Assembly: GCA_049968235.1 (NCBI GenBank)
Contig: JBMFRC010000005.1
Span: 96,001 to 160,000, forward strand
Reading direction: 5' to 3'
DNA length: 64,000 nt
Origin: Candidatus Hydrogenedens sp.
GTDB taxonomy: Bacteria; Hydrogenedentota; Hydrogenedentia; Hydrogenedentales; Hydrogenedentaceae
Part shown: positions 1 to 64,000 of the stretch, piece by piece
How the letters are laid out: every line of letters begins with the position of its first letter
Numbering within the stretch: position 1 is the first letter of the stretch
The notes under the pieces: generated by a model
Seen by the model: the letters and a program-made list of their open reading frames with translations, nothing else
Told to the model about the DNA's origin: nothing
The model's database searches: none
Position numbers and translations under genes: made by a program

Positions 1-1
1 T

Positions 2-1126
2 GATGAATTACTGACCTACCACTATCTTGTAGCAGAGTTTTTCCGCACCACAGAAATGCCCTATTCAAATTTCTGGAATATGTCTAAAAAGGAACAAGCC
101 AATGCAATATGGCAAGCCTTGTTTATTGAACGCAGTCCGATAAGTGAAGCATGTCGAGGTGTGTTGACCGTGTTAAACCGATTGGGTCTGGATACAACCG
201 AACGGGACCTGAACGCTTATAGAAATTGGTTTGCACAACAATCCATTGAAGACCATGTAAACCGTGTATTTGAAGTAGCAAATTTAAAGGCGGTAGTGAT
301 GACGAACGACCCCTTTGACCCACAGGAACGCGATTTCTGGGCAAATCCGACAGAGATAGACCCGCGTTTTTTTACTTCACTGCGGTTGGACACACTTATT
401 CTCCGCTGGGTAGAGGTTTATACCCTGTTACAAACATGGGGCTATACGGTAGATAAAGACCTTACCGAAGAAACATTATCAGAGATACGACGCTTCGTTA
501 GCGATTGGATACAAAAGATAAAACCGGTATATGTAGCAGTTTCATTGCCTCCCCAATTCGATTTTCCCGAACATAGTCCTCGTGGGATTATTATTGAACA
601 AGCAATATTACCTGTTACAAAGTTTTTCAATATCCCTCTGGCACTAATGATTGGAGTGAACCGCAATGTAAATCCGGAATTAAAATTAGCAGGAGATAGT
701 GTCGGAACCGCCTCCTTACGTCCTGTTGAGAACTTATGTGAAAAATACCCGCAGAATAAATTTATGTTTACGATGCTTTCCCGAGAGAATATTCATTCTG
801 CATGTGTTACCGCAAGGAAATTTCGGAATCTTCTGCCATTTGGCTGTTGGTGGTTTTTAAATAATCCCAGTTTAATTGAAGAAATAACCACAATGAGGGT
901 GGAACTATTAGGCACCACCTTTATTCCACAGCATTCAGATGCTCGTGTGTTAGAACAGGTTATTTATAAATGGGAACATACACAGCAAGTATTAATAAAA
1001 GTATTTATAGAACAATATTCAAAAATTCTTGCAACCGGCTGGAAATTGACCGAAAACGAAATGAAAAGAGATGTTTCCAACTATCTCGGAGGGAACTTCT
1101 GGAAATTTTTAGAAAATAAATTCTAA
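2..1126 (+). CDS. uxaC: Glucuronate isomerase (UxaC-like), 5' end truncated by the window edge
   Basis: The frame is open from the window start. The C-terminal half matches the uronate isomerase family: 'VVMTNDPFD' and 'LPFGCWWFLNNP...LGTTFIPQHSDARVLEQVIYKWEH' are analogous to E. coli UxaC 'MVGTTDDPID' and 'FGSGWWFNDQ...[20 protein letters not shown]'. Confidence 0.7.
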   Translation, partial: DELLTYHYLVAEFFRTTEMPYSNFWNMSKKEQANAIWQALFIERSPISEACRGVLTVLNRLGLDTTERDLNAYRNWFAQQSIEDHVNRVFEVANLKAVVMTNDPFDPQERDFWANPTEIDPRFFTSLRLDTLILRWVEVYTLLQTWGYTVDKDLTEETLSEIRRFVSDWIQKIKPVYVAVSLPPQFDFPEHSPRGIIIEQAILPVTKFFNIPLALMIGVNRNVNPELKLAGDSVGTASLRPVENLCEKYPQNKFMFTMLSRENIHSACVTARKFRNLLPFGCWWFLNNPSLIEEITTMRVELLGTTFIPQHSDARVLEQVIYKWEHTQQVLIKVFIEQYSKILATGWKLTENEMKRDVSNYLGGNFWKFLENKF

Positions 1127-1166
1127 ATACAACAAAACAAAATAAAAAACAATAAGGAGAAAAACA

Positions 1167-2501
1167 ATGTTAGGTTGCACGCTAGGCAGTATGTTTCAAG
1201 TCTCTGTTGCGGGAGGTAGTTATCAGGAAGGATTAACGACATTCATACAGGGTGTCCCTCCGGGCTACTACTTAACCGAAAGCGAGATTTACGAATCCCT
1301 TCTAACTCGTAAACCTGGGCAAAGTGAATTGGCATCACCGCGCCGTGAAGCAGATGTGCCCGTTATTTACAGTGGGGTAAATTCCGCAGATACCATGCCG
1401 GGTTTTCAAAATGCAGGCTATACAAACGGAACGCCTCTGGTTATTTTAATCCCGAATGTTGACCGTCATATGGAACATATTGAACAATATCAAGTAACCA
1501 ATCGCACCCCGCGTCCCGGTCATGCCTCTTATACCTCTTTTGTTAAATATGGTATCTGGGACGATGCTATCGGTGCAGGTTTTTTCAGCGGAAGGTACAC
1601 ATCCACCATTGTTGCAGCGGGTGCTATTGCAAAAAAAGTATTAAAACAACATGGAATTGAGGTCTTTTCGTATGTAAAAGAAGCAGCAGGTGTAAAAGCC
1701 AGCGATGTTCCTATTGAAGAAGCCAAAAAAAAGGTTGATACATTCCGTAAAGTGCGAAAGGAATACGACCCTATTTATCGTTGGGTTTTTAAAGAAGGAA
1801 GAATTACTCCGGAAATGCGGTTTCTCCATAAAATGGCAGTTATTGCAGAATTGGAACGAAAACTCCTTGAAATTCGTGAGCAGGCACCTGTTGTGGATTA
1901 CCAGAAAATTCGCGAAGAGTATGGTATCCATTTTACCATGAATTGCCCGGATACAAATGCTGCGTTTGAAATGGAAAAACAGATTATTAAGATTCGGGAT
2001 GAAGGCGATTCCAGTGGGGGGCTGGTTGAAGTCGTTGCAACGGGTGTTCCAATAGGATTAGGAGAACCTGTATTTCGCAAATTAGATGGAGAAATAGGTC
2101 GCATGCTGAGTATCGGAGCCGTCAAAGCAGTTGAAATAGGTGCAGGTTATGCGGTAAAGGACATGAAAGGCTCGGAGTGCAACGACCAAATGCGAGTTGA
2201 GAACGGAAAAGTGGTATTTAATTCCAACAATGCAGGTGGGATTACAGGTGGACTTACCACAGGACAACCGATTGTTGCAAGAATTGCTGTAAAACCTACG
2301 CCGACTATTGCCAAAGACCAGCAGACCATTGATAAAGTAAGTCTGGAAAATGCAACGCTCAAAGCAGTAACACGGAGAGACCCGACTATCGTTGCCCGCG
2401 TTTGGCCCGTTGCGGAAGCCTTCCTGGCATGCATTCTGTTGGACCACCTGATGATGCACCATGGATACCAATCTCTTATTCCATCTACCTCTATACGTTG
2501 A
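1167..2501 (+). CDS. aroC: Chorismate synthase (divergent)
   Basis: 'RPGHASYT' and 'AAGAIAKKVL' match the AroC motifs RPGHADYT and AAGAIAKKYL. Length and overall collinearity fit; an SD 'aaggaga' sits upstream. The N-terminal 'GGSYQEG' replaces the canonical GESHG. Confidence 0.85.
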   Translation: MLGCTLGSMFQVSVAGGSYQEGLTTFIQGVPPGYYLTESEIYESLLTRKPGQSELASPRREADVPVIYSGVNSADTMPGFQNAGYTNGTPLVILIPNVDRHMEHIEQYQVTNRTPRPGHASYTSFVKYGIWDDAIGAGFFSGRYTSTIVAAGAIAKKVLKQHGIEVFSYVKEAAGVKASDVPIEEAKKKVDTFRKVRKEYDPIYRWVFKEGRITPEMRFLHKMAVIAELERKLLEIREQAPVVDYQKIREEYGIHFTMNCPDTNAAFEMEKQIIKIRDEGDSSGGLVEVVATGVPIGLGEPVFRKLDGEIGRMLSIGAVKAVEIGAGYAVKDMKGSECNDQMRVENGKVVFNSNNAGGITGGLTTGQPIVARIAVKPTPTIAKDQQTIDKVSLENATLKAVTRRDPTIVARVWPVAEAFLACILLDHLMMHHGYQSLIPSTSIR

Positions 2502-2601
2502 TAAATTCGCATATTCAAATTAAAAATTTATATACTTGTATGTAAATGCAAAAGAAAGAGTGCTAGTTTTAAATTTTCTTTTTATATAGAGGTATCAAAA
2601 C

Positions 2602-3759
2602 ATGGAACGCTCAACAATTATAGGTTTTATTTTGACACTTATCATTGCTTTAATTTTCTGCGCAGGATATATCGTTTTTGTGGCATCAAAAAATCCGACT
2701 CCTGCAAGACCTGCGGTCTCTCAAACAACTCCTACCACAACGACCAGTATTCCCAATCAATCTTCTATAAAACCACAAACAATCCCCTCCCGCACACCGC
2801 CACTCAAAGTTGAAGGGATAACATTTCAACCCGCTTTAAGTGAACCCGATGTACAAATTAAAATGACACGGCAGATTGCTGGAGGAGGTTCGGCACAACC
2901 GGGAAGCACTTTAGATATTACAATTATACTGGAAAAAGAAGGAGCAAAAATAATTCGTGCATTAGGTATTCAGGAATTACTCCCAGTAGGTTGGACGTTT
3001 GATTCAGTAATTGAAGGAACAAAACCGGATTTAGTTCCTCCTCCCGGGAGAACACCTCTTTTAGAATTTGCATGGTTTAATATTCCCGCCTTTCCCACAT
3101 CTTTTACATATAGAGTTCGTGTCCCCAATGAATTTAAGGATGTTGTAGAAATTCAGGGACAAACACTTTACCGTGCTGATGCAGGTGAATTACGAACAGA
3201 TGTGATGAAATCCCCTGTAATCCCCTCCGGCGAGAAATCGCTTACACCTGCATCTTCTTCCGACCAATCCCCATCGGGGAAATCCGAAGAGATGCAACCC
3301 GATGCCCCATCAACAATAGAAAATGCTTCTTCATCTCAACCTCTGAAACCAGTAGCGGTAAAGAAAGAAGAAGAAGAAAAGATGACTTTGATGCAGGCAA
3401 TTACCCCTGAAAAATACACACCGAATAGTACATTAGAGGTGAAAGCCACTATAAACTTTTCAGGACCGAAACCGGTAACCGCCCTTGCTTTAGTTGTCAA
3501 TCTTCCCGCACAAATTCAGTTTGAAAAAATCATAGATGGACCAACTCCTCCTATTGCTCCTAAAAAAGGTGATACAGGTACATTAAACTTTGTCTGGCCT
3601 TCTATTCCTCCCTTTCCGTTTACCATTACCTATCAGGTAACCGTTCAGGATAGATCCGCCGATGAAAAAAGTATAGCAGGGCAGGTGTTCTATCATACGG
3701 ATGGACCTCAGCAACAATCCGAACGAATAATTACTAAAATTTCTCCCGAAAGCAAATAA
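2602..3759 (+). CDS. Hypothetical membrane-anchored Pro/Thr-rich protein with two tandem copies of a beta-rich domain
   Basis: N-terminal TM helix followed by a PT-rich linker. There is an internal duplication: 'AWFNIPAFPTSFTYRVRVP' versus 'FVWPSIPPFPFTITYQVTVQD'. An SD is present upstream. Confidence 0.55.
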   Translation: MERSTIIGFILTLIIALIFCAGYIVFVASKNPTPARPAVSQTTPTTTTSIPNQSSIKPQTIPSRTPPLKVEGITFQPALSEPDVQIKMTRQIAGGGSAQPGSTLDITIILEKEGAKIIRALGIQELLPVGWTFDSVIEGTKPDLVPPPGRTPLLEFAWFNIPAFPTSFTYRVRVPNEFKDVVEIQGQTLYRADAGELRTDVMKSPVIPSGEKSLTPASSSDQSPSGKSEEMQPDAPSTIENASSSQPLKPVAVKKEEEEKMTLMQAITPEKYTPNSTLEVKATINFSGPKPVTALALVVNLPAQIQFEKIIDGPTPPIAPKKGDTGTLNFVWPSIPPFPFTITYQVTVQDRSADEKSIAGQVFYHTDGPQQQSERIITKISPESK

Positions 3760-3827
3760 AATCTGTTTAGAAATATCAGAAAACAAAACTTCATAATAAA
3801 ACGGTTCTTAGTGAAAAGGGGAAAAGA

Positions 3828-5207
3828 ATGAATATACTTTTTGTCGGGTTGGCTGTAGCCTTAGGTTGGGGTTTGCGAGGCGAAATTGGAGGTGAACAAG
3901 GAGCCTTAATCCCCGGTGCCCTTTTAGGTCTGGCACTTGTTATTGCCAGTGCCAAAAAACACTGGCAGGAAAAAGCCCCTGTAATAGCGTCTGCAGGAGC
4001 ATTAGAGATGTCTCTGGGGGGTATTCAAAGTTATGGCATTTTAATTGGCTATACTCATGGAGTAGATTTATTAAATGTTACTTATGGATACCTCGCTTTA
4101 GCAATAGTCGGAGGATTATGGGGGGCTTTCTGCTGTGGTATTCTGGGTATGGTCCTATCTGATAAACGAAAAAGTTTATTATTCTGGATTTTCTTCCTGA
4201 TAGCCTTGTATGTCAGTGCCCAGGTTTTTTATTTCATTCTAATCAAAGTATTTAAACTTTTAATGACGCCACCCCGAGTTGAGAATTGGGCTTTAGTTTT
4301 AGGAGCTGTTTTTGCTTTGTTTGTAATTAACTTTATACAAAAAGAACATAAAACTTGCAGATTAGTGCTTCGTGGGTTTCTTGCAGGAGCTGTGGGTTTT
4401 ATGTTTGGAGAATCATTGCAAGTTTATGGCAGATTTTTGGGTCCGGAATTTGATTGGTGGAAGGTCATGGAAATTTCTTTTGGTTTTGTTATGGGCATAG
4501 GTATTGCTTATGCCGTTTTCCGCGAATATGAGGAAGACCATCCAATTATGAATATTTCACCGTTCTTATATATCATAACTGTATTTATAATCCTTTCTTT
4601 TGTTCCATTGATTACCCTCAATAATTTATTGAAACGATTTGAAGAGAATAATATTCTGATGCGAGGTGATACACTTTGGCTAGACCCCTATTTTAATGTG
4701 ATGCTACGAGGTATTGCTCTAACTATCATTTCCATTATTGTTTATTGGAAATGGGTCAAAGAAAATCATGTCGAGAATACATCACCATGGCAAATGCAAT
4801 TCTTATGGCTCTGGACGATTTGGAGTAATGGTTGGATTACACAAATGTTGATGATGATACCTAAAGCAAGCATATCTCCTGTGAGAATTCATAGTTTTTT
4901 CTTATTCCTGATGATACTTTTAAGTATCTGGAGCATCCAGAAAAGGTTCGCTGTACCTACTTTCCCTTCATGTATAAAACCGGTGGAGGGGTATAAATGG
5001 GTTTTGGTAAGTTTAGGGATAATACCTATTCTTGCTATAATATTTGCAATAACCAGTATGGCAACACATCCGGGGAGAATGCCAGAGAAATTACAGAGAC
5101 GATTTGAGTGGAATACTTCTTCTATACGGTTTTTGCATTTAGAGAAGGAGCAGGTGGTGGAGTTTTCTCCTTTGGCACTAAACACCACCAGAACGACCAA
5201 TAAGTAA
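3828..5207 (+). CDS. Hypothetical polytopic membrane protein
   Basis: More than 10 predicted hydrophobic helices. SD 'aaagggga' before the ATG. Confidence 0.5.
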   Translation: MNILFVGLAVALGWGLRGEIGGEQGALIPGALLGLALVIASAKKHWQEKAPVIASAGALEMSLGGIQSYGILIGYTHGVDLLNVTYGYLALAIVGGLWGAFCCGILGMVLSDKRKSLLFWIFFLIALYVSAQVFYFILIKVFKLLMTPPRVENWALVLGAVFALFVINFIQKEHKTCRLVLRGFLAGAVGFMFGESLQVYGRFLGPEFDWWKVMEISFGFVMGIGIAYAVFREYEEDHPIMNISPFLYIITVFIILSFVPLITLNNLLKRFEENNILMRGDTLWLDPYFNVMLRGIALTIISIIVYWKWVKENHVENTSPWQMQFLWLWTIWSNGWITQMLMMIPKASISPVRIHSFFLFLMILLSIWSIQKRFAVPTFPSCIKPVEGYKWVLVSLGIIPILAIIFAITSMATHPGRMPEKLQRRFEWNTSSIRFLHLEKEQVVEFSPLALNTTRTTNK

Positions 5208-6054
5208 TCGTGCCCATAAGAAATCCAAATAAAGAGCCCATCAAGGTGCAATAAGGGAAATGTGCAGCGGTATAAATACGCGTATAAGCGTGTACACCTG
5301 CCCATGTTGCCAATGCCCCTTTTGCCCACTTTTTACGAATACCCCATATTGCGGGTGTTAGTAGTGCAAATAAGGAAGAAGCATGACCGGAAATATACGA
5401 AGGGGAACCTTTTACCACTTCATCTTTTATCACACGTACCTGTTTATTCCACGGTTCATATTTCTCGTGTAATGGACGCGGTCTACCGACAGTCTTTTTT
5501 ATATTATCTTCTCCCAGATAATTCGTGAAAAATACACTGATAATTGTTATCCAGAAAATTCGACTCCATCTTTTCCGCTCCAAATAATTCCATTTTTCCC
5601 ATGTCTTTGAACCAAACCAGAAAGCAAGGAATGAAACGATACTTAAAATAATAAAAACACTTCGATATTCATGAGGTCGCCACCAGAATATTCCATATGA
5701 TGAAATCCATAATCCACATAAATGATATATTCCTAAAACAACAGCAAAAACTTTCCACACATATCCTGCAACTTTTATAGCAGTATTATTTTTTCGAACA
5801 ATTAGATTTGTTATCTGCCAGGAAATTGCTGTGATAGAGAACAGGTACACAGAAAAATGGGTCAGAAAGACCATAACTTCATCCAGAATAGGGACATAAT
5901 GGTCAGGTTGTAATGCTAATAAAATCGCCTCATCAATCGGGTCATTAATCAACTTTGCACCCAAAAGAAATATTTCATACAGTATTAGATAACCAATAAC
6001 TACAATTATTAGAGAAAAAAATAACTTCAAAAAAATAGGTAAATCTCGATACAT
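5122..6054 (-). CDS. PAP2-family (acid phosphatase / lipid phosphatase) membrane protein
   Basis: PAP2 motifs: KxxxxxxRP ('KKTVGRPRP'), PSGH ('YISGHAS') and SRxxxxxH ('TRIYTAAHFP'), following an N-terminal multi-TM region. Confidence 0.65.
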   Translation of the reverse strand: MYRDLPIFLKLFFSLIIVVIGYLILYEIFLLGAKLINDPIDEAILLALQPDHYVPILDEVMVFLTHFSVYLFSITAISWQITNLIVRKNNTAIKVAGYVWKVFAVVLGIYHLCGLWISSYGIFWWRPHEYRSVFIILSIVSFLAFWFGSKTWEKWNYLERKRWSRIFWITIISVFFTNYLGEDNIKKTVGRPRPLHEKYEPWNKQVRVIKDEVVKGSPSYISGHASSLFALLTPAIWGIRKKWAKGALATWAGVHAYTRIYTAAHFPYCTLMGSLFGFLMGTITYWSFWWCLVPKEKTPPPAPSLNAKTV

Positions 6055-6318
6055 AAAAAATCCTTTACTCGTAAATGTAGACTTTACAAGGGAATAAATA
6101 GACTTGATAAAATATACAAAAGTTTCACAAGAAGATTACAAAATACAATAACATTTTACCTATCAATTTACAAATTGAGGTGAAATATATCACAGGTAAA
6201 GACCGATAAAATAGGAGATAAATCACGATATATTATAGATAAGAATTGTTTCTTTATAAGGAATCTTAATGGTATATTACTTCATAAAAAATAAACAGAT
6301 AGATAGGAAAGTATTCCC

Positions 6319-7968
6319 ATGAATTTTGAGAGGAAAAAATGTCGTTTGAAACAAATAGTTCCATTTCTTTTTTTAATAGTATCACTTTTATCGTTTGCCT
6401 CTTTTCCCGTATCGCAATTCTACCGTGTCCCGATGTCCGATGGGACAGAATTAGCAACAGATGTGTATCTTCCGGATGGGCAGGAAGGACCCTTCCCTGT
6501 ATTTTTAGTTCGAAGCACATACGGTAGGGTATTGGATGTAAAAAAATATCTCGATGAAGGGTATGCCGTTGTTATTCAGGATGTGCGTGGTATGGGAGAA
6601 AGTCCTGGTGAGAAATTTGTGTTTCATGCAGATGGTTGGGATGAGAAATTACATGATGGTGTTGATACAGTAAATTGGATAATAAAACAACCTTGGTGCA
6701 GTGGTAAAATAGGTACTTTTGGTGGTTCTGCGTTAGGAATAACACAGACATTATTGGCGCCGGCAACCGATAAAATTTCTGCCCAACATATTGATGTCGG
6801 CACAGGAAGTTTATATCATAATTCTATTTATGAGGGGGGTGTTTTCCGAAAGAATATGATGGAAGGCTGGCTTCAATTAATTGGGCAACCTTATCTTGTA
6901 GATATGTATAAATCACACCCACTTTATGATGAGTTTTGGAAACAGTTTGATAGTAATGTTCTGGCAAATCGAATAACTGCACCTGCATTATTTGTAGGTG
7001 GTTGGTATGATATTTTTCAGCAGGCTACTATCGATGCTTTTCTTGCGCGGGAAAAAGAAGGTTCTGAAAAAGTTCGAGGGAAAAATTATCTGATTATGAA
7101 ATGGTCATCACATGGACCCGATATAACACAGGATTACAAACTCAATCCCAATCGTTTTGACCTGCACATATCTCATATTTCCTATGCCTTTTTCGATTAT
7201 CATCTAAAAGGAAATGTACATGCTCTGGACAATATCCCGAAGGTGCATTATTATGTAATGGGTTCAGATAAACCTCATGCCCCCGGAAATTGCTGGAGGA
7301 CTGCCGATTCCTGGCCTCCCTTTGAGTCAAAAGAACTTTGTTTATTTCTAACATCAAATCGCAAATTGGAAAACAAACCTGTTGCAGGGGGGAATTATAC
7401 TCTTGATTTTATTTTCGACCCTCGCAATCCCTATCCCACACATGGTGGAGCCAATTTATTATTACCGTCAGGTCCTTTTGACCAGCGAAAATATAGTAAA
7501 CTGAGAAAGGACTTATTAAAATTTTCCAGCGACCCATTACAGAAACCCCTTGAAGTGACAGGTAGAGTTAAAGTTATTTTATTTGTGTCATCTGATGCAC
7601 CGGATACAGATTTTACGGCAAAATTACTGGATATTTATCCCGAGCCAGACGGTAGAGAAATCCTGGTGTTAGACAGCATACGTCGTGTAAAAACCCGGGA
7701 TTCTTTTGACCAGTTTTCTTCATTACTAAATTCGCCGAGTGAAATTGTCCGGTTAGAAATAGACCTTTTCAGTATCAGTTGGATTTTTGATAAAGGGCAT
7801 CGTATCGGTTTACATATTAGCAGTAGCAATTATCCCAAATATGAGATAAATCCTAACACAGGAGAAGACTTCCCGAAATCTGAAAACCTTCATACCGCTC
7901 ATAATTGGGTTTATTGTGGAGAAACTTATCCCAGTATGCTTGTATTACCCATACCTGAACAGAAGTAA
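6319..7968 (+). CDS. CocE/NonD-family (S15, X-Pro dipeptidyl-peptidase-like) hydrolase, secreted
   Basis: N-terminal signal peptide; nucleophile elbow 'FGGSALGITQ'; about 550 aa with the C-terminal beta-sandwich typical of the CocE/NonD family. Confidence 0.7.
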   Translation: MNFERKKCRLKQIVPFLFLIVSLLSFASFPVSQFYRVPMSDGTELATDVYLPDGQEGPFPVFLVRSTYGRVLDVKKYLDEGYAVVIQDVRGMGESPGEKFVFHADGWDEKLHDGVDTVNWIIKQPWCSGKIGTFGGSALGITQTLLAPATDKISAQHIDVGTGSLYHNSIYEGGVFRKNMMEGWLQLIGQPYLVDMYKSHPLYDEFWKQFDSNVLANRITAPALFVGGWYDIFQQATIDAFLAREKEGSEKVRGKNYLIMKWSSHGPDITQDYKLNPNRFDLHISHISYAFFDYHLKGNVHALDNIPKVHYYVMGSDKPHAPGNCWRTADSWPPFESKELCLFLTSNRKLENKPVAGGNYTLDFIFDPRNPYPTHGGANLLLPSGPFDQRKYSKLRKDLLKFSSDPLQKPLEVTGRVKVILFVSSDAPDTDFTAKLLDIYPEPDGREILVLDSIRRVKTRDSFDQFSSLLNSPSEIVRLEIDLFSISWIFDKGHRIGLHISSSNYPKYEINPNTGEDFPKSENLHTAHNWVYCGETYPSMLVLPIPEQK

Positions 7969-8227
7969 ATATTTGAAACCTCGGAACAATTCCTGTGAAA
8001 GGTTAGGGTATAAAGTATAATGTTTTTACGACATAAAATCCAGATAAAAAATTAAACTACAAAAGTCTGTATAACTACTTTTACCTATTTTATTTGTTAT
8101 ATTCTGTCCGTTTTTCTATCTTCTTGTTATCTATCCATATTGCCCCTTTTGTCTCCTTAATTCCCCATACATCCGTTTCAAATTATTTGCCGAAATTAAT
8201 AAGAAATGATATGCTCCTCTTTTTGTG

Positions 8228-8306
8228 CACCTCTGTGCCTCTCCGTGTCCTCCGTGGTGAAAAAAATATAATCAACCACGAGAACACAGAGAAACACGGA
8301 GAAAAA
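8228..8306. repeat. Imperfect palindrome built from three direct copies of CCTCYGTG and, after a 17-nt spacer, three copies of the complementary CACRGAGAA unit
   Basis: Read directly: 'cacctctgtgcctctccgtgtcctccgtggtg' ... 'caaccacgagaacacagagaaacacggagaaaaaa'. It lies in the convergent intergenic region between the CocE-like gene and uspA. Confidence 0.5.
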
Positions 8307-8765
8307 AGTCGTGCTATCGCTACCATTCAAATTACCTGCAAAGAGAACATAGAGAAATTATCACACACTGTTCAACAATGCAAAAAATAGTAAGGATGGA
8401 AACCTCTACTGTCCCTGTTCGCTTTATATACTCCTTTCTATACGCACCTCTACTCAAATTTCTTCCATACTATCACCTTTGTATCTGTCTCAAAAAACAT
8501 CTACGATGGGTCGGTTTCTGATGGGACACCTCGTATTCTATAAAACTTGTTCGCTCTACCTCGTTGGACCTTTCTTCAATACAAATAGAAGTGATTGCTT
8601 GTTTATATATGAGTAATAAAAACGGAATAAGGTATGAAGTAATAAATGGACAGAACATTTGTTTTTGACCCCTGGGGGAAGAAAAGTATTTATGCTGTGA
8701 ATCGCAATGGAATCTACGAGAAAAATGTGTGATACAGATAAAATGTTGTTATGTGATACATAGGG

Positions 8766-9239
8766 TTATTTTTTTGCGGAACGAGGAACAACAAGAACAG
8801 GACACTCTGCACGACGAACAACTCGTTCAACGACGCTTCCAAAAAAAGGTCGTTCCCAGGTACTATGCCCCCGTCGCCCCATAATAATAATATCTGCATG
8901 AACTTCATTTGCAAAATTCAATATAGCCTGGTAATCCCTTCCGATTTTTATTTCAACCTGAACCATAATTTCGTGTGGAATTTTGGATAAATAGGATTGC
9001 CGAATATTTTCATCAATATCCTGCTTTGCTTTTTTATCAATATCATCTATCTCATAAACATAGGTTTTCCAGAATTCTGCTTCCGGCTCCGGTATTACAT
9101 GCAGGATGATTAGCAGAGAACCGGGACGACGAAGCACTATATCCAGAGCATGCTGAAAAGCAATATCTGCATTTTCTGAGAAGTCTGTACAAAAAAGTAC
9201 TTTATGGGTTATAGGAAGGTTATTATCTTGTTCTGACAT
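8766..9239 (-). CDS. Universal stress protein (UspA family), last gene of the TRAP operon
   Basis: UspA ATP-binding motif 'ADIIIMGRRGHS...VVERVVRRAECPVLVV'; 157 aa. Confidence 0.8.
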   Translation of the reverse strand: MSEQDNNLPITHKVLFCTDFSENADIAFQHALDIVLRRPGSLLIILHVIPEPEAEFWKTYVYEIDDIDKKAKQDIDENIRQSYLSKIPHEIMVQVEIKIGRDYQAILNFANEVHADIIIMGRRGHSTWERPFFGSVVERVVRRAECPVLVVPRSAKK

Positions 9240-9257
9240 AAGTTTATCCTCCTTTAA

Positions 9258-10565
9258 TCAGATGGTGCCTAACCAATTGGGAAACCAAAGAATCAGACCG
9301 GGGAATATTAAAAATAAAATACTTACGATTACTAATATCCATAAGAAGGGAATAGAACCACGAAAAACAGTGGATAGAGCAAGGCTTCGGTCCATACCAC
9401 TAACGACATATACATTAATCCCAACCGGAGGTGAAATAACCCCTATCTGTGTCAGGACGACTATCATTACACCAAACCAGATTGGATCATATCCTAATTG
9501 TTGGACTACAGGATAAAAAATCGGAATGGTTAGTAATATTAATGCCAGTGCATCAATAAAACAACCTCCAACCATATAGAAAAATATAACCAAAAAACAT
9601 ATAGCCCAGGCAGGCAGGGGCAAGGAAATAAGACTGCTGGCTATTGTCATTGGCAAGCGTGTAATAGCAAAGAATCTGCCTAAAATGACTGCACCTGCCA
9701 CAATGATTAATATCATACAGGAGGTACGAAGTGTCTCCATCATTGCACGAACAAACCCCTTCCATGTAATTTGCCGTAAAAGCAGAGATAGAATGATGGT
9801 CCCTCCGGCTCCTACTCCGGCTCCTTCGGTAGGTGTAAAGAAGCCGAAAAAGATACCTATCATAACAACGAGAAACAGAATAAGCGTTTCAATAACCCCT
9901 GTCATAGATAGGATTTTTTCCTTTAAGGAAGTTCTTTCTCCTGCAGGACCTAAAGATGGGTTTTTCAAACAGCGGATATAAATACTGATACAAAAAAGTA
10001 ATGAAATAAAAACGCCGGGAAAAATACCCGCCAGAAATAATTTGCCAATGGATTGCTGAGTAAGTATTCCGTATACAATAAAGACAACACTGGGAGGTAT
10101 CATCATCCCTAATCCACCGGCAGATGCCACAGTTCCACTCGCTAATGAAGCATCATATTTATAGCGACGCATCTCCGGTAGAGCCACAGCGGACATGGTT
10201 GCAGCCGTTGCCGGTCCTGAACCACAAATAGTTCCAAATAATGCACAGGCGATAACAGAAGCCATTGCCAGACCACCGGGCAACGAACCTATCCAGATGT
10301 AAGCTGTGCGAAACAATCGCTTGCTAATGCCCGAATGGAAGGCTATCTGACCCATTAGAACAAAAAGAGGAATTACAACAAGACTTGGAGAGGAGAAAGT
10401 GTCAATCAAATCACTTGATAGCATGCTAAAGCCTGCATTTTTATTGACAACCATCACAAAGCCTGTCAATCCGACACCCATCATCGCAAAAGCAACCGGC
10501 ATGCTTACCACGAGAAGGAACAATAAAACAACTATGCCTAAAACACCATAACCCGTTAGACTCAT
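9258..10565 (-). CDS. dctM: TRAP transporter large permease subunit (DctM family)
   Basis: Typical DctM polytopic sequence. Start placed at 'MSLTGYGV' (ATGA overlap with the dctQ stop) rather than at the longer ORF start at 10658. Confidence 0.85.
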   Translation of the reverse strand: MSLTGYGVLGIVVLLFLLVVSMPVAFAMMGVGLTGFVMVVNKNAGFSMLSSDLIDTFSSPSLVVIPLFVLMGQIAFHSGISKRLFRTAYIWIGSLPGGLAMASVIACALFGTICGSGPATAATMSAVALPEMRRYKYDASLASGTVASAGGLGMMIPPSVVFIVYGILTQQSIGKLFLAGIFPGVFISLLFCISIYIRCLKNPSLGPAGERTSLKEKILSMTGVIETLILFLVVMIGIFFGFFTPTEGAGVGAGGTIILSLLLRQITWKGFVRAMMETLRTSCMILIIVAGAVILGRFFAITRLPMTIASSLISLPLPAWAICFLVIFFYMVGGCFIDALALILLTIPIFYPVVQQLGYDPIWFGVMIVVLTQIGVISPPVGINVYVVSGMDRSLALSTVFRGSIPFLWILVIVSILFLIFPGLILWFPNWLGTI

Positions 10566-11071
10566 GGCTTGATTAACTCCTTCCCGGGTCGGAGTATATG
10601 GTAAATCTTTACCAGAGAAGTTACCGCAAAGGATAGTGCCAACCAGAATGGAACCCAATATACCGGTAACTGCACTGTAGAAGTTACCTCACCGGAACGA
10701 TAAAGAGATAGACCATGCTTTATCATGAAAACAATAATTAATATAAAGAGTGTTAACATCATCAATCGGGAGATAGTATCGATAATAACCTTTAGAACTC
10801 GGGATATTCTTCTAAACAGAAATTCAATGGCGATATGTCCTTTAACGGCGGTAGTATAAGGAAGTGCTCCCCCTAAAACTACAGCACTTGCCAGACGAAT
10901 ATAATCCATACTCCCGCGAAGACCATTTCCAAAAAATCTCCCGATAACATCTGCCATGACGACTATTACGATAAAAAGTAAGGCAAGAGCGGATATAATC
11001 CCTAATATATAAACAAGAATACGAACCCCTTTCCCATACATTTCTATTAAATTTGAAATACTAATTTTCAA
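10562..11071 (-). CDS. dctQ: TRAP transporter small permease subunit (DctQ family)
   Basis: About 170 aa with 4 TM helices, lying between dctP and dctM. Confidence 0.7.
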   Translation of the reverse strand: MKISISNLIEMYGKGVRILVYILGIISALALLFIVIVVMADVIGRFFGNGLRGSMDYIRLASAVVLGGALPYTTAVKGHIAIEFLFRRISRVLKVIIDTISRLMMLTLFILIIVFMIKHGLSLYRSGEVTSTVQLPVYWVPFWLALSFAVTSLVKIYHILRPGKELIKP

Positions 11072-11085
11072 TGAGACCCACCACC

Positions 11086-12156
11086 TTATTGACTACTAAG
11101 TTCCTGAATCCTTTTCTGTGTATCTGCTAATATTTCAGCACGAGGTAAATTATCGCTGACAGATGCATAATCTTGCAGGACAGGTTGTACAGCACTCTTC
11201 CACTGTTGTTGTTCTTCCGGTGTAAGGGAAATAATCTCTTTTCCCATTCCTGTTATATACTCTTTTGCTTTTGTATCGTCTTCGTCCCATGCCTGGGCAT
11301 GCTTATCCACCCATTCTTCACTTACAGCCAGTATAACATCCTTAACATTTTGTGGTAATTGTTCCCATTTTGCTTTATTCATCACAACGAACATCGTGGT
11401 TGTGTATCCAATACAACGACTGTCTGTAACTGCCTGGATTACCTCACCTTGTTTCCATCCTTGTAATGTTTCCATAGGACAAAAAGTTGCATCGACGACA
11501 CCCTTTTGCAAAGCCTCATAAGTTTCAGGTTGGCTCATTCCCACGGGTTGCCCACCTAATTTTTCAACGATTTTCGTGCATAAACCTGTAGCACGAACTT
11601 TCATCCCTTTCAGGTCATCCAGAGAACGGACTGGTTTTTTACTGGCTAAAATACCCGGACCATGAGCATGAACATATAATAATTGAACATCCTTCAATTC
11701 CGCAGGTTGATATTTCTTAATGATATCCATCGCAACATGGGTCGCTACTTTACCACTGGGATAGCCTAATGGCAGGTCAAGAACTTCTAATAATGGGAAT
11801 CTGCCCCGCGTATACGCAAAACAACTCATCCCCAGGTCAGAAACTCCATTAATGACACCCTCAAAACACTGGTCTGCTTTGGTTAAAGAGCCACCCGGAT
11901 ACATGGTTATCTTTACCTTGCCGTTTGTCCGTTTTTCAACTTCCTTTGCCCAGTTTTCCGCTAATTTATACTGACTATGTGTGGCTGGGAAAAACACACT
12001 ATAAGTAAGTTCCATAGGCTTTACTTCTATAGGTTTAGGTTGTGCAGGAGCAGAAGGAGTTGTTTTATTTGTCGGTTGTTGTCCTCCACAATGGGTCAAC
12101 AAAAGTGACAATAAAACAATAGCAGGAACTAAAAACGCCAAGAAACTCTTTCTCAT
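11086..12156 (-). CDS. dctP: TRAP transporter substrate-binding protein (DctP family), secreted
   Basis: Signal peptide plus a DctP-type periplasmic binding fold. First gene of a dctP-dctQ-dctM-uspA operon. Confidence 0.75.
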
Positions 12157-12250
12157 AATGGAACCCTCCTTATTATAGGATTAATGATATTTACTATATA
12201 GACTTATTTAGTATATTTTCAAATTTATACAACTCTCCGAGAAATTACTG

Positions 12251-14761
12251 TCACAATTTCAGTTTGTAATATTTACCCACCGTTGCCACAAACAATTGCC
12301 CCTTGAAATTTAAAGTTATGGTTTCCCGCTGTGGACTGAATTCGGAGAGTATCCAATCGCCGACAATTTTATCTCCCAGACGGAAGAATTGCTCCATCGT
12401 CTTTTTATCTTTTGTGTATAGGGAAACGCGAAATTGAGGAGAAGAATTATTCCCTTCTGTTTTGTCCACAACTTTTGCAAAGCCGTGAAAGAAAACTAAA
12501 ACCTCTCCTTCTTGTAAAAAGCGCAATGCTGTTTCGGATGTATTTTGCAGTTCCATAAAAATAGATTGCTCGGCTGTTGCTGAGTCTGTAACTGTATTAT
12601 TTTCTATACGGGTATTATTTTCCTCATTCTTTTCAATCACCTTTTCCTTATTGTTTTCGATAACAGGATTCTCCTCCTTTTGAGGGGGGACATTTTCCTT
12701 TTTTTGTTCCGGTAAAACCAATCGGATTTGTTTGGGTTGATAGTAATTCCCTTTACCTTCTAATCTGAAGATATAAACCCCCGGAGCAAGTTGGTAAAAA
12801 AGTGTAATAGATTTTGTTGGTCCAATTCTTCCACCTTCTTTATTAAAAACCAGAGCAATAGGTTGCGAAGAAAAAGTTTCTGTAGTTACTTCATAAGGCA
12901 TGAAATTCTGTTTTTCGTTTCCCTCCATAATTACATTTACATAAACAGGAGCAGGCACATAACGAATATCATTCCCCAGCCATACAGAACGCATTCCTTT
13001 ATTATGGATGTTTATTTCTACCCGATAGTTTCCTGTAGATGCAATATATTCTGTTCTCCCCGCAGCTCCTAATATGGCGTTCCCCTGCAATGCTCCGAAA
13101 CAATCTGTTGAGATAATAGCGACTTCAAGTAGTGTAAAAATTGTAGAGAGTAAGGGTATCCATCGAAATCTTTTGTCTTTATAAAGAGAAACCCATACTG
13201 CGACACCAATCAGTCCTAACAATATATAAACCGACACTACTCTAAAAGCAAAAAAACCATGCGGTGAGGCTCTCAAATCTCCACCATACGGGGTAACACT
13301 ATACCATGCAAAATTGATATGGAGTGTAAATAAGAAAACATAGGAGACCCACAAAATACTCAATCCTATTCCTCGCCATTTTCGGTAAGGAATAGAACCT
13401 ACAAGAGCCAATAGTATTGCAGAGATAAACAATCCAATTATCATCATAACTAATATTTCGGTAGATACCAATCCCTGACTCTGGGTCATGGGTATCATTA
13501 TCAACATTATCAATAATGCGGAACAGAACCAGGCAATCCAGGAGTCGGCTCCAATTTCTATTTGTCCTCTATCGGGTCCAATTCTTGCAATAAAAGTACC
13601 CTGCAAAGAGGGAATATCAAAACGGGAATTGGCACTAATGGCTCTGCGTGCTGTGTCTTTTGTGTGGATAAGGTCTAATCGTGCCTGGAATAATTCTTCC
13701 TGCAATTCTCGCGCTTTGTTAATGTCAATGATGTGTGCTTCTTTCTGTTTATCAATGCGATTAATATTTTTCTCAATGGACTCCAGGTCCAATTCACAAT
13801 CAGCAACTAACTGTTCGAGTCGTTCACGATAGAAAGAGATAGCACTCTGAATAATCTTTAATCGTGCATCCCATTCCGCAAGACCTTTTTCTCCTACCTC
13901 CGGATTTACCCTGCCCTCCTCTACCATTTTTCGCCATTCCGCATATTTGTGTTCTACATCCGCCCTTAAATCAATATACTTTTGAATCTCTTTAATAAGA
14001 AGCGATAGAACCGAAATATTTTTATCCTCTTCCTCCAATGGAAAAACAATATCCGGAACCTTATCCGGCAATTTGGAGAAATCAGTATCAATATATCCTC
14101 CTGCTAATTCTGGACTTACTGTTGAAAGCCAACCTTCCAGATTTTTTCTCCGCCACATTAGTCGTTCTCTACGAATTCTTAGAGGTACAACAGTTTTCCA
14201 GTAATATTTAAATTCTATGTCCCCTGTTCGGAAAGAGACCACAATTTTCCCCAGTTCTTTTTCTACCTGTTTGAGTTGTTCCAGGACCTCGCTTCGCCGG
14301 TTTTTTATTTTGTCATCTAAAGAGGCTCGCATTCGGCGAATTTTTGAGAGGATTTCTAACAAATCCGTTTTTGATTCTTTCCCTATAGGTTTCTTTTGCC
14401 GTATCGCCTGTAGATACCGCTGTGCTTTATACTCCGCACAGATTAATATCTGTAAAATTTCCAAGGAATCAAAAGGCAAAGAATACACACCACTGAAATC
14501 AGAAAGCACTTGCTCTTCATCGGAAGTGGTTTCGCTTATGGGTTCCGATTTCTCGCGTGAAGATTTTTTACGGAGGTATTCCGGATGGTCTTTGAGATAG
14601 AGTTCCGTTATCCCAGGTGGAAGTTCTTCCTTCGTGGGGATACGAATTTTTTGTCTGCAAGCAACGCAGCGTCCCGGCTTACCATACATATCCGCCTGGA
14701 CTCGCATTTTCTGACCACAGATACAATATATTCTCAGTTCCGCATCTTTAGGCTCGGACAT
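12251..14761 (-). CDS. Large hypothetical protein: N-terminal Zn-ribbon, long coiled-coil, multi-TM segment and a C-terminal beta-rich domain
   Basis: 'CICGQKMRV...CVACRQKIRIP' is a C4 ribbon. Roughly 350 aa of heptad-rich K/E/R sequence follow, then 5-6 hydrophobic helices. 836 aa. Confidence 0.6.
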   Translation of the reverse strand: MSEPKDAELRIYCICGQKMRVQADMYGKPGRCVACRQKIRIPTKEELPPGITELYLKDHPEYLRKKSSREKSEPISETTSDEEQVLSDFSGVYSLPFDSLEILQILICAEYKAQRYLQAIRQKKPIGKESKTDLLEILSKIRRMRASLDDKIKNRRSEVLEQLKQVEKELGKIVVSFRTGDIEFKYYWKTVVPLRIRRERLMWRRKNLEGWLSTVSPELAGGYIDTDFSKLPDKVPDIVFPLEEEDKNISVLSLLIKEIQKYIDLRADVEHKYAEWRKMVEEGRVNPEVGEKGLAEWDARLKIIQSAISFYRERLEQLVADCELDLESIEKNINRIDKQKEAHIIDINKARELQEELFQARLDLIHTKDTARRAISANSRFDIPSLQGTFIARIGPDRGQIEIGADSWIAWFCSALLIMLIMIPMTQSQGLVSTEILVMMIIGLFISAILLALVGSIPYRKWRGIGLSILWVSYVFLFTLHINFAWYSVTPYGGDLRASPHGFFAFRVVSVYILLGLIGVAVWVSLYKDKRFRWIPLLSTIFTLLEVAIISTDCFGALQGNAILGAAGRTEYIASTGNYRVEINIHNKGMRSVWLGNDIRYVPAPVYVNVIMEGNEKQNFMPYEVTTETFSSQPIALVFNKEGGRIGPTKSITLFYQLAPGVYIFRLEGKGNYYQPKQIRLVLPEQKKENVPPQKEENPVIENNKEKVIEKNEENNTRIENNTVTDSATAEQSIFMELQNTSETALRFLQEGEVLVFFHGFAKVVDKTEGNNSSPQFRVSLYTKDKKTMEQFFRLGDKIVGDWILSEFSPQRETITLNFKGQLFVATVGKYYKLKL

Positions 14762-15035
14762 ATTCTATCCATACATCTAAGTGTTATTGCGTGAATACAT
14801 TTTTGTCAACAATTTATATTCTATTATTTTGACAAAATTCAGTCAAAATATCAAATTTTTCTTGACGAAAAATCATAGCATTATTCCCAAGCGAATTTAA
14901 ATAAGGATTCGTTTGATTTATTTATTCTCTGAAAATACAGGATTTAAATATGACGATTTTGAAGATGTCTTTATTTTAATGAAATTGGCGTTTTTTTTGC
15001 TAAAATTTTTATACCCCTGATGCCCGGCGCATGAA

Positions 15036-15089
15036 GGCGGTGAATAATACATGCCTGTGATGCTGTTTTATTCACCGCCTATTTTTTAT
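15036..15089 (+). terminator. Stem-loop (12-bp stem GGCGGTGAATAA/TTATTCACCGCC, 20-nt loop) followed by a T-run; putative intrinsic terminator of a short transcript
   Basis: Read directly. The loop contains an ATG opening a 16-codon ORF (MPVMLFYSPPIFYKKK). Confidence 0.4.
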
Positions 15090-15110
15090 AAAAAGAAATA
15101 ATATTTAATA

Positions 15111-15140
15111 TTGATATGTTTATTTTTTTTTTGTTATAAT
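15111..15140 (+). promoter_or_regulatory. Sigma-70-like promoter TTGATA-18-TATAAT with a T10 tract in the spacer and extended -10 (TGtTATAAT)
   Basis: Read directly; lies upstream of the 15180 CDS. Confidence 0.35.
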
Positions 15141-15179
15141 TATACTATAAAATTTTTGGAGAATATAAAGGGCGTCGTT

Positions 15180-15533
15180 ATGCTGGATGGCAGGTTATCA
15201 TCATGCATTAATCATCATTCTGTTTCTGCTGTTGCACGATGTAAACAGTGTGGGAAGCCTGTTTGTGGTGCATGTGTAATCACTTCCCCATTGGGTTCTT
15301 TTTGCTCCGATGCATGTCGGGAGCGATTTGAAGCCTTTACAAAACGGGTGCAGGAGTTGGACCGGGACACATCCCGTGCTCGCTGGAATATCGGAACAAA
15401 ATTAAGACAATTCTTCTCTTTTCTTCTCTTCGTTGTTGTTGTTTTAATTACTCTGGGTGTAATTGGGACTTTATTTAACATTCCTGTATTAACTCAAACT
15501 GTTTTTTTTGTTCGTTCGTGGTTGGGTATTTAA
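15180..15533 (+). CDS. Small Zn-ribbon protein with C-terminal TM anchor (start at MLDGRL; the longer ORF from 15111 is probably not used)
   Basis: 'CKQCGKPVCGAC...FCSDAC' Cys cluster; C-terminal hydrophobic helix; SD 'aaaggg' before the ATG at 15180. Confidence 0.5.
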   Translation: MLDGRLSSCINHHSVSAVARCKQCGKPVCGACVITSPLGSFCSDACRERFEAFTKRVQELDRDTSRARWNIGTKLRQFFSFLLFVVVVLITLGVIGTLFNIPVLTQTVFFVRSWLGI

Positions 15534-15555
15534 CAAACTATAAGGAGGGCTGTTT

Positions 15556-15996
15556 ATGGATTTAAGTGGATTAAAGTGGCCATTAATTATTCTTATAGTT
15601 GTCGTTATTGGCTGGTTAGGTTCCAGTGGCGGAGTCAACTATATGGTGAATAATTTTACGAAGGCAACACCGGGTGTAAATGCAGAACGCGATAAGATTG
15701 ATGAAGCCGGACTGACACGCGTTGCGGGCTATCTGATAATACTCTTAAGGTGGGAACGCGCAAAGGATGTGCTTGAAACTGTAATCAATCGATATGGGAA
15801 TAGTGGTGCTAATTATTGGTATAACATGTATCGTTTAGCAAAATGTTATGAAAAACTGGAACGCTATCAGGATGCCTATAATATTATCAGAAACCTTGCC
15901 CAATTAAACGCCCATCAATATGATGACCGCGTTCCCGAATTTGATAATCTTAACCTGCGTGCAAATAAATTGAAAGAAGTTCACGAATTACAATAA
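15556..15996 (+). CDS. Hypothetical membrane-anchored protein with TPR-like helical C-terminal region
   Basis: N-terminal TM helix; helical repeats rich in Y/W/A; SD 'aaggagg' upstream. Confidence 0.5.
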   Translation: MDLSGLKWPLIILIVVVIGWLGSSGGVNYMVNNFTKATPGVNAERDKIDEAGLTRVAGYLIILLRWERAKDVLETVINRYGNSGANYWYNMYRLAKCYEKLERYQDAYNIIRNLAQLNAHQYDDRVPEFDNLNLRANKLKEVHELQ

Positions 15997-16000
15997 ATAC

Positions 16001-16714
16001 ATGAACAAATCAAATATCATCTATGGTCGTGCTCCTGTGTTAACCTGTCTCCATGCAGGACGCCGTTCTATTCATAGGATATATATCCAACAAGGTCTGT
16101 CTCTAACGGAATTGAAAAAATGGGAAAATCATATTGTGATAGAAGAAAAACCTCGTGCATATTTAGACCGGATAACAAAAAATGGTGTTCATCAGGGGGT
16201 TGTTGCTGAAGTAGAAGAACTGCCTATTCTGAAATTTGATGATTTTTTACGAAACCATCTGGCACAAACAAAGCAAATTGTCGTTTTAGACCATATAGAG
16301 GACCCGAGAAATTTAGGTGCGATTATCCGTTCAGCAGTAGCCTTTCATATCTATACAATATTTTTACCACAAGAAGGCTCTGCTCCCATAACCCCTGTTG
16401 TTGTAAAAGCAAGTACAGGAGCCATTGAATATGCTCAAATAGTCCAAGTAAAAAGCACACTACAAATCATTCGCAAACTAAAAGAACTTGACTTTGGGAT
16501 ATATGCCCTCGATGCGGATGGGAATATAAAATTAAATGATGTGAAATGGCACAAGCAGAGTGTTCTTGTAGTTGGTAGCGAGGGGAAGGGAATTCGCCCC
16601 TTAATCAAAAGAGAATGTGATTCTGTTATATCCATTCCTACCAAACCGCCCATCGAACAACTCAATGCCAGTGTAAGTGCCAGTATTGCCTTCTATGCTA
16701 TGTCAATAGCATAA
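16001..16714 (+). CDS. rlmB: 23S rRNA (Gm2251) 2'-O-methyltransferase, SpoU/TrmH family (RlmB-like)
   Basis: SpoU motifs 'VLDHIEDPRNLGAIIRSA', 'VVGSEGKGIRP' and 'LNASVSASIAFY'. Confidence 0.8.
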   Translation: MNKSNIIYGRAPVLTCLHAGRRSIHRIYIQQGLSLTELKKWENHIVIEEKPRAYLDRITKNGVHQGVVAEVEELPILKFDDFLRNHLAQTKQIVVLDHIEDPRNLGAIIRSAVAFHIYTIFLPQEGSAPITPVVVKASTGAIEYAQIVQVKSTLQIIRKLKELDFGIYALDADGNIKLNDVKWHKQSVLVVGSEGKGIRPLIKRECDSVISIPTKPPIEQLNASVSASIAFYAMSIA

Positions 16715-16774
16715 TCATTTATGATACGATAATTATCTTATTCGACAATATGTGTAAATAGAAAGATACTTGGT

Positions 16775-18979
16775 ATGTTTTTACGACTGTGCTTTATAGG
16801 AATCCTTTTATCTTTTACTCCATGGGCTTCCTCAGAATTCTGGTATGAAAAGGCAAGGGTTGGAATGGAGGTCGGTCCAACAGGGGCACAATGGGGTTTT
16901 TCCAGCGTGAACGATGAACGGTATTGCTCCAAATGGGATGGGGCAGAAATTGTGCGGAGATGTCATCAAGCCAATTGTGATTATGTTGTCGTATGGGTTC
17001 GAGATGGTGATTATGCATACTACAATTCAAAAATTCTGTTAAAAGCACCCGGACTAAAAGACCGTGACCCCCTCAAGGAATCCATTAACGAGGCAAAAAA
17101 ATATAATATGCCTGTAATCGCTTATTGTGTGGTTCAACAAGGAGGGCATTACATCGAGCAACATCCAGAATTTCTTATGCACGACCTTAATGGAAAGCCT
17201 ATTTATCATCGTTTTTGTTATAACTCGGGCTATCTGGAAGTAATGAAACAAATTGTTGACGAAATTATGGATTATGGGGTTCAGGGATTTCATATTGATA
17301 TGGTGGACCAGGGGTTCGGACCTCCGTATGGTTGTGCCTGTCCTGCATGTAAGAATCTATTTAAGGAACAGTATGGATTGGAAATGCCAACCTCTATCAC
17401 CTGGGATGATGCGTGGAAAAACTTCTTAGAGTTTCGCTATAAAAGCAGTGAAAATTTTGAAAAAAAGTTATATGCATACATTAAAAACCGTGATGCAAAA
17501 GTTTCAGTAGATTTCAATTACCACGGAAACCCTCCCTTCAGTTTTGAGGTAGGTCAACGACCTGTTCAACACGGAGAAAATGGTGATTTTATTACGGGTG
17601 AAACAGGTATCTGGGGTTTCAGTGCCTTAACGGTCGGGCTGAATGCAGAATTTTATCGTTCAGCGGTTCCTCATCAACGGGTTCAGGTGGCAATACAACG
17701 AGGTGTGAGAATGTATCACGACCAAACGACACGCCCGTTGAATGATATTCGCTGGGAATTGTTAACTTTGTTTGCTCATGGTTCCTTCGTTACTATGGTA
17801 GATAAGTTAGGTTTTGATGGCACAGCAGACCCTATTGCTTATAACCGCATCGGCAAAGCCTTTCAAGAAATTAAGGAAAAGAAAGGGTTCTTTTATCATA
17901 AGCCTGTATATGAAGTGGGAATATATTTTAGTAGTAAAACACGAGATTGGGTTGCAAGAGAAAATCCTTCCATTTATTTTACATCATTTCAGGGAACACA
18001 TAAAGCAATGGTGTATGAACATATTCCCTGGGGTATCCTGTTAGATGAGAATTGCACTTATGAAAAACTGATACAATTTCCGGTAGTTATTCTACCTAAT
18101 GTGGGAATTCTGTCGTCAGCAGAGATAAATATGTTCACAAACTATGTGTATGAGGGAGGAAAATTGATTATTACAGGGGTTACAGGTTGCTATGACGATT
18201 TCGGAAATATCGGTACTTATAAACTGGAGCCATTAACAGGTTGTAAATTTGTGTCAAAACTGGAAAGTGAAGACAACTGGATTTCTCTGGGACCCACACA
18301 ATCGCAAGAAGAAGAACAATTGGCAAAAGAAATTGAACATGCTCATATAAATGAAGAGGAGTATAAAAATTCAGATACCATGCCTTTATTGATAAGAGGA
18401 CCCGCTGGGATATTTGAAACTACATCTGCAAAAGCGATAGGTAAATTATGGAAGCCCTACCGTACCCAACGCCAGACAGAAGGGAAAGAAGGAACAGACC
18501 TACCTATGAGTCCTGAAACAACCATAGGTCCTGCAATATTTATAAATCACATAGGTAAGGGTACCGTAATGACATGGACATGCTCGCCGGACTATGCATT
18601 AGGCTCTGAGTATGCTCTATCTGAATGTAGAAAACTAATGCTAAATGCAGTTCATTATCTGAACCCAGGTCCTGAGATACAAATATCCGCACCGAGTTTT
18701 GTGGAAACGGTTATCCTTCGCAAGCCAGAAAATGACGGTTTTTATGTCCATTGTATTGCATATTCATCTCCACCCCAGACCATTCCTATGAAAAATCGTC
18801 CTTATATTCTCCCCTCTTTGATTGAAGATACTCCATGTTTTTATTTGACAATTACAACAGTAAATCCTATTCAATCTACCATCGCAAACAACACAACCAC
18901 CCAAATTGAAAGAATCGCTGATAATAAAATCAAAGCATTTGTAACTGACATTCACGAAGTAATCACACTGATACATTAA
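16775..18979 (+). CDS. Large secreted hypothetical protein, possibly glycoside-hydrolase-like (TIM barrel with a Cys cluster)
   Basis: Signal peptide; 'GFHIDMVDQGFGPPYGCACPACKNLF'; 734 aa. I do not firmly recognise a family. Confidence 0.5.
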   Translation: MFLRLCFIGILLSFTPWASSEFWYEKARVGMEVGPTGAQWGFSSVNDERYCSKWDGAEIVRRCHQANCDYVVVWVRDGDYAYYNSKILLKAPGLKDRDPLKESINEAKKYNMPVIAYCVVQQGGHYIEQHPEFLMHDLNGKPIYHRFCYNSGYLEVMKQIVDEIMDYGVQGFHIDMVDQGFGPPYGCACPACKNLFKEQYGLEMPTSITWDDAWKNFLEFRYKSSENFEKKLYAYIKNRDAKVSVDFNYHGNPPFSFEVGQRPVQHGENGDFITGETGIWGFSALTVGLNAEFYRSAVPHQRVQVAIQRGVRMYHDQTTRPLNDIRWELLTLFAHGSFVTMVDKLGFDGTADPIAYNRIGKAFQEIKEKKGFFYHKPVYEVGIYFSSKTRDWVARENPSIYFTSFQGTHKAMVYEHIPWGILLDENCTYEKLIQFPVVILPNVGILSSAEINMFTNYVYEGGKLIITGVTGCYDDFGNIGTYKLEPLTGCKFVSKLESEDNWISLGPTQSQEEEQLAKEIEHAHINEEEYKNSDTMPLLIRGPAGIFETTSAKAIGKLWKPYRTQRQTEGKEGTDLPMSPETTIGPAIFINHIGKGTVMTWTCSPDYALGSEYALSECRKLMLNAVHYLNPGPEIQISAPSFVETVILRKPENDGFYVHCIAYSSPPQTIPMKNRPYILPSLIEDTPCFYLTITTVNPIQSTIANNTTTQIERIADNKIKAFVTDIHEVITLIH

Positions 18980-19042
18980 GGACTGTTTATTGTCTTGTGT
19001 TGCATTCCAATTACTTTAGATATTTTCACGGTGTAAAATCTT

Positions 19043-19071
19043 TTGATACTAACTACAAAATTCAGTATAAT
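19043..19071 (+). promoter_or_regulatory. Sigma-70-like promoter TTGATA-17-TATAAT upstream of the GatB/YqeY gene
   Basis: Read directly. Confidence 0.4.
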
Positions 19072-19124
19072 CGCAGAAGTAGAAAAATATCATGATTGAC
19101 ATATAACAAGTAGGAGTTCGAGAT

Positions 19125-19571
19125 ATGGGTCTCATGAATGCGGTTCAGGAAGCAATGAAACAAGCGATGAAGGATAGAGACACAGTCCGTTTGGAAACAT
19201 TGCGAATGGTCAAATCTGCCTTGTTGCTAAAAGAGAAGTCCACTGCAAGAGAAGAGGAAATGTCGGATGATGAAGGGATTTCCGCTCTGCGTAGTGAAGT
19301 TCGTAAACGTAAAGATAGTATCGAAGTATATAAACAATTAGGGAAAATGGATGAGGTAGCCAAATTGGAGAAGGAAATAGCGGTTATTGAAGAATTCCTT
19401 CCCCAACAAATGAACAAAGTTGAAGTGATACAGCGGGTAAAGCAATACCTTACAGAACATCCCGAGATAAATCATGCGGGGAAATTGACAGGTATCATGA
19501 AAAAAGAATTGGGTGAGCGTGTTGATGGGAAATTATTGAATGAAGTGTGCCGGGAACTACTCGGAGGATAA
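19125..19571 (+). CDS. GatB/YqeY domain protein
   Basis: Family-typical N-terminus 'MKQAMKDRDTVRLETLRMVKSALL' and C-terminal 'AGKLTGIMKKELGERVDGKLLNEVCRELL'. Confidence 0.8.
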   Translation: MGLMNAVQEAMKQAMKDRDTVRLETLRMVKSALLLKEKSTAREEEMSDDEGISALRSEVRKRKDSIEVYKQLGKMDEVAKLEKEIAVIEEFLPQQMNKVEVIQRVKQYLTEHPEINHAGKLTGIMKKELGERVDGKLLNEVCRELLGG

Positions 19572-19607
19572 TTTTTTCCTACTATTATCATCCGCATTGA
19601 TGGGTAA

Positions 19608-20204
19608 TTATAAATTGTTATTACTTAAAACTTCTCCGATAATTTTCCATAGAGGAGTTACACCTTCTCTTGTCTGGGAAGAGAAAGGGAGCAGGATGGC
19701 ATCTTCATCCAGATGAAGTTCTTTCCGGATTTTATCCAGTTGGATTTTCTTTTGAGCGTTTCCCAGCTTATCAATTTTTGTTGCAACAAGTAGTGTTGGA
19801 ATTGCATGTTCTTCCAGAAAATCTAACAAATGATGGTCCTTATCCCCGGGACCATGACGGGAGTCGATAAGCACCACTACAAGTTTCAGGGTTTTACTTT
19901 GAGTTAGATATTCAAACATAACCTTATTCCATTGTTCTTTTATCTTCAAAGGAACTTCCGCATAACCATATCCAGGAAGGTCTACCATGTAAAACTTCCC
20001 ATTTACCTCAAAAAAATTAATGGTTTTCGTTTTTCCGGGAGTATTACTTATTTTAGCAAGATTTTTTCGCCCTAATAGAGTATTTAACAACGAAGATTTG
20101 CCTACATTTGACTTCCCTGCAAATGCAATTTCAGGTTTACGGTCACGAGGAACATCCTGTATATTCAGCACACTTTTTTTAAATTCTACAGACAAAATCT
20201 TCAT
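19608..20204 (-). CDS. engB: Ribosome biogenesis GTPase YihA/EngB
   Basis: G1 'GKSNVGKSSLLNTL', G3 'DLPGYGYA', NKxD 'ATKIDK'. Confidence 0.85.
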   Translation of the reverse strand: MKILSVEFKKSVLNIQDVPRDRKPEIAFAGKSNVGKSSLLNTLLGRKNLAKISNTPGKTKTINFFEVNGKFYMVDLPGYGYAEVPLKIKEQWNKVMFEYLTQSKTLKLVVVLIDSRHGPGDKDHHLLDFLEEHAIPTLLVATKIDKLGNAQKKIQLDKIRKELHLDEDAILLPFSSQTREGVTPLWKIIGEVLSNNNL

Positions 20205-20374
20205 AGTAAAAACGCCTTACCTTAAAATTATCAATGTTAATTTATGAATAAAGCAGTATAAAATGCAAATTCTTCCCCTGAGACGGGAAAATCATTCCTA
20301 TTTTTATAATACATATTATAAACGGGCTTTATGTAAGTTTCATTCTGTCAACAATTTATTGAAATGATACTTAA

Positions 20375-20390
20375 TGGCATGAACCTTGCT
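20375..20390 (+). promoter_or_regulatory. Candidate sigma-54 (-24/-12) promoter TGGCATG-aacc-TTGCT, about 195 bp upstream of flgF
   Basis: Matches TGGCACG-N4-TTGCW at 15 of 16 positions with the correct GG/GC spacing. Confidence 0.4.
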
Positions 20391-20584
20391 ATTTCTGGAA
20401 TAACAACAATTGAATATTACAGATGTCCCATAATAAGGTCCTATAGCAACTTTCCTCCATGGGTCGGCATGGCGCAATGTATTGCGCCCATGTGTTTCTT
20501 TGTCCCTTTATGAAACATCGTTGCGCCCTGCCACCCGCCTTTTGAAAAAAACAATTAACCATTTACATATAAATATATAAAGAT

Positions 20585-21343
20585 ATGATACCTGGAATAT
20601 ACATATCCGCAGGTGGAATGATTGCCTCAGAACAGAGGCAATCTATTTATGCCAATAATGTTGCCAATGCAAGCACAGCAGGCTACAAGGCATTAACACC
20701 TGTGCAATTGGGTTTTTATCCGTTAGTGCAGAAAGTCGGGGAAAGTTATCATATGTATGTTCCTAAAACAGCACCTGGCGGTGGGGTAAAAGTGGTAGAA
20801 ATATTCCCAGATTTGTCGTTGGGTCCGTTAAAGCAGACCGATAATCCGTTGAACATAGCCATTCATGGACCGGGATATATTGTTTTACAAACGCCTGCCG
20901 GTGAAAGATTTACACGTGCTGGAGATTTAACACTGGATGCGGAAGGTTATTTATCCACTCCGCAAGGGTATCGTGTTTTGGGGGCTAATGGTCAACCCAT
21001 ACAAATACAGGGAACGGAAGTAAATATTTCTTCAGATGGAAATGTAACTGTGGATGGGGTTCCCGCGGGGCAAATTCGTTGTGTGGAGTTTAAAGATCCG
21101 GAGCGGTTAACCCGTGAAGGTGAAAACATATACTCTGCAAGTCAGGAAATTCAGCAAGGTATGCAACCCGCATCCAAAAGTTCCCTTCGTCAGGGATATC
21201 TGGAATGGTCAAATACAAAAATACCTACGGAAATGATACGAATAACTCTGGGACTTCGTGCTTACGAAGCCAATCAGCGAGTTATTTCTGCAATAGATGA
21301 ATCTATAGGTAGATTAATTGAACAAGTAGGACTTGCTGGTTAA
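20585..21343 (+). CDS. flgF: Flagellar basal-body rod protein FlgF
   Basis: Rod-protein N-terminus 'IYISAGGMIASEQRQSIYANNVANASTAGYK' and C-terminal 'LGLRAYEANQRVISAIDE'. Confidence 0.8.
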   Translation: MIPGIYISAGGMIASEQRQSIYANNVANASTAGYKALTPVQLGFYPLVQKVGESYHMYVPKTAPGGGVKVVEIFPDLSLGPLKQTDNPLNIAIHGPGYIVLQTPAGERFTRAGDLTLDAEGYLSTPQGYRVLGANGQPIQIQGTEVNISSDGNVTVDGVPAGQIRCVEFKDPERLTREGENIYSASQEIQQGMQPASKSSLRQGYLEWSNTKIPTEMIRITLGLRAYEANQRVISAIDESIGRLIEQVGLAG

Positions 21344-21365
21344 ACCATAAAAGAAGGATGAATAT

Positions 21366-22157
21366 ATGATTCGTTCATTGTTTACGGCGGCAACAGGAAT
21401 GATTGCTCAACAAATGAATATTGACGCCATTGCGAACAATCTATCAAATGTGAACACAACCGGATTTAAGCGAAGTCGTGTAAATTTTCAGGATTTGTTG
21501 TATGAAACCATCAAACCCGCAGGAAGTGAAACGACTGCAGGAACAACCATTCCGGAGGGTATTCAAATTGGACATGGAGTTCGTCCTTCTGCTGTTTCAA
21601 AAATCTTTTCATCGGGTTCTGCCATTCAAACGGGTAATCCATTGGATTTAATGATTGAAGGCGATGGCTTCTTTCAGATTGAATTACCCGATGGTACTAC
21701 CGCCTATACGCGAGACGGTGCTTTTAAAATTAATGAAGAAGGGACCATAATGACTGTGGATGGTTATCCGTTAACCCCTGCAATTACTATTCCTACGGAA
21801 GCAGAGTTGATAACGATTGGTGCAGATGGAACAGTCTCTGCCCGTGTTCCTGGTGATAATACTCCTCAAAATATAGGCACTTTGGAATTAGCCCGATTTT
21901 CTAATCCTGCAGGGCTTGATGCGAGATTGGGTAGGAATCTATTTCTCGAGACACAAGCCTCCGGTGCCCCTAATGTAGGGCAACCCGGCCTGGATGGTCT
22001 TGGCACTATTGCACAGGGCTTTCTGGAAAATTCAAATGTTCAGGTTGTAGAAGAGGTTATTCAGATGATTATTGCTCAGCGTGCGTATGAAGCCAATTCA
22101 CGTGTTATTCAAGCCTCTGATGAAATGCTTCAGACTGCTAATAATATAAGGAGATAA
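21366..22157 (+). CDS. flgG: Flagellar distal rod protein FlgG
   Basis: '[44 protein letters not shown]' and C-terminal '[24 protein letters not shown]'. Confidence 0.9.
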
Positions 22158-22165
22158 TTTAACGG

Positions 22166-23137
22166 ATGACCGCATGTTTATCGGAAAAATATATAACTCA
22201 ATTTAACAAGATTATTTTGTTATATTTGACGATTTTTTTACTACAAATCGAGGGATATTCACAAAATATGGCGATAAAATCGGAGGTAGAAGTTTCGAGT
22301 GATAGAGTGATGTTAAATGATGTTTTAGATTGTGTTGATACTGGATTTGTGCATGATATTCCATTATTACCTGCACCGAAACCGGGATATGCGAGGGTTA
22401 TTCCGAATACACTAATATTTTCAAAAATGAAACAAATGGGTGTTAATGCAGAAAGTTTGAGCATGGGAGAAACAGGTCAAACTGTGGTGAAAAGAGCCAC
22501 CACAGTTATATCTAAAGATATTCTTGTAGAATCACTTTGCCATTACATTCAGCAACAAATGCCATGGGAAGTAAATCAGACACGAATAGAGATATACCCC
22601 CCGTCAGAAGATTTAGCCTTTCCTGAGGGAGATGTAGAAATCACATGGAAACCCAATAATTCATATCGTTATTTAGGAGTAGGTATCTTTCGTGGAATTA
22701 TCCGTGTAGAGGGGAAGGTCCAAAAAACTATTATTTGTAGGGTTATAATAGAAACAGAGGGTATGCTTGTCATTGCAGTTCGTGATATTCCACGGGGAGA
22801 GACAATCACCGAAAAGGATATAACTGTTCGTCAAATGACACTTTCACGGAATACGGGGACTCCTATCTGGGATTTGAACTCGGTTATCGGTATGTCAGCC
22901 CGAAAATTTATCCCTTCCGGTGCAACTATTCAACTGGAGGATATTGAATCCCCTGTGATTATAAAGCGGAATCAGATAGTCCCTATAGAATACACACAGG
23001 GCGGTATTTCTATATCCGCCAAAGTAAAAGTGCTATCGGATGCACGAATAGGAGAACGAGTTCGGTGTATATATTTAAATTCGGAACAGCAACTCGATGC
23101 GGTAGTTCAATCAGATGGAACAGTTAAAGTGGAGTAA
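22166..23137 (+). CDS. flgA: Flagellar P-ring assembly chaperone FlgA (SAF-domain protein)
   Basis: Lies between flgG and flgH. Has a signal-like N-terminus and a C-terminal SAF-like region 'GETITEKDITVRQM...VPIEY'. The true start may be internal. Confidence 0.5.
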   Translation: MTACLSEKYITQFNKIILLYLTIFLLQIEGYSQNMAIKSEVEVSSDRVMLNDVLDCVDTGFVHDIPLLPAPKPGYARVIPNTLIFSKMKQMGVNAESLSMGETGQTVVKRATTVISKDILVESLCHYIQQQMPWEVNQTRIEIYPPSEDLAFPEGDVEITWKPNNSYRYLGVGIFRGIIRVEGKVQKTIICRVIIETEGMLVIAVRDIPRGETITEKDITVRQMTLSRNTGTPIWDLNSVIGMSARKFIPSGATIQLEDIESPVIIKRNQIVPIEYTQGGISISAKVKVLSDARIGERVRCIYLNSEQQLDAVVQSDGTVKVE

Positions 23138-23140
23138 ACA

Positions 23141-23791
23141 ATGATGAAAGACAATAGTCGCGTATTTGTTGTGTTTTTATGTTGTGTTTTTTGTATTTTA
23201 TTCTTTTCTTTTGGAGATAGCCTGTTTACCCCTGAAGCCCAGCATTCCGGAACTTTAATATCCGAAAAAGGAACACGTTTCCAGCCTGGCGATATTATCA
23301 CAATACTTGTTCGTGAAAAAATTTCTGCAAGTACGACAGCCGACACGAACACAAAGAAAGAGTCCGATGTCGAAAGTAAAGCGAATGAGAAAGATAATAA
23401 TTTTTTAACGGCAGATAGCCCCGATGGTTTAGGCTTATTAAACTCAGATTTATTACCAAACTGGAAGATTGAAGCAAAAAATGAAACGAAGGCAAGAGGA
23501 AAAACAACCCGAACAAGCACATTAACGACAACTATAGCTTGCATAGTAACCCAGGTATATCCGAATGGAAACTTAAAAATAGAAGGTGAAAAACGAGTAA
23601 CTGTAAATCGAGAAGATTCACTTTTGACTGTTAGTGGGGTTGTTCGCTCAAAAGATGTGGCTCCGGACAATACTGTATTATCTACACAGGTAGCAAATGC
23701 TCAAGTTCAACTCAAAGGTAAAGGTGAGTTGTGGAACAATCAACGGCGTGGAATTATTACAAAGATTTTAGATTGGTTCTCACCATTCTAA
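23141..23791 (+). CDS. flgH: Flagellar L-ring lipoprotein FlgH
   Basis: 'GDIITILVREKISA' and 'VTQVYPNGNLKIEGEKRVTVNREDSLLTVSGVVRSKDVAPDNTVLSTQVANAQV' match conserved FlgH blocks. Confidence 0.8.
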   Translation: MMKDNSRVFVVFLCCVFCILFFSFGDSLFTPEAQHSGTLISEKGTRFQPGDIITILVREKISASTTADTNTKKESDVESKANEKDNNFLTADSPDGLGLLNSDLLPNWKIEAKNETKARGKTTRTSTLTTTIACIVTQVYPNGNLKIEGEKRVTVNREDSLLTVSGVVRSKDVAPDNTVLSTQVANAQVQLKGKGELWNNQRRGIITKILDWFSPF

Positions 23792-23805
23792 AGAGGAGTT
23801 TAGTT

Positions 23806-24915
23806 ATGGTTCAAAAAAAGATTCCCTTGTATTTGTTTGTATGGATACTTCTTTTCCCCATGCTTGCAGATTCGGCACGGATACGCGATTTGTGTGAGAT
23901 TCAGGGTGCTCGTGGAAATATATTAAAAGGAATAGGTCTGGTTGTAGGGCTTGCAGGTACCGGTGATAGTGTCGGGGTGACGCGTCTGGCTCAGCGACAG
24001 ATGTTAGACCGTTTAGGGATTACCGTTAGTAATTTAAAAGACCTGACACCCAAAAACTCTGCAATAGTGATGGTAACCGCAGAAATTCCGCCTTTTGCTA
24101 AAGAAGGGACACGGATTGATGTAAAAATAGATACATTGGGGGATTGTAAGAGTTTAGAAGGTGGAATGCTTCTGGAGACCCATTTGCGAGGTCCTGGATT
24201 AGGAGAGACTGTATATGCTGTGGCTCAGGGTCCGATTTCTATAGGAGGATTTAATGCAGAAAAAGGAGGGGGTGGGAGTACGGCTGTCCGAAAAAATCAC
24301 CCAACATCGGGACGAATACCTTTAGGAGCATATGTGGAACGAGAGGTCCCTTCAACCATTACAGATGGAGAACGAATTGTCCTTTTATTGAAGCAACCGG
24401 AGTTTAACACCGCAGATAAAATTCGCCAGGCTATTGAAAATCAATTTGGAGAAAATGTGGCTTTTGCTATGGGTGGCGGTTCTGTTCGCGTTACTGTTCC
24501 GGAGTCCTACTATAATGACCTGACGGGTTTTATTGCACGGATTGAAAATATAGAGGTAACTACAAGTCCACCCGCCAAAATTATAATAAATGAAAGGACG
24601 GGTACCATTGTAATCGGAGGGGATATCGTTGTAAAACCCTGCCAGGTGGCTCACGGGAATATGACGATTAAAATTACTTCTACTCCTCAAGTAACCCCAG
24701 CCACACCTTTTACGGAAAGTCAACCTGTTGTTAAAGAGACTACCGCTATGGAAGTAAAGGAAACGGAGGCTTACCTGATGCCCGTTTCAGGGACTTCTGC
24801 AGGTGAAGTAGCAGAGGCTTTAAACCGATTAAAGGTTACTCCGAGAGATATGATTTCTATTTTCCAGGCTTTGAAAGAAGCAGGAGCCCTTGAGGCAGAG
24901 GTGGAGATTATGTAA
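23806..24915 (+). CDS. flgI: Flagellar P-ring protein FlgI (start at MVQKK after SD 'aggag')
   Basis: 'RIRDLCEIQGARGNILKGIGLVVGLAGTGD' is the FlgI signature; signal peptide present. The longer ORF from 23731 overlaps flgH. Confidence 0.85.
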   Translation: MVQKKIPLYLFVWILLFPMLADSARIRDLCEIQGARGNILKGIGLVVGLAGTGDSVGVTRLAQRQMLDRLGITVSNLKDLTPKNSAIVMVTAEIPPFAKEGTRIDVKIDTLGDCKSLEGGMLLETHLRGPGLGETVYAVAQGPISIGGFNAEKGGGGSTAVRKNHPTSGRIPLGAYVEREVPSTITDGERIVLLLKQPEFNTADKIRQAIENQFGENVAFAMGGGSVRVTVPESYYNDLTGFIARIENIEVTTSPPAKIIINERTGTIVIGGDIVVKPCQVAHGNMTIKITSTPQVTPATPFTESQPVVKETTAMEVKETEAYLMPVSGTSAGEVAEALNRLKVTPRDMISIFQALKEAGALEAEVEIM

Positions 24916-25245
24916 ATGTTGTATGTAAACCCTATAAATTATGTCATGCCTAATATTAATCTTGTAGGTAATGAAGATGCCCGAAAAAAAGTGGCCGGTG
25001 AGGAGATGGAACGATTATTTTTATACGAACTTTTAAAGGAAATGCGCAAAACGATAGTTGCCTCTAAACTGTTTCCTCAAAATTCCACAAAAGAAATTTA
25101 TTACGACATGTTGAATGATGCTTTAGCAGGGGAAATGGCAAAATCGGGACAGTTAGGTATAGCGAAACAAATTATTCAAAATACGGGGGCAATGGAGCAA
25201 AGGGCAAATAATACGGTGAAAATCAAATCGATAGATAAAGTTTAA
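24916..25245 (+). CDS. Rod-binding protein (FlgJ N-terminal-domain-like)
   Basis: 'EEMERLFLYELLKEMRKT...YYDMLNDALAGEMAKSGQLGIAKQI' resembles FlgJ N-terminal 'FESLFLQQMLKSMR...MLDQQLAQQLSKGGGLGLA'. Confidence 0.6.
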   Translation: MLYVNPINYVMPNINLVGNEDARKKVAGEEMERLFLYELLKEMRKTIVASKLFPQNSTKEIYYDMLNDALAGEMAKSGQLGIAKQIIQNTGAMEQRANNTVKIKSIDKV

Positions 25246-25292
25246 GAAAACAATGCAATTTGCCGATAACTAATAATGTAAAGGAATAAAAG

Positions 25293-25622
25293 ATGGTGCA
25301 ATGGCTTACGGGATTGAGTGCTATTAACTCATTAGCAAAGACACTTATGGTGATAACACAAAAGAAAGCAACAAAACCAAAAAATAATTTCTCGGATGTT
25401 CTTAAATCAGAACTGAAGACAAAAGAACTATCCCGAGAGAAGGCAGAAAAACTTGTTTCGTTATATGATGTGAATCATGACCAGAAAATTTCTGCCCGAG
25501 AAAGTGGAATGACAGTTCAAGAATTCCAGCAGTGGGATACCAATAAAGATGGATATATCACTGCACAGGAAATACAGATGTTATGGTCACATCTCGGACC
25601 TTTCAAAGGGCTAAAGGACTAA
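25293..25622 (+). CDS. Small protein with two canonical EF-hand Ca2+-binding loops
   Basis: 'DVNHDQKISARE' and 'DTNKDGYITAQE' both fit DxNxDxxIxxxE. It sits inside the flagellar cluster. Confidence 0.5.
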   Translation: MVQWLTGLSAINSLAKTLMVITQKKATKPKNNFSDVLKSELKTKELSREKAEKLVSLYDVNHDQKISARESGMTVQEFQQWDTNKDGYITAQEIQMLWSHLGPFKGLKD

Positions 25623-25634
25623 AAGGATTGGATT

Positions 25635-26138
25635 ATGAGAGAAATAGAGTGCTTATGTGAATTATTAGAGGAGCAGGCGGAGCGACAAGAGACTTTAGTA
25701 TCGGTTTGTCTGGCACAATTACAATCTGGTTTTGAAGGAAATATCAAATATTTTAATGAGAAAACATCTGCAATGGAGTATCTTGTAAAAGAAACAACTC
25801 GTGTTGAATTTGTTCGTCAAGAATTGGTCAAAAAAATATGTCGCAATCTGGGAATAAATATGTCAGATGGGAGAATACGGAATATTGCAGAACAAGTAGA
25901 GGAACCCTGGAAATCGCGTATTATTGAAGCATGTGACCGAATAAAAGTGGCAGTGCTTTACTTAAAATCGTGGCTTGGTAAAGCAGTTCCTTTTTATCGC
26001 GTTTCGCTGGAATCTGCAAGAAATACCCTTAAAAAGATATATCCTGATTATGAGGAACAAGATAGTTTTTCATATACGGATTTAAATTTAAAGAAATCTG
26101 AAATAGCCTTAACCCGTTTTGTTGATGATAGAGGATAA
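25635..26138 (+). CDS. Hypothetical protein, possibly a FlgN-like export chaperone
   Basis: Helical, about 165 aa, immediately upstream of flgL. Only positional and compositional similarity to FlgN. Confidence 0.35.
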   Translation: MREIECLCELLEEQAERQETLVSVCLAQLQSGFEGNIKYFNEKTSAMEYLVKETTRVEFVRQELVKKICRNLGINMSDGRIRNIAEQVEEPWKSRIIEACDRIKVAVLYLKSWLGKAVPFYRVSLESARNTLKKIYPDYEEQDSFSYTDLNLKKSEIALTRFVDDRG

Positions 26139-26142
26139 GTTT

Positions 26143-27066
26143 ATGGGTATTATTCGTGTTACTTCTCGTATGCTTGTGGACAGGACCCTTACAGACCTGG
26201 CATATCAAACACGAAGAATACTAAGTTTACAGGAACAACTTTCCTCAGGACAGCGTGTAAATCGTCCTTCCGATGACCCGTTAAATGCTCGTAGGGCTAT
26301 TTCTGCTCAATCCATGATTGCACAAAATGAACAGTACATAAAAAATATAACAACTATTCGTCCTTATTTAAATGAGACAGAAACGACAATTACAACAACC
26401 TTAGATATTGTCCAACGGGCAAGAGAGTTAGCAATACAGGGTAGAAACACAACCAACGCACAATTACAACGAGACCAGATTGCAACGGAAGTAAATCAAT
26501 TAATAGAAGCACTACTGAAAGAGGCGAATCATCTAACAAATGGTAGATATATTTTTGGAGGAACGGTCACAATTTCCGCTCCATTTCAGGAGGCAAGAAA
26601 TGCTAATGGAGAAATAACATCGGTGGCTTACACCGGTAATAATGATTATATTAGCGTGGAGATTATGGAAGGAACGCAGGTTATAACAAATCAAACCGGG
26701 AGAGAGGTCTTTCTGTCAACCAGTTCCCAAAGCACAGATATTTTTCAGACCTTGATTTCACTTCGAGATGACTTGCGTTCTGCAAATTTCACAGGGATAG
26801 AACAACGAATTCAACAAGCAAACTATGCTATTTCACAACTCTCATTAGCATTGTCAAAGGTAGGTGCGGTTAGTAAGCGATTGGATACAACAGAAGAAAA
26901 TCTAAGGAATGCAAACATTGAATTTCAGCGGGTTATATCCGATAGTATAGATGCAGATCTGGCAGAGGTGGTTGTTAATCTTAATACACAAACTAACGCA
27001 TATCAAGCAGCACTTAACGCTGCATCGCGTGTTATCCAACCCAGTTTATTGGATTATTTAAGATAA
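26143..27066 (+). CDS. flgL: Flagellar hook-associated protein 3 (FlgL)
   Basis: Flagellin-like N-terminus 'MGIIRVTSRMLVDRTLTDLAYQ...LSSGQRVNRPSDDP' and C-terminal 'QTNAYQAALNAASRVIQPSLLDYL'. Length is about 308 aa. Confidence 0.75.
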   Translation: MGIIRVTSRMLVDRTLTDLAYQTRRILSLQEQLSSGQRVNRPSDDPLNARRAISAQSMIAQNEQYIKNITTIRPYLNETETTITTTLDIVQRARELAIQGRNTTNAQLQRDQIATEVNQLIEALLKEANHLTNGRYIFGGTVTISAPFQEARNANGEITSVAYTGNNDYISVEIMEGTQVITNQTGREVFLSTSSQSTDIFQTLISLRDDLRSANFTGIEQRIQQANYAISQLSLALSKVGAVSKRLDTTEENLRNANIEFQRVISDSIDADLAEVVVNLNTQTNAYQAALNAASRVIQPSLLDYLR

Positions 27067-27198
27067 TATTTGTTATTTTTCTGCTATTGAGGGCTGGAGA
27101 ATCCCTGTGATGATATTTTTCCCTTTTTCTATAGAGAACAAGCAAAGTCAATTCCGTTATAATTTATCCGGGTGGTTATTATTTTAAGGAAAAAATTT

Positions 27199-28206
27199 AT
27201 GGCAATAGAATGTGTTGCATACTCAAGAGCAGGATTGGTGGGTAATCCGTCGGATGGTTATTTTGGGAAAACGATAAGTGTTATCATTCGTGATTTTTAT
27301 GCCAAAGTAAGTCTTTATGAGAGCCCGCAGTTGGAAATTATTCCAAGTTTTCAGGACCAATCAAAGTATGAATCTATCGAACATCTTACCGAAGATGTCC
27401 GATTAAATGGCTATTATGGCGGTATCCGTTTAATGAAGGCAGGAATTTATAAGTTTTACAAATACTGTCAGGAGCATAACATAAGTCTTCCGCAAAAGAA
27501 TTTTTCCATTCGCTATCGTTCAACAATACCTCGCCGATTGGGGTTAGCAGGTTCCAGTGCATTAGTAACCGCTACAATGAAATGCCTGATGGAATTTTAT
27601 GAGGTTGAGATTCCGAAACCGATACTCCCAAATCTTATATTAAGTGTAGAAACAGAGGAATTGGGTATTTTTGCGGGATTGCAAGACCGAGTGATACAGG
27701 TATATGAGGGATGTGTCTTTATGGATTTCAATAAAGATTTAATGGAAAAGCAAGGGTATGGTTATTACGAAGAAATTCCTGTATCGCTGTTACCCAATTT
27801 ATTCATTGCTTATAGGAAAGAATTATCAGAAGGTTCGGAAGTATTTCATAATAATGTTCGGCAACGGTGGCTTGATGGCGACCCGGAGGTGCATCAAGCA
27901 ATGCATGATTTTGCAGAATATGCACAAACATTTCGGGATTTACTCTGGGCAGGTAAAAAGGAGGAGGTGGGAATATGGATGGATAAAAATTTTGACCGCC
28001 GGAAAACGATTTATAATCTTGACCCGAGACAGGTTCGATTAGTAGATGTTGCTCGTGCTGTGGGAGCCCATGCTCAATTTACAGGTTCAGGTGGGGCTAT
28101 TGTGGGAATTTATAAAGATAATACCATGTATGAACAAATTGTGAAAGCATTACAAGCAGAAAACGCAGTTGTATTAAAACCTAAAATTGAACCGAATGAA
28201 TCATAA
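27199..28206 (+). CDS. GHMP-family sugar kinase, glucuronokinase-like
   Basis: GHMP motif 'PRRLGLAGSSA'. N-terminal 'GLVGNPSDGYFGKTISVII' closely resembles the glucuronokinase-type 'GFLGNPSDVYFGRTISLTI' block. Confidence 0.6.
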   Translation: MAIECVAYSRAGLVGNPSDGYFGKTISVIIRDFYAKVSLYESPQLEIIPSFQDQSKYESIEHLTEDVRLNGYYGGIRLMKAGIYKFYKYCQEHNISLPQKNFSIRYRSTIPRRLGLAGSSALVTATMKCLMEFYEVEIPKPILPNLILSVETEELGIFAGLQDRVIQVYEGCVFMDFNKDLMEKQGYGYYEEIPVSLLPNLFIAYRKELSEGSEVFHNNVRQRWLDGDPEVHQAMHDFAEYAQTFRDLLWAGKKEEVGIWMDKNFDRRKTIYNLDPRQVRLVDVARAVGAHAQFTGSGGAIVGIYKDNTMYEQIVKALQAENAVVLKPKIEPNES

Positions 28207-28221
28207 AAGTAAAAACTTATT

Positions 28222-28929
28222 ATGGGCAAACTTTATATCATAGCAACGCCTATAGGGAACATGGAAGATATAACTTATCGTGCTCTGAGAACACTGAAAG
28301 AAGTTGAATTACTTCTTTGTGAAGATACCCGTGTTACTCGCAGGTTGTATAGTCATTATCAGATACCTTTCCCAACTCGTGTGTGGGCATGTTTTGAAGC
28401 ACGGGAGCCAAAAATTATTCCCAGCGTTATTGAAGAACTATCCAGAGGAGTAAAGGTCGGTTTTTGTTCTGATGGAGGTATCCCATGTGTTAGTGACCCG
28501 GGGTATAGACTGGTACAATCCGTAATAGAAGCGGGACATGATGTTGAAGTTATACCGGGGGCAACTGCTGTTGAAACTGCACTTGTTCTATCTGGGCTTC
28601 CAACCTCTTCCTATACATTTAAAGGATTTTCACCGCGGAAGGAAGGTCCTTTGCAACGGTTTTTAGAACAGGAGAAGGATTTACCTCACACCCTGATTTT
28701 TTTTGAATCTCCTTATCGGGTTCAGAAATTTTTAGAACAGGCAATTCATGTTTTAGGCGACCGTAAATGTGCGGTGTGTTTTGAGATAACCAAGAAATTC
28801 GAGCGCATTTACCGAGGTTATATTTCTGAAGTTATGAAGACCTTAAAGTCAGAAACGATGAAGGGAGAGGTTACAATTGTTATCGCAGGAAATCATCCCA
28901 AATTTTCCAGTAAACCAGTTGAATTATAG
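28222..28929 (+). CDS. rsmI: 16S rRNA (C1402) 2'-O-methyltransferase RsmI
   Basis: 'LYIIATPIGNMEDITYRALRTLKEVELLLCEDTRVTRRL' is the tetrapyrrole-methylase-fold RsmI signature. Confidence 0.85.
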   Translation: MGKLYIIATPIGNMEDITYRALRTLKEVELLLCEDTRVTRRLYSHYQIPFPTRVWACFEAREPKIIPSVIEELSRGVKVGFCSDGGIPCVSDPGYRLVQSVIEAGHDVEVIPGATAVETALVLSGLPTSSYTFKGFSPRKEGPLQRFLEQEKDLPHTLIFFESPYRVQKFLEQAIHVLGDRKCAVCFEITKKFERIYRGYISEVMKTLKSETMKGEVTIVIAGNHPKFSSKPVEL

Positions 28930-29038
28930 AAAAATATTTGGTAAAATATAAAGGTAATTGTATTTTTATAAAAACAGGAGATGAGTATAATAAAAAAATG
29001 TTAAATATTAACGAGGTTAAGATAGGGGGAAAGGGGAT

Positions 29039-29067
29039 TTGCATTTTGGCTTTAAAATTGCTATAAT
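29039..29067 (+). promoter_or_regulatory. Sigma-70 promoter TTGCAT-17-TATAAT with extended -10 (TGcTATAAT), about 145 bp upstream of rpoB
   Basis: Read directly. Confidence 0.5.
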
Positions 29068-29210
29068 TATTCCTCTAAAAATATAGACCTTATGATTTTG
29101 AACATAAGTATCGGTAAAAGCATGAATTATCTTTGCACCAGTAAGAATCAGGATAGGTATAAGTGTCACTTCTCATAAATTTTCCGGAACCCTATATAAG
29201 GAGTTATTGA

Positions 29211-32200
29211 ATGGCTGTGGCTCCCCGAACAGAACGTATTTCATTATCCCGAGCACCTGAGGATTTATCTCATCTGCCCAATCTCATCGAAATTCAGACC
29301 AAATCGTTTGCGGATTTTTTGCAATGGGAGATTCCTCCCCATGAACGGCAAAATAAAGGACTGCAAGCGGTTCTTAACGAGTATTTCCCTATTGAGTCGC
29401 CTAATGGTTTGACGAAATTAGAGTTTGTGTCATACAACATTATCCCTCCAAAATATACAATTGAAGAGTGTCAAAATTTAGGATTGACTTATAGTGGCAC
29501 ATTAAAAGCTACAATGAGACTTACAACATATGAAGAATCCCTCAAAGGTGAAAAGGAAGAGAAGCAGGTTCTTGAACAAGAGGTTTTTATAGCAGAAGTT
29601 CCATTAATGACACCCACAGGAACCTTTATTATTAATGGAGCGGAACGCGTTATTGTAAGTCAATTACATAAATCTCCGGGGGTTTCTTTTGAAAAAAAAC
29701 AGCATCAAGGAGGAAAATACCTTTTATCTGCCCGAATTATTCCCTATCATGGAGCGTGGATAGAATTTGAATATGATATTAATGATGTGTTGTGGATTAT
29801 TGTGGACCGCCGGGTGCGAATGCTGGCAACAACATTCTTAAAGGCTTTAGGATATGTTGAGCCGGATGAAATTCTGAAGATGTTTTATAGGATGGACCGT
29901 GTTCAGATAAAACGGAGTAAGGCATGTATCTTCCAGAAACAGAGGGTAAAGCGTGGAGGTAAAGAAACGGAGAAAGAAGTAGAGACCCGTGTAGAGGTGA
30001 AAGAACTTGTAGGCAATTGGCTTGCCATGGATATAATAGACCCTGAAACCGGTGAAGTTATTGCAGATGCCTCATCACAAATTACAACTGCGGTATTAAA
30101 TGCAATTCTTCGTTCTCCTATTCGAGAGTTTTATATCTTAAATAAGCAGGATGTGCTGAGTGATATAAGTATTGCTCAAACATTGAATATGGATCAGGCT
30201 CAAACGCAAGAAGAGGCGCTTCGTGAGATTTATATTCGTATGAGACCAGGAGACCCGACCAATGATGCTCAATGTCGGAAGCATTTTGAAAGCCTATTTT
30301 TTGACCCGGCTCGTTATGATTTTGCATCCGTAGGCAGGTATAAAATTAACAGAAAATTAGGGTTACAGATTTCACAGAAACAGCGGACTTTGACAAAGGA
30401 AGATATCCTTGAAACCCTTAAATATTTAGTGAAATTACATCGAGGCGAAGGGACTCTGGATGATATTGACCATTTAGGTAATCGCCGTGTAAGGACAGTG
30501 GGTGAACAATTAATGAATCAATTCCGAATTGGTATGGCGCGGATGGAGAAAACAATCCGCGAACGAATGAATTACCGTTCTGAAGACCAGGAATATACCC
30601 CACAATCACTTATCAATTCGAAGCCGGTGGGAATGGTGTTGAAGGAATTTTTCGGAAGGAGTCAGTTATCCCATTTTATGGACCAAATCAATCCTTTATC
30701 CGAACTAACTCATAAACGACGATTAAGTGCATTGGGACCTGGTGGATTAAATCGTGACCGTGCTGGTTTCGAGGTCCGCGATGTTCATCCGACCCATTAT
30801 GGTCGAATCTGCCCGATAGAAACACCTGAAGGACCGAATATCGGATTAATGGCTTCGATGGCAACATATGCACGAATAAATGAATATGGTTTTCTTGAAA
30901 CGCCCTATCGTAAGGTGGAAAATGGAAGAGTCACGGATGAAATTGTTTACCTGACCGCTTATGATGAAGATAATTATAAAATTGCTCAGGCAAATGAACC
31001 TCTGGATAATAAAGGGAAGTTTACAAATCATTTGGTACTTTGCCGACATAAAGGGGACTTCCCAATGGTTCCACCGGAAGAGGTGGATTTTATGGATGTG
31101 TCTCCCAAGCAAATTGTAAGTGCGGCTGCCGCATTAGTCCCATTTCTGGAACACGATGATGCAAACCGTGCCTTGATGGGTTCTAATATGCAACGGCAGG
31201 CAGTTCCTTTATTAAAAGCGGAACAACCTCTTGTAGGAACCGGTCTGGAAAAAATCTGTGCAATAAATTCAGGAACTGCCGTTCGGGCTGAACGGTCTGG
31301 AATTGTAGAATATGCGGATAGCGAAGTGATTCGTATACGTATCGACAGTGCAAAAACAGATAATCCATTTAAGTTGGAAGAAGATGTATATCACTTAAAG
31401 AAATTTACGCGTTCCAATCAAAGTACCTGCATTAATCAAAAGCCTATTGTCCAGAAAGGGGATAGGGTAAGTGCAGGAGATATAATTGCAGATGGACCGG
31501 GTATGTGTGATGGAGAAATGGCATTAGGTAGAAATGTTTTAGTTGCGTTTCTACCGTGGGAAGGATATAACTTTGAAGATGCTATTATCCTGAGTGAAGA
31601 ATTGATTAAAGATGATGTCTTTACCTCTATTCAGGTGGAAGTATTTGAGATTGAAGCACGAGATACAAAATTAGGACCGGAAGAAATTACTCCTGATATT
31701 CCGAATGAAGGGGAAGAGACCCTGAAAAATCTTGATGAGAATGGAATTATTCATATTGGCTCAAAAGTTAAGCCGGGAGATATTCTTGTCGGTAAAGTAA
31801 CACCAAAAGGTGAACAGGAACTGGCACCGGAAGAAAAATTATTAATTGCTATATTCGGAGAAAAAGCAGAGGATGTACGAAATGCCTCTTTATATGTTCC
31901 TCCCGGTACAGAAGGAATAGTTGTGGATGTAAAGGTATCCAGTCGTCGCAATAAATCTATAGATAAACAAACCAAAGCGAGAATTACCCGAGAAGCAGAA
32001 CGTATTAAGCAAGAATATGCTGGGCGGATAGAGAAAATTCGAAAAACTTTTGTGGATTTAGTTCGCGATGATATGTTGGGGCAAAGAATAACGGAAGATG
32101 TTTTCGATTATACAACAAATGCCTATGTGCTTGAAAAAGGCAAATCAGTAAGACCATCACACTTAAAGGATTTGGAGTATTCCATATTAGGACGGTTGAA

Positions 32201-33122
32201 AATTGAAGACAGGAAAATCCAATCGCGGTTTACAAAATTAGTGAATCAGGCAGCGTTAGAAGAACAAAAACTATTGTCATTCCGTGAGAAAGATTTGGAA
32301 CGGTTGAGAGAAGGAGATGAATTACCTCCGGGTGTAAATAAGGTTGTGAAGGTTTATATCGCAACCAAGCGAAAAATGTCTGTTGGTGATAAAATGGCAG
32401 GACGCCATGGAAATAAAGGTGTTGTAGCGAAAATTGTTCCTGTGGAAGATATGCCATTCCTCCCGGATGGAACGCCTATCCAGATTATCTTAAATCCTCT
32501 CGGTGTCCCTTCACGAATGAATGTGGGACAAATTTTAGAAACGCATTTAGGCTGGGCGTTGAAAGTGCTTGGGTTGAAAGTAGCCTCTCCTGTATTTAAC
32601 GGACCGAAAGAAGAGACAATTATAGATTATTTGAAGAAGGCAGGACTTCCCACAAATGGCAAGATAAAACTTCGTGACGGAAAGACGGGTGAAGAATTTC
32701 ATCATGAGACCTGTGTGGGTTATATCTATATGATGAAATTAAATCACATGGTAGATGATAAGATACATGCGCGTGCTATCGGTCCTTATTCCTTAGTAAC
32801 ACAACAGCCATTAGGTGGTAAAGCCAATTCAGGAGGACAGCGATTTGGAGAAATGGAAGTCTGGGCATTAGAGGCGTATGGTGCGGCATATACTCTTCAA
32901 GAGATGCTTACGATAAAATCGGATGATATTCAAGGCAGAACCAAGATTTACGATGCTATCGTAAAAGGGCATTACGAGGTTGAACCCTCTGTACCAGAAT
33001 CCTTTAATGTAATAATCCGTGAAATGCAGAGTTTATGTCTTGATGTAATAAAACTTGCGAAAGTTGAAACAGCAATAGATACAGAAGAAAAAGAAGACGA
33101 GGAGGATATATACATTGGCTAA
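29211..33122 (+). CDS. rpoB: DNA-directed RNA polymerase beta subunit
   Basis: Unmistakable RpoB blocks, including 'GPGGL', 'NMQRQAVPL' and '[14 protein letters not shown]'. Confidence 0.97.
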
Positions 33123-36100
33123 ATATGTACCTACCACATCAGACCGATTTGATGCACTTCAAATTCGGATTGCTTCTCCCGAAGAAATAATGAAATGGTC
33201 AAGGGGAGAAGTAAAAAAGCCTGAAACGCTGAACTATCGGACTTTTAAGCCAGAGAAAGACGGTCTCTTCTGCGAGAAGATATTTGGTCCCACAAAGGAC
33301 TGGGAATGCGGTTGTGGTAAGTATAAGAAAATAAAACATCGGGGTATTGTTTGTGATAAATGCGGTGTTGAAATTACTGAGGCTAAAGTGCGACGGGAAC
33401 GAATGGGTTCAATTCGTCTTGCTGCACCTGTTGCCCATATCTGGTTCTTTAAGAATAATCCCTCGTGTATGGGTAACCTTCTGGATATGCCTGTCCGCAG
33501 TCTGGAACGGGTTATTTATTATGAAAGTTATATTGTAATAGACCCCGGCACAACTCGTCTGGAAAAGATGCAGATTTTATCGGAAGATGAATATCAGGAT
33601 GCAGTGGAAGAATTTGGTTCTAACACATTCAAAGCGAAGATGGGTGCAGAAGCGATAAAGATTTTATTAGAAGAGATAAATTTGGATGCGTTATCATCGG
33701 AACTTCGTGAACAATTTGCAAATTCTACATCAGCACAAACTCGTTCAAAAGCAATCAAACGATTACAAATAGTAGAAGCATTTCGCAAATCAGGGAATCA
33801 ACCATCATGGATGATTCTGGATGTAATCCCTGTTTTGCCCCCCGATTTAAGACCCCTTGTCCCACTGGATGGAGGACGATATGCCACCAGTGATTTAAAT
33901 GACCTTTATCGGCGTGTGTTAAACCGCAATAACCGTCTCAAGAAAATCATGGAAATTCGCACACCGGAGATTATTGTCCGTAATGAGAAACGGATGCTTC
34001 AAGAGGCGGTAGATGCTCTATTTGATAATGGAAGGCATGGTAGAGCGGTAGTAGGTACCAACTTGCGACCTTTGAAATCTTTAAGCGATTTCATCAAAGG
34101 GAAACAGGGACGTTTCCGTCAGAATTTATTAGGTAAGCGTGTGGATTATTCCGGTCGTTCCGTTATCGTTGTGGGTCCGGAGTTAAAACTCAATCAATGT
34201 GGCTTACCCAAACGCATGGCTCTGGCTCTGTTCGAACCGTTTGTTATTAGTCGTCTTCAGGAAAAAGGAACTGCTATAACAATTAAAGCGGCACGAAAAA
34301 TGATACAACAAGAGAGACCAGAGGTATGGGATGTGATAGAAGAAGTAATCAAAGACCATCCTGTGCTTCTGAACCGTGCCCCAACGCTACACCGACTGGG
34401 AATTCAGGCATTCCAACCAATTTTGATAGAAGGAAATGCTATCCGCATACATCCCCTGGTGTGTAGAGCATACAATGCAGACTTTGATGGGGACCAGATG
34501 GCAGTGCATGTGCCTTTAACCCCCGCAGCGCAATTAGAGGCGCATCTCTTAATGATGGGTTCATCCAATATTTTTTCGCCGTCCGATGGTTCTCCTATCG
34601 TTACACCCAGTCAGGATATTGTTCTGGGTATTGCATGGTTATCCCGTTCTCGTCCCGGAGCAAAAGGGGAATGGAAAGAAGAGTGGAAAACAGTGCAAGG
34701 GGAAGTTCTTTGTAATGCAGGGAAAATATATCCGGACAAAGAATCTGTCCTGTTAGCATATCACTTTGGGCATGTGGATATTCATGCAAGAATAAAAATC
34801 CACACTCAGGGTAAAATAGTGGATACAACCGTAGGTAGGGTTATTCTTTGGGATGCACTACCTCCTGAAATTCAATTGGAAGATGTAAATATAGAACATA
34901 ACCAATCCACAATTGGTAAGGTTATTGCGGATTGTTATAAAAGATTTGGACATCGCAAGACAGTAGAATTGCTGGATTGTTTGAAGAATGTCGGGTTTAA
35001 ATATGCTACGAAGTCAGGACTTTCTATCGCAATAGAAGATATGACCATTCCGCCGGATAAAGAAAAGATATTAGCCCGTGCACGTAAACAAGTGGAGAAT
35101 ATCGAACAACAATATCAGCATGGCTTGTTGACACAGAGAGAACGAACCAACAAAATTATTGAGGAATGGAAACGGGCGACGGATGAGGTATCTACGGTAA
35201 TGTTAACCACCCTTGAACAGAAAGAACAGGGCTTTACCGGTTTGTATTTAATGTATACATCAAAAGCGAGAGGTAGTAAGGACCAGATTCGACAGTTAGC
35301 GGGTATGCGTGGTGTAATGGCAAAACCATCAGGTGATGTTATCGAAACGCCGATTACTTCCAATTTCAGGGAAGGACTTAGTGTGCTGGAATATTTCATT
35401 TCTGCTCATGGTGCTCGCAAGGGTCTGGCAGATACCGCATTAAAGACGGCGGATGCGGGATATCTTACGCGACGACTGGTAGATGTTGCTCAGGATGTAA
35501 CTATAGAAGAGTATGATTGCGGAACAATGAACGGTGTGTATGTCGAACCATTAACATCCGGTCCCGATATTGTTACTTCGTTAGATGAGCGAATTGTAGG
35601 AAGATATGCTCTGGACGATATTATTGTTCCGGGATATTCCGAGCCTGTTGTTCGTGCGAACGAAGAGATTACAGAAGAAAAAGCGAAGGTGATAATGGAA
35701 TCCGGTTTACCGGGTATTTATGTGCGTTCCGTGCTTACATGTCAGTCAAAAAGAGGTGTATGTGCCTTATGTTATGGTAGAAATCTTGCAACAGGTAGAT
35801 TGGTTGAATTGGGTGAAGCGGTCGGTATCATTGCTGCACAGGCTATCGGAGAACCCGGTACGCAGTTGACCATGAGAACTTTCCACATCGGAGGTGCGGC
35901 AAGTCTACAGTTGGAAAATCCTGAAATTCGTATCCCGGAAAGTGGTAAGGTTATATTCAACAATATTAGAACCGATAAGAACCGTAAAGGGGAAACTGTT
36001 ATCTTAAATCGTGGCGGAGAAATTCGTGTTCTCAATGATGAAGGGAAAGAGATTATTCGTTTTGCTCCGGCTATGGGCTCTGTTCTCTTTTGTGAAGATG

Positions 36101-37251
36101 GGCAGAAATTGAAGAGAGGTGCCTTATTGTATAAATGGGACCCCTACAACCAGGTTATTGTGGCGGAACGTTCCGGTAAAGTTAAATTGGAAGGTGTTGT
36201 AGAAGGTGTTACCATGCAGGTGGAGATAAATCCAGAAACGCGACTGGAAGAGCGTGTTATTTCAGAACATAAACATGATTTACATCCGCAGGTGCTCATT
36301 GTAAGTGAACATAACGAAGTATTAGCCTTTGCTCCGTTACCTCCCGAGACGCATTTGATGATAAAGGACGGAGATAAAGTCGAAGCGGGAGATATTCTTG
36401 CTAAGACACCTCGTAAATTAGGTAAAACAAAGGATATTGTAGGTGGTCTACCTCGTGTAGCGGAATTATTTGAAGCCCGCGTTCCTAAAAATCCTGCTAT
36501 TATCAGTCATATTGATGGTATAGTAGAAATTGGTGGTTCTTTCAAGGGTATGCGTAAGGTAAAAGTTGTCCCGAAGATTGGTAAAGAGCGTGAATATACT
36601 ATTCCGCCCGGTAAACACCTTTATGTGCAACAAGGAGACCGTGTATATGCGGGACAACAATTAACCGATGGACCCATTATTCTTGAAGATATTCTCGAAA
36701 TCAAGGGAGAAGAAGCGGTTCGCAAATATATCCTGGACGAAATTCAAAGAGTATACCGTGCACAGGGTGTGCGAACCAATGATAAACATCTCGAAATTAT
36801 AATTCGGCAGATGCTCCGTAAAGTGCGTATTAAAGAGAACACCGGCGATTCCCCCTTTGTTGCCCATGAAATCGTTGACCGTTCTAAATTTGAGGAGATT
36901 AATGAAAAAATTATTCGCCGTGGAGGGAAACCGGCAGAGGCAGAACCCATATTGCAGGGAATAAGTAAATCTGCATTAAGCACAGAGAGTTTTATTGCAG
37001 CTGCATCTTTCCAGCATACAACACGTGTTTTGACCGATGCAGCCATTCGTGGAAAGCGAGACCATCTCCGTGGATTGAAAGAGAATGTCATCATAGGACA
37101 TCTCATTCCAGCGGGAACAGGTAGTCGCTTCTATCAAAAATCAGAACCCGTTTTAGCAAGTATTTCCGAAAAAGAATTAGAAGAACATCTGGAAATACAA
37201 ACCGAAGAAAAAGAAAACTATTTGGATATGGAAGAATACAAGACGGAATAA
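33115..37251 (+). CDS. rpoC: DNA-directed RNA polymerase beta' subunit (TTG start overlapping the rpoB stop)
   Basis: The N-terminus aligns with RpoC '[29 protein letters not shown]...[24 protein letters not shown]'. The '[12 protein letters not shown]' catalytic motif is present. Confidence 0.97.
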
Positions 37252-37293
37252 GGTTCACGCCATTAGAAAAATAGTAATAAAAATAGTATAATA

Positions 37294-37330
37294 GGGAAGA
37301 TAAATATAATGTTTATCTTCCCTATTTTAG
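37294..37330 (+). terminator. Rho-independent terminator after rpoC
   Basis: Perfect 11-bp stem GGGAAGATAAA / TTTATCTTCCC with a 7-nt loop, followed by 'tatttt'. Confidence 0.7.
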
Positions 37331-37544
37331 TATAATCAATATAAAGGGTATTGAGATGAAACATATAAAACCTATTTCTGCAAGAACAAAAGAACTGGAT
37401 TGGGGGCTAAATTCCGGCCTGGGTGGTATTATGGTCATTATTCAAGCAATAATTTCATTATTGAATGCTATCGGTTCGATAAAAGGAACAGGTTCAGAAA
37501 CAACGAACAATTAAAAAATTACATAACGAAAAGAGGAAAATTGT

Positions 37545-38495
37545 ATGTCTATCATATCATTTGTAACAATAGGAATCCTGTCCATAAGCGGAGTATTATT
37601 AGATGGTATTGTTGCCACAGTAGATAATGAACCTATACTTATGAGCGACCTGCGAGAGGAAATTGCCCCCTTCCTTGCTGACTTACAATCGCAGGGAGCC
37701 ACAGCCCAGCAAATACAGCAGGAGATGGAAAAAGCCCTTCAAAAGGCATTAGACCGTTATATCGAAAGACTTCTCCTCTATCGTAAAGCAGTCAACGAGG
37801 GATTGCAGGTAGATGAAAAAGAAATTGATGAGCGTGTTAACAAAATAAAAAAACGCTACGGCTCTCCGGAAGAATTTAATCGTCTTTTAGCAGAAAGCGG
37901 AGAGGTGATGAGTGAATTTCGTGAACGAATAAAACAACAACTTATTGCCCTTTCCTATGCTTTGAAAAAAAGAAAAGAATTTGAAAAAGAAATTACAATA
38001 TCCGAACCCGATATTGCCAAATACTACAACGAACATATTGAAGAATTTCAAAATCCGCAACGCATCAAGGTCCGCAGAATATTTCTATCCGCACCCAGAG
38101 AAGGGGAGGAACGGACAAAAGTAAAAGAATACATTTTAGAAATATTTGACCGTTTAAAACAGGGTGCGGATTTCGGCTCCATAGCTGAAAATGAATCTCA
38201 AGGTCCTGAAGCCGATAAATCTGGACTTATTGGCTGGGTATCCAGAGGTGATTTAGTTCCCGAATTAGAACAGGAAATCGAAAAAATGTCCGTTGGCGAA
38301 ATTAGCCAACCCATCGAGACCGAATGGGGTTTTCATATCCTGAAAGTAGAAGAAAAAGAAGACAGCGGGAAACTTTCCTACGAACAGGCTCGTATCATTA
38401 TCGAACCAAAACTCAAAGAACAATACATCAACGACCGTTATCAAAAATGGCTCAATGAAATAAAAAAAGGAGCCAATATCCGCATATTCATGTAA
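37545..38495 (+). CDS. Parvulin (PpiC)-type peptidyl-prolyl isomerase, SurA/PrsA-like
   Basis: N-terminal TM/signal anchor, a chaperone-like helical domain and the PpiC domain 'SGLIGWVSRGDLVPELEQEIEKMSVGEISQPIETEWGFHILKVEEK'. Confidence 0.75.
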   Translation: MSIISFVTIGILSISGVLLDGIVATVDNEPILMSDLREEIAPFLADLQSQGATAQQIQQEMEKALQKALDRYIERLLLYRKAVNEGLQVDEKEIDERVNKIKKRYGSPEEFNRLLAESGEVMSEFRERIKQQLIALSYALKKRKEFEKEITISEPDIAKYYNEHIEEFQNPQRIKVRRIFLSAPREGEERTKVKEYILEIFDRLKQGADFGSIAENESQGPEADKSGLIGWVSRGDLVPELEQEIEKMSVGEISQPIETEWGFHILKVEEKEDSGKLSYEQARIIIEPKLKEQYINDRYQKWLNEIKKGANIRIFM

Positions 38496-38750
38496 TAATG
38501 AAATGTATAAGCAATAAAAAAAGCACAGATTTCAATTTTCTTTAAACCTTCAATTATAATCTATATAACATTTTCTTCCAGTCGGATATTTCTCCCCTTC
38601 CAATTATCAGTATTTGATTCTTTTGGGATTAATTCTAAAACAAATTATATTAATAGCAATAATTTTTTAGGAACTAAACGAAATGAGAAGGTATTTATAT
38701 ATTAATAGTATTATTATAAAAATAATTATGAAATATTTTCTAAGAAAAGC

Positions 38751-38779
38751 TTGACAAATAATTTTTTTTTTTGTATAAT
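38751..38779 (+). promoter_or_regulatory. Consensus sigma-70 promoter TTGACA-17-TATAAT whose spacer contains a T11 homopolymer, upstream of the 38822 CDS
   Basis: Read directly. A strong SD 'aggaggt' lies 5 nt before ATG 38822. Confidence 0.55.
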
Positions 38780-38821
38780 TAAAATTATTAAATTTGAAAT
38801 TCAATAATAGGAGGTCCAATC

Positions 38822-40378
38822 ATGATTAAGCCATTCAAAAGAGCAACAACAAGATTCATTTTGACAGGCATATGCTTGTTAATTATTACAAGTTCTGTTT
38901 ATGGATTGAATACTGATTTTATTCAAAAAGTTAAGGAAACAGAAAAATTAGTTTACGCCGATGTGAATAACAACTACATAAAAGATGCCCTTCAGAAATT
39001 GATAGACCTGTTTCGTTCTATTCCTGAAAATGATATAGAAAGTGCGGATGCCCTATTAGGACCCCTTCATTTATATAGTTTCATTATAAGCGAGTTTTGT
39101 CGTCCGGAATTTTTATATAAGGAAAAATTATTACAGGAGTATCAATATCCTTCTGACAAGTTATTAATGGCGGTTGCTTATTTGAATAACTCTACTACCC
39201 GTGTAAATACGGCTGTCTCTATTATAAATTGTCTAAATGAGTTGAAGCAAGGAGATAATAGAACCATGACATTTTTAGCGGAGGTGATAGGTGTCTATGC
39301 CTTGACATCAGAAGAAAGTATGAGAATACAAAAAGGAATGGGTTCTGAATTAACAAAGGAGATAGATAAATTATTTATAAATCTTTTCTTTGAAAATTAT
39401 CCGACATTAACAGCCTCTCAATTTGTTTTACAGGACCTCTTAGATAGAGGAATTGAGAAAGTTATTTCCGAATATGGAATGTATAATGTGGATAAACTTG
39501 TGAAAACCTATATCGAAACTCCTGAAAAATTAAATTTATTGGCAGGATTTAATAACACCGATATATCTACTCAAAAACTTTACACGCATCTTTCAGGCTT
39601 TAACAAGGTAGCCAATGTCCTACCTTCTATGAATTTATTCGACATCAAAGAGCAGGTTCTTCATAAATGGGTGGAGATGTTGAGGGAAGAAAAAGATATA
39701 AACACACGATATACACTCATTACATTCTTAAAATGTGGAAGTATTCTAAACAAAGATTGTCAGGAACTTATAAAGACTGCTATCAAGGAAGCCAGCATGA
39801 AAAAAGAGTTAACACCGGATGTCCTATATGCAAAGATTACACTGTTAAAACTTGCTATGAAAAATTACTGGATAAAGGAAGCAGAAGAAATCTTGATGGA
39901 TATTTCTCAATTAGAATTGTTACCTCCTATTCACGGTATTCAAAGTGTTTATGCTCAGCAAAAAAGATTTATGGAAAGAGGAACGGAATATTTTGTTAGA
40001 CTGGGATATTACGACACTGCGAAGAAAGTATTAGAACTCCAATTAGCAAAATACCGCGATAGTCACTTTGAAATGGGGACCAGAACTAAATTGGAAAAGT
40101 TAGAAAAATATCCAGTTGATTATAGCATAGAGTTAATCAATTTAGATATGGTAAAGTCTGATATGAGAAGAAGACCCGAGTTAATTCGTAAATATCTTGA
40201 TGAAATTGTCAAATACACACCTAACCCTGACCTAAAAAACCTTCTTGCTAATCATAATGTAAATCAGCCTTTGAATTATTATACTAAAGACTATCCTATT
40301 ATAGTTCAAAGGTTAGGTCTGAAAAAATTTTTTGAAGAGAGGGGGATACCATACCCTCCCATCGGAACACAAAAATAA
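38822..40378 (+). CDS. Hypothetical secreted alpha-helical protein (first gene of the AT-rich block)
   Basis: Signal peptide 'ILTGICLLIITSSVYG'; 518 aa; no motif I recognise. Confidence 0.55.
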   Translation: MIKPFKRATTRFILTGICLLIITSSVYGLNTDFIQKVKETEKLVYADVNNNYIKDALQKLIDLFRSIPENDIESADALLGPLHLYSFIISEFCRPEFLYKEKLLQEYQYPSDKLLMAVAYLNNSTTRVNTAVSIINCLNELKQGDNRTMTFLAEVIGVYALTSEESMRIQKGMGSELTKEIDKLFINLFFENYPTLTASQFVLQDLLDRGIEKVISEYGMYNVDKLVKTYIETPEKLNLLAGFNNTDISTQKLYTHLSGFNKVANVLPSMNLFDIKEQVLHKWVEMLREEKDINTRYTLITFLKCGSILNKDCQELIKTAIKEASMKKELTPDVLYAKITLLKLAMKNYWIKEAEEILMDISQLELLPPIHGIQSVYAQQKRFMERGTEYFVRLGYYDTAKKVLELQLAKYRDSHFEMGTRTKLEKLEKYPVDYSIELINLDMVKSDMRRRPELIRKYLDEIVKYTPNPDLKNLLANHNVNQPLNYYTKDYPIIVQRLGLKKFFEERGIPYPPIGTQK

Positions 40379-40442
40379 ATTAATAAACAAGAGAGGAGGA
40401 CAAAATATGAAAAGGTTAATACTATATTCATCGGGCTATACT

Positions 40443-40475
<33 letters not shown>

Positions 40476-40542
40476 ACTTCTTTCCATAAGTATTCTGATT
40501 TCAGGTTGTCCACCCCAAAATCCACCTCAGGAGTTTCCTCAA

Positions 40543-42477
40543 GTGTGTAATTCTTGCTGTGATATAGAAAATTCCCTAAGTACTAATGCTTCTTGTGGTA
40601 TTTTTTGTGAAGAGGGAGAATTAGGCAATATTACAGTATACCCACAAAATTCTTGTTATTTAAAGGGAGAGAAAGTTCATGTATGGTTTGAAGGGACCAA
40701 TCCGGATTATGATTTTTGTAACTGGTTATCCGATCCCCCTGATATTTATTCTGCTAACAATCCTTTACCTTACACAGTGGTTCAGATAAAAGACCAACCC
40801 CAGTCGCTAATTGCGTTTTGCCAGAAAAATAAGGTAACACTTACAGTAGAGTGTGACTACGCTTCTTTTTTAATGCCTGGGAATAGATTAGAAGTTCCAT
40901 CCGGAGCAAATGTGGCATATACCATAGTTAGTGGAGAACAGGTCCCCTGGCGTTATACTATAGAATATCCAGTAGGTTCCTCAATTGAAGTTTCTGCGAT
41001 ACCTGCCGATGGTTATATAATAGACTGGAAGGGGAATAGTGCTTGTGTTGGGGGATGTAAAGGTATTAGATATTATCAAAATAGTATTAATGTTATGATG
41101 GTGGGTAGTGTCTATTTAAAGCCTTGTGCAACCCACATAAACGATTACGATTTTGATTTTCACACAATGACAATTAGTGCGGTTTATGGGGAGGGTATAT
41201 TGTTAAGTGGCGGATATAATTATTCTCAGGGTGGGTGCGATATACCTCTATTTCCATATGCTTCTGCTTTATCTTATGGCAGATTTCGTGTAGCAGTAGT
41301 TCCAGAATCATTTAAATCTCTAGCATACTGGTATTGCTCTACAGAAAATCTTTATTGCCCTTCTGAAGTAGCAGAAGCAGTTTTCCCAATAAATGGAAAT
41401 AGGACACATTCTGCTAACGCAGTTCTGGTTGATAAGGTTTTTTTAATTACTCCTGACCCATTAGGATTAAAGTACATAGACCATGTTCATTATTATGAAA
41501 ATAATATGGGAGGTATAGCAAAAATAATTACTCCACTTTTATATTCACCATCGAGTTTTGACCCATATCCTTTGGGGTGGAATCCTTTACCATACGGTTC
41601 TACCCATCCCAATGAATTCTGGTCGGTAGAAAATCTCTATGAGTGCCCAGAATGCAATGCGGTGGAACTTGAGCCCATTCCCTGTTTAGGTTCTGAATTC
41701 TTATATTGGGAAGTATCCCCTGATGGTGATGTTTGGATACCTGTCCCTCGCAATCCTATAAATCCAAATCTTACCGTATATATGAATTATTTTGGTTCAT
41801 TTGACCCCATCTACTATCCTGGCGATATACATATTCCCAATGGAGGTGTCACCCTCTATGTTCGACCGGTATTCAAATTGTCTTGTGACTTCGTTTGTGG
41901 ATATTGTTCCGGTCCTGATGGCCGTGATGTAATAATTGATATGTATGAAAATCCCGAGGTATTGTTGGGTGTTCAAATGTATCCTGGTCCAGCACCTGAT
42001 TGCAGTAAATATGTAACAAACCAACAGAACCATCCTGCTCACTATGAAAAAGAGGATTTATTACCATTTAATGTATTACAATGTCACCATGGAACTTTAA
42101 ATTATCCGCACGATGGTTGGGCGATAGAGGACGGGATAGCGGAGTGTTATGATGCAGTAGAGCAAGCATATTCGGGAACGATAAATGTAACATCTGTATA
42201 TCGTTGCCCGGTGAAGAATTCATCTGTTAATGGGAGTTTAACAAGCAAACATCTATTGGGCAAAGCATTTGACTTCGACCAACCAAGTTCAGAAGCCAAC
42301 TGGCGTGTAGCTAAAACAGCATATGAATGTAATAATAATAATGAGATATTATTGTATTATTATGAGAACGGTAATAAAAAATCAGTAAGTTTTTATAAAG
42401 TTTCAGATGAAAATGAAAAACCATGGGAAAAATACATCTTCGAACATGGACATGTTGGGATAGTTTCTGGAGATTAA
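40543..42477 (+). CDS. Cys-rich surface lipoprotein with C-terminal LAS/M15-type zinc peptidase-like domain. The biological start is probably ATG 40407, currently out of frame at the (TATC)8 repeat (phase-variable, OFF configuration).
   Basis: Lipobox 'ILISGC' is in frame just upstream (40492-40509) with no in-frame start between the stop at 40417 and GTG 40543. A strong SD/ATG at 40407 encodes 'MKRLILYSSGY...' but lies in the 0 frame. The C-terminal motifs 'SVYRCPVKNSSVNGSLTSKHLLGKAFDFD' ... 'EHGHVG' fit the M15/LAS zinc-ligand pattern. Confidence 0.6.
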   Translation: MCNSCCDIENSLSTNASCGIFCEEGELGNITVYPQNSCYLKGEKVHVWFEGTNPDYDFCNWLSDPPDIYSANNPLPYTVVQIKDQPQSLIAFCQKNKVTLTVECDYASFLMPGNRLEVPSGANVAYTIVSGEQVPWRYTIEYPVGSSIEVSAIPADGYIIDWKGNSACVGGCKGIRYYQNSINVMMVGSVYLKPCATHINDYDFDFHTMTISAVYGEGILLSGGYNYSQGGCDIPLFPYASALSYGRFRVAVVPESFKSLAYWYCSTENLYCPSEVAEAVFPINGNRTHSANAVLVDKVFLITPDPLGLKYIDHVHYYENNMGGIAKIITPLLYSPSSFDPYPLGWNPLPYGSTHPNEFWSVENLYECPECNAVELEPIPCLGSEFLYWEVSPDGDVWIPVPRNPINPNLTVYMNYFGSFDPIYYPGDIHIPNGGVTLYVRPVFKLSCDFVCGYCSGPDGRDVIIDMYENPEVLLGVQMYPGPAPDCSKYVTNQQNHPAHYEKEDLLPFNVLQCHHGTLNYPHDGWAIEDGIAECYDAVEQAYSGTINVTSVYRCPVKNSSVNGSLTSKHLLGKAFDFDQPSSEANWRVAKTAYECNNNNEILLYYYENGNKKSVSFYKVSDENEKPWEKYIFEHGHVGIVSGD

Positions 42478-42502
42478 TAGTAAAAAGAAGGAGGAAAACG
42501 AT

Positions 42503-43771
42503 ATGACAATTTATCTTAAAACAGGAAAAAAATTCACATTAATATGTTTTTTTATATTATGTATTGTGAAAAATGGATATTCGCAAACAGATATAATTGA
42601 AAGTAAAACGATAAATTGGGGAAAGATTTATTCTTTAGTAGTTATGGAAAGACTTCCTGAATTAGATGCAGAAAAAGAAAGAGAAATATTAGAAGAAACA
42701 GATAAAATTTTACATGAAACGAAGTCTCTTTATAAAGCCTGCAATTTTCTAATGAATGAGGTAGCAGAAAAAGATAGGAAGAGATACTTAATTGTTGGCA
42801 ATAAGAAAATAAAAGAAAAATTAGTGGAATTATTTAAGATGAGGATACAGTGTGAATTAAAAGAGGCAATTCAATCCGACTTGCAAGACAGTATTTTAAG
42901 TAGAAAAGATATTTCAGAAGAAGATAAGATGAGAGTGTTAGAGTCGATAAATAAAGAAAAAGAACTTATGAATAGTACTTTGAATTATTTAATAATGAGA
43001 GATGGTGATATGTGTTTAGATTGTTACATTCGTGATACAGAACTGAAAAAGTTGTTGACGCCCCCACCGGGACAGGAAGAAGAATTTGAACCTGAAGGAG
43101 TATATTATAACATAGAGGCTTTTTATTCAGTAGCTCTTAGTACCTTTGTTCCGGAGATGTATGATTATTTGTGGTTATCAAAATATGATGTAGAAGAGTT
43201 ACCTTATTATCCTTTATATTTTTATATACTTAAGGTCTATCCGAAAGAATTTCTTAATGATATATCCCATGGTTTTATAAGATACAAAGATGGGTATATA
43301 TACCGGAAAGAAGGAGAAGGTTTTCGATGGGAAGATGTGTTTAACATCGCAGGGTTACTAACAGAATATAATTCATCTTTTGTAGAGCAAGAAAAGGATA
43401 GAATTAAAACAATATTGGGAAAATACTTTGAAGATTTTATAGGCAATATAAGGAAGGAAAGAGAAGAACTATTCCTACAAATATCTAGTAATAATAAAAA
43501 AGAGGATAGGACTACTTGCAATAGCATGTTAACAGATACTTTTTTTAAAGAATTGAGACTACGAGAAAAGATGTTAGCGATTTATGAGCGAATAGGAGAG
43601 AAAGAGGATGTAGAGGATATAAAGAAGTTGGCAGAAGATATTCCTTTGGATTATCCGGTGTGGGAGAGCAATCGAGAAGGGGACGAAAAACTAAGAGAAA
43701 GATACCTACAACGGGTGAAGGAACTTCAAGACAGAGTGAAAGTATTGGTTGAGAAATTATCTCAACAATAG
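42503..43771 (+). CDS. Hypothetical secreted, highly charged coiled-coil protein
   Basis: Signal peptide ending 'GYSQ'; K/E-rich; 422 aa; SD 'aggagg' upstream. Confidence 0.55.
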   Translation: MTIYLKTGKKFTLICFFILCIVKNGYSQTDIIESKTINWGKIYSLVVMERLPELDAEKEREILEETDKILHETKSLYKACNFLMNEVAEKDRKRYLIVGNKKIKEKLVELFKMRIQCELKEAIQSDLQDSILSRKDISEEDKMRVLESINKEKELMNSTLNYLIMRDGDMCLDCYIRDTELKKLLTPPPGQEEEFEPEGVYYNIEAFYSVALSTFVPEMYDYLWLSKYDVEELPYYPLYFYILKVYPKEFLNDISHGFIRYKDGYIYRKEGEGFRWEDVFNIAGLLTEYNSSFVEQEKDRIKTILGKYFEDFIGNIRKEREELFLQISSNNKKEDRTTCNSMLTDTFFKELRLREKMLAIYERIGEKEDVEDIKKLAEDIPLDYPVWESNREGDEKLRERYLQRVKELQDRVKVLVEKLSQQ

Positions 43772-44042
43772 AAGGAACATTTCAGAGATTAAAATAACAC
43801 TGTTTGAATACTGCTTTTCTTCTCTACTTTTTAACAGGGGACTTTATTTGATTATAGATAAAAAAAAGAACTGGGGATGAGAGGGGAATAAATTCCTAAA
43901 ATAGATATTTATGTTCATAGGGTACATTTGAAGTATTTTTTTATAATGCGGATTGTAACTTATTGAAGATGGCTTTTATAATGAGGTAAGAAAAATAAGG
44001 AGTATTTTTATTGTTTTAGTTTAGAAAATAGTTCAGTTTATT

Positions 44043-44825
44043 ATGTTAAAGCGTGCGTTAAAGATGAGTTTTTGGGTTTGGTATGATTATATGGGGACAT
44101 GGTTCTTTTTTAATGTGAGTTTTATTTGCCCACTGTTATTTTTGGCTATCCCCTTGTTATCTTATGATGTTGGATATTTTTCTTTATTGGGTGGCTTTTT
44201 ATTCTTTCTGATGGTTGCCTATTTTTACTTTGTAAATGTTTTTGTCTCTGCATTTACAGTTACTATTCTTGAGCATAAAGAAGGATTTCGTGAGAAGCTT
44301 ATTTATGCGTTAAAGATTGTTGTATTCAAGGCAGGTTCGGTGTTCTTTTTGTTCGCACTATTTTTTCTGATTGTATGGGTCAATATCAGATTTTATATAA
44401 GTAGCCAATTTTTTAATTTTCTATGGGTAAGGTATATTCTTTTAGGTCTTTTTATGTGGTTCGGACTGTTTTCTTTTATATCTTTGTTGTGGGTTGTTCC
44501 TTCATTATCGTTTAAGAAAATATCCTTTTGGAAATATGTATACTGGGGATATGTCCTTTTATTAGCCAATCCGTATTTTAGTTTTCAGGTGCTTTTTTGC
44601 TATACTATATTATGTATATTGAATATGTTTCCTTTATTTTTCTTTTTTATGGGCATGGTAATGCCGTCAATTTTTTTGACCTGTGCCTATGAAATTTTAT
44701 CCCGGAAATATGAGGCGATTCAGACCTCAGGGGATAAGTTAGAAGATTATCAAATTTTTAGAGATTACGAAGATGAATTTCTCAACCGAAGTTGGGAACA
44801 TCTCATAAAACCCTGGAAATTATAA
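44043..44825 (+). CDS. Hypothetical polytopic membrane protein, Phe-rich
   Basis: About 6 TM helices; very T-rich coding sequence. Confidence 0.45.
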   Translation: MLKRALKMSFWVWYDYMGTWFFFNVSFICPLLFLAIPLLSYDVGYFSLLGGFLFFLMVAYFYFVNVFVSAFTVTILEHKEGFREKLIYALKIVVFKAGSVFFLFALFFLIVWVNIRFYISSQFFNFLWVRYILLGLFMWFGLFSFISLLWVVPSLSFKKISFWKYVYWGYVLLLANPYFSFQVLFCYTILCILNMFPLFFFFMGMVMPSIFLTCAYEILSRKYEAIQTSGDKLEDYQIFRDYEDEFLNRSWEHLIKPWKL

Positions 44826-44836
44826 CCACGTTTTAA

Positions 44837-46153
<1,317 letters not shown>

Positions 46154-46243
46154 ATTCGTATATATACTCATTTTTAGTGTATAATATATAAATAGATGAT
46201 GTATAATATTAATAATAAATACAGGAGCATGTGACGCAAGTAA

Positions 46244-46540
46244 ATGCAAAGATTAAAGCAGATACTGCGTTTTATATTAGTTTTAACAGTGGCATGTGCT
46301 TTTGCGTATACCTATTTTGTCCATCGTGATATTGCTAATCGTTATAAACAAGTAAAACAAGCAGAAGTTCAATTTCAACAATTAGTTCAACAAATTCGTG
46401 ATTTGGTGGAGCAAAAGAGTTCTTTAGAAAAAGAAATAGAACGGCTTAAAGCAGACCAGTTAAAACAGGAAGAATCGGTGCGTAAGAATAAAGGCTGGGT
46501 TTACCCGGGTGAAAAGATTCTAAGGCTGGAAGAACGATGA
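46244..46540 (+). CDS. Septum formation initiator family protein (FtsB/DivIC-like)
   Basis: N-terminal TM helix plus a coiled-coil, immediately downstream of eno (a common arrangement). Confidence 0.5.
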   Translation: MQRLKQILRFILVLTVACAFAYTYFVHRDIANRYKQVKQAEVQFQQLVQQIRDLVEQKSSLEKEIERLKADQLKQEESVRKNKGWVYPGEKILRLEER

Positions 46541-46567
46541 TAAAGGAGTTCTTAATAATAATCGGGC

Positions 46568-47626
46568 ATGAGTAAGATACGATTAAAGAGAGAAACAATT
46601 TCGACCCATGAAATTGTAATTCACAATCATGATGAATTGATTAAATTATTGGGGGTAAACGGTGAAATTCGCAAACGCGTATGCGACCAAACGCGAGTAC
46701 AGGTGATTGACCGTGGAGGAAAGGTCCTTTTAATTGGTGAATATACAGAAGCCCGCAAAGTAAGCGATATACTGAATCATTTGTTGTATGCCGTTCGTAA
46801 AGGATATACTCCAACCCCTGCTGATTTTGACCTTGCACTGGAAGATTATCCGGATATGAAAAATAAGGTTGCAATAGCCGAAACATCTGAAATACAAACT
46901 GCAAAACTTTCCGTTCCGGGACTAAGACCCGAAATAAAAGTTCAACCTCGTTCAAAAGGACAGGTAGAATATCTGGAAACTGTTCAGCAGTGCGAAATGA
47001 CCTTTGTAATAGGTCCTGCGGGTACCGGGAAGACCTATCTTGCGATGGCTTCGGCAGTGTCTGCTTTACTCAACAAACAAGTGCGGAGATTGGTTTTAAC
47101 CCGACCTGCGGTGGAAGCAGGTGAAAATCTGGGTTATTTACCCGGAGCCTTAGAAGAAAAAGTCCATCCCTATTTACGACCTCTCTACGATGCTTTGTAT
47201 TCAATGGTGGATTTTGAACGGGTTCAGCGATGGATAGAACAGGAACGGATTGAAGTGGCTCCATTGGCTTTTATGAGAGGTCGTTCACTGGACCATGCCT
47301 TTGTGATATTGGATGAAGCCCAGAATACAACGAGTGACCAGATGCTTATGTTCCTGACACGTTTGGGTGAGGGTTCACGTGCTATCATTACAGGCGATAT
47401 AACGCAGATTGATTTGCCAAAAGGGAAAACATCTGGACTGGTGGAAAGTCGTCGAATTCTTGAAGGGATTCCAGGAATAGGTATCGTCCACCTAACGAAG
47501 CGTGATGTAGTTCGGCATCCCTTAGTACAGAGAATTATTGACGCTTATGAATCGCATGGCAGGTTATCCAATCCCGATGCTACGCAACTCCAGTCCGATG
47601 AAAAACGGAGTGAGCATAGGCTATGA
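46568..47626 (+). CDS. phoH: PhoH-like ATPase (PhoH/YbeZ)
   Basis: Walker A 'GPAGTGKTYLAM' and 'DEAQNTT'. Confidence 0.85.
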   Translation: MSKIRLKRETISTHEIVIHNHDELIKLLGVNGEIRKRVCDQTRVQVIDRGGKVLLIGEYTEARKVSDILNHLLYAVRKGYTPTPADFDLALEDYPDMKNKVAIAETSEIQTAKLSVPGLRPEIKVQPRSKGQVEYLETVQQCEMTFVIGPAGTGKTYLAMASAVSALLNKQVRRLVLTRPAVEAGENLGYLPGALEEKVHPYLRPLYDALYSMVDFERVQRWIEQERIEVAPLAFMRGRSLDHAFVILDEAQNTTSDQMLMFLTRLGEGSRAIITGDITQIDLPKGKTSGLVESRRILEGIPGIGIVHLTKRDVVRHPLVQRIIDAYESHGRLSNPDATQLQSDEKRSEHRL

Positions 47627-50145
47627 GCGAAAATTCCGGGACTCAACGAAAAATTGGGTTCCCGTCATCAAAAATAATTTCCGAAACAAAAGGATTGCAA
47701 AGGAAGCGGTTCCTTAATGCACATATTCTTTTGACGGGTATTGTCGCTACAATTCTCTCTGCTTTCCTTATTACTACCCCAGTAAATCGCGAGACATTGA
47801 CACCGGAAGAGGTAGACCGTGAAATCGTAGCACGACAGGAACTCCGGGCTGATTTTAGTTTCCAGACGGAAGATGTTAAAGCGACCCAGGAAGCCAAAAA
47901 TCAAGCACGGATAAAAGTTCCACCTCATTACCGTGTTGAACAGGAAAAAGTGCAAGGACAAATTCAAACCCTACAACAAAGAATCTCGCAGTTTCAGGAA
48001 ATACGTACACGGATATTGGAGAATTATTTTCATCAGAAGAAAAATTCAGACCTGTTCGATTTATCCCAGGTCCTTTCCTACGCCCAGAACGAATTTAACA
48101 AAGCCTATCCTTCTTTTCAATGGAGTCAGGATATTGAAAGTGAAAAATTGGTAATGTGGGTCCTTGCGGATATTGATACAGAGATTCAAAATAGAATAAA
48201 TACCCTATCTAATGAACTCAATCCTATTATTCCGAACGATGGAATGCCTGCACCGGCAAATCCGTCCTTTCCATTATTCAATGCAATGCGGAAAATTGCT
48301 GAAGACAGTCTCAGTTATGTATTAAATGAAGGAATAATTTCAAACAAAGAACAACAGACCGCAGGGCTAAAGGTAATTGTCGTCAGAGGAAGTCCTGCTT
48401 CTGACCAGAAAACCAGTGAAGAGATTGAATTACGAACCATACCGGATGTCAAATATGCCATAGAAGAAAAGTTAAAACCTCGTATTCAAGAGGAAGTTCG
48501 CAAAATAACAAAACAAAATATAACATCGTTTGATTGGGTTAAGATATATGAAACTATTTTATACACAGTCAGCGACCTCGTTACAGAAACATTACAATAC
48601 GACCCGGTATCTACTGAAATTGTTCGTGAACGGACTGCGGAATCTGTTACTCCTATTATGAAAGAAATTGCCGTAGGAGAGATAATTCAGGAACGGGGAA
48701 AACGCTGGACATTAGAATCCCGTTCTGATGCGAAAACGTACTTAAAACTTTTAGAACAGAGTCAGGGGAAAACGTCGCGATGGATTTTTTCTTTTGTGGC
48801 TCATTTAATACTTGCTTCGCTGGCTTTTTTAAGTCTTTATCGTGCTATTTGCCTCTGGGAACATAAGGGCGAACCCTCAATTGAAACTCTATGGTATCTC
48901 GCTTTACTTCTTATGGTGGGGATTCTTATTTTAGGTCGTGGCATGCAATATTTTGACGCCACAGGCTTCGCTATTCCAGTAACCATTGTAGGGATATTGT
49001 TTGCTATATTAGTGCAAATGCGGTTATCTGCTTTTCTGTCTTTTATTACATGCGTAATGTTATCCATCCTATTTCGTTATGATTGGAGACTTCTTATTTT
49101 TGACCTCGCCATGACTATGGGAGCCGTTTTTTCAATTTATCGTGTCCGCAAAAGAAGAGATATAACATCTGCTTCATTAAGTGGCGTTATTGTAGGTTTT
49201 CTTGCTCTTCTGGCAATTACATTAACTACGGATACACTAATTAGTGAAACTACTATTCGGAGACTATTCCTTCTGGGGATAAATGGAAGTTTATGTATTT
49301 TACTTGTTCCAGGAATTCTTCCATTTTTAGAACGATTATTCGGCATAGTAACAGATTTTCAATTGTTAGAGTATTCTGACCTGAATAATGCCATTCTAAA
49401 AAAACTGGCAGTTCAGGCACCAGCAACCTATTCTCATAGTCTCATTTTAGGGCAATTAGCCGAATCCGCTGCAGATGCGATAGAAGCCAACGGATTACTT
49501 GCTCGTGTTTGTGCTTATTATCATGACATTGGAAAAATGAATCGTTCTGAATATTTTTATGAAAATCAAAATGGCAATAATATCCATGATACACTTTCGC
49601 CGAGGAATAGTGTCCGAATTATCCTTTCGCATGTTACAGAGGGAATTAAATTGGCTCAAGAATACCGTTTACCAAAACCCATTATTGAAGCGATTGCCCA
49701 ACACCATGGCACTTTTCGTATTAGTTACTTCTATCATTTGGCTTTAGAACAACAGAAGTTCGGTGATGTAAATGAACAGGATTACCGTTATCCCGGACCG
49801 AAACCTCAAAAGCCTGAGTATGCAATTATTATGATTTGCGACGCTGCAGAATCTGCTGTTCGTTCCATTAAAAATCCCAATCCTGAAAGAATTCGTATGA
49901 TGGTAGACCGTATTGTAACCGAACGTGCAAATGACGGGCAGTTTGATGAATGTGACCTGACACTGCGTCAGTTGAATATCATTATTGAGGAAGTATCCCG
50001 GGTCCTGTCTTCCCTACTTCATCTCCGACCTTCATACCCCAACAATCAAATTGCTGATGAACATGTCTCTACAATCGTTCAGCGGAATAATCCCAGAGAA
50101 GAGTCGGAGGTCCTATCCGACAAACCAACAATATCGGGGGAATAA
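47623..50145 (+). CDS. 7TM receptor with intracellular HD hydrolase (7TMR-HDED, YqfF-like)
   Basis: Seven hydrophobic helices plus the HD motif 'YYHDIGK'. Follows phoH as in the phoH-yqfF-ybeY module. Confidence 0.8.
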   Translation: MSENSGTQRKIGFPSSKIISETKGLQRKRFLNAHILLTGIVATILSAFLITTPVNRETLTPEEVDREIVARQELRADFSFQTEDVKATQEAKNQARIKVPPHYRVEQEKVQGQIQTLQQRISQFQEIRTRILENYFHQKKNSDLFDLSQVLSYAQNEFNKAYPSFQWSQDIESEKLVMWVLADIDTEIQNRINTLSNELNPIIPNDGMPAPANPSFPLFNAMRKIAEDSLSYVLNEGIISNKEQQTAGLKVIVVRGSPASDQKTSEEIELRTIPDVKYAIEEKLKPRIQEEVRKITKQNITSFDWVKIYETILYTVSDLVTETLQYDPVSTEIVRERTAESVTPIMKEIAVGEIIQERGKRWTLESRSDAKTYLKLLEQSQGKTSRWIFSFVAHLILASLAFLSLYRAICLWEHKGEPSIETLWYLALLLMVGILILGRGMQYFDATGFAIPVTIVGILFAILVQMRLSAFLSFITCVMLSILFRYDWRLLIFDLAMTMGAVFSIYRVRKRRDITSASLSGVIVGFLALLAITLTTDTLISETTIRRLFLLGINGSLCILLVPGILPFLERLFGIVTDFQLLEYSDLNNAILKKLAVQAPATYSHSLILGQLAESAADAIEANGLLARVCAYYHDIGKMNRSEYFYENQNGNNIHDTLSPRNSVRIILSHVTEGIKLAQEYRLPKPIIEAIAQHHGTFRISYFYHLALEQQKFGDVNEQDYRYPGPKPQKPEYAIIMICDAAESAVRSIKNPNPERIRMMVDRIVTERANDGQFDECDLTLRQLNIIIEEVSRVLSSLLHLRPSYPNNQIADEHVSTIVQRNNPREESEVLSDKPTISGE

Positions 50146-50149
50146 ACAA

Positions 50150-50638
50150 ATGATTCATATCAAAGTAGTAAACCTGTCTTTACATAAGAAAGCATATAGT
50201 CCCATACGGTTAAAAAAAATTGCTGAAAAAATTTTAGAGGAAGAAGGCTTTGAAAAAAAGGATTATGAATTAAGTCTTGTGTTCTGTGATGATGAATTTA
50301 TTCAAAACCTTAATAAAATATATCGAAAAAAAGATACGCCCACAGATGTTCTTTCCTTTTCAGTTCCTAAAAATTTCCCGGTCGGAGAGGTTTCATGTCT
50401 CGGTGAAATTGTTATCTCTCTGGAAACAGTCTTTAATAAATATGCGGATAATCCCGAAAAGGCAAAGCAGGAAATATATTTGCTATTTTGTCATGCCTTA
50501 TTACACCTATTAGGATATGTCCATGACACTACTCAACAACGAAAGGAGATGATGAAAAAGCAGGCAAAGTATCTAAATATTGATTTAAATTTTGCGTGGA
50601 TTAAATATCCTACAAAAATAGAAAAAAGAGGAAGGTAA
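50150..50638 (+). CDS. ybeY: Endoribonuclease YbeY (start at MIHIK; the longer ORF from 49985 overlaps the upstream gene)
   Basis: Zinc-binding motif 'HALLHLLGYVH'. Confidence 0.8.
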   Translation: MIHIKVVNLSLHKKAYSPIRLKKIAEKILEEEGFEKKDYELSLVFCDDEFIQNLNKIYRKKDTPTDVLSFSVPKNFPVGEVSCLGEIVISLETVFNKYADNPEKAKQEIYLLFCHALLHLLGYVHDTTQQRKEMMKKQAKYLNIDLNFAWIKYPTKIEKRGR

Positions 50639-50656
50639 ACGATATAATAAACTGAA

Positions 50657-52168
50657 ATGGATATTGATAGAGAAAACAAAAAGAAAGAGCAGACGAACAA
50701 GAAAGCATTTCAGAGACAAAGTATTTTTAGATTTAAATATTTATTATATTTATTCATATGGGTATCGGTATTTCTTTTCTTAATCTTGTGTCAAAATGGC
50801 AGTTACGCTTTTCAAATTGAAACGGTGGAGAAATTACAGGATTACTTCCCGGTCCATATTTTGATACTTTCTTTATGCCTGCTCTGCTCTTCTGCTTTTT
50901 TTTCCGCTACGGAGATGGCTTTTTTTGCTATTCGCGGAACGCAACTAAAATCGATGCAAAAGAGTTCCTATTTCCGTGATAAATTAATTGCACAGTTAAT
51001 GACATCTCCGCCAGACCTGCTTACTTCGATTTTAATGGGGAATGCAATTGTAAATATTGGGTTAAGCATTGCTTTTGGGAGTCGTTTGGAAAAATACATT
51101 ATCACTCAGTTATTGCCCACTTCAATAGCCTCACCGCTCATTTCATACACATTGTCTTGTCTCTTTTCAACCTTTATACTTATTTTTGGAGGAGAAGTAA
51201 CTCCAAAATTATTGGCTTCACGGTATGTGGAAAGTTATGCCCGTTCTGTGGTGTTTCTTGTGTACATCATTCATACATTATTTACTCCCATTCGCAAATT
51301 ACTCCTTTCCTCTATTGGTCTTACTTTCCGTATTACTCGGTTTAGTTCCATTCCGCCATCTCCCTGGGTTACAGATGATGAATTGAAACTTCTTGTTCAG
51401 GAGGAAGGACTGTCCGATGTAATTGCAGAAGATGAACGAAAGATGATACGGGGGATTTTGGAATTTCGTGATGAACCTGTAAAAAGGATACTTATCCCAA
51501 GAACAGAAATTGTTGCTATTCCGGATGATGCAACTGTTGCGGAAGCGTGGGAAATCTTTTGTGAACATGAGTATTCCCGAATGCCCATATATCATGAAAA
51601 TCTGGACCATATTGTCGGTGTTCTATATGCGAAAGATTTATTGGATTATATTGAAAGGAAATTATGGAAACAACCCGTTAAGCCAATAGGGAGAAAAGCC
51701 CTTTTTATTCCCGATATCATGGCAATTTCTGAATCTATCAAAACAGCACAAAAATTGAATACACATCTTGCTATTGTTGTGGATGAGTATGGTGGAACGG
51801 CAGGTCTGGTTACCTTACACGATGCATTGAGCGCCATTGTCGGAGAAATATCCGATGATGAAAGTGAGGAAGAGATTCTTTATACAAAAATTAACGAAGA
51901 AGAATATATATTGGATGGGAAAATGCCTATCTCTGAATTAGAAGAATTAATACATGTTTCTCTGGACGACCCTGAACATACAACTATCGCCGGATATTTA
52001 TTAAAACAAAATGAGAATCTAATGTGTCAGGGAGATTCCCTCATTGTGGGTCCATTACAATTTACAGTGGAAAAGATGGATGGAAAACGAATTGCTCAAG
52101 TAAGATTAAAGATTGAAAAGACAAAAGAGACCCCTGCTGATGAGGAATACGGAGGAGAAGAACTATGA
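50657..52168 (+). CDS. CNNM/CorC/HlyC-family transporter (DUF21 TM domain + CBS pair + CorC_HlyC)
   Basis: N-terminal 4-TM DUF21, a CBS pair and the C-terminal transporter-associated domain. Confidence 0.8.
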   Translation: MDIDRENKKKEQTNKKAFQRQSIFRFKYLLYLFIWVSVFLFLILCQNGSYAFQIETVEKLQDYFPVHILILSLCLLCSSAFFSATEMAFFAIRGTQLKSMQKSSYFRDKLIAQLMTSPPDLLTSILMGNAIVNIGLSIAFGSRLEKYIITQLLPTSIASPLISYTLSCLFSTFILIFGGEVTPKLLASRYVESYARSVVFLVYIIHTLFTPIRKLLLSSIGLTFRITRFSSIPPSPWVTDDELKLLVQEEGLSDVIAEDERKMIRGILEFRDEPVKRILIPRTEIVAIPDDATVAEAWEIFCEHEYSRMPIYHENLDHIVGVLYAKDLLDYIERKLWKQPVKPIGRKALFIPDIMAISESIKTAQKLNTHLAIVVDEYGGTAGLVTLHDALSAIVGEISDDESEEEILYTKINEEEYILDGKMPISELEELIHVSLDDPEHTTIAGYLLKQNENLMCQGDSLIVGPLQFTVEKMDGKRIAQVRLKIEKTKETPADEEYGGEEL

Positions 52169-53424
52169 ATCCATCACCCCTGGAATTATTAATAATATTT
52201 ATTGGAGGCGTTCTCTCTTCCGCATTTTTTGCAGGGTATGAAACGGGTTTTATTTCATTAAATCCTATACGCGTAAAAAATCTATCTGAGAAAAACAATT
52301 CCCGAAGAGCCTATATATTACTTAAATACTTACATAGCCCCGACCAATTGCTTATTGTGTTATTGTTAGGAACGAATTTCTCGATTGTTATCGCATCTAT
52401 TGCCCTGACAGAATTAATGGGGAACCCTTTCCTGTCTTTATTAATTGCGACAGGTGTGATTTTATATTTCGGAGAGATTCTGCCGAAAACCATATTTCGT
52501 GTCCATTCCAACACCTTATGCCATTTCTTTGTCCCCGTGATAGTAGCTTTTGATTTTCTGTTCAAACCTCTTTCTATCCCAATTGTTTGGTTTTATTCAA
52601 AAACATTAGGTTCCAATCACTGGTTTGTTTCTCTTAAATCACTGATGCGTTCCCCAGAAGATATGAAGAGACTGGTAGAACAAGGAACAGAACATGGAGG
52701 TATTCATGAGGAGGAACGGGACCTGATTCATTCCGTCTTTGACTTACAACAAAAAGTAGCCAAAGAGATTATGGTTCCCCGCATTGATATTTGTGCGGTG
52801 GCGAGTTCTTCCAATCGTGATGAGGTAATACAGGTATTTCGAGAAAATCGTTATACCCGTATTCCGGTTTATGAAGAAAATATAGACCATATTATAGGGA
52901 TTATAAAAGCATTTGACTTAATTAAGGATAAAGATAGAGAAAATCAAGATATAAAGCGATTTCTCCGCCCGGTACTATTTATTACTGATGCTACACCCTT
53001 AGACGAAATTCTTAAACAGATGCGACAACAGCATCAAACGATGGCAATTGTAGTAGATGAATATGGTGGAACAGCCGGCTTAATTACCCTTGAGGATATT
53101 TTAGAAGAAATCTTTGGAGAAATTTGTGATGAACATGACCAAGAGGAACTACCAATTCGACGAATGGGACCCGGTGATTATATTGTTCGGGCTCGGACTT
53201 CTCTTGAAGAATTTCGAGAAATAACAGGTATAGATTTAATAGATGAAGAGGTCGAAACAATTGGGGGATGGTTAATAAAAACAATCCAGAGAATACCCCA
53301 AAAGGGAGAAGTGCTTATTGCAGGACCTTTCCGTATTACCATATTGGACGGCAAACCTACTCACATAACACTAATGCGAATGGAATTAAGGCAAAACACG
53401 ATGTTTTCGGACAAATCTAAGTAA
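52165..53424 (+). CDS. Second CNNM/CorC/HlyC-family transporter (paralog; start overlaps the upstream stop)
   Basis: Same architecture, with 'VDEYGGTAGLITLEDILEEI' shared with the upstream paralog. Confidence 0.8.
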   Translation: MNPSPLELLIIFIGGVLSSAFFAGYETGFISLNPIRVKNLSEKNNSRRAYILLKYLHSPDQLLIVLLLGTNFSIVIASIALTELMGNPFLSLLIATGVILYFGEILPKTIFRVHSNTLCHFFVPVIVAFDFLFKPLSIPIVWFYSKTLGSNHWFVSLKSLMRSPEDMKRLVEQGTEHGGIHEEERDLIHSVFDLQQKVAKEIMVPRIDICAVASSSNRDEVIQVFRENRYTRIPVYEENIDHIIGIIKAFDLIKDKDRENQDIKRFLRPVLFITDATPLDEILKQMRQQHQTMAIVVDEYGGTAGLITLEDILEEIFGEICDEHDQEELPIRRMGPGDYIVRARTSLEEFREITGIDLIDEEVETIGGWLIKTIQRIPQKGEVLIAGPFRITILDGKPTHITLMRMELRQNTMFSDKSK

Positions 53425-53426
53425 TC

Positions 53427-54032
53427 CTATTCATCCTGTAGTGCTTTAGGCGGACTTAAAACTTCCATCATAATAAAAGCCCACTGTAATTTCGGAATAG
53501 TTCCTATATTCCCTTTCAAGGAAATGGAAGAATGATATTGTGGAATAGTAGAAGCACGTGCCATGGGAGCAGAGAATGTCACTTTTTGTACCTTTGGAAT
53601 GGCAGACTGTTCTTTGTTAATCTGTGTTTTTGGAGTAATTTTGATTAGGTCTTTATCTTTTTTCGGGAAAATAACGGGAGGTTTTTCTTTACGCAGTGGT
53701 TCTTCATAATTCTTCGTATCTAATTGAGTGAGAACCTGTTTTTCCCCTTCTTCCATCTTTTCAAACATATCTTCTTTCGATTCTACGGTCTCTGGAAAAG
53801 GAATAAAAACAGGGGGGGCAGAGGAAATAGGTTTCGTTTCTTTGCGAATTATTACTTTCCGTCTGGGAAGATTTCGTTCAGGTTCTTTAAATTTTCCTTC
53901 CGTAGGTGAGGGAGATGGTTTCGTTGTTTTCTCCATATCTTTTCTCTTCATTTCCTTTAGCCCACGGAATATTGAAGAAATAATTACTATCCCTAAAAAA
54001 ATGATTAAACCAAGCAGGTCATCAAATTTCAT
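53427..54032 (-). CDS. Hypothetical membrane-anchored Lys/Pro-rich protein
   Basis: N-terminal TM helix followed by a low-complexity K/P/E-rich tail. Lies downstream of floA in the same orientation. Confidence 0.45.
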   Translation of the reverse strand: MKFDDLLGLIIFLGIVIISSIFRGLKEMKRKDMEKTTKPSPSPTEGKFKEPERNLPRRKVIIRKETKPISSAPPVFIPFPETVESKEDMFEKMEEGEKQVLTQLDTKNYEEPLRKEKPPVIFPKKDKDLIKITPKTQINKEQSAIPKVQKVTFSAPMARASTIPQYHSSISLKGNIGTIPKLQWAFIMMEVLSPPKALQDE

Positions 54033-54062
54033 ACTTAAATACCCTTTTATTTTTGAGCGTTC

Positions 54063-55103
54063 TCAGGACTGACTAGTTTTTTCAGGACCTTTAGGTTGTT
54101 GCGTGGGAGATTGTGAAGGTGCTAATTTAGAAATGGCATCCCTCATATCAGTATCGGCGAGAATATTTTTCATCCTGTAATAATCCATGATACCGAGATT
54201 TCCACTCCGAAATGCTTCTGCGATGGCTTTTGGAATTTCTGCTTCTGCTTCGACAACCTTTGAACGCATTTCCATAACTAAAGCCTGCATTTCCGCTTCG
54301 CGTGCTAAAGCCATAGCCCGTCTTTCTTCAGCTCGTGCTTGAGCGATTTGTTTGTCCGCTTCTGCTTGTGCAATCTGGAGTTGTGCCCCGATATTTTCTC
54401 CAACATCTACATCTGCAATATCAATGGATAAAATTTCGAAAGCAGTTCCTGCGTCTAATCCTCGGGCAAGAACTGTTTTTGAAATGGAGTCGGGATTTTC
54501 GAGCACTTTTTTATGAGTGGGTGCGGAACCGATTGTAGTTACAATACCTTCCCCTACACGAGCAATAATGGTTTCCTCTGACGCTCCACCGACCAACCTT
54601 TCAATATTCGTCCGAACGGTAACACGGGCTTTGGCTTTTAACTGAATTCCATCCATAGCAACTGCGGCAACAGTTGCAGGTCCCTTTGCGGGGTCAGGAC
54701 AATCAATTACTTTAGGACGAACCGAAGTCTTTACCGCTTCTAAAACATCACGACCCGCAAGGTCTATTGCCGTCGCTTTCTGAAAGGTTAATGGAATATT
54801 GGCTTTATTTGCAGCAATAAGAGCCTGCACAACACGAAGGACATTTCCACCAGCGAGATAATGCGTTTCAAGTTCATCCGTAGTTATATTGAGTCCCGCT
54901 TTTACTGCCATGATACGGCTATCCACAATAACCTGTGGATTTACCTTTCGTAAAGTCATGCCAATTAAACTCCAGATAGATACATGTGCTTTTGACAAAG
55001 CAGCTCGTATCCATAAACGGAAGAAAGACACTACTACGGCCACGAATATAAGGGCAATTACCAATAAAATAAGTAAAAATACAGCAATTACAGGATTAAA
55101 CAT
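54063..55103 (-). CDS. floA: Flotillin-like SPFH protein FloA (UPF0365/YqfA family)
   Basis: Near-collinear with B. subtilis YqfA: '[23 protein letters not shown]', '[13 protein letters not shown]', '[20 protein letters not shown]' and '[15 protein letters not shown]'. Confidence 0.8.
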
Positions 55104-55161
55104 AATTATCTCCTTTTCGTTAATTCTCTTTGTTGTTTGTTAAATCTATTATACAATATAA

Positions 55162-55650
55162 CTATGAATTTTCATTATTTTTGTATTCTTCGACAACGAT
55201 ACGCGGACCTTGTATATCAATAATTTTAACAATAGCCCCTAACTCAATGAACATACCCGAAGATACCGCATCAACTCTTTTGCCATCTACCTCTATAATA
55301 CCTGCAGGTCTTAAAGGCGAAATTACCTTCCCTGTTTTCCCCACTAACGAAGGGTCAAATTGAATACTCACATATCCTTTATCCACGGTTTGGCTTTCAG
55401 ACATGACCAATTTTTGCCCTGCAGATGTTTTTGTTATTAAATAAAATCCTGCACCAATAGAACCCACAAACCCCAAAAATTCAAAAATAATAATGTGTAT
55501 TAAGTAATCCGGGTAGTAATATCCTCCAAGGGCTGTACTTCCCAATAACATAATAAAACCAAATGTCCCGCAAATTCCTCCGGGAACGATGAACTCTGCT
55601 AAAATGAGTATAACACCACATAGAAATAATAAGAAAGCCCACCATATCAT
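55162..55650 (-). CDS. NfeD-family membrane protein (short form, OB-fold C-terminus)
   Basis: Three or four TM helices then a C-terminal beta domain; immediately upstream of floA. Confidence 0.65.
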   Translation of the reverse strand: MIWWAFLLFLCGVILILAEFIVPGGICGTFGFIMLLGSTALGGYYYPDYLIHIIIFEFLGFVGSIGAGFYLITKTSAGQKLVMSESQTVDKGYVSIQFDPSLVGKTGKVISPLRPAGIIEVDGKRVDAVSSGMFIELGAIVKIIDIQGPRIVVEEYKNNENS

Positions 55651-55961
55651 ATTTTATGTTCCTCCTGCTGGGTGACTGTTTCAAGTAAGGTAATTAACTG
55701 CGAGGTCTCAACTCGTATACTCAGTAGAACTTTACTTTTTTCGCTGGGGTCTTTAGGGTCTGTTTCAGGTAATACCTCAAAAGTATTGATTACGGATACA
55801 GCATTGGATTGTAAGAAAATTCGTTGTGCCTCCTGTAATAATTTGTTATATCTTTTTAAGAAAGGAACACAGGTGTAATATCCCGACCCTTGTGAGGATA
55901 CTATCTCCATTTCTTTTAATAATTGTTTTAACATTGGTACGATAATTTTTAGTTCATTCAT
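55647..55961 (-). CDS. Hypothetical small protein, translationally coupled between the two NfeD genes
   Basis: Four-nucleotide overlaps at both ends. Confidence 0.45.
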   Translation of the reverse strand: MNELKIIVPMLKQLLKEMEIVSSQGSGYYTCVPFLKRYNKLLQEAQRIFLQSNAVSVINTFEVLPETDPKDPSEKSKVLLSIRVETSQLITLLETVTQQEEHKI

Positions 55962-57697
55962 GAGTTCACTTCCTTATCTTCTTTTTCAGGTATGACTACA
56001 TATCTATTCCCATGTACCTCAACAATACGAATTTTTGTCCCTGCTTCAATATAATCACCTACAGATACCACATCCAATGAAGTCCCTTGAAACCGTCCTT
56101 TTCCTGCGGGTCGCAGAACGGTTTCTGCGATTCCGACGGAGCCAATCCATTTTTGAATATCATTTGCACTTTGCACAACATATCCTGTCTCAACATTTTC
56201 TGCATGGGATAACATAACTCTTTGAAAATAAACGGAATTGGGAAGATATTTCCATAGTAACCATGCTAATATTAGAAAAGAAATAAGGGCAATTGTAAGA
56301 GTTTGTCCGGCTTTGTCCAGGCGTTCAAAATCCCATGGGTATTCTGGAACTACCACGCGTGTTAGGGAAAGATATATCCCAATCATAATACAGGTCAAAC
56401 CTGCTATTCCGGTTAGTCCAAACCCGGGTATTAAGAAAATTTCTATACCTAAAAGGATTAGACCTGTAAGAAGTAATAAAAGGTCAGCCCAGTTCGCGAG
56501 ACCAATGACAAGATGTGCCCCGAAAAATAGAGCCAGACATATCAATCCGATGGTGCCGGGCAACCCGAAACCCGGCGTTTTCATTTCCATATACAATCCC
56601 CCGATTCCCAGCAGAAGCAATAATCCGGCAACAATAGGGTTTACTAAAAATTTAAATACTCGTTCTCCCCAGGTAGGCTCAATTTGAATTTTTTCACAAT
56701 TTTCCCAGTGGAAATATCTGAGCAATTCCTCTATATTTCCAACAGTAGTACAGGCAAGCCCGTAGTCTAAGGCTTCTTTTGATGTTAGAGTAAGCAATTC
56801 TCCCTCTCTACAGATTTTTTTGACTATTGGAGAAGAGGTGTATTGAGATTCTTGAGAATCATTATTTGTGTTTACAATATTGTATCTTTGCCCCATATTT
56901 GAATTGAGATATTCATAAGAAGCAAATACGAAGGGATTGGGCAATTTTACCAGGTCATCTTGATTGGGTAACCTTTGTGTTTGAGATTTATCCTCAGAAT
57001 TATTGTTTCGATTATATTTTTGCAAAGCGGATTTTGCCTCTTCTTCACTGCGGAAGAACTGAAAAGTATTTTCAGGTGTGCGGATACCCCAAACTTCAAT
57101 TTTTGAGTCCACCATTGCTTCAGCCAGAAGAGGGTCATGTCTATTTACTTCTGCCAGTGAACGGTAACGGGAACGGAGATACGATTTTGTTTTCTCATTA
57201 AACTCTTCCGAAGGTTGTGCTTCTCCCATAACGATAGGGGCAGAAGCCCCGATATTTGAGCCCGGTGCCATAACGATATATTTACAGGCATAAGAAATTA
57301 ATGCTCCGGCAGAAATGGCACCCATTCCGTGGATATATGCTACCGTTGGACATCTGGCTTCCAGCAAAATATTTGTTATATCTACAGCGGAATCTACAAG
57401 TCCACCGGGCGTATCTACCTCTAATATAAACCCTTCTGCTCCTTTATTGGCTATGGATACTGCCCTTTTTATGATTACCTTCATCCCATCATCAACCATT
57501 CCCGTAGCAGGACAGATAACGACGAAAGGTCGTTTTTCTTTCTCCGACCTTGCTTCTAATACAAATGTCAACAAAATAAAAATAACTGCTATGTAGAAAG
57601 GGATACTTATCCTCAGCTTGTTATACATAGTCAAAACATTTCTCATTCGATTAGACATTTTGTTTCCTTTTAATTCTATAATACAGAGACTAAACAT
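55958..57697 (-). CDS. NfeD-family membrane-bound ClpP-class serine protease (long form)
   Basis: N-terminal ClpP/crotonase-like domain 'EVDTPGGLVDSAVDI...GMGAISAGALI', a central multi-TM region and a C-terminal OB domain. Confidence 0.7.
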   Translation of the reverse strand: MFSLCIIELKGNKMSNRMRNVLTMYNKLRISIPFYIAVIFILLTFVLEARSEKEKRPFVVICPATGMVDDGMKVIIKRAVSIANKGAEGFILEVDTPGGLVDSAVDITNILLEARCPTVAYIHGMGAISAGALISYACKYIVMAPGSNIGASAPIVMGEAQPSEEFNEKTKSYLRSRYRSLAEVNRHDPLLAEAMVDSKIEVWGIRTPENTFQFFRSEEEAKSALQKYNRNNNSEDKSQTQRLPNQDDLVKLPNPFVFASYEYLNSNMGQRYNIVNTNNDSQESQYTSSPIVKKICREGELLTLTSKEALDYGLACTTVGNIEELLRYFHWENCEKIQIEPTWGERVFKFLVNPIVAGLLLLLGIGGLYMEMKTPGFGLPGTIGLICLALFFGAHLVIGLANWADLLLLLTGLILLGIEIFLIPGFGLTGIAGLTCIMIGIYLSLTRVVVPEYPWDFERLDKAGQTLTIALISFLILAWLLWKYLPNSVYFQRVMLSHAENVETGYVVQSANDIQKWIGSVGIAETVLRPAGKGRFQGTSLDVVSVGDYIEAGTKIRIVEVHGNRYVVIPEKEDKEVNS

Positions 57698-57764
57698 TAG
57701 TATATTATAATACTTTTGTTGCTAAAATAGATTTTTTTCAGGAGTAAGAAAAAGGAAGTCATAG

Positions 57765-58289
57765 GTGATAGAAATTATTTTTCGTTTATTAAATATATTA
57801 TTATGGTATGGCTTCTTTGTATTGGGAGCATCCCCAGAGGATACATTTAATTTCCTTCGGGTTATAAGTGGTGTCACCGTTTGGAAAGCTATGGTTAACT
57901 CCCCGTGGATAATTACCTGTATGTTAACTATTTATTATATGTATTTTATTTATTGTCGCTGTAAAGAAATATCTCTATCCCGATTAGAAAGTATGATGAA
58001 GGCGATTCAAATTGGGTTGATGGCTTTTATTGCTTTTTTACCCCTTCGTCCCGATTTTGACCTTTATAAGAATATTCCCCAATATCGAAATGTCATTTAT
58101 GCCTTATTGTCCATGAAAGTTTTTTTCTGGTTGTTTTTACTTACAATTGTTGTTTTTTATTATTTGAACGGTAGTTCTATATTTAAACGCCTTCCGGATT
58201 TGTTCGTTGATTTCTATAGCCGAAATCGTTGCCTGACAAAAGAAAAGATTGAAGAAACGAAACAAGATAGTTCTGAAAGTATAAATTAA
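57765..58289 (+). CDS. Hypothetical membrane protein
   Basis: Four hydrophobic helices; no motif recognised. Confidence 0.4.
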   Translation: MIEIIFRLLNILLWYGFFVLGASPEDTFNFLRVISGVTVWKAMVNSPWIITCMLTIYYMYFIYCRCKEISLSRLESMMKAIQIGLMAFIAFLPLRPDFDLYKNIPQYRNVIYALLSMKVFFWLFLLTIVVFYYLNGSSIFKRLPDLFVDFYSRNRCLTKEKIEETKQDSSESIN

Positions 58290-58312
58290 TTTCAATGTTA
58301 ATCCGGAAATTT

Positions 58313-58567
58313 TTACCAACGAATAACCACTACACCGGAACGAATTCGGGTCTGACATGCTAATCGCTGATTCTCTCCTAACCCCATATCCTCCTCCAGA
58401 TAATTTTTAGGTTCTAGATTTTCCATCCCTTCCTCTATGGTAATAATACATGTGCCACACTGTCCTGCTCGACAACCAAAAGGGACCCCTAGTTGTTCGC
58501 ATGCGTGAATTATGGGAGAACCATCGGGTAACTCCTGTTCTTTACCATAACCTATAATTTTTGCCAT
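58313..58567 (-). CDS. 2Fe-2S ferredoxin-like protein
   Basis: 'CRAGQCGTC' plus a distal Cys ('LACQTRI'). Confidence 0.7.
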   Translation of the reverse strand: MAKIIGYGKEQELPDGSPIIHACEQLGVPFGCRAGQCGTCIITIEEGMENLEPKNYLEEDMGLGENQRLACQTRIRSGVVVIRW

Positions 58568-58744
58568 ACTTATAGACTCCTGTTTTTGTTTTGACCCGGG
58601 GATAAATAGAAAAGAAGTATAACAAAAATAGAAAGTAAAAAGTTAAAAGGTAAAACTATAATTTGGGATGAACTTATGAACCTATTTTTGTTAATCTTTT
58701 CGTTATAAGTTCTGAGAATAAAAGATAATGTAGAAAAAGTTCGA

Positions 58745-59905
58745 ATGGTTAAAGAATCTGAAGAACTATATCGTGGTTTTGAACAAGGACCCATTCGTCC
58801 TCCGAGTGAATCTTTTAGTTTGCTTATCCGTATAACGAGAAATTGCCCGTGGAATCGGTGTTCATTTTGTCCCGTTTATAAGGAGAGTCATTTTTCTGTC
58901 CGTCCTTTAGAACATGTATTAAAAGATATAGAACAAATAGCCAGAAGTATATCGTTAATTCATTTAAGATTTGGTGGAGATGTATATGCTATTGATGAAA
59001 TTACATTAAACCGAATTTTGAAGGATACAGGGATTGACCCACAGGCGTTCATTTGTGCGATTAACTGGTATTCAACAGGTATGCATTCTGTATTTCTTCA
59101 AGATGCGAATTCCCTTGTTCTTCCTACTGAAAAATTAGTAACGATTTTGAACAAACTTGTGCAATGTTTCCCCGGTATCCAGCGGATTACCAGTTATGCA
59201 CGAGCACAAACGATATATAAAAAATCGATAGAAGAGTTAATACGGTTGAGAGAACAGGGATTAAATAGAATACATATCGGATTGGAATCAGGTTCTGATA
59301 CAGTTTTGAAGTTTATGAAAAAAGGAGTAACAAAAGAACAGCATATCGAAGCAGGACAGAAAGTAATAAAGGCAGGAATTGAATTGTCGGAATACTATAT
59401 GCCCGGATTAGGGGGTAAAGAACTCTGGAAAGAACATGCTATTGAGAGTGCGGATACTTTAAATCAAATCAATCCTACATTTATTCGGATTAGAACATTA
59501 GCCATTCCTGCAAACACACCCCTTTACGAAGAATGGGTGTCAGGTAATTTCAAAAAATGCACCGATGAAGAAATTGCTTATGAATTATTGTGTTTTATTG
59601 AACATCTTGAAGGAATATCTTCTTACATTAAGAGCGACCATATCCTCAATTTACTACCCGAACTTGAAGGCAAACTTCCAGAGGATAAGAAAAAAATGAT
59701 AGCTATTCTCAATGAGTTTATAAACCTGCCGGGGTGTGAAAAACGAATATTTCAAGTGGGCAGGCGTATGGGGTTTTTCGAGAGTCTTTCGGAAAGATTG
59801 GATATAAAAAAACGAACAGTTATAGAACAGATTATCAAGCAATATGATATTTCAAATGATAATATTGAAGATTTTATAAATCAAATCATGAGTCGAATGT
59901 TATAA
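58745..59905 (+). CDS. Radical SAM protein
   Basis: 'CPWNRCSFC' is the CxxxCxxC cluster near the N-terminus. Confidence 0.75.
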   Translation: MVKESEELYRGFEQGPIRPPSESFSLLIRITRNCPWNRCSFCPVYKESHFSVRPLEHVLKDIEQIARSISLIHLRFGGDVYAIDEITLNRILKDTGIDPQAFICAINWYSTGMHSVFLQDANSLVLPTEKLVTILNKLVQCFPGIQRITSYARAQTIYKKSIEELIRLREQGLNRIHIGLESGSDTVLKFMKKGVTKEQHIEAGQKVIKAGIELSEYYMPGLGGKELWKEHAIESADTLNQINPTFIRIRTLAIPANTPLYEEWVSGNFKKCTDEEIAYELLCFIEHLEGISSYIKSDHILNLLPELEGKLPEDKKKMIAILNEFINLPGCEKRIFQVGRRMGFFESLSERLDIKKRTVIEQIIKQYDISNDNIEDFINQIMSRML

Positions 59906-59917
59906 TGCTATTCTTGA

Positions 59918-60418
59918 TTAATCGGTATTTAAGCAAAGGGCTACTTGATGCGGTGTTTGACATTTAATAAGCCGTTGATAAAGGTTCTCATCTCTGAGAG
60001 ATTGCATAACTTTGGCTACTAATTGAAGATATTCCTTATCTTTGTTTTTGGGTGTAGCAAATAATACGACCAGATGAACGGGTTGGTTGTCAATCGAATC
60101 AAAATCGACACCTTCAGGAACTATTGCCACGCCTATGGTAATTTCTTTTACCTCATCCATGCGAACATGAGGTATGGCAATACCCCCACCAATTCCCGTG
60201 CTGGTAATTTCCTCCCGGTCAAATACGGCTTTCTTGAACAGCTCATGATTTGTTATGGCTGAATTCTTTTTCATTGTGTCAATGAGTGTATCCAGCACAT
60301 CATATTTCGTTGTTTTTTTGCGAATAATACATATTTGCGATTCAGGAATTTCTTTACCAAAAATAGGCATAAAACTTACTACCTTTTTATATAATGATAG
60401 ACACTCATCAGTTTTCAT
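59918..60418 (-). CDS. PTS EIIA (fructose/Ntr type) protein, PtsN-like
   Basis: 'GIGGGIAIPHVRM' is the EIIA-2 active-site histidine motif. Confidence 0.7.
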   Translation of the reverse strand: MKTDECLSLYKKVVSFMPIFGKEIPESQICIIRKKTTKYDVLDTLIDTMKKNSAITNHELFKKAVFDREEITSTGIGGGIAIPHVRMDEVKEITIGVAIVPEGVDFDSIDNQPVHLVVLFATPKNKDKEYLQLVAKVMQSLRDENLYQRLIKCQTPHQVALCLNTD

Positions 60419-60469
60419 ACATAATTTATATAAACAAAACGATAATATCGTTTTGAACGCTATGATTTA

Positions 60470-61648
60470 TTATTGAAACGAAACACCTTTCAAATGTTGC
60501 AGTAACCGCTCTATGGCTTCATCAAGTTGCTCTTCCTTGACCGTAAGAGAAAAACGGACATAACCTTCTCCATATTGTCCATAAGCACTACCCGGAGCCA
60601 GGACAATGGCACATTTTTCAAAAATAAATTCACAAAACTCTGCGGAAGTAAACCCGGAAGGAACCGGAGCCCAGAGATAGAAAGTCCCTTTGCTTGCAGG
60701 TATTTCCCAGTTTAATTCTTTTAATGCGGATAATAACTTTTCCCGACGATGGCGATAAACTTCCAACATTTTTTCTGTAAAATCATCGCAATCATTTAAT
60801 GCTTTAATCCCCGCATATTGGATTGCATTAAAGATACCGGAGTCTGTGTTCGCTTTGATTGTTGCAATCCCTTTTATTATTTCCGCATTCCCACAGGCCA
60901 TTCCAATCCGCCAGCCAGTCATATTAAAAGGCTTTGATAAGGAATTGAGCTCAACCCCAATATCTTTTGCCCCCTGAACGGAAAGGAAACTCAACCGTTC
61001 CCCTTCAAAAACAACTTCACTGTAAGGATTATCATAACAAACCGCAATATTCCATGATTTACAAAACTCTACCAGTTCGTTCAGGAATTCTTTCGTAGCA
61101 ATTGCACCTGTGGGATTATTCGGATAATTTAAGTAAAAAGCCTTTGCTTGCTTCGCAATTTCTGTGGGAATATCTGCTAAAGCAGGGAGAAAATTGCTCT
61201 TTGCTGTTGCGGGAACGGGAACGGGTTCTCCTCCTGCAAACCAGATACTAGGTTTATATCCGGGATAGCCTGGGTCTGTTACCAGTACTTTATCCCCAGG
61301 GTCAACTACTGCCAGAGCGAAATGGTGGCAACCTTCTTTGGAACCGATAAGAGCCACAATTTCTTTGCCTGGGTCCAATGTAACTCCATAACGACGATGA
61401 TACCAATTCGCAATGGCTTCGCGTAATGTACGCATCCCCCATTCTTCATCTGTCGGATAACGATGATTCTCCGGGTCATAGGCAGTTCTGCATAGTTCAT
61501 CAATGACCGGTGTCGGTGTCGGGTCAACAGGGTCACCAATGGCTAAACTGATGACCTTTACTCCACGGGCTTTAGCTTCATTAATTTTGTTCCGTAATGT
61601 CATAAATAAATAAGGGGGTATCTTTTCTAACCGTTGGGCTATAAACAT
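60470..61648 (-). CDS. dapL: LL-diaminopimelate aminotransferase (class I/II aminotransferase)
   Basis: N-terminal 'IPPYLFMTLRNKINEAKARG...ISLAIGDP' and PLP-lysine block 'SLSKPFNMTGWRIG'. Confidence 0.75.
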   Translation of the reverse strand: MFIAQRLEKIPPYLFMTLRNKINEAKARGVKVISLAIGDPVDPTPTPVIDELCRTAYDPENHRYPTDEEWGMRTLREAIANWYHRRYGVTLDPGKEIVALIGSKEGCHHFALAVVDPGDKVLVTDPGYPGYKPSIWFAGGEPVPVPATAKSNFLPALADIPTEIAKQAKAFYLNYPNNPTGAIATKEFLNELVEFCKSWNIAVCYDNPYSEVVFEGERLSFLSVQGAKDIGVELNSLSKPFNMTGWRIGMACGNAEIIKGIATIKANTDSGIFNAIQYAGIKALNDCDDFTEKMLEVYRHRREKLLSALKELNWEIPASKGTFYLWAPVPSGFTSAEFCEFIFEKCAIVLAPGSAYGQYGEGYVRFSLTVKEEQLDEAIERLLQHLKGVSFQ

Positions 61649-62123
61649 AATAACCTTTCTCTTATGCCTAATTTATATTCCCCAAAGTACCTATGTAAAC
61701 CTATATTATACCAAATCGCAGGTATTATCTCCAATAAATCATAAAAAATATCTATTTTCCGAATAAAAACCTTTGAACAAGCATGGAATAGAATAAACAG
61801 TATCGCATGTTTTGAAAGCGTTAATAATTCGTATATCGTTTAAAATCTGCTTAACATTTCACAGAACCTCATGATTTCCCTATCCATAGTAAAATAACAT
61901 CTTGTTTACCTGTTCCTTTGACTAACTTTGAATTTTATTATCCATGTCCCATAAATCAAAATTTCCTTCTTTACTTTATGTTAATTTACATAATTTTATG
62001 GTTAAGAAACACATACAAAATGTCAGTGTTACCCCTATAATAAATCCGTATGTATCGGTTTTGTTTGTTCCATTCCTCAATAGGAGAATATCTCGTTTTT
62101 TGGGAACTTCCTATGTTTTTTTA

Positions 62124-63323
62124 TTAACTGGCTGATTTCTTTTTCCTTAAAACACTGATTACTTGTTCAATGCGTTCATTGAAAAATTCTAATAAATAAT
62201 CATGCAACTCAGAGTTGGAAGCGGCAATAAGTGTTTGATAATTTTCTGGATGCGTATCTAAAAGCAATACATTATCAAAATTATCGCCTTCTGTATTTGT
62301 AAACACACATCCTGCTTCCTGTGCCACTAATAAAGCGGGGCATAAATCATATGGGGCAGGCCCAATAATAGAACCTTTCCCGGATTTAAGGAACATATCC
62401 CGTGTTCCTTCTGGAAACTCTTTAAAGAATCGAACGGAAATATCTACACAAGCATCTAATTGCCCCGTAACTAACCGGGTTAAACTATAGGAACTGCTAT
62501 TACAGGTGAAGAAACCACCTCGTAAACTGCTAAGGTCAATTAATTTACCTGCTGCATTGAAAATAAGATAGGAAGGTCTTCCGGGTATAGTCAATGACCA
62601 GTTTAATGTTTCAATATCTGTATTGTTTGAAAGTTTGGGGCGTTTTTTGGCATCACCACTTATAATGGAAGTCCCTTCTCCTCTTTCTGCATAGAAGATA
62701 CGGTCATTCATTATTTCTGCTATACATGCATTATCAAGGTCTTTGTAAGTAGGTCGTTCAATGACACGAGTACTTGCAACAGACACGGTGCACCATTCAA
62801 ATCCATTTTTAGCGGAACGTGTACCATCAATAGGGTCAACAATTAAAAGATATTTCGGTACACGGGCGTAAGTTGAATATCCTGTATCCTCAGAGTAATA
62901 AGCAATGGGTTGTTTGGATGCTCTTAAAAAAGATAATAACGCTTTTTCTGCAATCTGGTCTATTGCAAAAGTTGGGTCTCCTGTTGGTGCTACATGCACA
63001 ATATCCTTACCTTTAAGTGAGCGAGCAACAGGCTCTACTGCTTCCTTAATAAACATGACTAAATCAAATAAAAATTCTCGCGATAGCATTTTCTCCCCAC
63101 GACCATGTCTCTTGCTTTCTTGCTTCGCTTCAGTTGATATTTCTTCAGATTTCTCTACAGGGGGTCTTCCTCTTTTTCTTTTCATAGGTTGTGCTTTCAT
63201 CGGTGCTGTTATCTCCTCTTTTTTAGGTCTTCCTCTTTTTTTAAGGTTTTCATCCAATTTTTTTGATTGTTTAGAAACAGCAACTCTTTCCTTCATTTTT
63301 GAATCTTTTTTTGCGCCTGCCAT
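62124..63323 (-). CDS. Inositol monophosphatase family protein with about 78-aa basic N-terminal extension carrying AT-hook-like RGRP motifs
   Basis: IMPase motifs 'IVDPIDGT' and 'DLCPALLVAQEAG'. The N-terminus contains 'KKRGRPKKEE' and 'KRKRGRPPVEK'. An alternative start is M79 (63089). Confidence 0.6.
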   Translation of the reverse strand: MAGAKKDSKMKERVAVSKQSKKLDENLKKRGRPKKEEITAPMKAQPMKRKRGRPPVEKSEEISTEAKQESKRHGRGEKMLSREFLFDLVMFIKEAVEPVARSLKGKDIVHVAPTGDPTFAIDQIAEKALLSFLRASKQPIAYYSEDTGYSTYARVPKYLLIVDPIDGTRSAKNGFEWCTVSVASTRVIERPTYKDLDNACIAEIMNDRIFYAERGEGTSIISGDAKKRPKLSNNTDIETLNWSLTIPGRPSYLIFNAAGKLIDLSSLRGGFFTCNSSSYSLTRLVTGQLDACVDISVRFFKEFPEGTRDMFLKSGKGSIIGPAPYDLCPALLVAQEAGCVFTNTEGDNFDNVLLLDTHPENYQTLIAASNSELHDYLLEFFNERIEQVISVLRKKKSAS

Positions 63324-63579
63324 GAACGCATTCCCTTTCTTAAGGTTTAGAGATTACTTTTTACATATCTATGTTAAACCGTTATAATCCTTACTTCATA
63401 TTATTTACAAACTCAACGATTTTACATTTTTTTCATAACAAAATATGTTTATATAAATAACATAAGGCAATGAATTAATAAAAGTCAAATTCATGTTTTT
63501 AAAGGACTATAACGATATATTACAAGAATTCAAAGGTAGGAAGAAATATAGTAAATAGGTAGGAATGTTTAATTTATAT

Positions 63580-63933
63580 CTATTGAGGATTTGTTATATA
63601 AGATAATTTTTTACTTAATTCAGATAGAGAGATAGGCTTTAATAAAACATCAATAATATTGTCAGGCAATTTTTGATAATGTTTAGGATGTAAGCCTGTT
63701 AATATCAAAACCTTTGCTTGAGGTTTTAATTCCTTGAGTTTTTCCGCAGTGGTGATACCATCAATTATAGGCATATCTATATCCATCAAAATAATATCGA
63801 AATGTTCTTTTTTTACCAATTCAAGAACTTCTGATCCGTTATAGGCGAACTCTGCATTATAACCTTTAATAGAAGACCATTTCTTAAATATGTTAATTAA
63901 ATTCGAGTCATCATCTACAAACAACAATCTCAT
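63580..63933 (-). CDS. Stand-alone response regulator receiver (CheY-like REC) domain protein
   Basis: 'LLFVDDDSNL', 'IILMDIDMP' and 'LILTGL...K' give the phospho-acceptor Asp and conserved Lys pattern. Confidence 0.8.
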   Translation of the reverse strand: MRLLFVDDDSNLINIFKKWSSIKGYNAEFAYNGSEVLELVKKEHFDIILMDIDMPIIDGITTAEKLKELKPQAKVLILTGLHPKHYQKLPDNIIDVLLKPISLSELSKKLSYITNPQ

Positions 63934-64000
63934 TAATTAAACTCCGAATAAGCCTAAAAAATTATAGAATATCTATAATTATGTCTCTATATATATTATA

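Follow-up and report, generated by a model that had tools for sequence, protein, structure and literature searches.

The documented small EF-hand proteins of bacteria are mostly extracytoplasmic and have micromolar affinities for calcium (PMC9132961). For instance, EfhP (PA4107) of Pseudomonas aeruginosa is a periplasmic EF-hand protein with a Kd of 13.7 µM (PMC9132961), and CaBP of Caulobacter vibrioides is Sec-dependent and periplasmic (PMC13171946). These two proteins and calsymin (CasA) of Rhizobium etli are small proteins of bacteria that contain two or three canonical EF-hands, and in this they resemble the protein considered here, but EfhP and CaBP have Sec signal peptides and are encoded outside flagellar operons, whereas the family we describe has a flagellar-type N-terminus, a predicted sigma-28 promoter and a fixed synteny with flgJ, flgN and flgL. 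To our knowledge, no known component or regulator of the bacterial flagellum is an EF-hand calcium-binding protein.

The described flagellar systems with which this locus can be compared are the early export substrates and the flgM-flgN arrangement found in Escherichia coli. Early flagellar subunits have a bipartite export signal, defined by Bryant et al. (2022; PMC8983047), which in FlgD consists of a hydrophobic element (2-SIAV-5) and a gate-recognition motif (36-FLTLL-40), with an optimal separation between the two of approximately 24 residues (PMC8983047). The sigma-28 promoter has the consensus -35 TCTAAAG and -10 GCCGATAA (PMC12784957).

Here we describe a gene for an EF-hand pair protein that is fixed in the predicted late flagellar operon of most sampled members of the Hydrogenedentota, an uncultured phylum. 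EF-hand proteins are already known, and EfhP and CaBP are small examples from bacteria; what is new is one that is fixed in a flagellar operon, for which we found no description. Our literature searches found no paper on an EF-hand protein in a flagellar operon, none linking an EF-hand to FlgM, and nothing relevant on the flagella of Hydrogenedentota. Its presence there suggests that calcium and the assembly of the flagellum are linked in a way not yet described, and we give a probability of about 40% to the reading that its product is an accessory protein exported through the flagellum that would bind calcium outside the cytoplasm.

The EF-hand gene and its neighbors

The window, by which we mean the whole 64-kb stretch of Candidatus Hydrogenedens DNA that was analysed (all coordinates below are on its + strand), contains the EF-hand gene at 25293-25622, encoding 109 amino acids followed by a stop codon. 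It starts with ATG and has a ribosome-binding site, AAAGGA (25280-25285), 8 nt 5' of the start, with AAGGA or AGGAG at the equivalent place in the genes of its relatives; the open reading frame is thus present just as it had been described from the letters of the DNA. An identical protein has already been deposited as a "hypothetical protein" from a Candidatus Hydrogenedens MAG. In pairwise comparisons with relatives dN/dS was 0.14-0.25 wherever dS was unsaturated, from which it follows that the gene is under purifying selection. Together with the Pfam matches given below, these observations identify it as a real, constrained gene rather than a chance open reading frame.

Upstream lie the rod and ring genes flgF, flgG, flgA, flgH and flgI (20585-24915), and then a single-domain FlgJ (24916-25245), a protein of 109 residues that comprises the rod-binding domain alone (Rod-binding, the N-terminal domain of FlgJ, E 1.6e-11). 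The gene downstream (25635-26138) begins 12 nt past the EF-hand stop codon and encodes a protein of 167 residues without a Pfam or NCBIfam match of its own. We consider it a divergent FlgN, the export chaperone, because FlgN (PF05130) is weakly matched by five of the 13 members of its family, because the syntenic gene of more distant relatives exceeds the Pfam FlgN cut-off (up to 58.4 bits vs 30.5), and because hhalign aligned the family profile over its full length with the relative that scored 58.4 bits (probability 98%, E 2e-13). The last gene of the unit is flgL, encoding hook-filament junction protein 3 (26143-27066, starting at the ATG of the deposited gene call; TIGR02550, 243.9 bits vs a cut-off of 127.2). 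There is no flgK between flgN and flgL, and the 64-kb window holds no further flagellar genes or FlgM-like small open reading frames. The original prediction had placed an EF-hand protein within an flg cluster, between a FlgJ-like and a FlgN-like gene and in the position often taken by flgM. All of this was borne out: both neighbors are what they were thought to be, and the gene lies directly 5' of flgN, the slot of flgM in many bacteria.

The EF-hand pair

The two 12-residue loops that had been read from the sequence, DVNHDQKISARE (residues 59-70; 25467-25502) and DTNKDGYITAQE (residues 82-93; 25536-25571), were found exactly as quoted, and both are supported by the alignment and by Pfam. Membership was judged by four Pfam profiles (PF00036, PF13405, PF13202 and PF13499) at their curated cut-offs. 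The 109-residue protein matched EF-hand_1 (E 1.5e-8, 34 bits; cut-off 25.4), EF-hand_6 (33.5 bits; cut-off 25), EF-hand_5 (28.5 bits; cut-off 25.9) and EF-hand_7, the profile that had been proposed as a check, at 30 bits for a cut-off of 30. Every one of the 27 aligned family members exceeded Pfam EF-hand cut-offs.

In a canonical loop, positions 1, 3, 5 and 12 supply oxygen ligands, position 8 is hydrophobic and position 6 is usually glycine. Across all 22 lineages, position 1 of both loops is D, position 3 is D or N, position 5 is D, N, S or T, position 8 is I, L or V and position 12 is E, and glycine occupies position 6 of loop 1 in 15 lineages and of loop 2 in 20. Without exception among the 22 lineages the loops are spaced exactly 23 residues apart, and one family member (L026) has two EF-hand pairs. 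By its sequence, therefore, this is a protein with two canonical EF-hands, that is, two putative calcium-binding sites.

A single-sequence AlphaFold2 model of residues 41-109 (pLDDT 74.9) shows a pair of helix-loop-helix units, each loop of which includes a short strand, while a full-length model built with 10 close homologues as input was unusable (pLDDT 44). Fold searches with the model of the EF domain gave matches that were weak or non-specific, and for that reason the EF-hand assignment is taken from sequence.

A predicted sigma-28-type late operon

Directly 5' of the EF-hand gene is a conserved element that we interpret as a sigma-28 (FliA)-type promoter, TTAAG-N15-GCCGATAA (25242-25269). 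Its -35 element, TTAAG, is at 25242-25246 and is separated by a 15-nt spacer from the -10 element at 25262-25269, which ends 23 nt before the ATG; the promoter is in the 47-nt gap between flgJ and the EF-hand gene. Such an element precedes the EF-hand gene in 21 of 21 EF-bearing lineages, in 18 of which it conforms to a strict pattern (T[A/C/T]AAG, 14-15 nt, [G/T]CCGATA[A/T]); the remaining three (L006, L022 and L026) are one position off. Each locus has the strict pattern once, and it is found at no other site in ~283 kb of unique sequence searched on both strands, the 64-kb window included. A second GCCGATAA in the window, at 38211, was rejected as a promoter because it lies inside a gene and has no correctly spaced -35 element.

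At the six related loci that have no EF-hand gene the same promoter is found directly 5' of flgN. Since the promoter is conserved before whichever gene comes first, the EF-hand gene or flgN, we predict a FliA-type late operon that consists of the EF-hand gene, flgN and flgL, in that order. The presence of FliA in these organisms is implied only by this promoter, which is the first sequence-level evidence here of a FliA-type tier of late genes in the Hydrogenedentota. There is no terminator-like site between flgJ and the EF-hand gene, so read-through from the rod and ring genes would also be a possible route to its expression.

Distribution of the EF-hand gene

The EF-hand gene occupies the slot between flgJ and flgN at 21 of 27 non-identical related loci, comprising all 10 close lineages and 11 of 17 more distant ones. 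Absence from the flg clusters of close relatives had been named in advance as an outcome that would speak against a flagellar connection, and in 10 of 10 the gene was there. The position is retained while protein identity across the family falls from ~86% to ~21% and the GC content of the sampled loci ranges from 38% to 66%. The gap to flgN across these lineages is 5-13 nt, or the genes overlap.

How much of this could be seen depended on the route taken. A word-indexed search returned only 10 homologues (56-100% identity), and an exhaustive profile search of 1.84 billion representatives yielded three clusters (50% identity) of full-length proteins and, in addition, P0079, which is discussed at the end; the other listed matches that we examined were multi-repeat EF-hand proteins that aligned over the domain only. 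Through the neighboring genes more loci were reached. FlgN loci of the near clade have the EF-hand gene in the same position in 16 of 16 cases, and at all four distant loci reached through FlgI (57-68% identity) an EF-hand open reading frame of 118-124 amino acids is in the slot; the named FlgI matches in this range of identity are all from Hydrogenedentes, Hydrogenedentota or Hydrogenedentales. Among 14 metagenome loci reached through distant FlgN proteins, eight have the EF-hand gene and in six flgJ is followed directly by flgN. Neither the EF-hand gene nor flgM stands between flgJ and flgN at any of these six.

In a neighbor-joining tree of FlgN, three EF-less loci group together in a clade that is nested within the EF-bearing ones, and a fourth EF-less locus branches apart. 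This arrangement suggests that the EF-less loci reflect loss of the gene, although the tree is weak. The gene is evidently not essential, given that six related loci are without it, and we conclude that the Hydrogenedentota have it as a dedicated, though dispensable, member of their flagellar gene set.

Could it be simply a passenger that sits in the operon by chance and has no flagellar role? Its absence from six related loci where the operon is undisrupted is what one would expect of a passenger, but the position between promoter and flgN is kept at ~21% identity and across GC contents of 38%-66%, the gene is under purifying selection, and all full-length homologues with a checkable gene context, P0079 excepted, are in flg clusters. 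We regard a passenger gene as very improbable.

The N-terminus and a candidate export signal

Residues 1-23 (25293-25361) are predicted from the alignment and from hydrophobicity to form a conserved amphipathic helix. In close relatives the N-terminus is almost invariant (MxQWIMGLNAINSLAKTLM or, in a more permissive form, MxQWxxGLxAINSLAKTLM), and in distant relatives it is a Gly/Ala/Ser-rich amphipathic segment, e.g., MALLTGIGSIVGAARSV or MSLLQGIGAASGLLQGA. A hydrophobic N-terminal segment had been part of the original prediction. The segment does exist, but it is only moderately hydrophobic, is amphipathic and is not a signal peptide: the highest Kyte-Doolittle mean over 10 residues is 1.39, Lys16 lies within the segment, there is no basic n-region, and its Eisenberg mean hydrophobicity and hydrophobic moment are 0.24 and 0.41.

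These values bear on whether the protein is Sec-exported or membrane-anchored in the periplasm in the manner of EfhP or Caulobacter CaBP, its place among flagellar genes being incidental. The precedent for this is that EfhP and CaBP are extracytoplasmic (PMC9132961; PMC13171946), and the N-terminus here is partly hydrophobic. Across the family, however, there is no basic n-region, and many members have an acidic residue (Asp or Glu) at position 2 or a charge midway along the segment. The best 10-residue Kyte-Doolittle means of the family are 1.3-2.0, whereas those of the signal peptides of related EF-domain proteins are 2.2-3.0; the Eisenberg means (0.05-0.40) and moments (0.25-0.62) are in the amphipathic rather than the transmembrane range. 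Furthermore, the N-terminal sequence is highly conserved, unlike signal peptides. Searching for the hallmarks of Sec and lipoprotein signals (a basic n-region, an uninterrupted hydrophobic core of at least 10 residues, and a cleavage site or lipobox) did not reveal them in these N-termini. On the grounds of charge, hydrophobicity and hydrophobic moment we rejected a Sec signal or membrane anchor, and periplasmic location by such a route is highly unlikely.

Following the N-terminal helix is a basic, proline-containing linker and then an F-x-x-x-hydrophobic motif, F33-S-D-V-L37 (25389-25403), which the alignment marks as a candidate FlhB gate-recognition motif. In 27 sequences F33 is invariant and L37 nearly so. 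The distance of the motif from the N-terminus is tightly held, its F lying between residues 33 and 40 in every one of 22 lineages (mean 36.2, SD 1.9), and the distance from the motif to EF-hand loop 1 is 16 to 39 residues (SD 7.2, 22 lineages). The N-terminus itself has small non-polar residues (V2, L5, G7, L8, A10 and I11; in relatives, MALLTGIGSIV or MSLLQGIGAAS). Both parts of an early-substrate signal can therefore be recognized, namely a non-polar N-terminus and an F-x-x-x-hydrophobic motif at least ~19-24 residues further on, and FlgJ, FlgG and FlgF of the same window have F-x-x-x-hydrophobic at residues 35, 41 and 44. The likeness is to early export substrates in general (FlgD, FliE, FliK and the rod proteins), which combine a non-polar N-terminus with F-x-x-x-hydrophobic at about residues 33-40, as in SFAGQL of E. 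coli FliE, with F at 34, and FLTLL at residues 36-40 of FlgD. The difference is that the EF-hand protein has no Flg_bb_rod or FliE domain and that its predicted promoter is of the late rather than the rod/hook type.

The motif is consistent with gate recognition, but it is short. In one subgroup it lies right next to the first EF-hand helix and could for that reason be structural instead. A further consideration is the promoter. An early-type gate motif behind a late, sigma-28-type promoter would be compatible only if there is also read-through from flgJ, and a promoter of the late type argues against the protein being a purely early export substrate.

The reading to which we give about 40% can now be set out. 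The flagellar type III export apparatus probably recognizes the protein and exports it, because the protein lacks a Sec signal, has a non-polar start and has F-x-x-x-hydrophobic some 36 residues in. The EF-hand pair would be free of calcium and easily unfolded in the cytoplasm, where calcium is low; after export it would bind calcium and the protein would fold, to act outside as a calcium-dependent, non-essential accessory of the growing flagellum. An extracytoplasmic site of action would be in keeping with the type of EF domain. At least 87 of the 140 top-scoring EF-domain homologues elsewhere pass a crude Sec-signal heuristic that the N-terminus described here fails, and on this basis domains of this type appear to be mostly extracytoplasmic.

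A weak point of this reading is that the N-terminal helix is conserved far beyond what is usual for export signals, which suggests that it provides a binding surface. EF-hand pairs classically bind amphipathic target helices. A different proposal is that the protein remains in the cytoplasm as a calcium sensor that would work with FlgN or the export gate and tune the delivery of FlgL and FlgK to the level of intracellular calcium. A strongly conserved N-terminal amphipathic helix is what would be expected of a protein-binding surface, helices of this kind are the classical targets of EF-hand pairs, and the link to flgN is tight, and possibly one of translational coupling, in all lineages. Nevertheless, the closest relatives of the EF domain are mostly Sec-exported, and six lineages keep FlgN and an intact operon without the EF-hand gene. 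Such a sensor seems to us improbable, if by a smaller measure than the passenger and the Sec-exported protein considered above.

Relationship to FlgM

The EF-hand gene is directly 5' of flgN and behind a sigma-28-type promoter, a context like that of flgM, and an unusual FlgM analogue had been among the roles first suggested for it. A FlgM profile search, which had been proposed as a check, went against homology: FlgM (PF04316 / TIGR03824) was matched by none of the 27 members in Pfam, even with E values of up to 10 allowed, and had no match in NCBIfam, and hhalign of the family profile with E. coli FlgM gave a probability of 0.08%. There was also no FlgM chain among the 60 PDB sequence matches listed. 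We therefore rejected homology to FlgM, as Pfam, NCBIfam and hhalign were all negative.

An analogue without homology is a separate matter. The protein would then, as an anti-sigma-28 factor, bind FliA in the cytoplasm through its EF-hand pair and be removed by export or released by calcium, and the expression of late flagellar genes would be calcium-responsive. Like FlgM, the EF-hand protein is ~100-110 residues long, is encoded 5' of flgN and first behind a sigma-28-type promoter, as is flgM in flgMN operons, has no Sec signal and is a plausible substrate of flagellar type III export. In addition, residues 22-46 are probably a flexible charged linker, and the window offers no other candidate of FlgM type. 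However, its C-terminal half is a canonical EF-hand pair rather than sigma-28-binding helices, it has no detectable sequence similarity to FlgM, its N-terminus is strongly conserved, and our searches turned up no EF-hand anti-sigma factor.

The six EF-less loci also weigh against such an analogue. They have the promoter, flgN and flgL, and their slot is empty, three of them being nested among EF-bearing loci in the neighbor-joining tree. Because these organisms keep the promoter and both genes while the slot is vacant, they must control FliA in some other way, and because flgJ is followed directly by flgN at all six, the argument from a vacant FlgM slot is weakened. We accordingly hold a non-homologous FlgM analogue to be possible but unlikely. 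The broader proposal, that the EF-hand protein has replaced FlgM across much of the Hydrogenedentota and keeps FliA inactive until it is exported through the flagellum or calcium alters its conformation, we consider doubtful; if true, this would be the first case of a checkpoint gated by calcium in the expression of bacterial flagellar genes. Whether the protein were an exported accessory, as we prefer, or a calcium-sensitive stand-in for FlgM, either would connect calcium with flagellar assembly in a new way.

Other similarities

Several other likenesses were tried. By eye, the N-terminus of the EF-hand protein resembles that of E. coli FliE (MSAIQGIEGV...SFAGQL). FliE (PF02049) was matched by two of the 27 members (best E 0.021), and an HMM of the family N-termini scored 8.3 bits against E. 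coli FliE, a score that seven of 2000 shuffles equaled. N-terminal fragments alone had no Pfam match, hhalign with E. coli FliE gave a probability of 0.3%, and a PDB search with the N-terminal profile found no FliE or other flagellar chain. With scores this marginal, homology of the N-terminus to FliE is undemonstrated and we retain solely the description "export-signal-like". A resemblance to the D0 N-termini of axial proteins (GLNA, as in FlgK and FlgE) was not significant and was rejected, as was Dockerin type I (PF00404), which scored 22.3 bits, below its cut-off of 22.9, and was sub-threshold in 18 of 27 members.

The XopAW family (NCBIfam NF041410) was weakly matched (E 0.0013, 18.5 bits vs a cut-off of 120). 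XopAW is likewise an EF-hand protein that, by its family name, is exported by a type III system, in its case an injectisome, but it is a plant-pathogen effector of ~235 amino acids and is not flagellar.

P0079, at 320 amino acids, is a triple-repeat protein with a similar start that aligned over profile positions 8-104. It is the only one of the multi-repeat matches for which gene context was taken, and we rejected it as a flagellar relative, since on its 1.9-kb contig it is followed by a gene for a glutaredoxin and preceded by another EF-hand-like open reading frame, and no flagellar gene was seen. Secreted multi-repeat EF-hand proteins of the P0134 and P0045 type mostly have Sec signals or lipoboxes and tandem repeats, and they lack the N-terminal helix and F-x-x-x-L module of the family described here. 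They do share its compact EF-hand pair, with a loop spacing in P0134 of 24 residues vs 23, and were the best domain-level matches in the library of 1.84 billion proteins.

Presence and form of the EF-hand gene among related loci

The EF-hand gene is not a constant feature of this gene neighborhood: in six related metagenome loci flgJ is followed by the sigma-28 promoter and then by flgN, with no EF-hand gene between them (L023:714-800, L024:251-320, L025:2231-2310, L031:2929-3010, L032:663-740 and L034:2806-2870). This natural variation in presence and absence could be exploited for comparative genomics. The protein itself also varies. At L026:2483-2959 it has 159 aa and four EF-hand loops, the pair having been duplicated. 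A similar module is repeated three times in the 320-aa protein P0079 (L019:3-1532), which may be related to the flagellar family and the start of which reads ...GILNAINK. The gene for P0079 lies beside a second EF-hand-like ORF and a gene for a glutaredoxin, and there is no flagellar gene on its 1.9-kb contig.

The -10 element of the promoter upstream of the EF-hand gene, GCCGATAA, has a second exact match in the window at 38211-38218, within a gene for a SurA-like peptidyl-prolyl isomerase (37545-38495). No correctly spaced -35 element accompanies it, so it is probably a chance match.

FlgN, flgL and flanking genes

The close-clade FlgN (window 25635-26138) is too diverged to be detected by Pfam or NCBIfam, and its cysteines C8 and C25 are invariant across an alignment of 13 close-clade members. 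The usual gene order is flgN-flgK-flgL, whereas in the window (25635-27066) and in all related loci examined flgL lies directly 3′ of flgN. flgK is absent from between these two genes and must be encoded elsewhere.

In high-GC relatives the next gene after flgL encodes a conserved lipoprotein of ~170 aa (L016:10690-11208, L017:10576-11085, L018:10660-11175 and L020:10469-10987), which has no Pfam match and whose signal sequence has a lipobox-like cysteine at its end (LAGC and variants). This protein may represent a further flagellar accessory that is still uncharacterised. The window does not have it, a GHMP-kinase gene following flgL instead.

Upstream, the mechanically called flgI ORF has a GTG start at 23731 and overlaps flgH. 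Both the deposited gene call and the length of homologues (369 aa) point to 23806 as the true start, which puts 23731-23805 outside the gene.

Other observations

No Pfam match was found for the large ORFs at 12251-14761 (- strand), 38822-40378 and 42503-43771. The window also contains a TRAP transporter (DctP/Q/M; 9258-12156, - strand), a 734-aa GHL6/GHL10 glycosyl-hydrolase-like protein (16775-18979, + strand) and rpoB-rpoC (29211-37251, + strand).

Two species-representative MAGs with this Hydrogenedens-type locus, L013 and L015 (genome_contigs records CAZJTZ010000009.1 and CAZZMK010000138.1), are titled “uncultured Nitrospirales bacterium”, probably because of incorrect taxonomic labelling or an error in binning.

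What the first reader, a model, noticed from the sequence alone, without database searches (positions are those of the whole stretch)
38751..38779. Perfect TTGACA-17-TATAAT promoter whose spacer is an 11-nt poly-T tract
The -35 and -10 hexamers are both exact consensus with a 17-bp spacer. Eleven of the 17 spacer nucleotides are a T homopolymer (38762-38772).
- Homopolymeric tracts of at least 9 nt slip at high frequency.
- A change of one nucleotide in spacer length (16 or 18) strongly reduces promoter strength, the mechanism used by Neisseria porA/opc and Haemophilus hif.
- This promoter drives the first gene of the AT-rich block, directly upstream of the repeat-containing lipoprotein gene.

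The block would therefore have two independent stochastic switches, one transcriptional and one translational.
Basis: partly seen in the sequence, partly recalled or inferred. Interest (0 to 1): 0.6.

Follow-up and report, generated by a model that had tools for sequence, protein, structure and literature searches.

The report
Conserved slippery poly-T promoter spacer
A textbook-perfect promoter whose spacing is set by a run of eleven T's sits before a three-gene exported-protein operon in an uncultured Hydrogenedens bacterium; related species keep the same run at different lengths, so it is most likely a replication-slippage dial for gene expression, a well-known kind of switch not previously reported in this phylum.

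Summary
TTGACA (38751-38756), a 17-nt spacer and TATAAT (38774-38779) form the only 12/12 promoter match in the 64 kb window (0.01 expected by chance). T11 (38762-38772) is the longest homopolymer in the window.

The window comes from a Candidatus Hydrogenedens MAG. The promoter lies 43 nt upstream of a three-gene operon of exported proteins:
- P1, an alpha-solenoid protein.
- P2, a lipoprotein with an M15 peptidase domain and a (TATC)n repeat in its signal peptide.
- P3, a coiled-coil protein.

- Every ortholog of P1 that I recovered has an invariant TTGACA.
- Six Hydrogenedens lineages have a pure T9-T14 run in the spacer, although the flanks are randomised.
- A GC-rich relative has G10 in the same place.
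- Tract length differs between near-identical assemblies in two species: T11/T11/T10 and T12/T10.
- Six of seven indels in about 30 kb of within-species alignments fall in this tract or in the TATC repeat.
- Lineages that lack P2 have only a stable T7.
- A control promoter with T10 elsewhere in the window does not keep its tract in orthologs.

The effect on transcription, the switching rate and the transcription start are inferred, not shown. This is a new member of a known kind (porA/opc/vlp-type spacer phase variation).

The parts
38751..38756 (+). -35 hexamer TTGACA
   Evidence: Exact consensus. It is invariant in all orthologous loci, including relatives with 22-24% protein identity and 58-61% GC.
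38757..38773 (+). 17-nt spacer aataa-T11-g
   Evidence: The spacer is 16 nt in L002, which has T10.
38762..38772 (+). T11 homopolymer, the putative slippage tract
   Evidence: It is the longest homopolymer in the window. Orthologs carry T9, T10, T12, T14 or G10 at the same place, and the length varies within species.
38774..38779 (+). -10 hexamer TATAAT
   Evidence: Exact consensus. Orthologs have TATAAT, TACAAT or TATTAT 16-18 nt from the -35 in their majority states.
38784..38787 (+). Predicted transcription start (A at 38784 or 38787)
   Evidence: Inferred from the usual 5-8 nt distance downstream of a -10 hexamer. It has not been mapped.
38809..38814 (+). Shine-Dalgarno AGGAGG of P1
   Evidence: Read directly from the sequence.
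38822..40378 (+). P1, a 518-aa exported all-alpha solenoid protein and first gene of the operon
40407..42477 (+). P2, a lipoprotein gene (lipobox LISGC, Cys codon 40507-40509) with a C-terminal Peptidase_M15_3 domain. It is out of frame in this window.
   Evidence: The ATG at 40407 is in another frame than the long ORF 40543-42477. With 7 repeat units (L001) it reads through as 688 aa.
40444..40475 (+). (TATC)8 repeat in the signal-peptide coding part of P2, the second (translational) switch
   Evidence: Found by TRF. It differs by one unit in all four within-species comparisons that cover it. Orthologs show a mix of ON and OFF frames.
42503..43771 (+). P3, a 422-aa exported coiled-coil protein and last gene of the operon
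   Evidence: ORF. It starts 25 nt after the P2 stop. An ortholog with 40% identity is present even in the lineage that lacks P2.

Best explanation
This is a strong sigma-70-type promoter whose -35 to -10 distance is set by a hypermutable T homopolymer.

Proposed mechanism:
- Slipped-strand mispairing during replication adds or removes T's.
- This moves the spacer away from or towards the 17-nt optimum.
- Transcription of the P1-P2-P3 operon is thereby raised or lowered heritably but reversibly in a fraction of cells.
- P2 translation is gated separately by the (TATC)n repeat in its signal-peptide region, giving a two-tier contingency operon for exported and surface proteins.

Shown:
- The sequence architecture.
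- Its conservation across Hydrogenedens lineages.
- Length polymorphism between near-identical genomes, concentrated in these two repeats.

Inferred:
- That RNA polymerase uses these hexamers.
- That tract length changes expression.
- That switching is fast enough to matter within populations.
For: (1) The promoter is a perfect TTGACA-17-TATAAT, with 0.01 expected per window. It is correctly placed 43 nt before P1.

(2) All orthologous loci keep TTGACA followed by a homopolymer:
- T11, T11 and T10 in this species (window, L001, L002).
- T14 and >=T13 (L003, L004).
- T10, again in a perfect TTGACA-17-TATAAT (L018).
- T9 (L005, L017).
- T12 (L019, L020).
- T12 and T10 (L021 clone vs L014).
- G10 in a relative with 58% GC (L010).

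(3) The 30 nt on either side are only 45-47% identical between the six long-tract lineages. About 38% is expected from their base composition alone. The tract nevertheless stays uninterrupted.

(4) Majority tract lengths place a good -10 hexamer at 16-18 nt.

(5) Within-species alignments show the following:
- Window vs L002: 9272 bp, 18 SNPs, and the only indel is 1 T of the tract.
- L021 vs L014: 6.4 kb, 32 SNPs, tract -2 T and TATC +1.
- Overall, 6 of 7 indels in about 30 kb lie in the two repeats.

(6) The lineage without P2 (L006, L007, L011, L012) has only T7, unchanged across three lineages that are 83-89% identical.

(7) Control: the other T10-spacer promoter in the window (15111-15140) has T7, T5 and T4 in orthologs and shows no variation among 5-6 samples.

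(8) Contig L004 starts exactly inside the tract. That is what a branch in an assembly graph would give if several tract lengths were present in that sample (this is inference).

(9) Repeats between -35 and -10 are an established route to phase variation through sigma-factor docking (PMC4081817).
Against: - No transcription start, expression data or read-level heterogeneity could be examined.
- The tract was identical in three within-species comparisons (T9, T12, and the T11 of L001) and changed only in the most diverged pairs. Its rate is therefore well below that of the TATC repeat. From my own knowledge, A/T runs slip less than G/C runs.
- T10 gives a 16-nt spacer, which normally still works, so the observed variant may change expression only modestly.
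- No terminator or stable structure separates the SurA-like gene from the promoter. Read-through could blunt any switch.
- T-rich spacers occur at another promoter of this genus, so part of the T-richness may be a general promoter preference.
- Slippage dynamics alone could help keep a tract pure without selection for switching.
- Promoter recognition in Hydrogenedentota has not been characterised.
Confidence: 0.65

Rival explanations
1. The tract is a static T-rich spacer. It is simply part of a strong constitutive promoter, either through a general preference for T-rich or rigid DNA just upstream of the -10 in this genus or through a DNA-shape contribution. Its length differences between strains would then be slow, near-neutral drift with no role as a switch.
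For: - The control promoter at 15111-15140 and its orthologs also have T runs (T10, T7, T5, T4) just before TGnTATAAT.
- T>=10 runs are not over-represented in the window.
- The tract is unchanged in several within-species pairs.
- The observed states mostly stay within 16-18 nt.
Against: - A shape or sequence preference does not explain G10 at the same position in L010.
- It does not explain why only this promoter keeps a pure run of >=9 in six lineages while the control does not.
- It does not explain why tract length tracks the presence of the repeat-bearing P2 gene.
- It does not explain the L014 state (T10, spacer 14) or the L010 state (spacer 15), which fall outside the working range.
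- The two repeats take 6 of 7 within-species indels.
Confidence: 0.22
2. The length differences are sequencing or assembly errors at a long homopolymer, so there is no real polymorphism.
For: - Homopolymers of 10-14 nt are error-prone on most platforms.
- All comparators are metagenome assemblies of unknown technology.
- Only two variant calls exist (L002, L014).
Against: - The same alignments contain no other homopolymer indels over 9.3 kb (window vs L002) and only one over 6.4 kb (L021 vs L014). These assemblies are therefore not generally homopolymer-noisy.
- The T10 control tract is identical between assemblies.
- The L014 difference is 2 nt.
- Differences between species (T9 to T14, G10) cannot be errors.
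- Even a consensus ambiguity would itself imply mixed lengths in the reads.
Confidence: 0.07
3. The T run belongs to something other than a spacer. Candidates are the T tail of an intrinsic terminator or attenuator for upstream transcription, a hairpin or cruciform that puts the -35 in a loop, or a start-site T run for UTP-sensing reiterative transcription from an AATAAT -10 at 38757-38762.
For: - A-rich runs precede the -35 in several lineages.
- C5 precedes and G10 follows the -35 in L010.
- AATAAT overlaps the start of the tract.
Against: - No G+C-rich stem precedes the tract, and no terminator is called there.
- RNA of 38490-38790 folds worse than shuffles (z = +1.16).
- DNA hairpins around the -35 are not better than shuffles (z between -1.5 and +0.7).
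- The alternative -10 has no -35 partner (TATTTT at 38734-38739).
- That alternative -10 is not conserved (aggacT and acttaT in L005 and L018), whereas TTGACA is invariant.
Confidence: 0.04

Closest known systems
Neisseria meningitidis porA (poly-G) and opc (poly-C) promoter-spacer phase variation (my own knowledge; the class is described in PMC4081817)
   Same: A homopolymer lies between the -35 and -10 of a sigma-70 promoter. Changes of one nucleotide alter the spacer length and hence transcription of a surface-protein gene. Expression is graded over three or so lengths.
   Different: - The tract here is T, not G or C.
- The host is an uncultured bacterium found in anaerobic-digester and activated-sludge metagenomes, not a host-restricted pathogen.
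- The promoter drives a three-gene operon.
- Nothing has been measured here.
Mycoplasma hyorhinis vlp lipoprotein genes (poly-A tract in the promoter spacer; my own knowledge)
   Same: An A/T homopolymer in the -35/-10 spacer controls lipoprotein expression. The tract is A/T-rich and long.
   Different: - vlp genes are a multigene family, each with its own tract, and also vary in size through coding repeats.
- Here a single operon has one promoter tract plus a frame-shifting tetranucleotide repeat in the second gene.
Helicobacter pylori sabA: promoter T tract acting as a rheostat (PMC4081817), plus a CT repeat in the 5' coding region (my own knowledge)
   Same: - A poly-T tract at the promoter is combined with a second, translational repeat at the same locus, giving two-tier control of a surface protein.
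- Tract length varies among strains.
- The same paper lists nine H. pylori loci with T or A tracts between -35 and -10.
   Different: - The sabA tract lies upstream of and adjacent to the -35. It works by changing the phasing of UP-like elements, not the hexamer spacing.
- Here the tract is inside the spacer, and the two repeats sit in different genes of one operon.
Haemophilus influenzae hifA/hifB fimbrial promoters ((TA)n in the spacer; my own knowledge)
   Same: The repeat number sets the -35/-10 spacing and switches transcription.
   Different: It is a dinucleotide repeat shared by two divergent promoters, and it changes in steps of 2 nt.

Membership tests
Promoter-spacer homopolymer phase variation (porA/opc/vlp type) | A homopolymer of about 9 nt or more lies between the -35 and -10 hexamers of the promoter of the regulated gene. 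| tested here: met
   T11 lies inside TTGACA-17-TATAAT, 43 nt before P1. The promoter is predicted from sequence, not mapped.
Promoter-spacer homopolymer phase variation (porA/opc/vlp type) | The tract length is polymorphic among otherwise near-identical genomes. | tested here: met
   T11 vs T10 at 0.2% divergence, where it is the only indel in 9.3 kb. T12 vs T10 at 0.6% divergence. There are only two events. Heterogeneity within one sample is not testable with these tools.
Promoter-spacer homopolymer phase variation (porA/opc/vlp type) | Transcription level depends on tract length. | not testable with these tools
   Only inferred from the known dependence of sigma-70 promoters on spacer length. 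Majority states give 16-18 nt, and outliers give 14 and 15 nt.
Promoter-spacer homopolymer phase variation (porA/opc/vlp type) | Switching is reversible and of high frequency (well above the base mutation rate) within a clonal population. | not testable with these tools
   Indirect evidence only. Indels are concentrated in the tract, and a contig starts inside the tract.
Sigma-70-type (-35/-10) promoter | TTGACA-like and TATAAT-like hexamers are separated by 17 +/- 1 nt and lie upstream of a gene. | tested here: met
   It is a 12/12 match with a 17-nt spacer. The -35 is invariant in orthologs. The other top-scoring sites in the window are also intergenic, and three of the four sit 40-60 nt before a gene.
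Sigma-70-type (-35/-10) promoter | The transcription start lies 5-9 nt downstream of the -10. | not testable with these tools
   No transcript data are available.
sabA-type rheostat T tract | The tract lies upstream of and adjacent to the -35 and changes the phasing of UP-like elements. | tested here: not met
   The tract lies downstream of the -35, inside the spacer. The definition is taken from PMC4081817.
Intrinsic terminator | A G+C-rich stem-loop is immediately followed by a T run. | tested here: not met
   No stem is called, and the fold of 38490-38790 is weaker than shuffles.
Coding-repeat translational phase variation (for the neighbouring P2 gene) | A repeat whose unit is not a multiple of 3 lies in the 5' coding region, and its copy number changes the reading frame among strains. 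| tested here: met
   (TATC)8 is out of frame in the window and (TATC)7 is in frame in L001. One-unit differences occur in four species, with a mix of ON and OFF frames.

The most novel reading that the evidence does not exclude
What is conserved in this spacer is mutability itself. Across a whole uncultured genus, the operon keeps an uninterrupted homopolymer between invariant promoter hexamers while everything around it is randomised. A GC-rich relative even swaps the base from T to G. Where the repeat-bearing lipoprotein gene is absent, the tract is short and stable. That would make this an anciently maintained two-tier contingency operon in bacteria known here only from anaerobic-digester and activated-sludge metagenomes. 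It would plausibly be driven by phage or antagonist pressure on an exported peptidoglycan-peptidase lipoprotein. It would also be a natural test case for selection on evolvability outside host-pathogen systems.
Probability: 0.45. Interest if true: 0.65.

Novelty: new member of a known kind. Interest (0 to 1): 0.5.

Why it matters
Repeat-driven phase variation has been described almost entirely in host-adapted pathogens and commensals. My literature searches found no report of it for Hydrogenedentes. They found no paper that combined contingency loci, simple sequence repeats and phase variation with metagenome-assembled genomes.

If this case is real, stochastic genetic switches also shape the surfaces of uncultured bacteria from anaerobic digesters and activated sludge.

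The conservation of the tract across species, including a T-to-G change of the repeated base, gives an unusually clean comparative argument that hypermutability is maintained by selection.

It also matters for annotation. NCBI annotates P2 from an internal GTG as a 644-aa protein. This hides the signal peptide, the lipobox and the switch.

Tried and rejected
- **Terminator or attenuator reading of the T run.** No stem is present, and the RNA fold of 38490-38790 is weaker than shuffles.
- **Hairpin or cruciform with the -35 in the loop.** I suggested this because of A runs, and C5/G10 in L010, flanking the -35. It is not better than shuffles.
- **Reiterative-transcription start in the T run from an AATAAT -10.** It has no -35 partner and is not conserved.
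- **Known RNA families.** There are no Rfam hits at gathering threshold and no tRNAs in the window.
- **Function of the regulated genes.**
  - P1 has no Pfam, NCBIfam or PHROG family, and PADLOC gives only one weak match (PDC-S15, E = 0.0023), which I do not count as evidence of defence.
  - P2 has no solved-structure relative by sequence.
  - The P2 model from a 3-sequence alignment failed (pLDDT 29.7), so no fold search was run.
- **Mobile island reading of the AT-rich block.** I rejected this because the order rpoC, small ORF, SurA-like gene, P1 is seen in four Hydrogenedens lineages, and in L006 the block runs straight on to an enolase-sized ORF.
- **The second T10 promoter (15111-15140) as a possible further switch.** Orthologs do not keep the tract and no variation was seen, so I used it as a negative control.

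Full report
**Observation**

Positions 38751-38779 read TTGACA-aataaTTTTTTTTTTTg-TATAAT.
- Both hexamers are exact consensus, the spacer is 17 nt, and T11 occupies 38762-38772.
- It is the only 12/12 match in the window on either strand. Dinucleotide-preserving shuffles give 0.01 such sites per 64 kb.
- T11 is the longest homopolymer in the window.
- Runs of ten or more T are not over-represented as such (3 matches, 3.8 expected). The tract alone would therefore be unremarkable.
- The site is intergenic. It lies 256 nt after the stop of a SurA-like PPIase gene (37545-38495) and 43 nt before an ATG at 38822 that follows AGGAGG.
- All four sites in the window with >=11/12 matches are intergenic. 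Three sit 40-60 nt upstream of a same-strand gene; for the fourth (63360-63388) the window ends before a gene is seen. Classical -35/-10 promoters therefore appear to be used here.

**Organism and genes**

Near-identical DNA is found in MAGs labelled Candidatus Hydrogenedens sp..

The gene order is rpoB, rpoC, a 52-aa ORF, the SurA-like gene, and then an AT-rich block (GC 0.31-0.36 against about 0.40 in the flanks) holding three tightly spaced genes, all of them exported.
- **P1 (38822-40378, 518 aa).** It has a signal or anchor helix and matches no family. A confident all-helical model (pLDDT 83.5) resembles only generic HEAT/TPR solenoids.
- **P2.** It starts at ATG 40407 and has a lipobox (LISGC, Cys codon 40507-40509). 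Its C-terminal domain is Peptidase_M15_3 and endolysin-like.
- **P3 (42503-43771).** It is a coiled-coil protein.

The gaps between the genes are 28 and 25 nt. No other good promoter is seen before P2 or P3, so the three genes most likely form one operon driven by this promoter.

The same order (rpoC, small ORF, SurA-like gene, P1) is seen in four Hydrogenedens lineages. In L006 the block is followed directly by an enolase-sized ORF. The block is therefore ancestral, not a recent island.

**Comparative test of the tract**

I recovered 20 orthologous loci through exact-protein look-ups and two collection scans. Upstream of every P1 ortholog there is an invariant TTGACA. In all but the most distant one (L009), a homopolymer follows it.

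| Lineage (loci) | Tract | Best -10 and spacer |
|---|---|---|
| This species (window, L001) | T11 | TATAAT at 17 |
| This species (L002) | T10 | TATAAT at 16 |
| L003 / L004 (74% protein identity) | T14 / >=T13 (contig starts in the tract) | TACAAT at 18 |
| L018 (49%) | T10 | TATAAT at 17, again a perfect promoter |
| L005 / L017 (61%) | T9 | TATTAT at 17 |
| L019 / L020 (46%) | T12 | TACAAT at 16 |
| L021 clone (L008, L013, L021-L023; 45%) | T12 | TACAAT at 16 |
| L014, a strain of that species | T10 | TACAAT at 14 |
| L006 / L012, L007, L011 | T7 | weak -10 (AATCAT, AATTAT or AATAAT) at 17 |
| L010 (24% identity, 58% GC) | G10 | TAAAAT at 15 |
| L009 | none | TAGTAT at 17 |

Among the six long-tract lineages, the 30 nt on either side are 45-47% identical. 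That is close to the roughly 38% expected from their base composition. The -35 and the purity of the tract are therefore what has been kept. A change of the repeated base from T to G argues that the conserved property is being a homopolymer, not a particular sequence.

**Polymorphism**

In within-species alignments, the two repeats of this operon take nearly all the indels.

| Pair | Aligned length | SNPs | Indels |
|---|---|---|---|
| Window vs L001 | 4031 bp | 0 | one TATC unit |
| Window vs L002 | 9272 bp | 18 | one T of the tract |
| L005 vs L017 | 2.8 kb | 8 | one TATC unit |
| L019 vs L020 | 7.4 kb | 2 | one TATC unit |
| L021 vs L014 | 6.4 kb | 32 | two T's of the tract, one TATC unit, one other single-base indel |

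That makes six of seven indels in about 30 kb. Because the same alignments are otherwise free of homopolymer indels, a general sequencing-error explanation is unlikely.

The T tract changed only in the two most diverged pairs, whereas TATC changed in every pair. The promoter tract is therefore clearly the slower of the two.

L021, L022, L023, L013 and L008 are 100% identical and count as one observation.

**Specificity controls**

- The only other long homopolymer in the window is T10 at 15123-15132. It also sits in a promoter spacer (TTGATA-18-TATAAT with a TGn extended -10), before a B-box zinc-finger gene.
  - Its orthologs have T7 (five samples, identical), T5 (six samples, identical) and T4. 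The T10 itself is unchanged in a second assembly.
  - T-rich spacers may therefore be a habit of this genus, but a long pure tract is kept only at the P1 promoter.
- In the fetched loci, runs of >=9 are almost exclusively this tract.
- The lineage with only T7 lacks P2 altogether: P1 is followed directly by a P3 ortholog with 40% identity. Long tracts therefore co-occur with the repeat-bearing lipoprotein gene.

**Second switch**

- (TATC)8 at 40444-40475 lies in the signal-peptide coding part of P2 and puts ATG 40407 out of frame with the long ORF 40543-42477.
- L001 has seven units and an intact 688-aa gene.
- Orthologs carry (TATC)4-6 or (TC)6 and show a mix of in-frame and out-of-frame states.

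**Mechanism, and what is not shown**

The best reading is spacer-length modulation by slipped-strand mispairing. This is the class described for repeats between -35 and -10, which affect sigma-factor docking (PMC4081817). From my own knowledge, porA, opc, vlp and hif are examples of it.

The following were not shown:
- the transcription start;
- any dependence of expression on tract length;
- heterogeneity within a population;
- the switching rate.

Three points temper the model:
- T10 gives a 16-nt spacer, which normally still functions, so a graded dial is more likely than a strict on/off switch.
- No terminator separates the SurA-like gene from the promoter, so read-through may give a floor of expression.
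- Alternative readings of the T run were tested and rejected. These were a terminator tail, a hairpin around the -35, and a reiterative-transcription start.

**Novelty**

The mechanism is well known. The host phylum, the deep conservation across species, the T-to-G replacement and the link to a second repeat in the same operon are new details.

My literature searches found nothing on phase variation in Hydrogenedentes. They found no paper combining contingency loci, simple sequence repeats and phase variation with metagenome-assembled genomes.

I rate it a new member of a known kind, of moderate interest. It is directly testable with public reads.

Noticed in passing
window 40407-40550, repeat at 40444-40475: (TATC)8 lies in the signal-peptide coding region of the lipoprotein gene P2 and puts the start codon out of frame. 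A near-identical assembly (L001) has 7 units and an intact 688-aa gene. Orthologs carry (TATC)4-6 or (TC)6 with mixed ON and OFF frames. The copy number differs by one unit in all four within-species comparisons that cover it.
   Followed up: yes
window 15111-15140 (T10 at 15123-15132): A second promoter-like site has a homopolymer spacer: TTGATA-18-TATAAT with a TGn extended -10. It lies upstream of a B-box zinc-finger gene (15180-15533), followed by a TPR-like gene and a SpoU methylase gene. Orthologs have only T7, T5 or T4, and no variation was seen. It looks like a species-specific expansion.
   Followed up: yes
L010 5929-5938 (with C5 at 5913-5917 and G6 at 5902-5907): A GC-rich Hydrogenedentota relative has G10 in the same spacer position, after TTGACAaatac. 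Its best -10 (TAAAAT) is only 15 nt away, which suggests a low-expression state. The C5 before the -35 could pair with either G run, but the predicted hairpin is not significantly better than shuffles.
   Followed up: partly
L006 5914-8585 (also L007, L011, L012): One Hydrogenedens lineage lacks the lipoprotein gene P2 entirely: a shorter P1 (447 aa) is followed directly by P3. It has only a stable T7 in the promoter spacer.
   Followed up: partly
window 40543-42477: NCBI annotates P2 from the internal GTG as a 644-aa 'D-Ala-D-Ala carboxypeptidase family metallohydrolase' (P0029). This misses the signal peptide and lipobox because of the repeat-induced frameshift.
   Followed up: partly
window 37290-37326 and 37357-37515: A 15-bp perfect hairpin followed by TTTTA lies just after rpoC and is probably its terminator. 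It is followed by a small ORF of about 52 codons that is also called between rpoC and the SurA-like gene in several Hydrogenedens loci.
   Followed up: no
L004 position 1: A Logan contig begins exactly with T13 of the orthologous tract. This is the pattern expected if the assembly graph branches there because reads with different tract lengths coexist in that sample.
   Followed up: no
L003 15018-15317, L019 8990-9319, L021 8892-9281: Other species carry an extra small (99-129 aa) stand-alone Peptidase_M15_3 gene after P3. It is absent from the window, where P3 is followed by a 270-nt gap and a membrane-protein gene.
   Followed up: no
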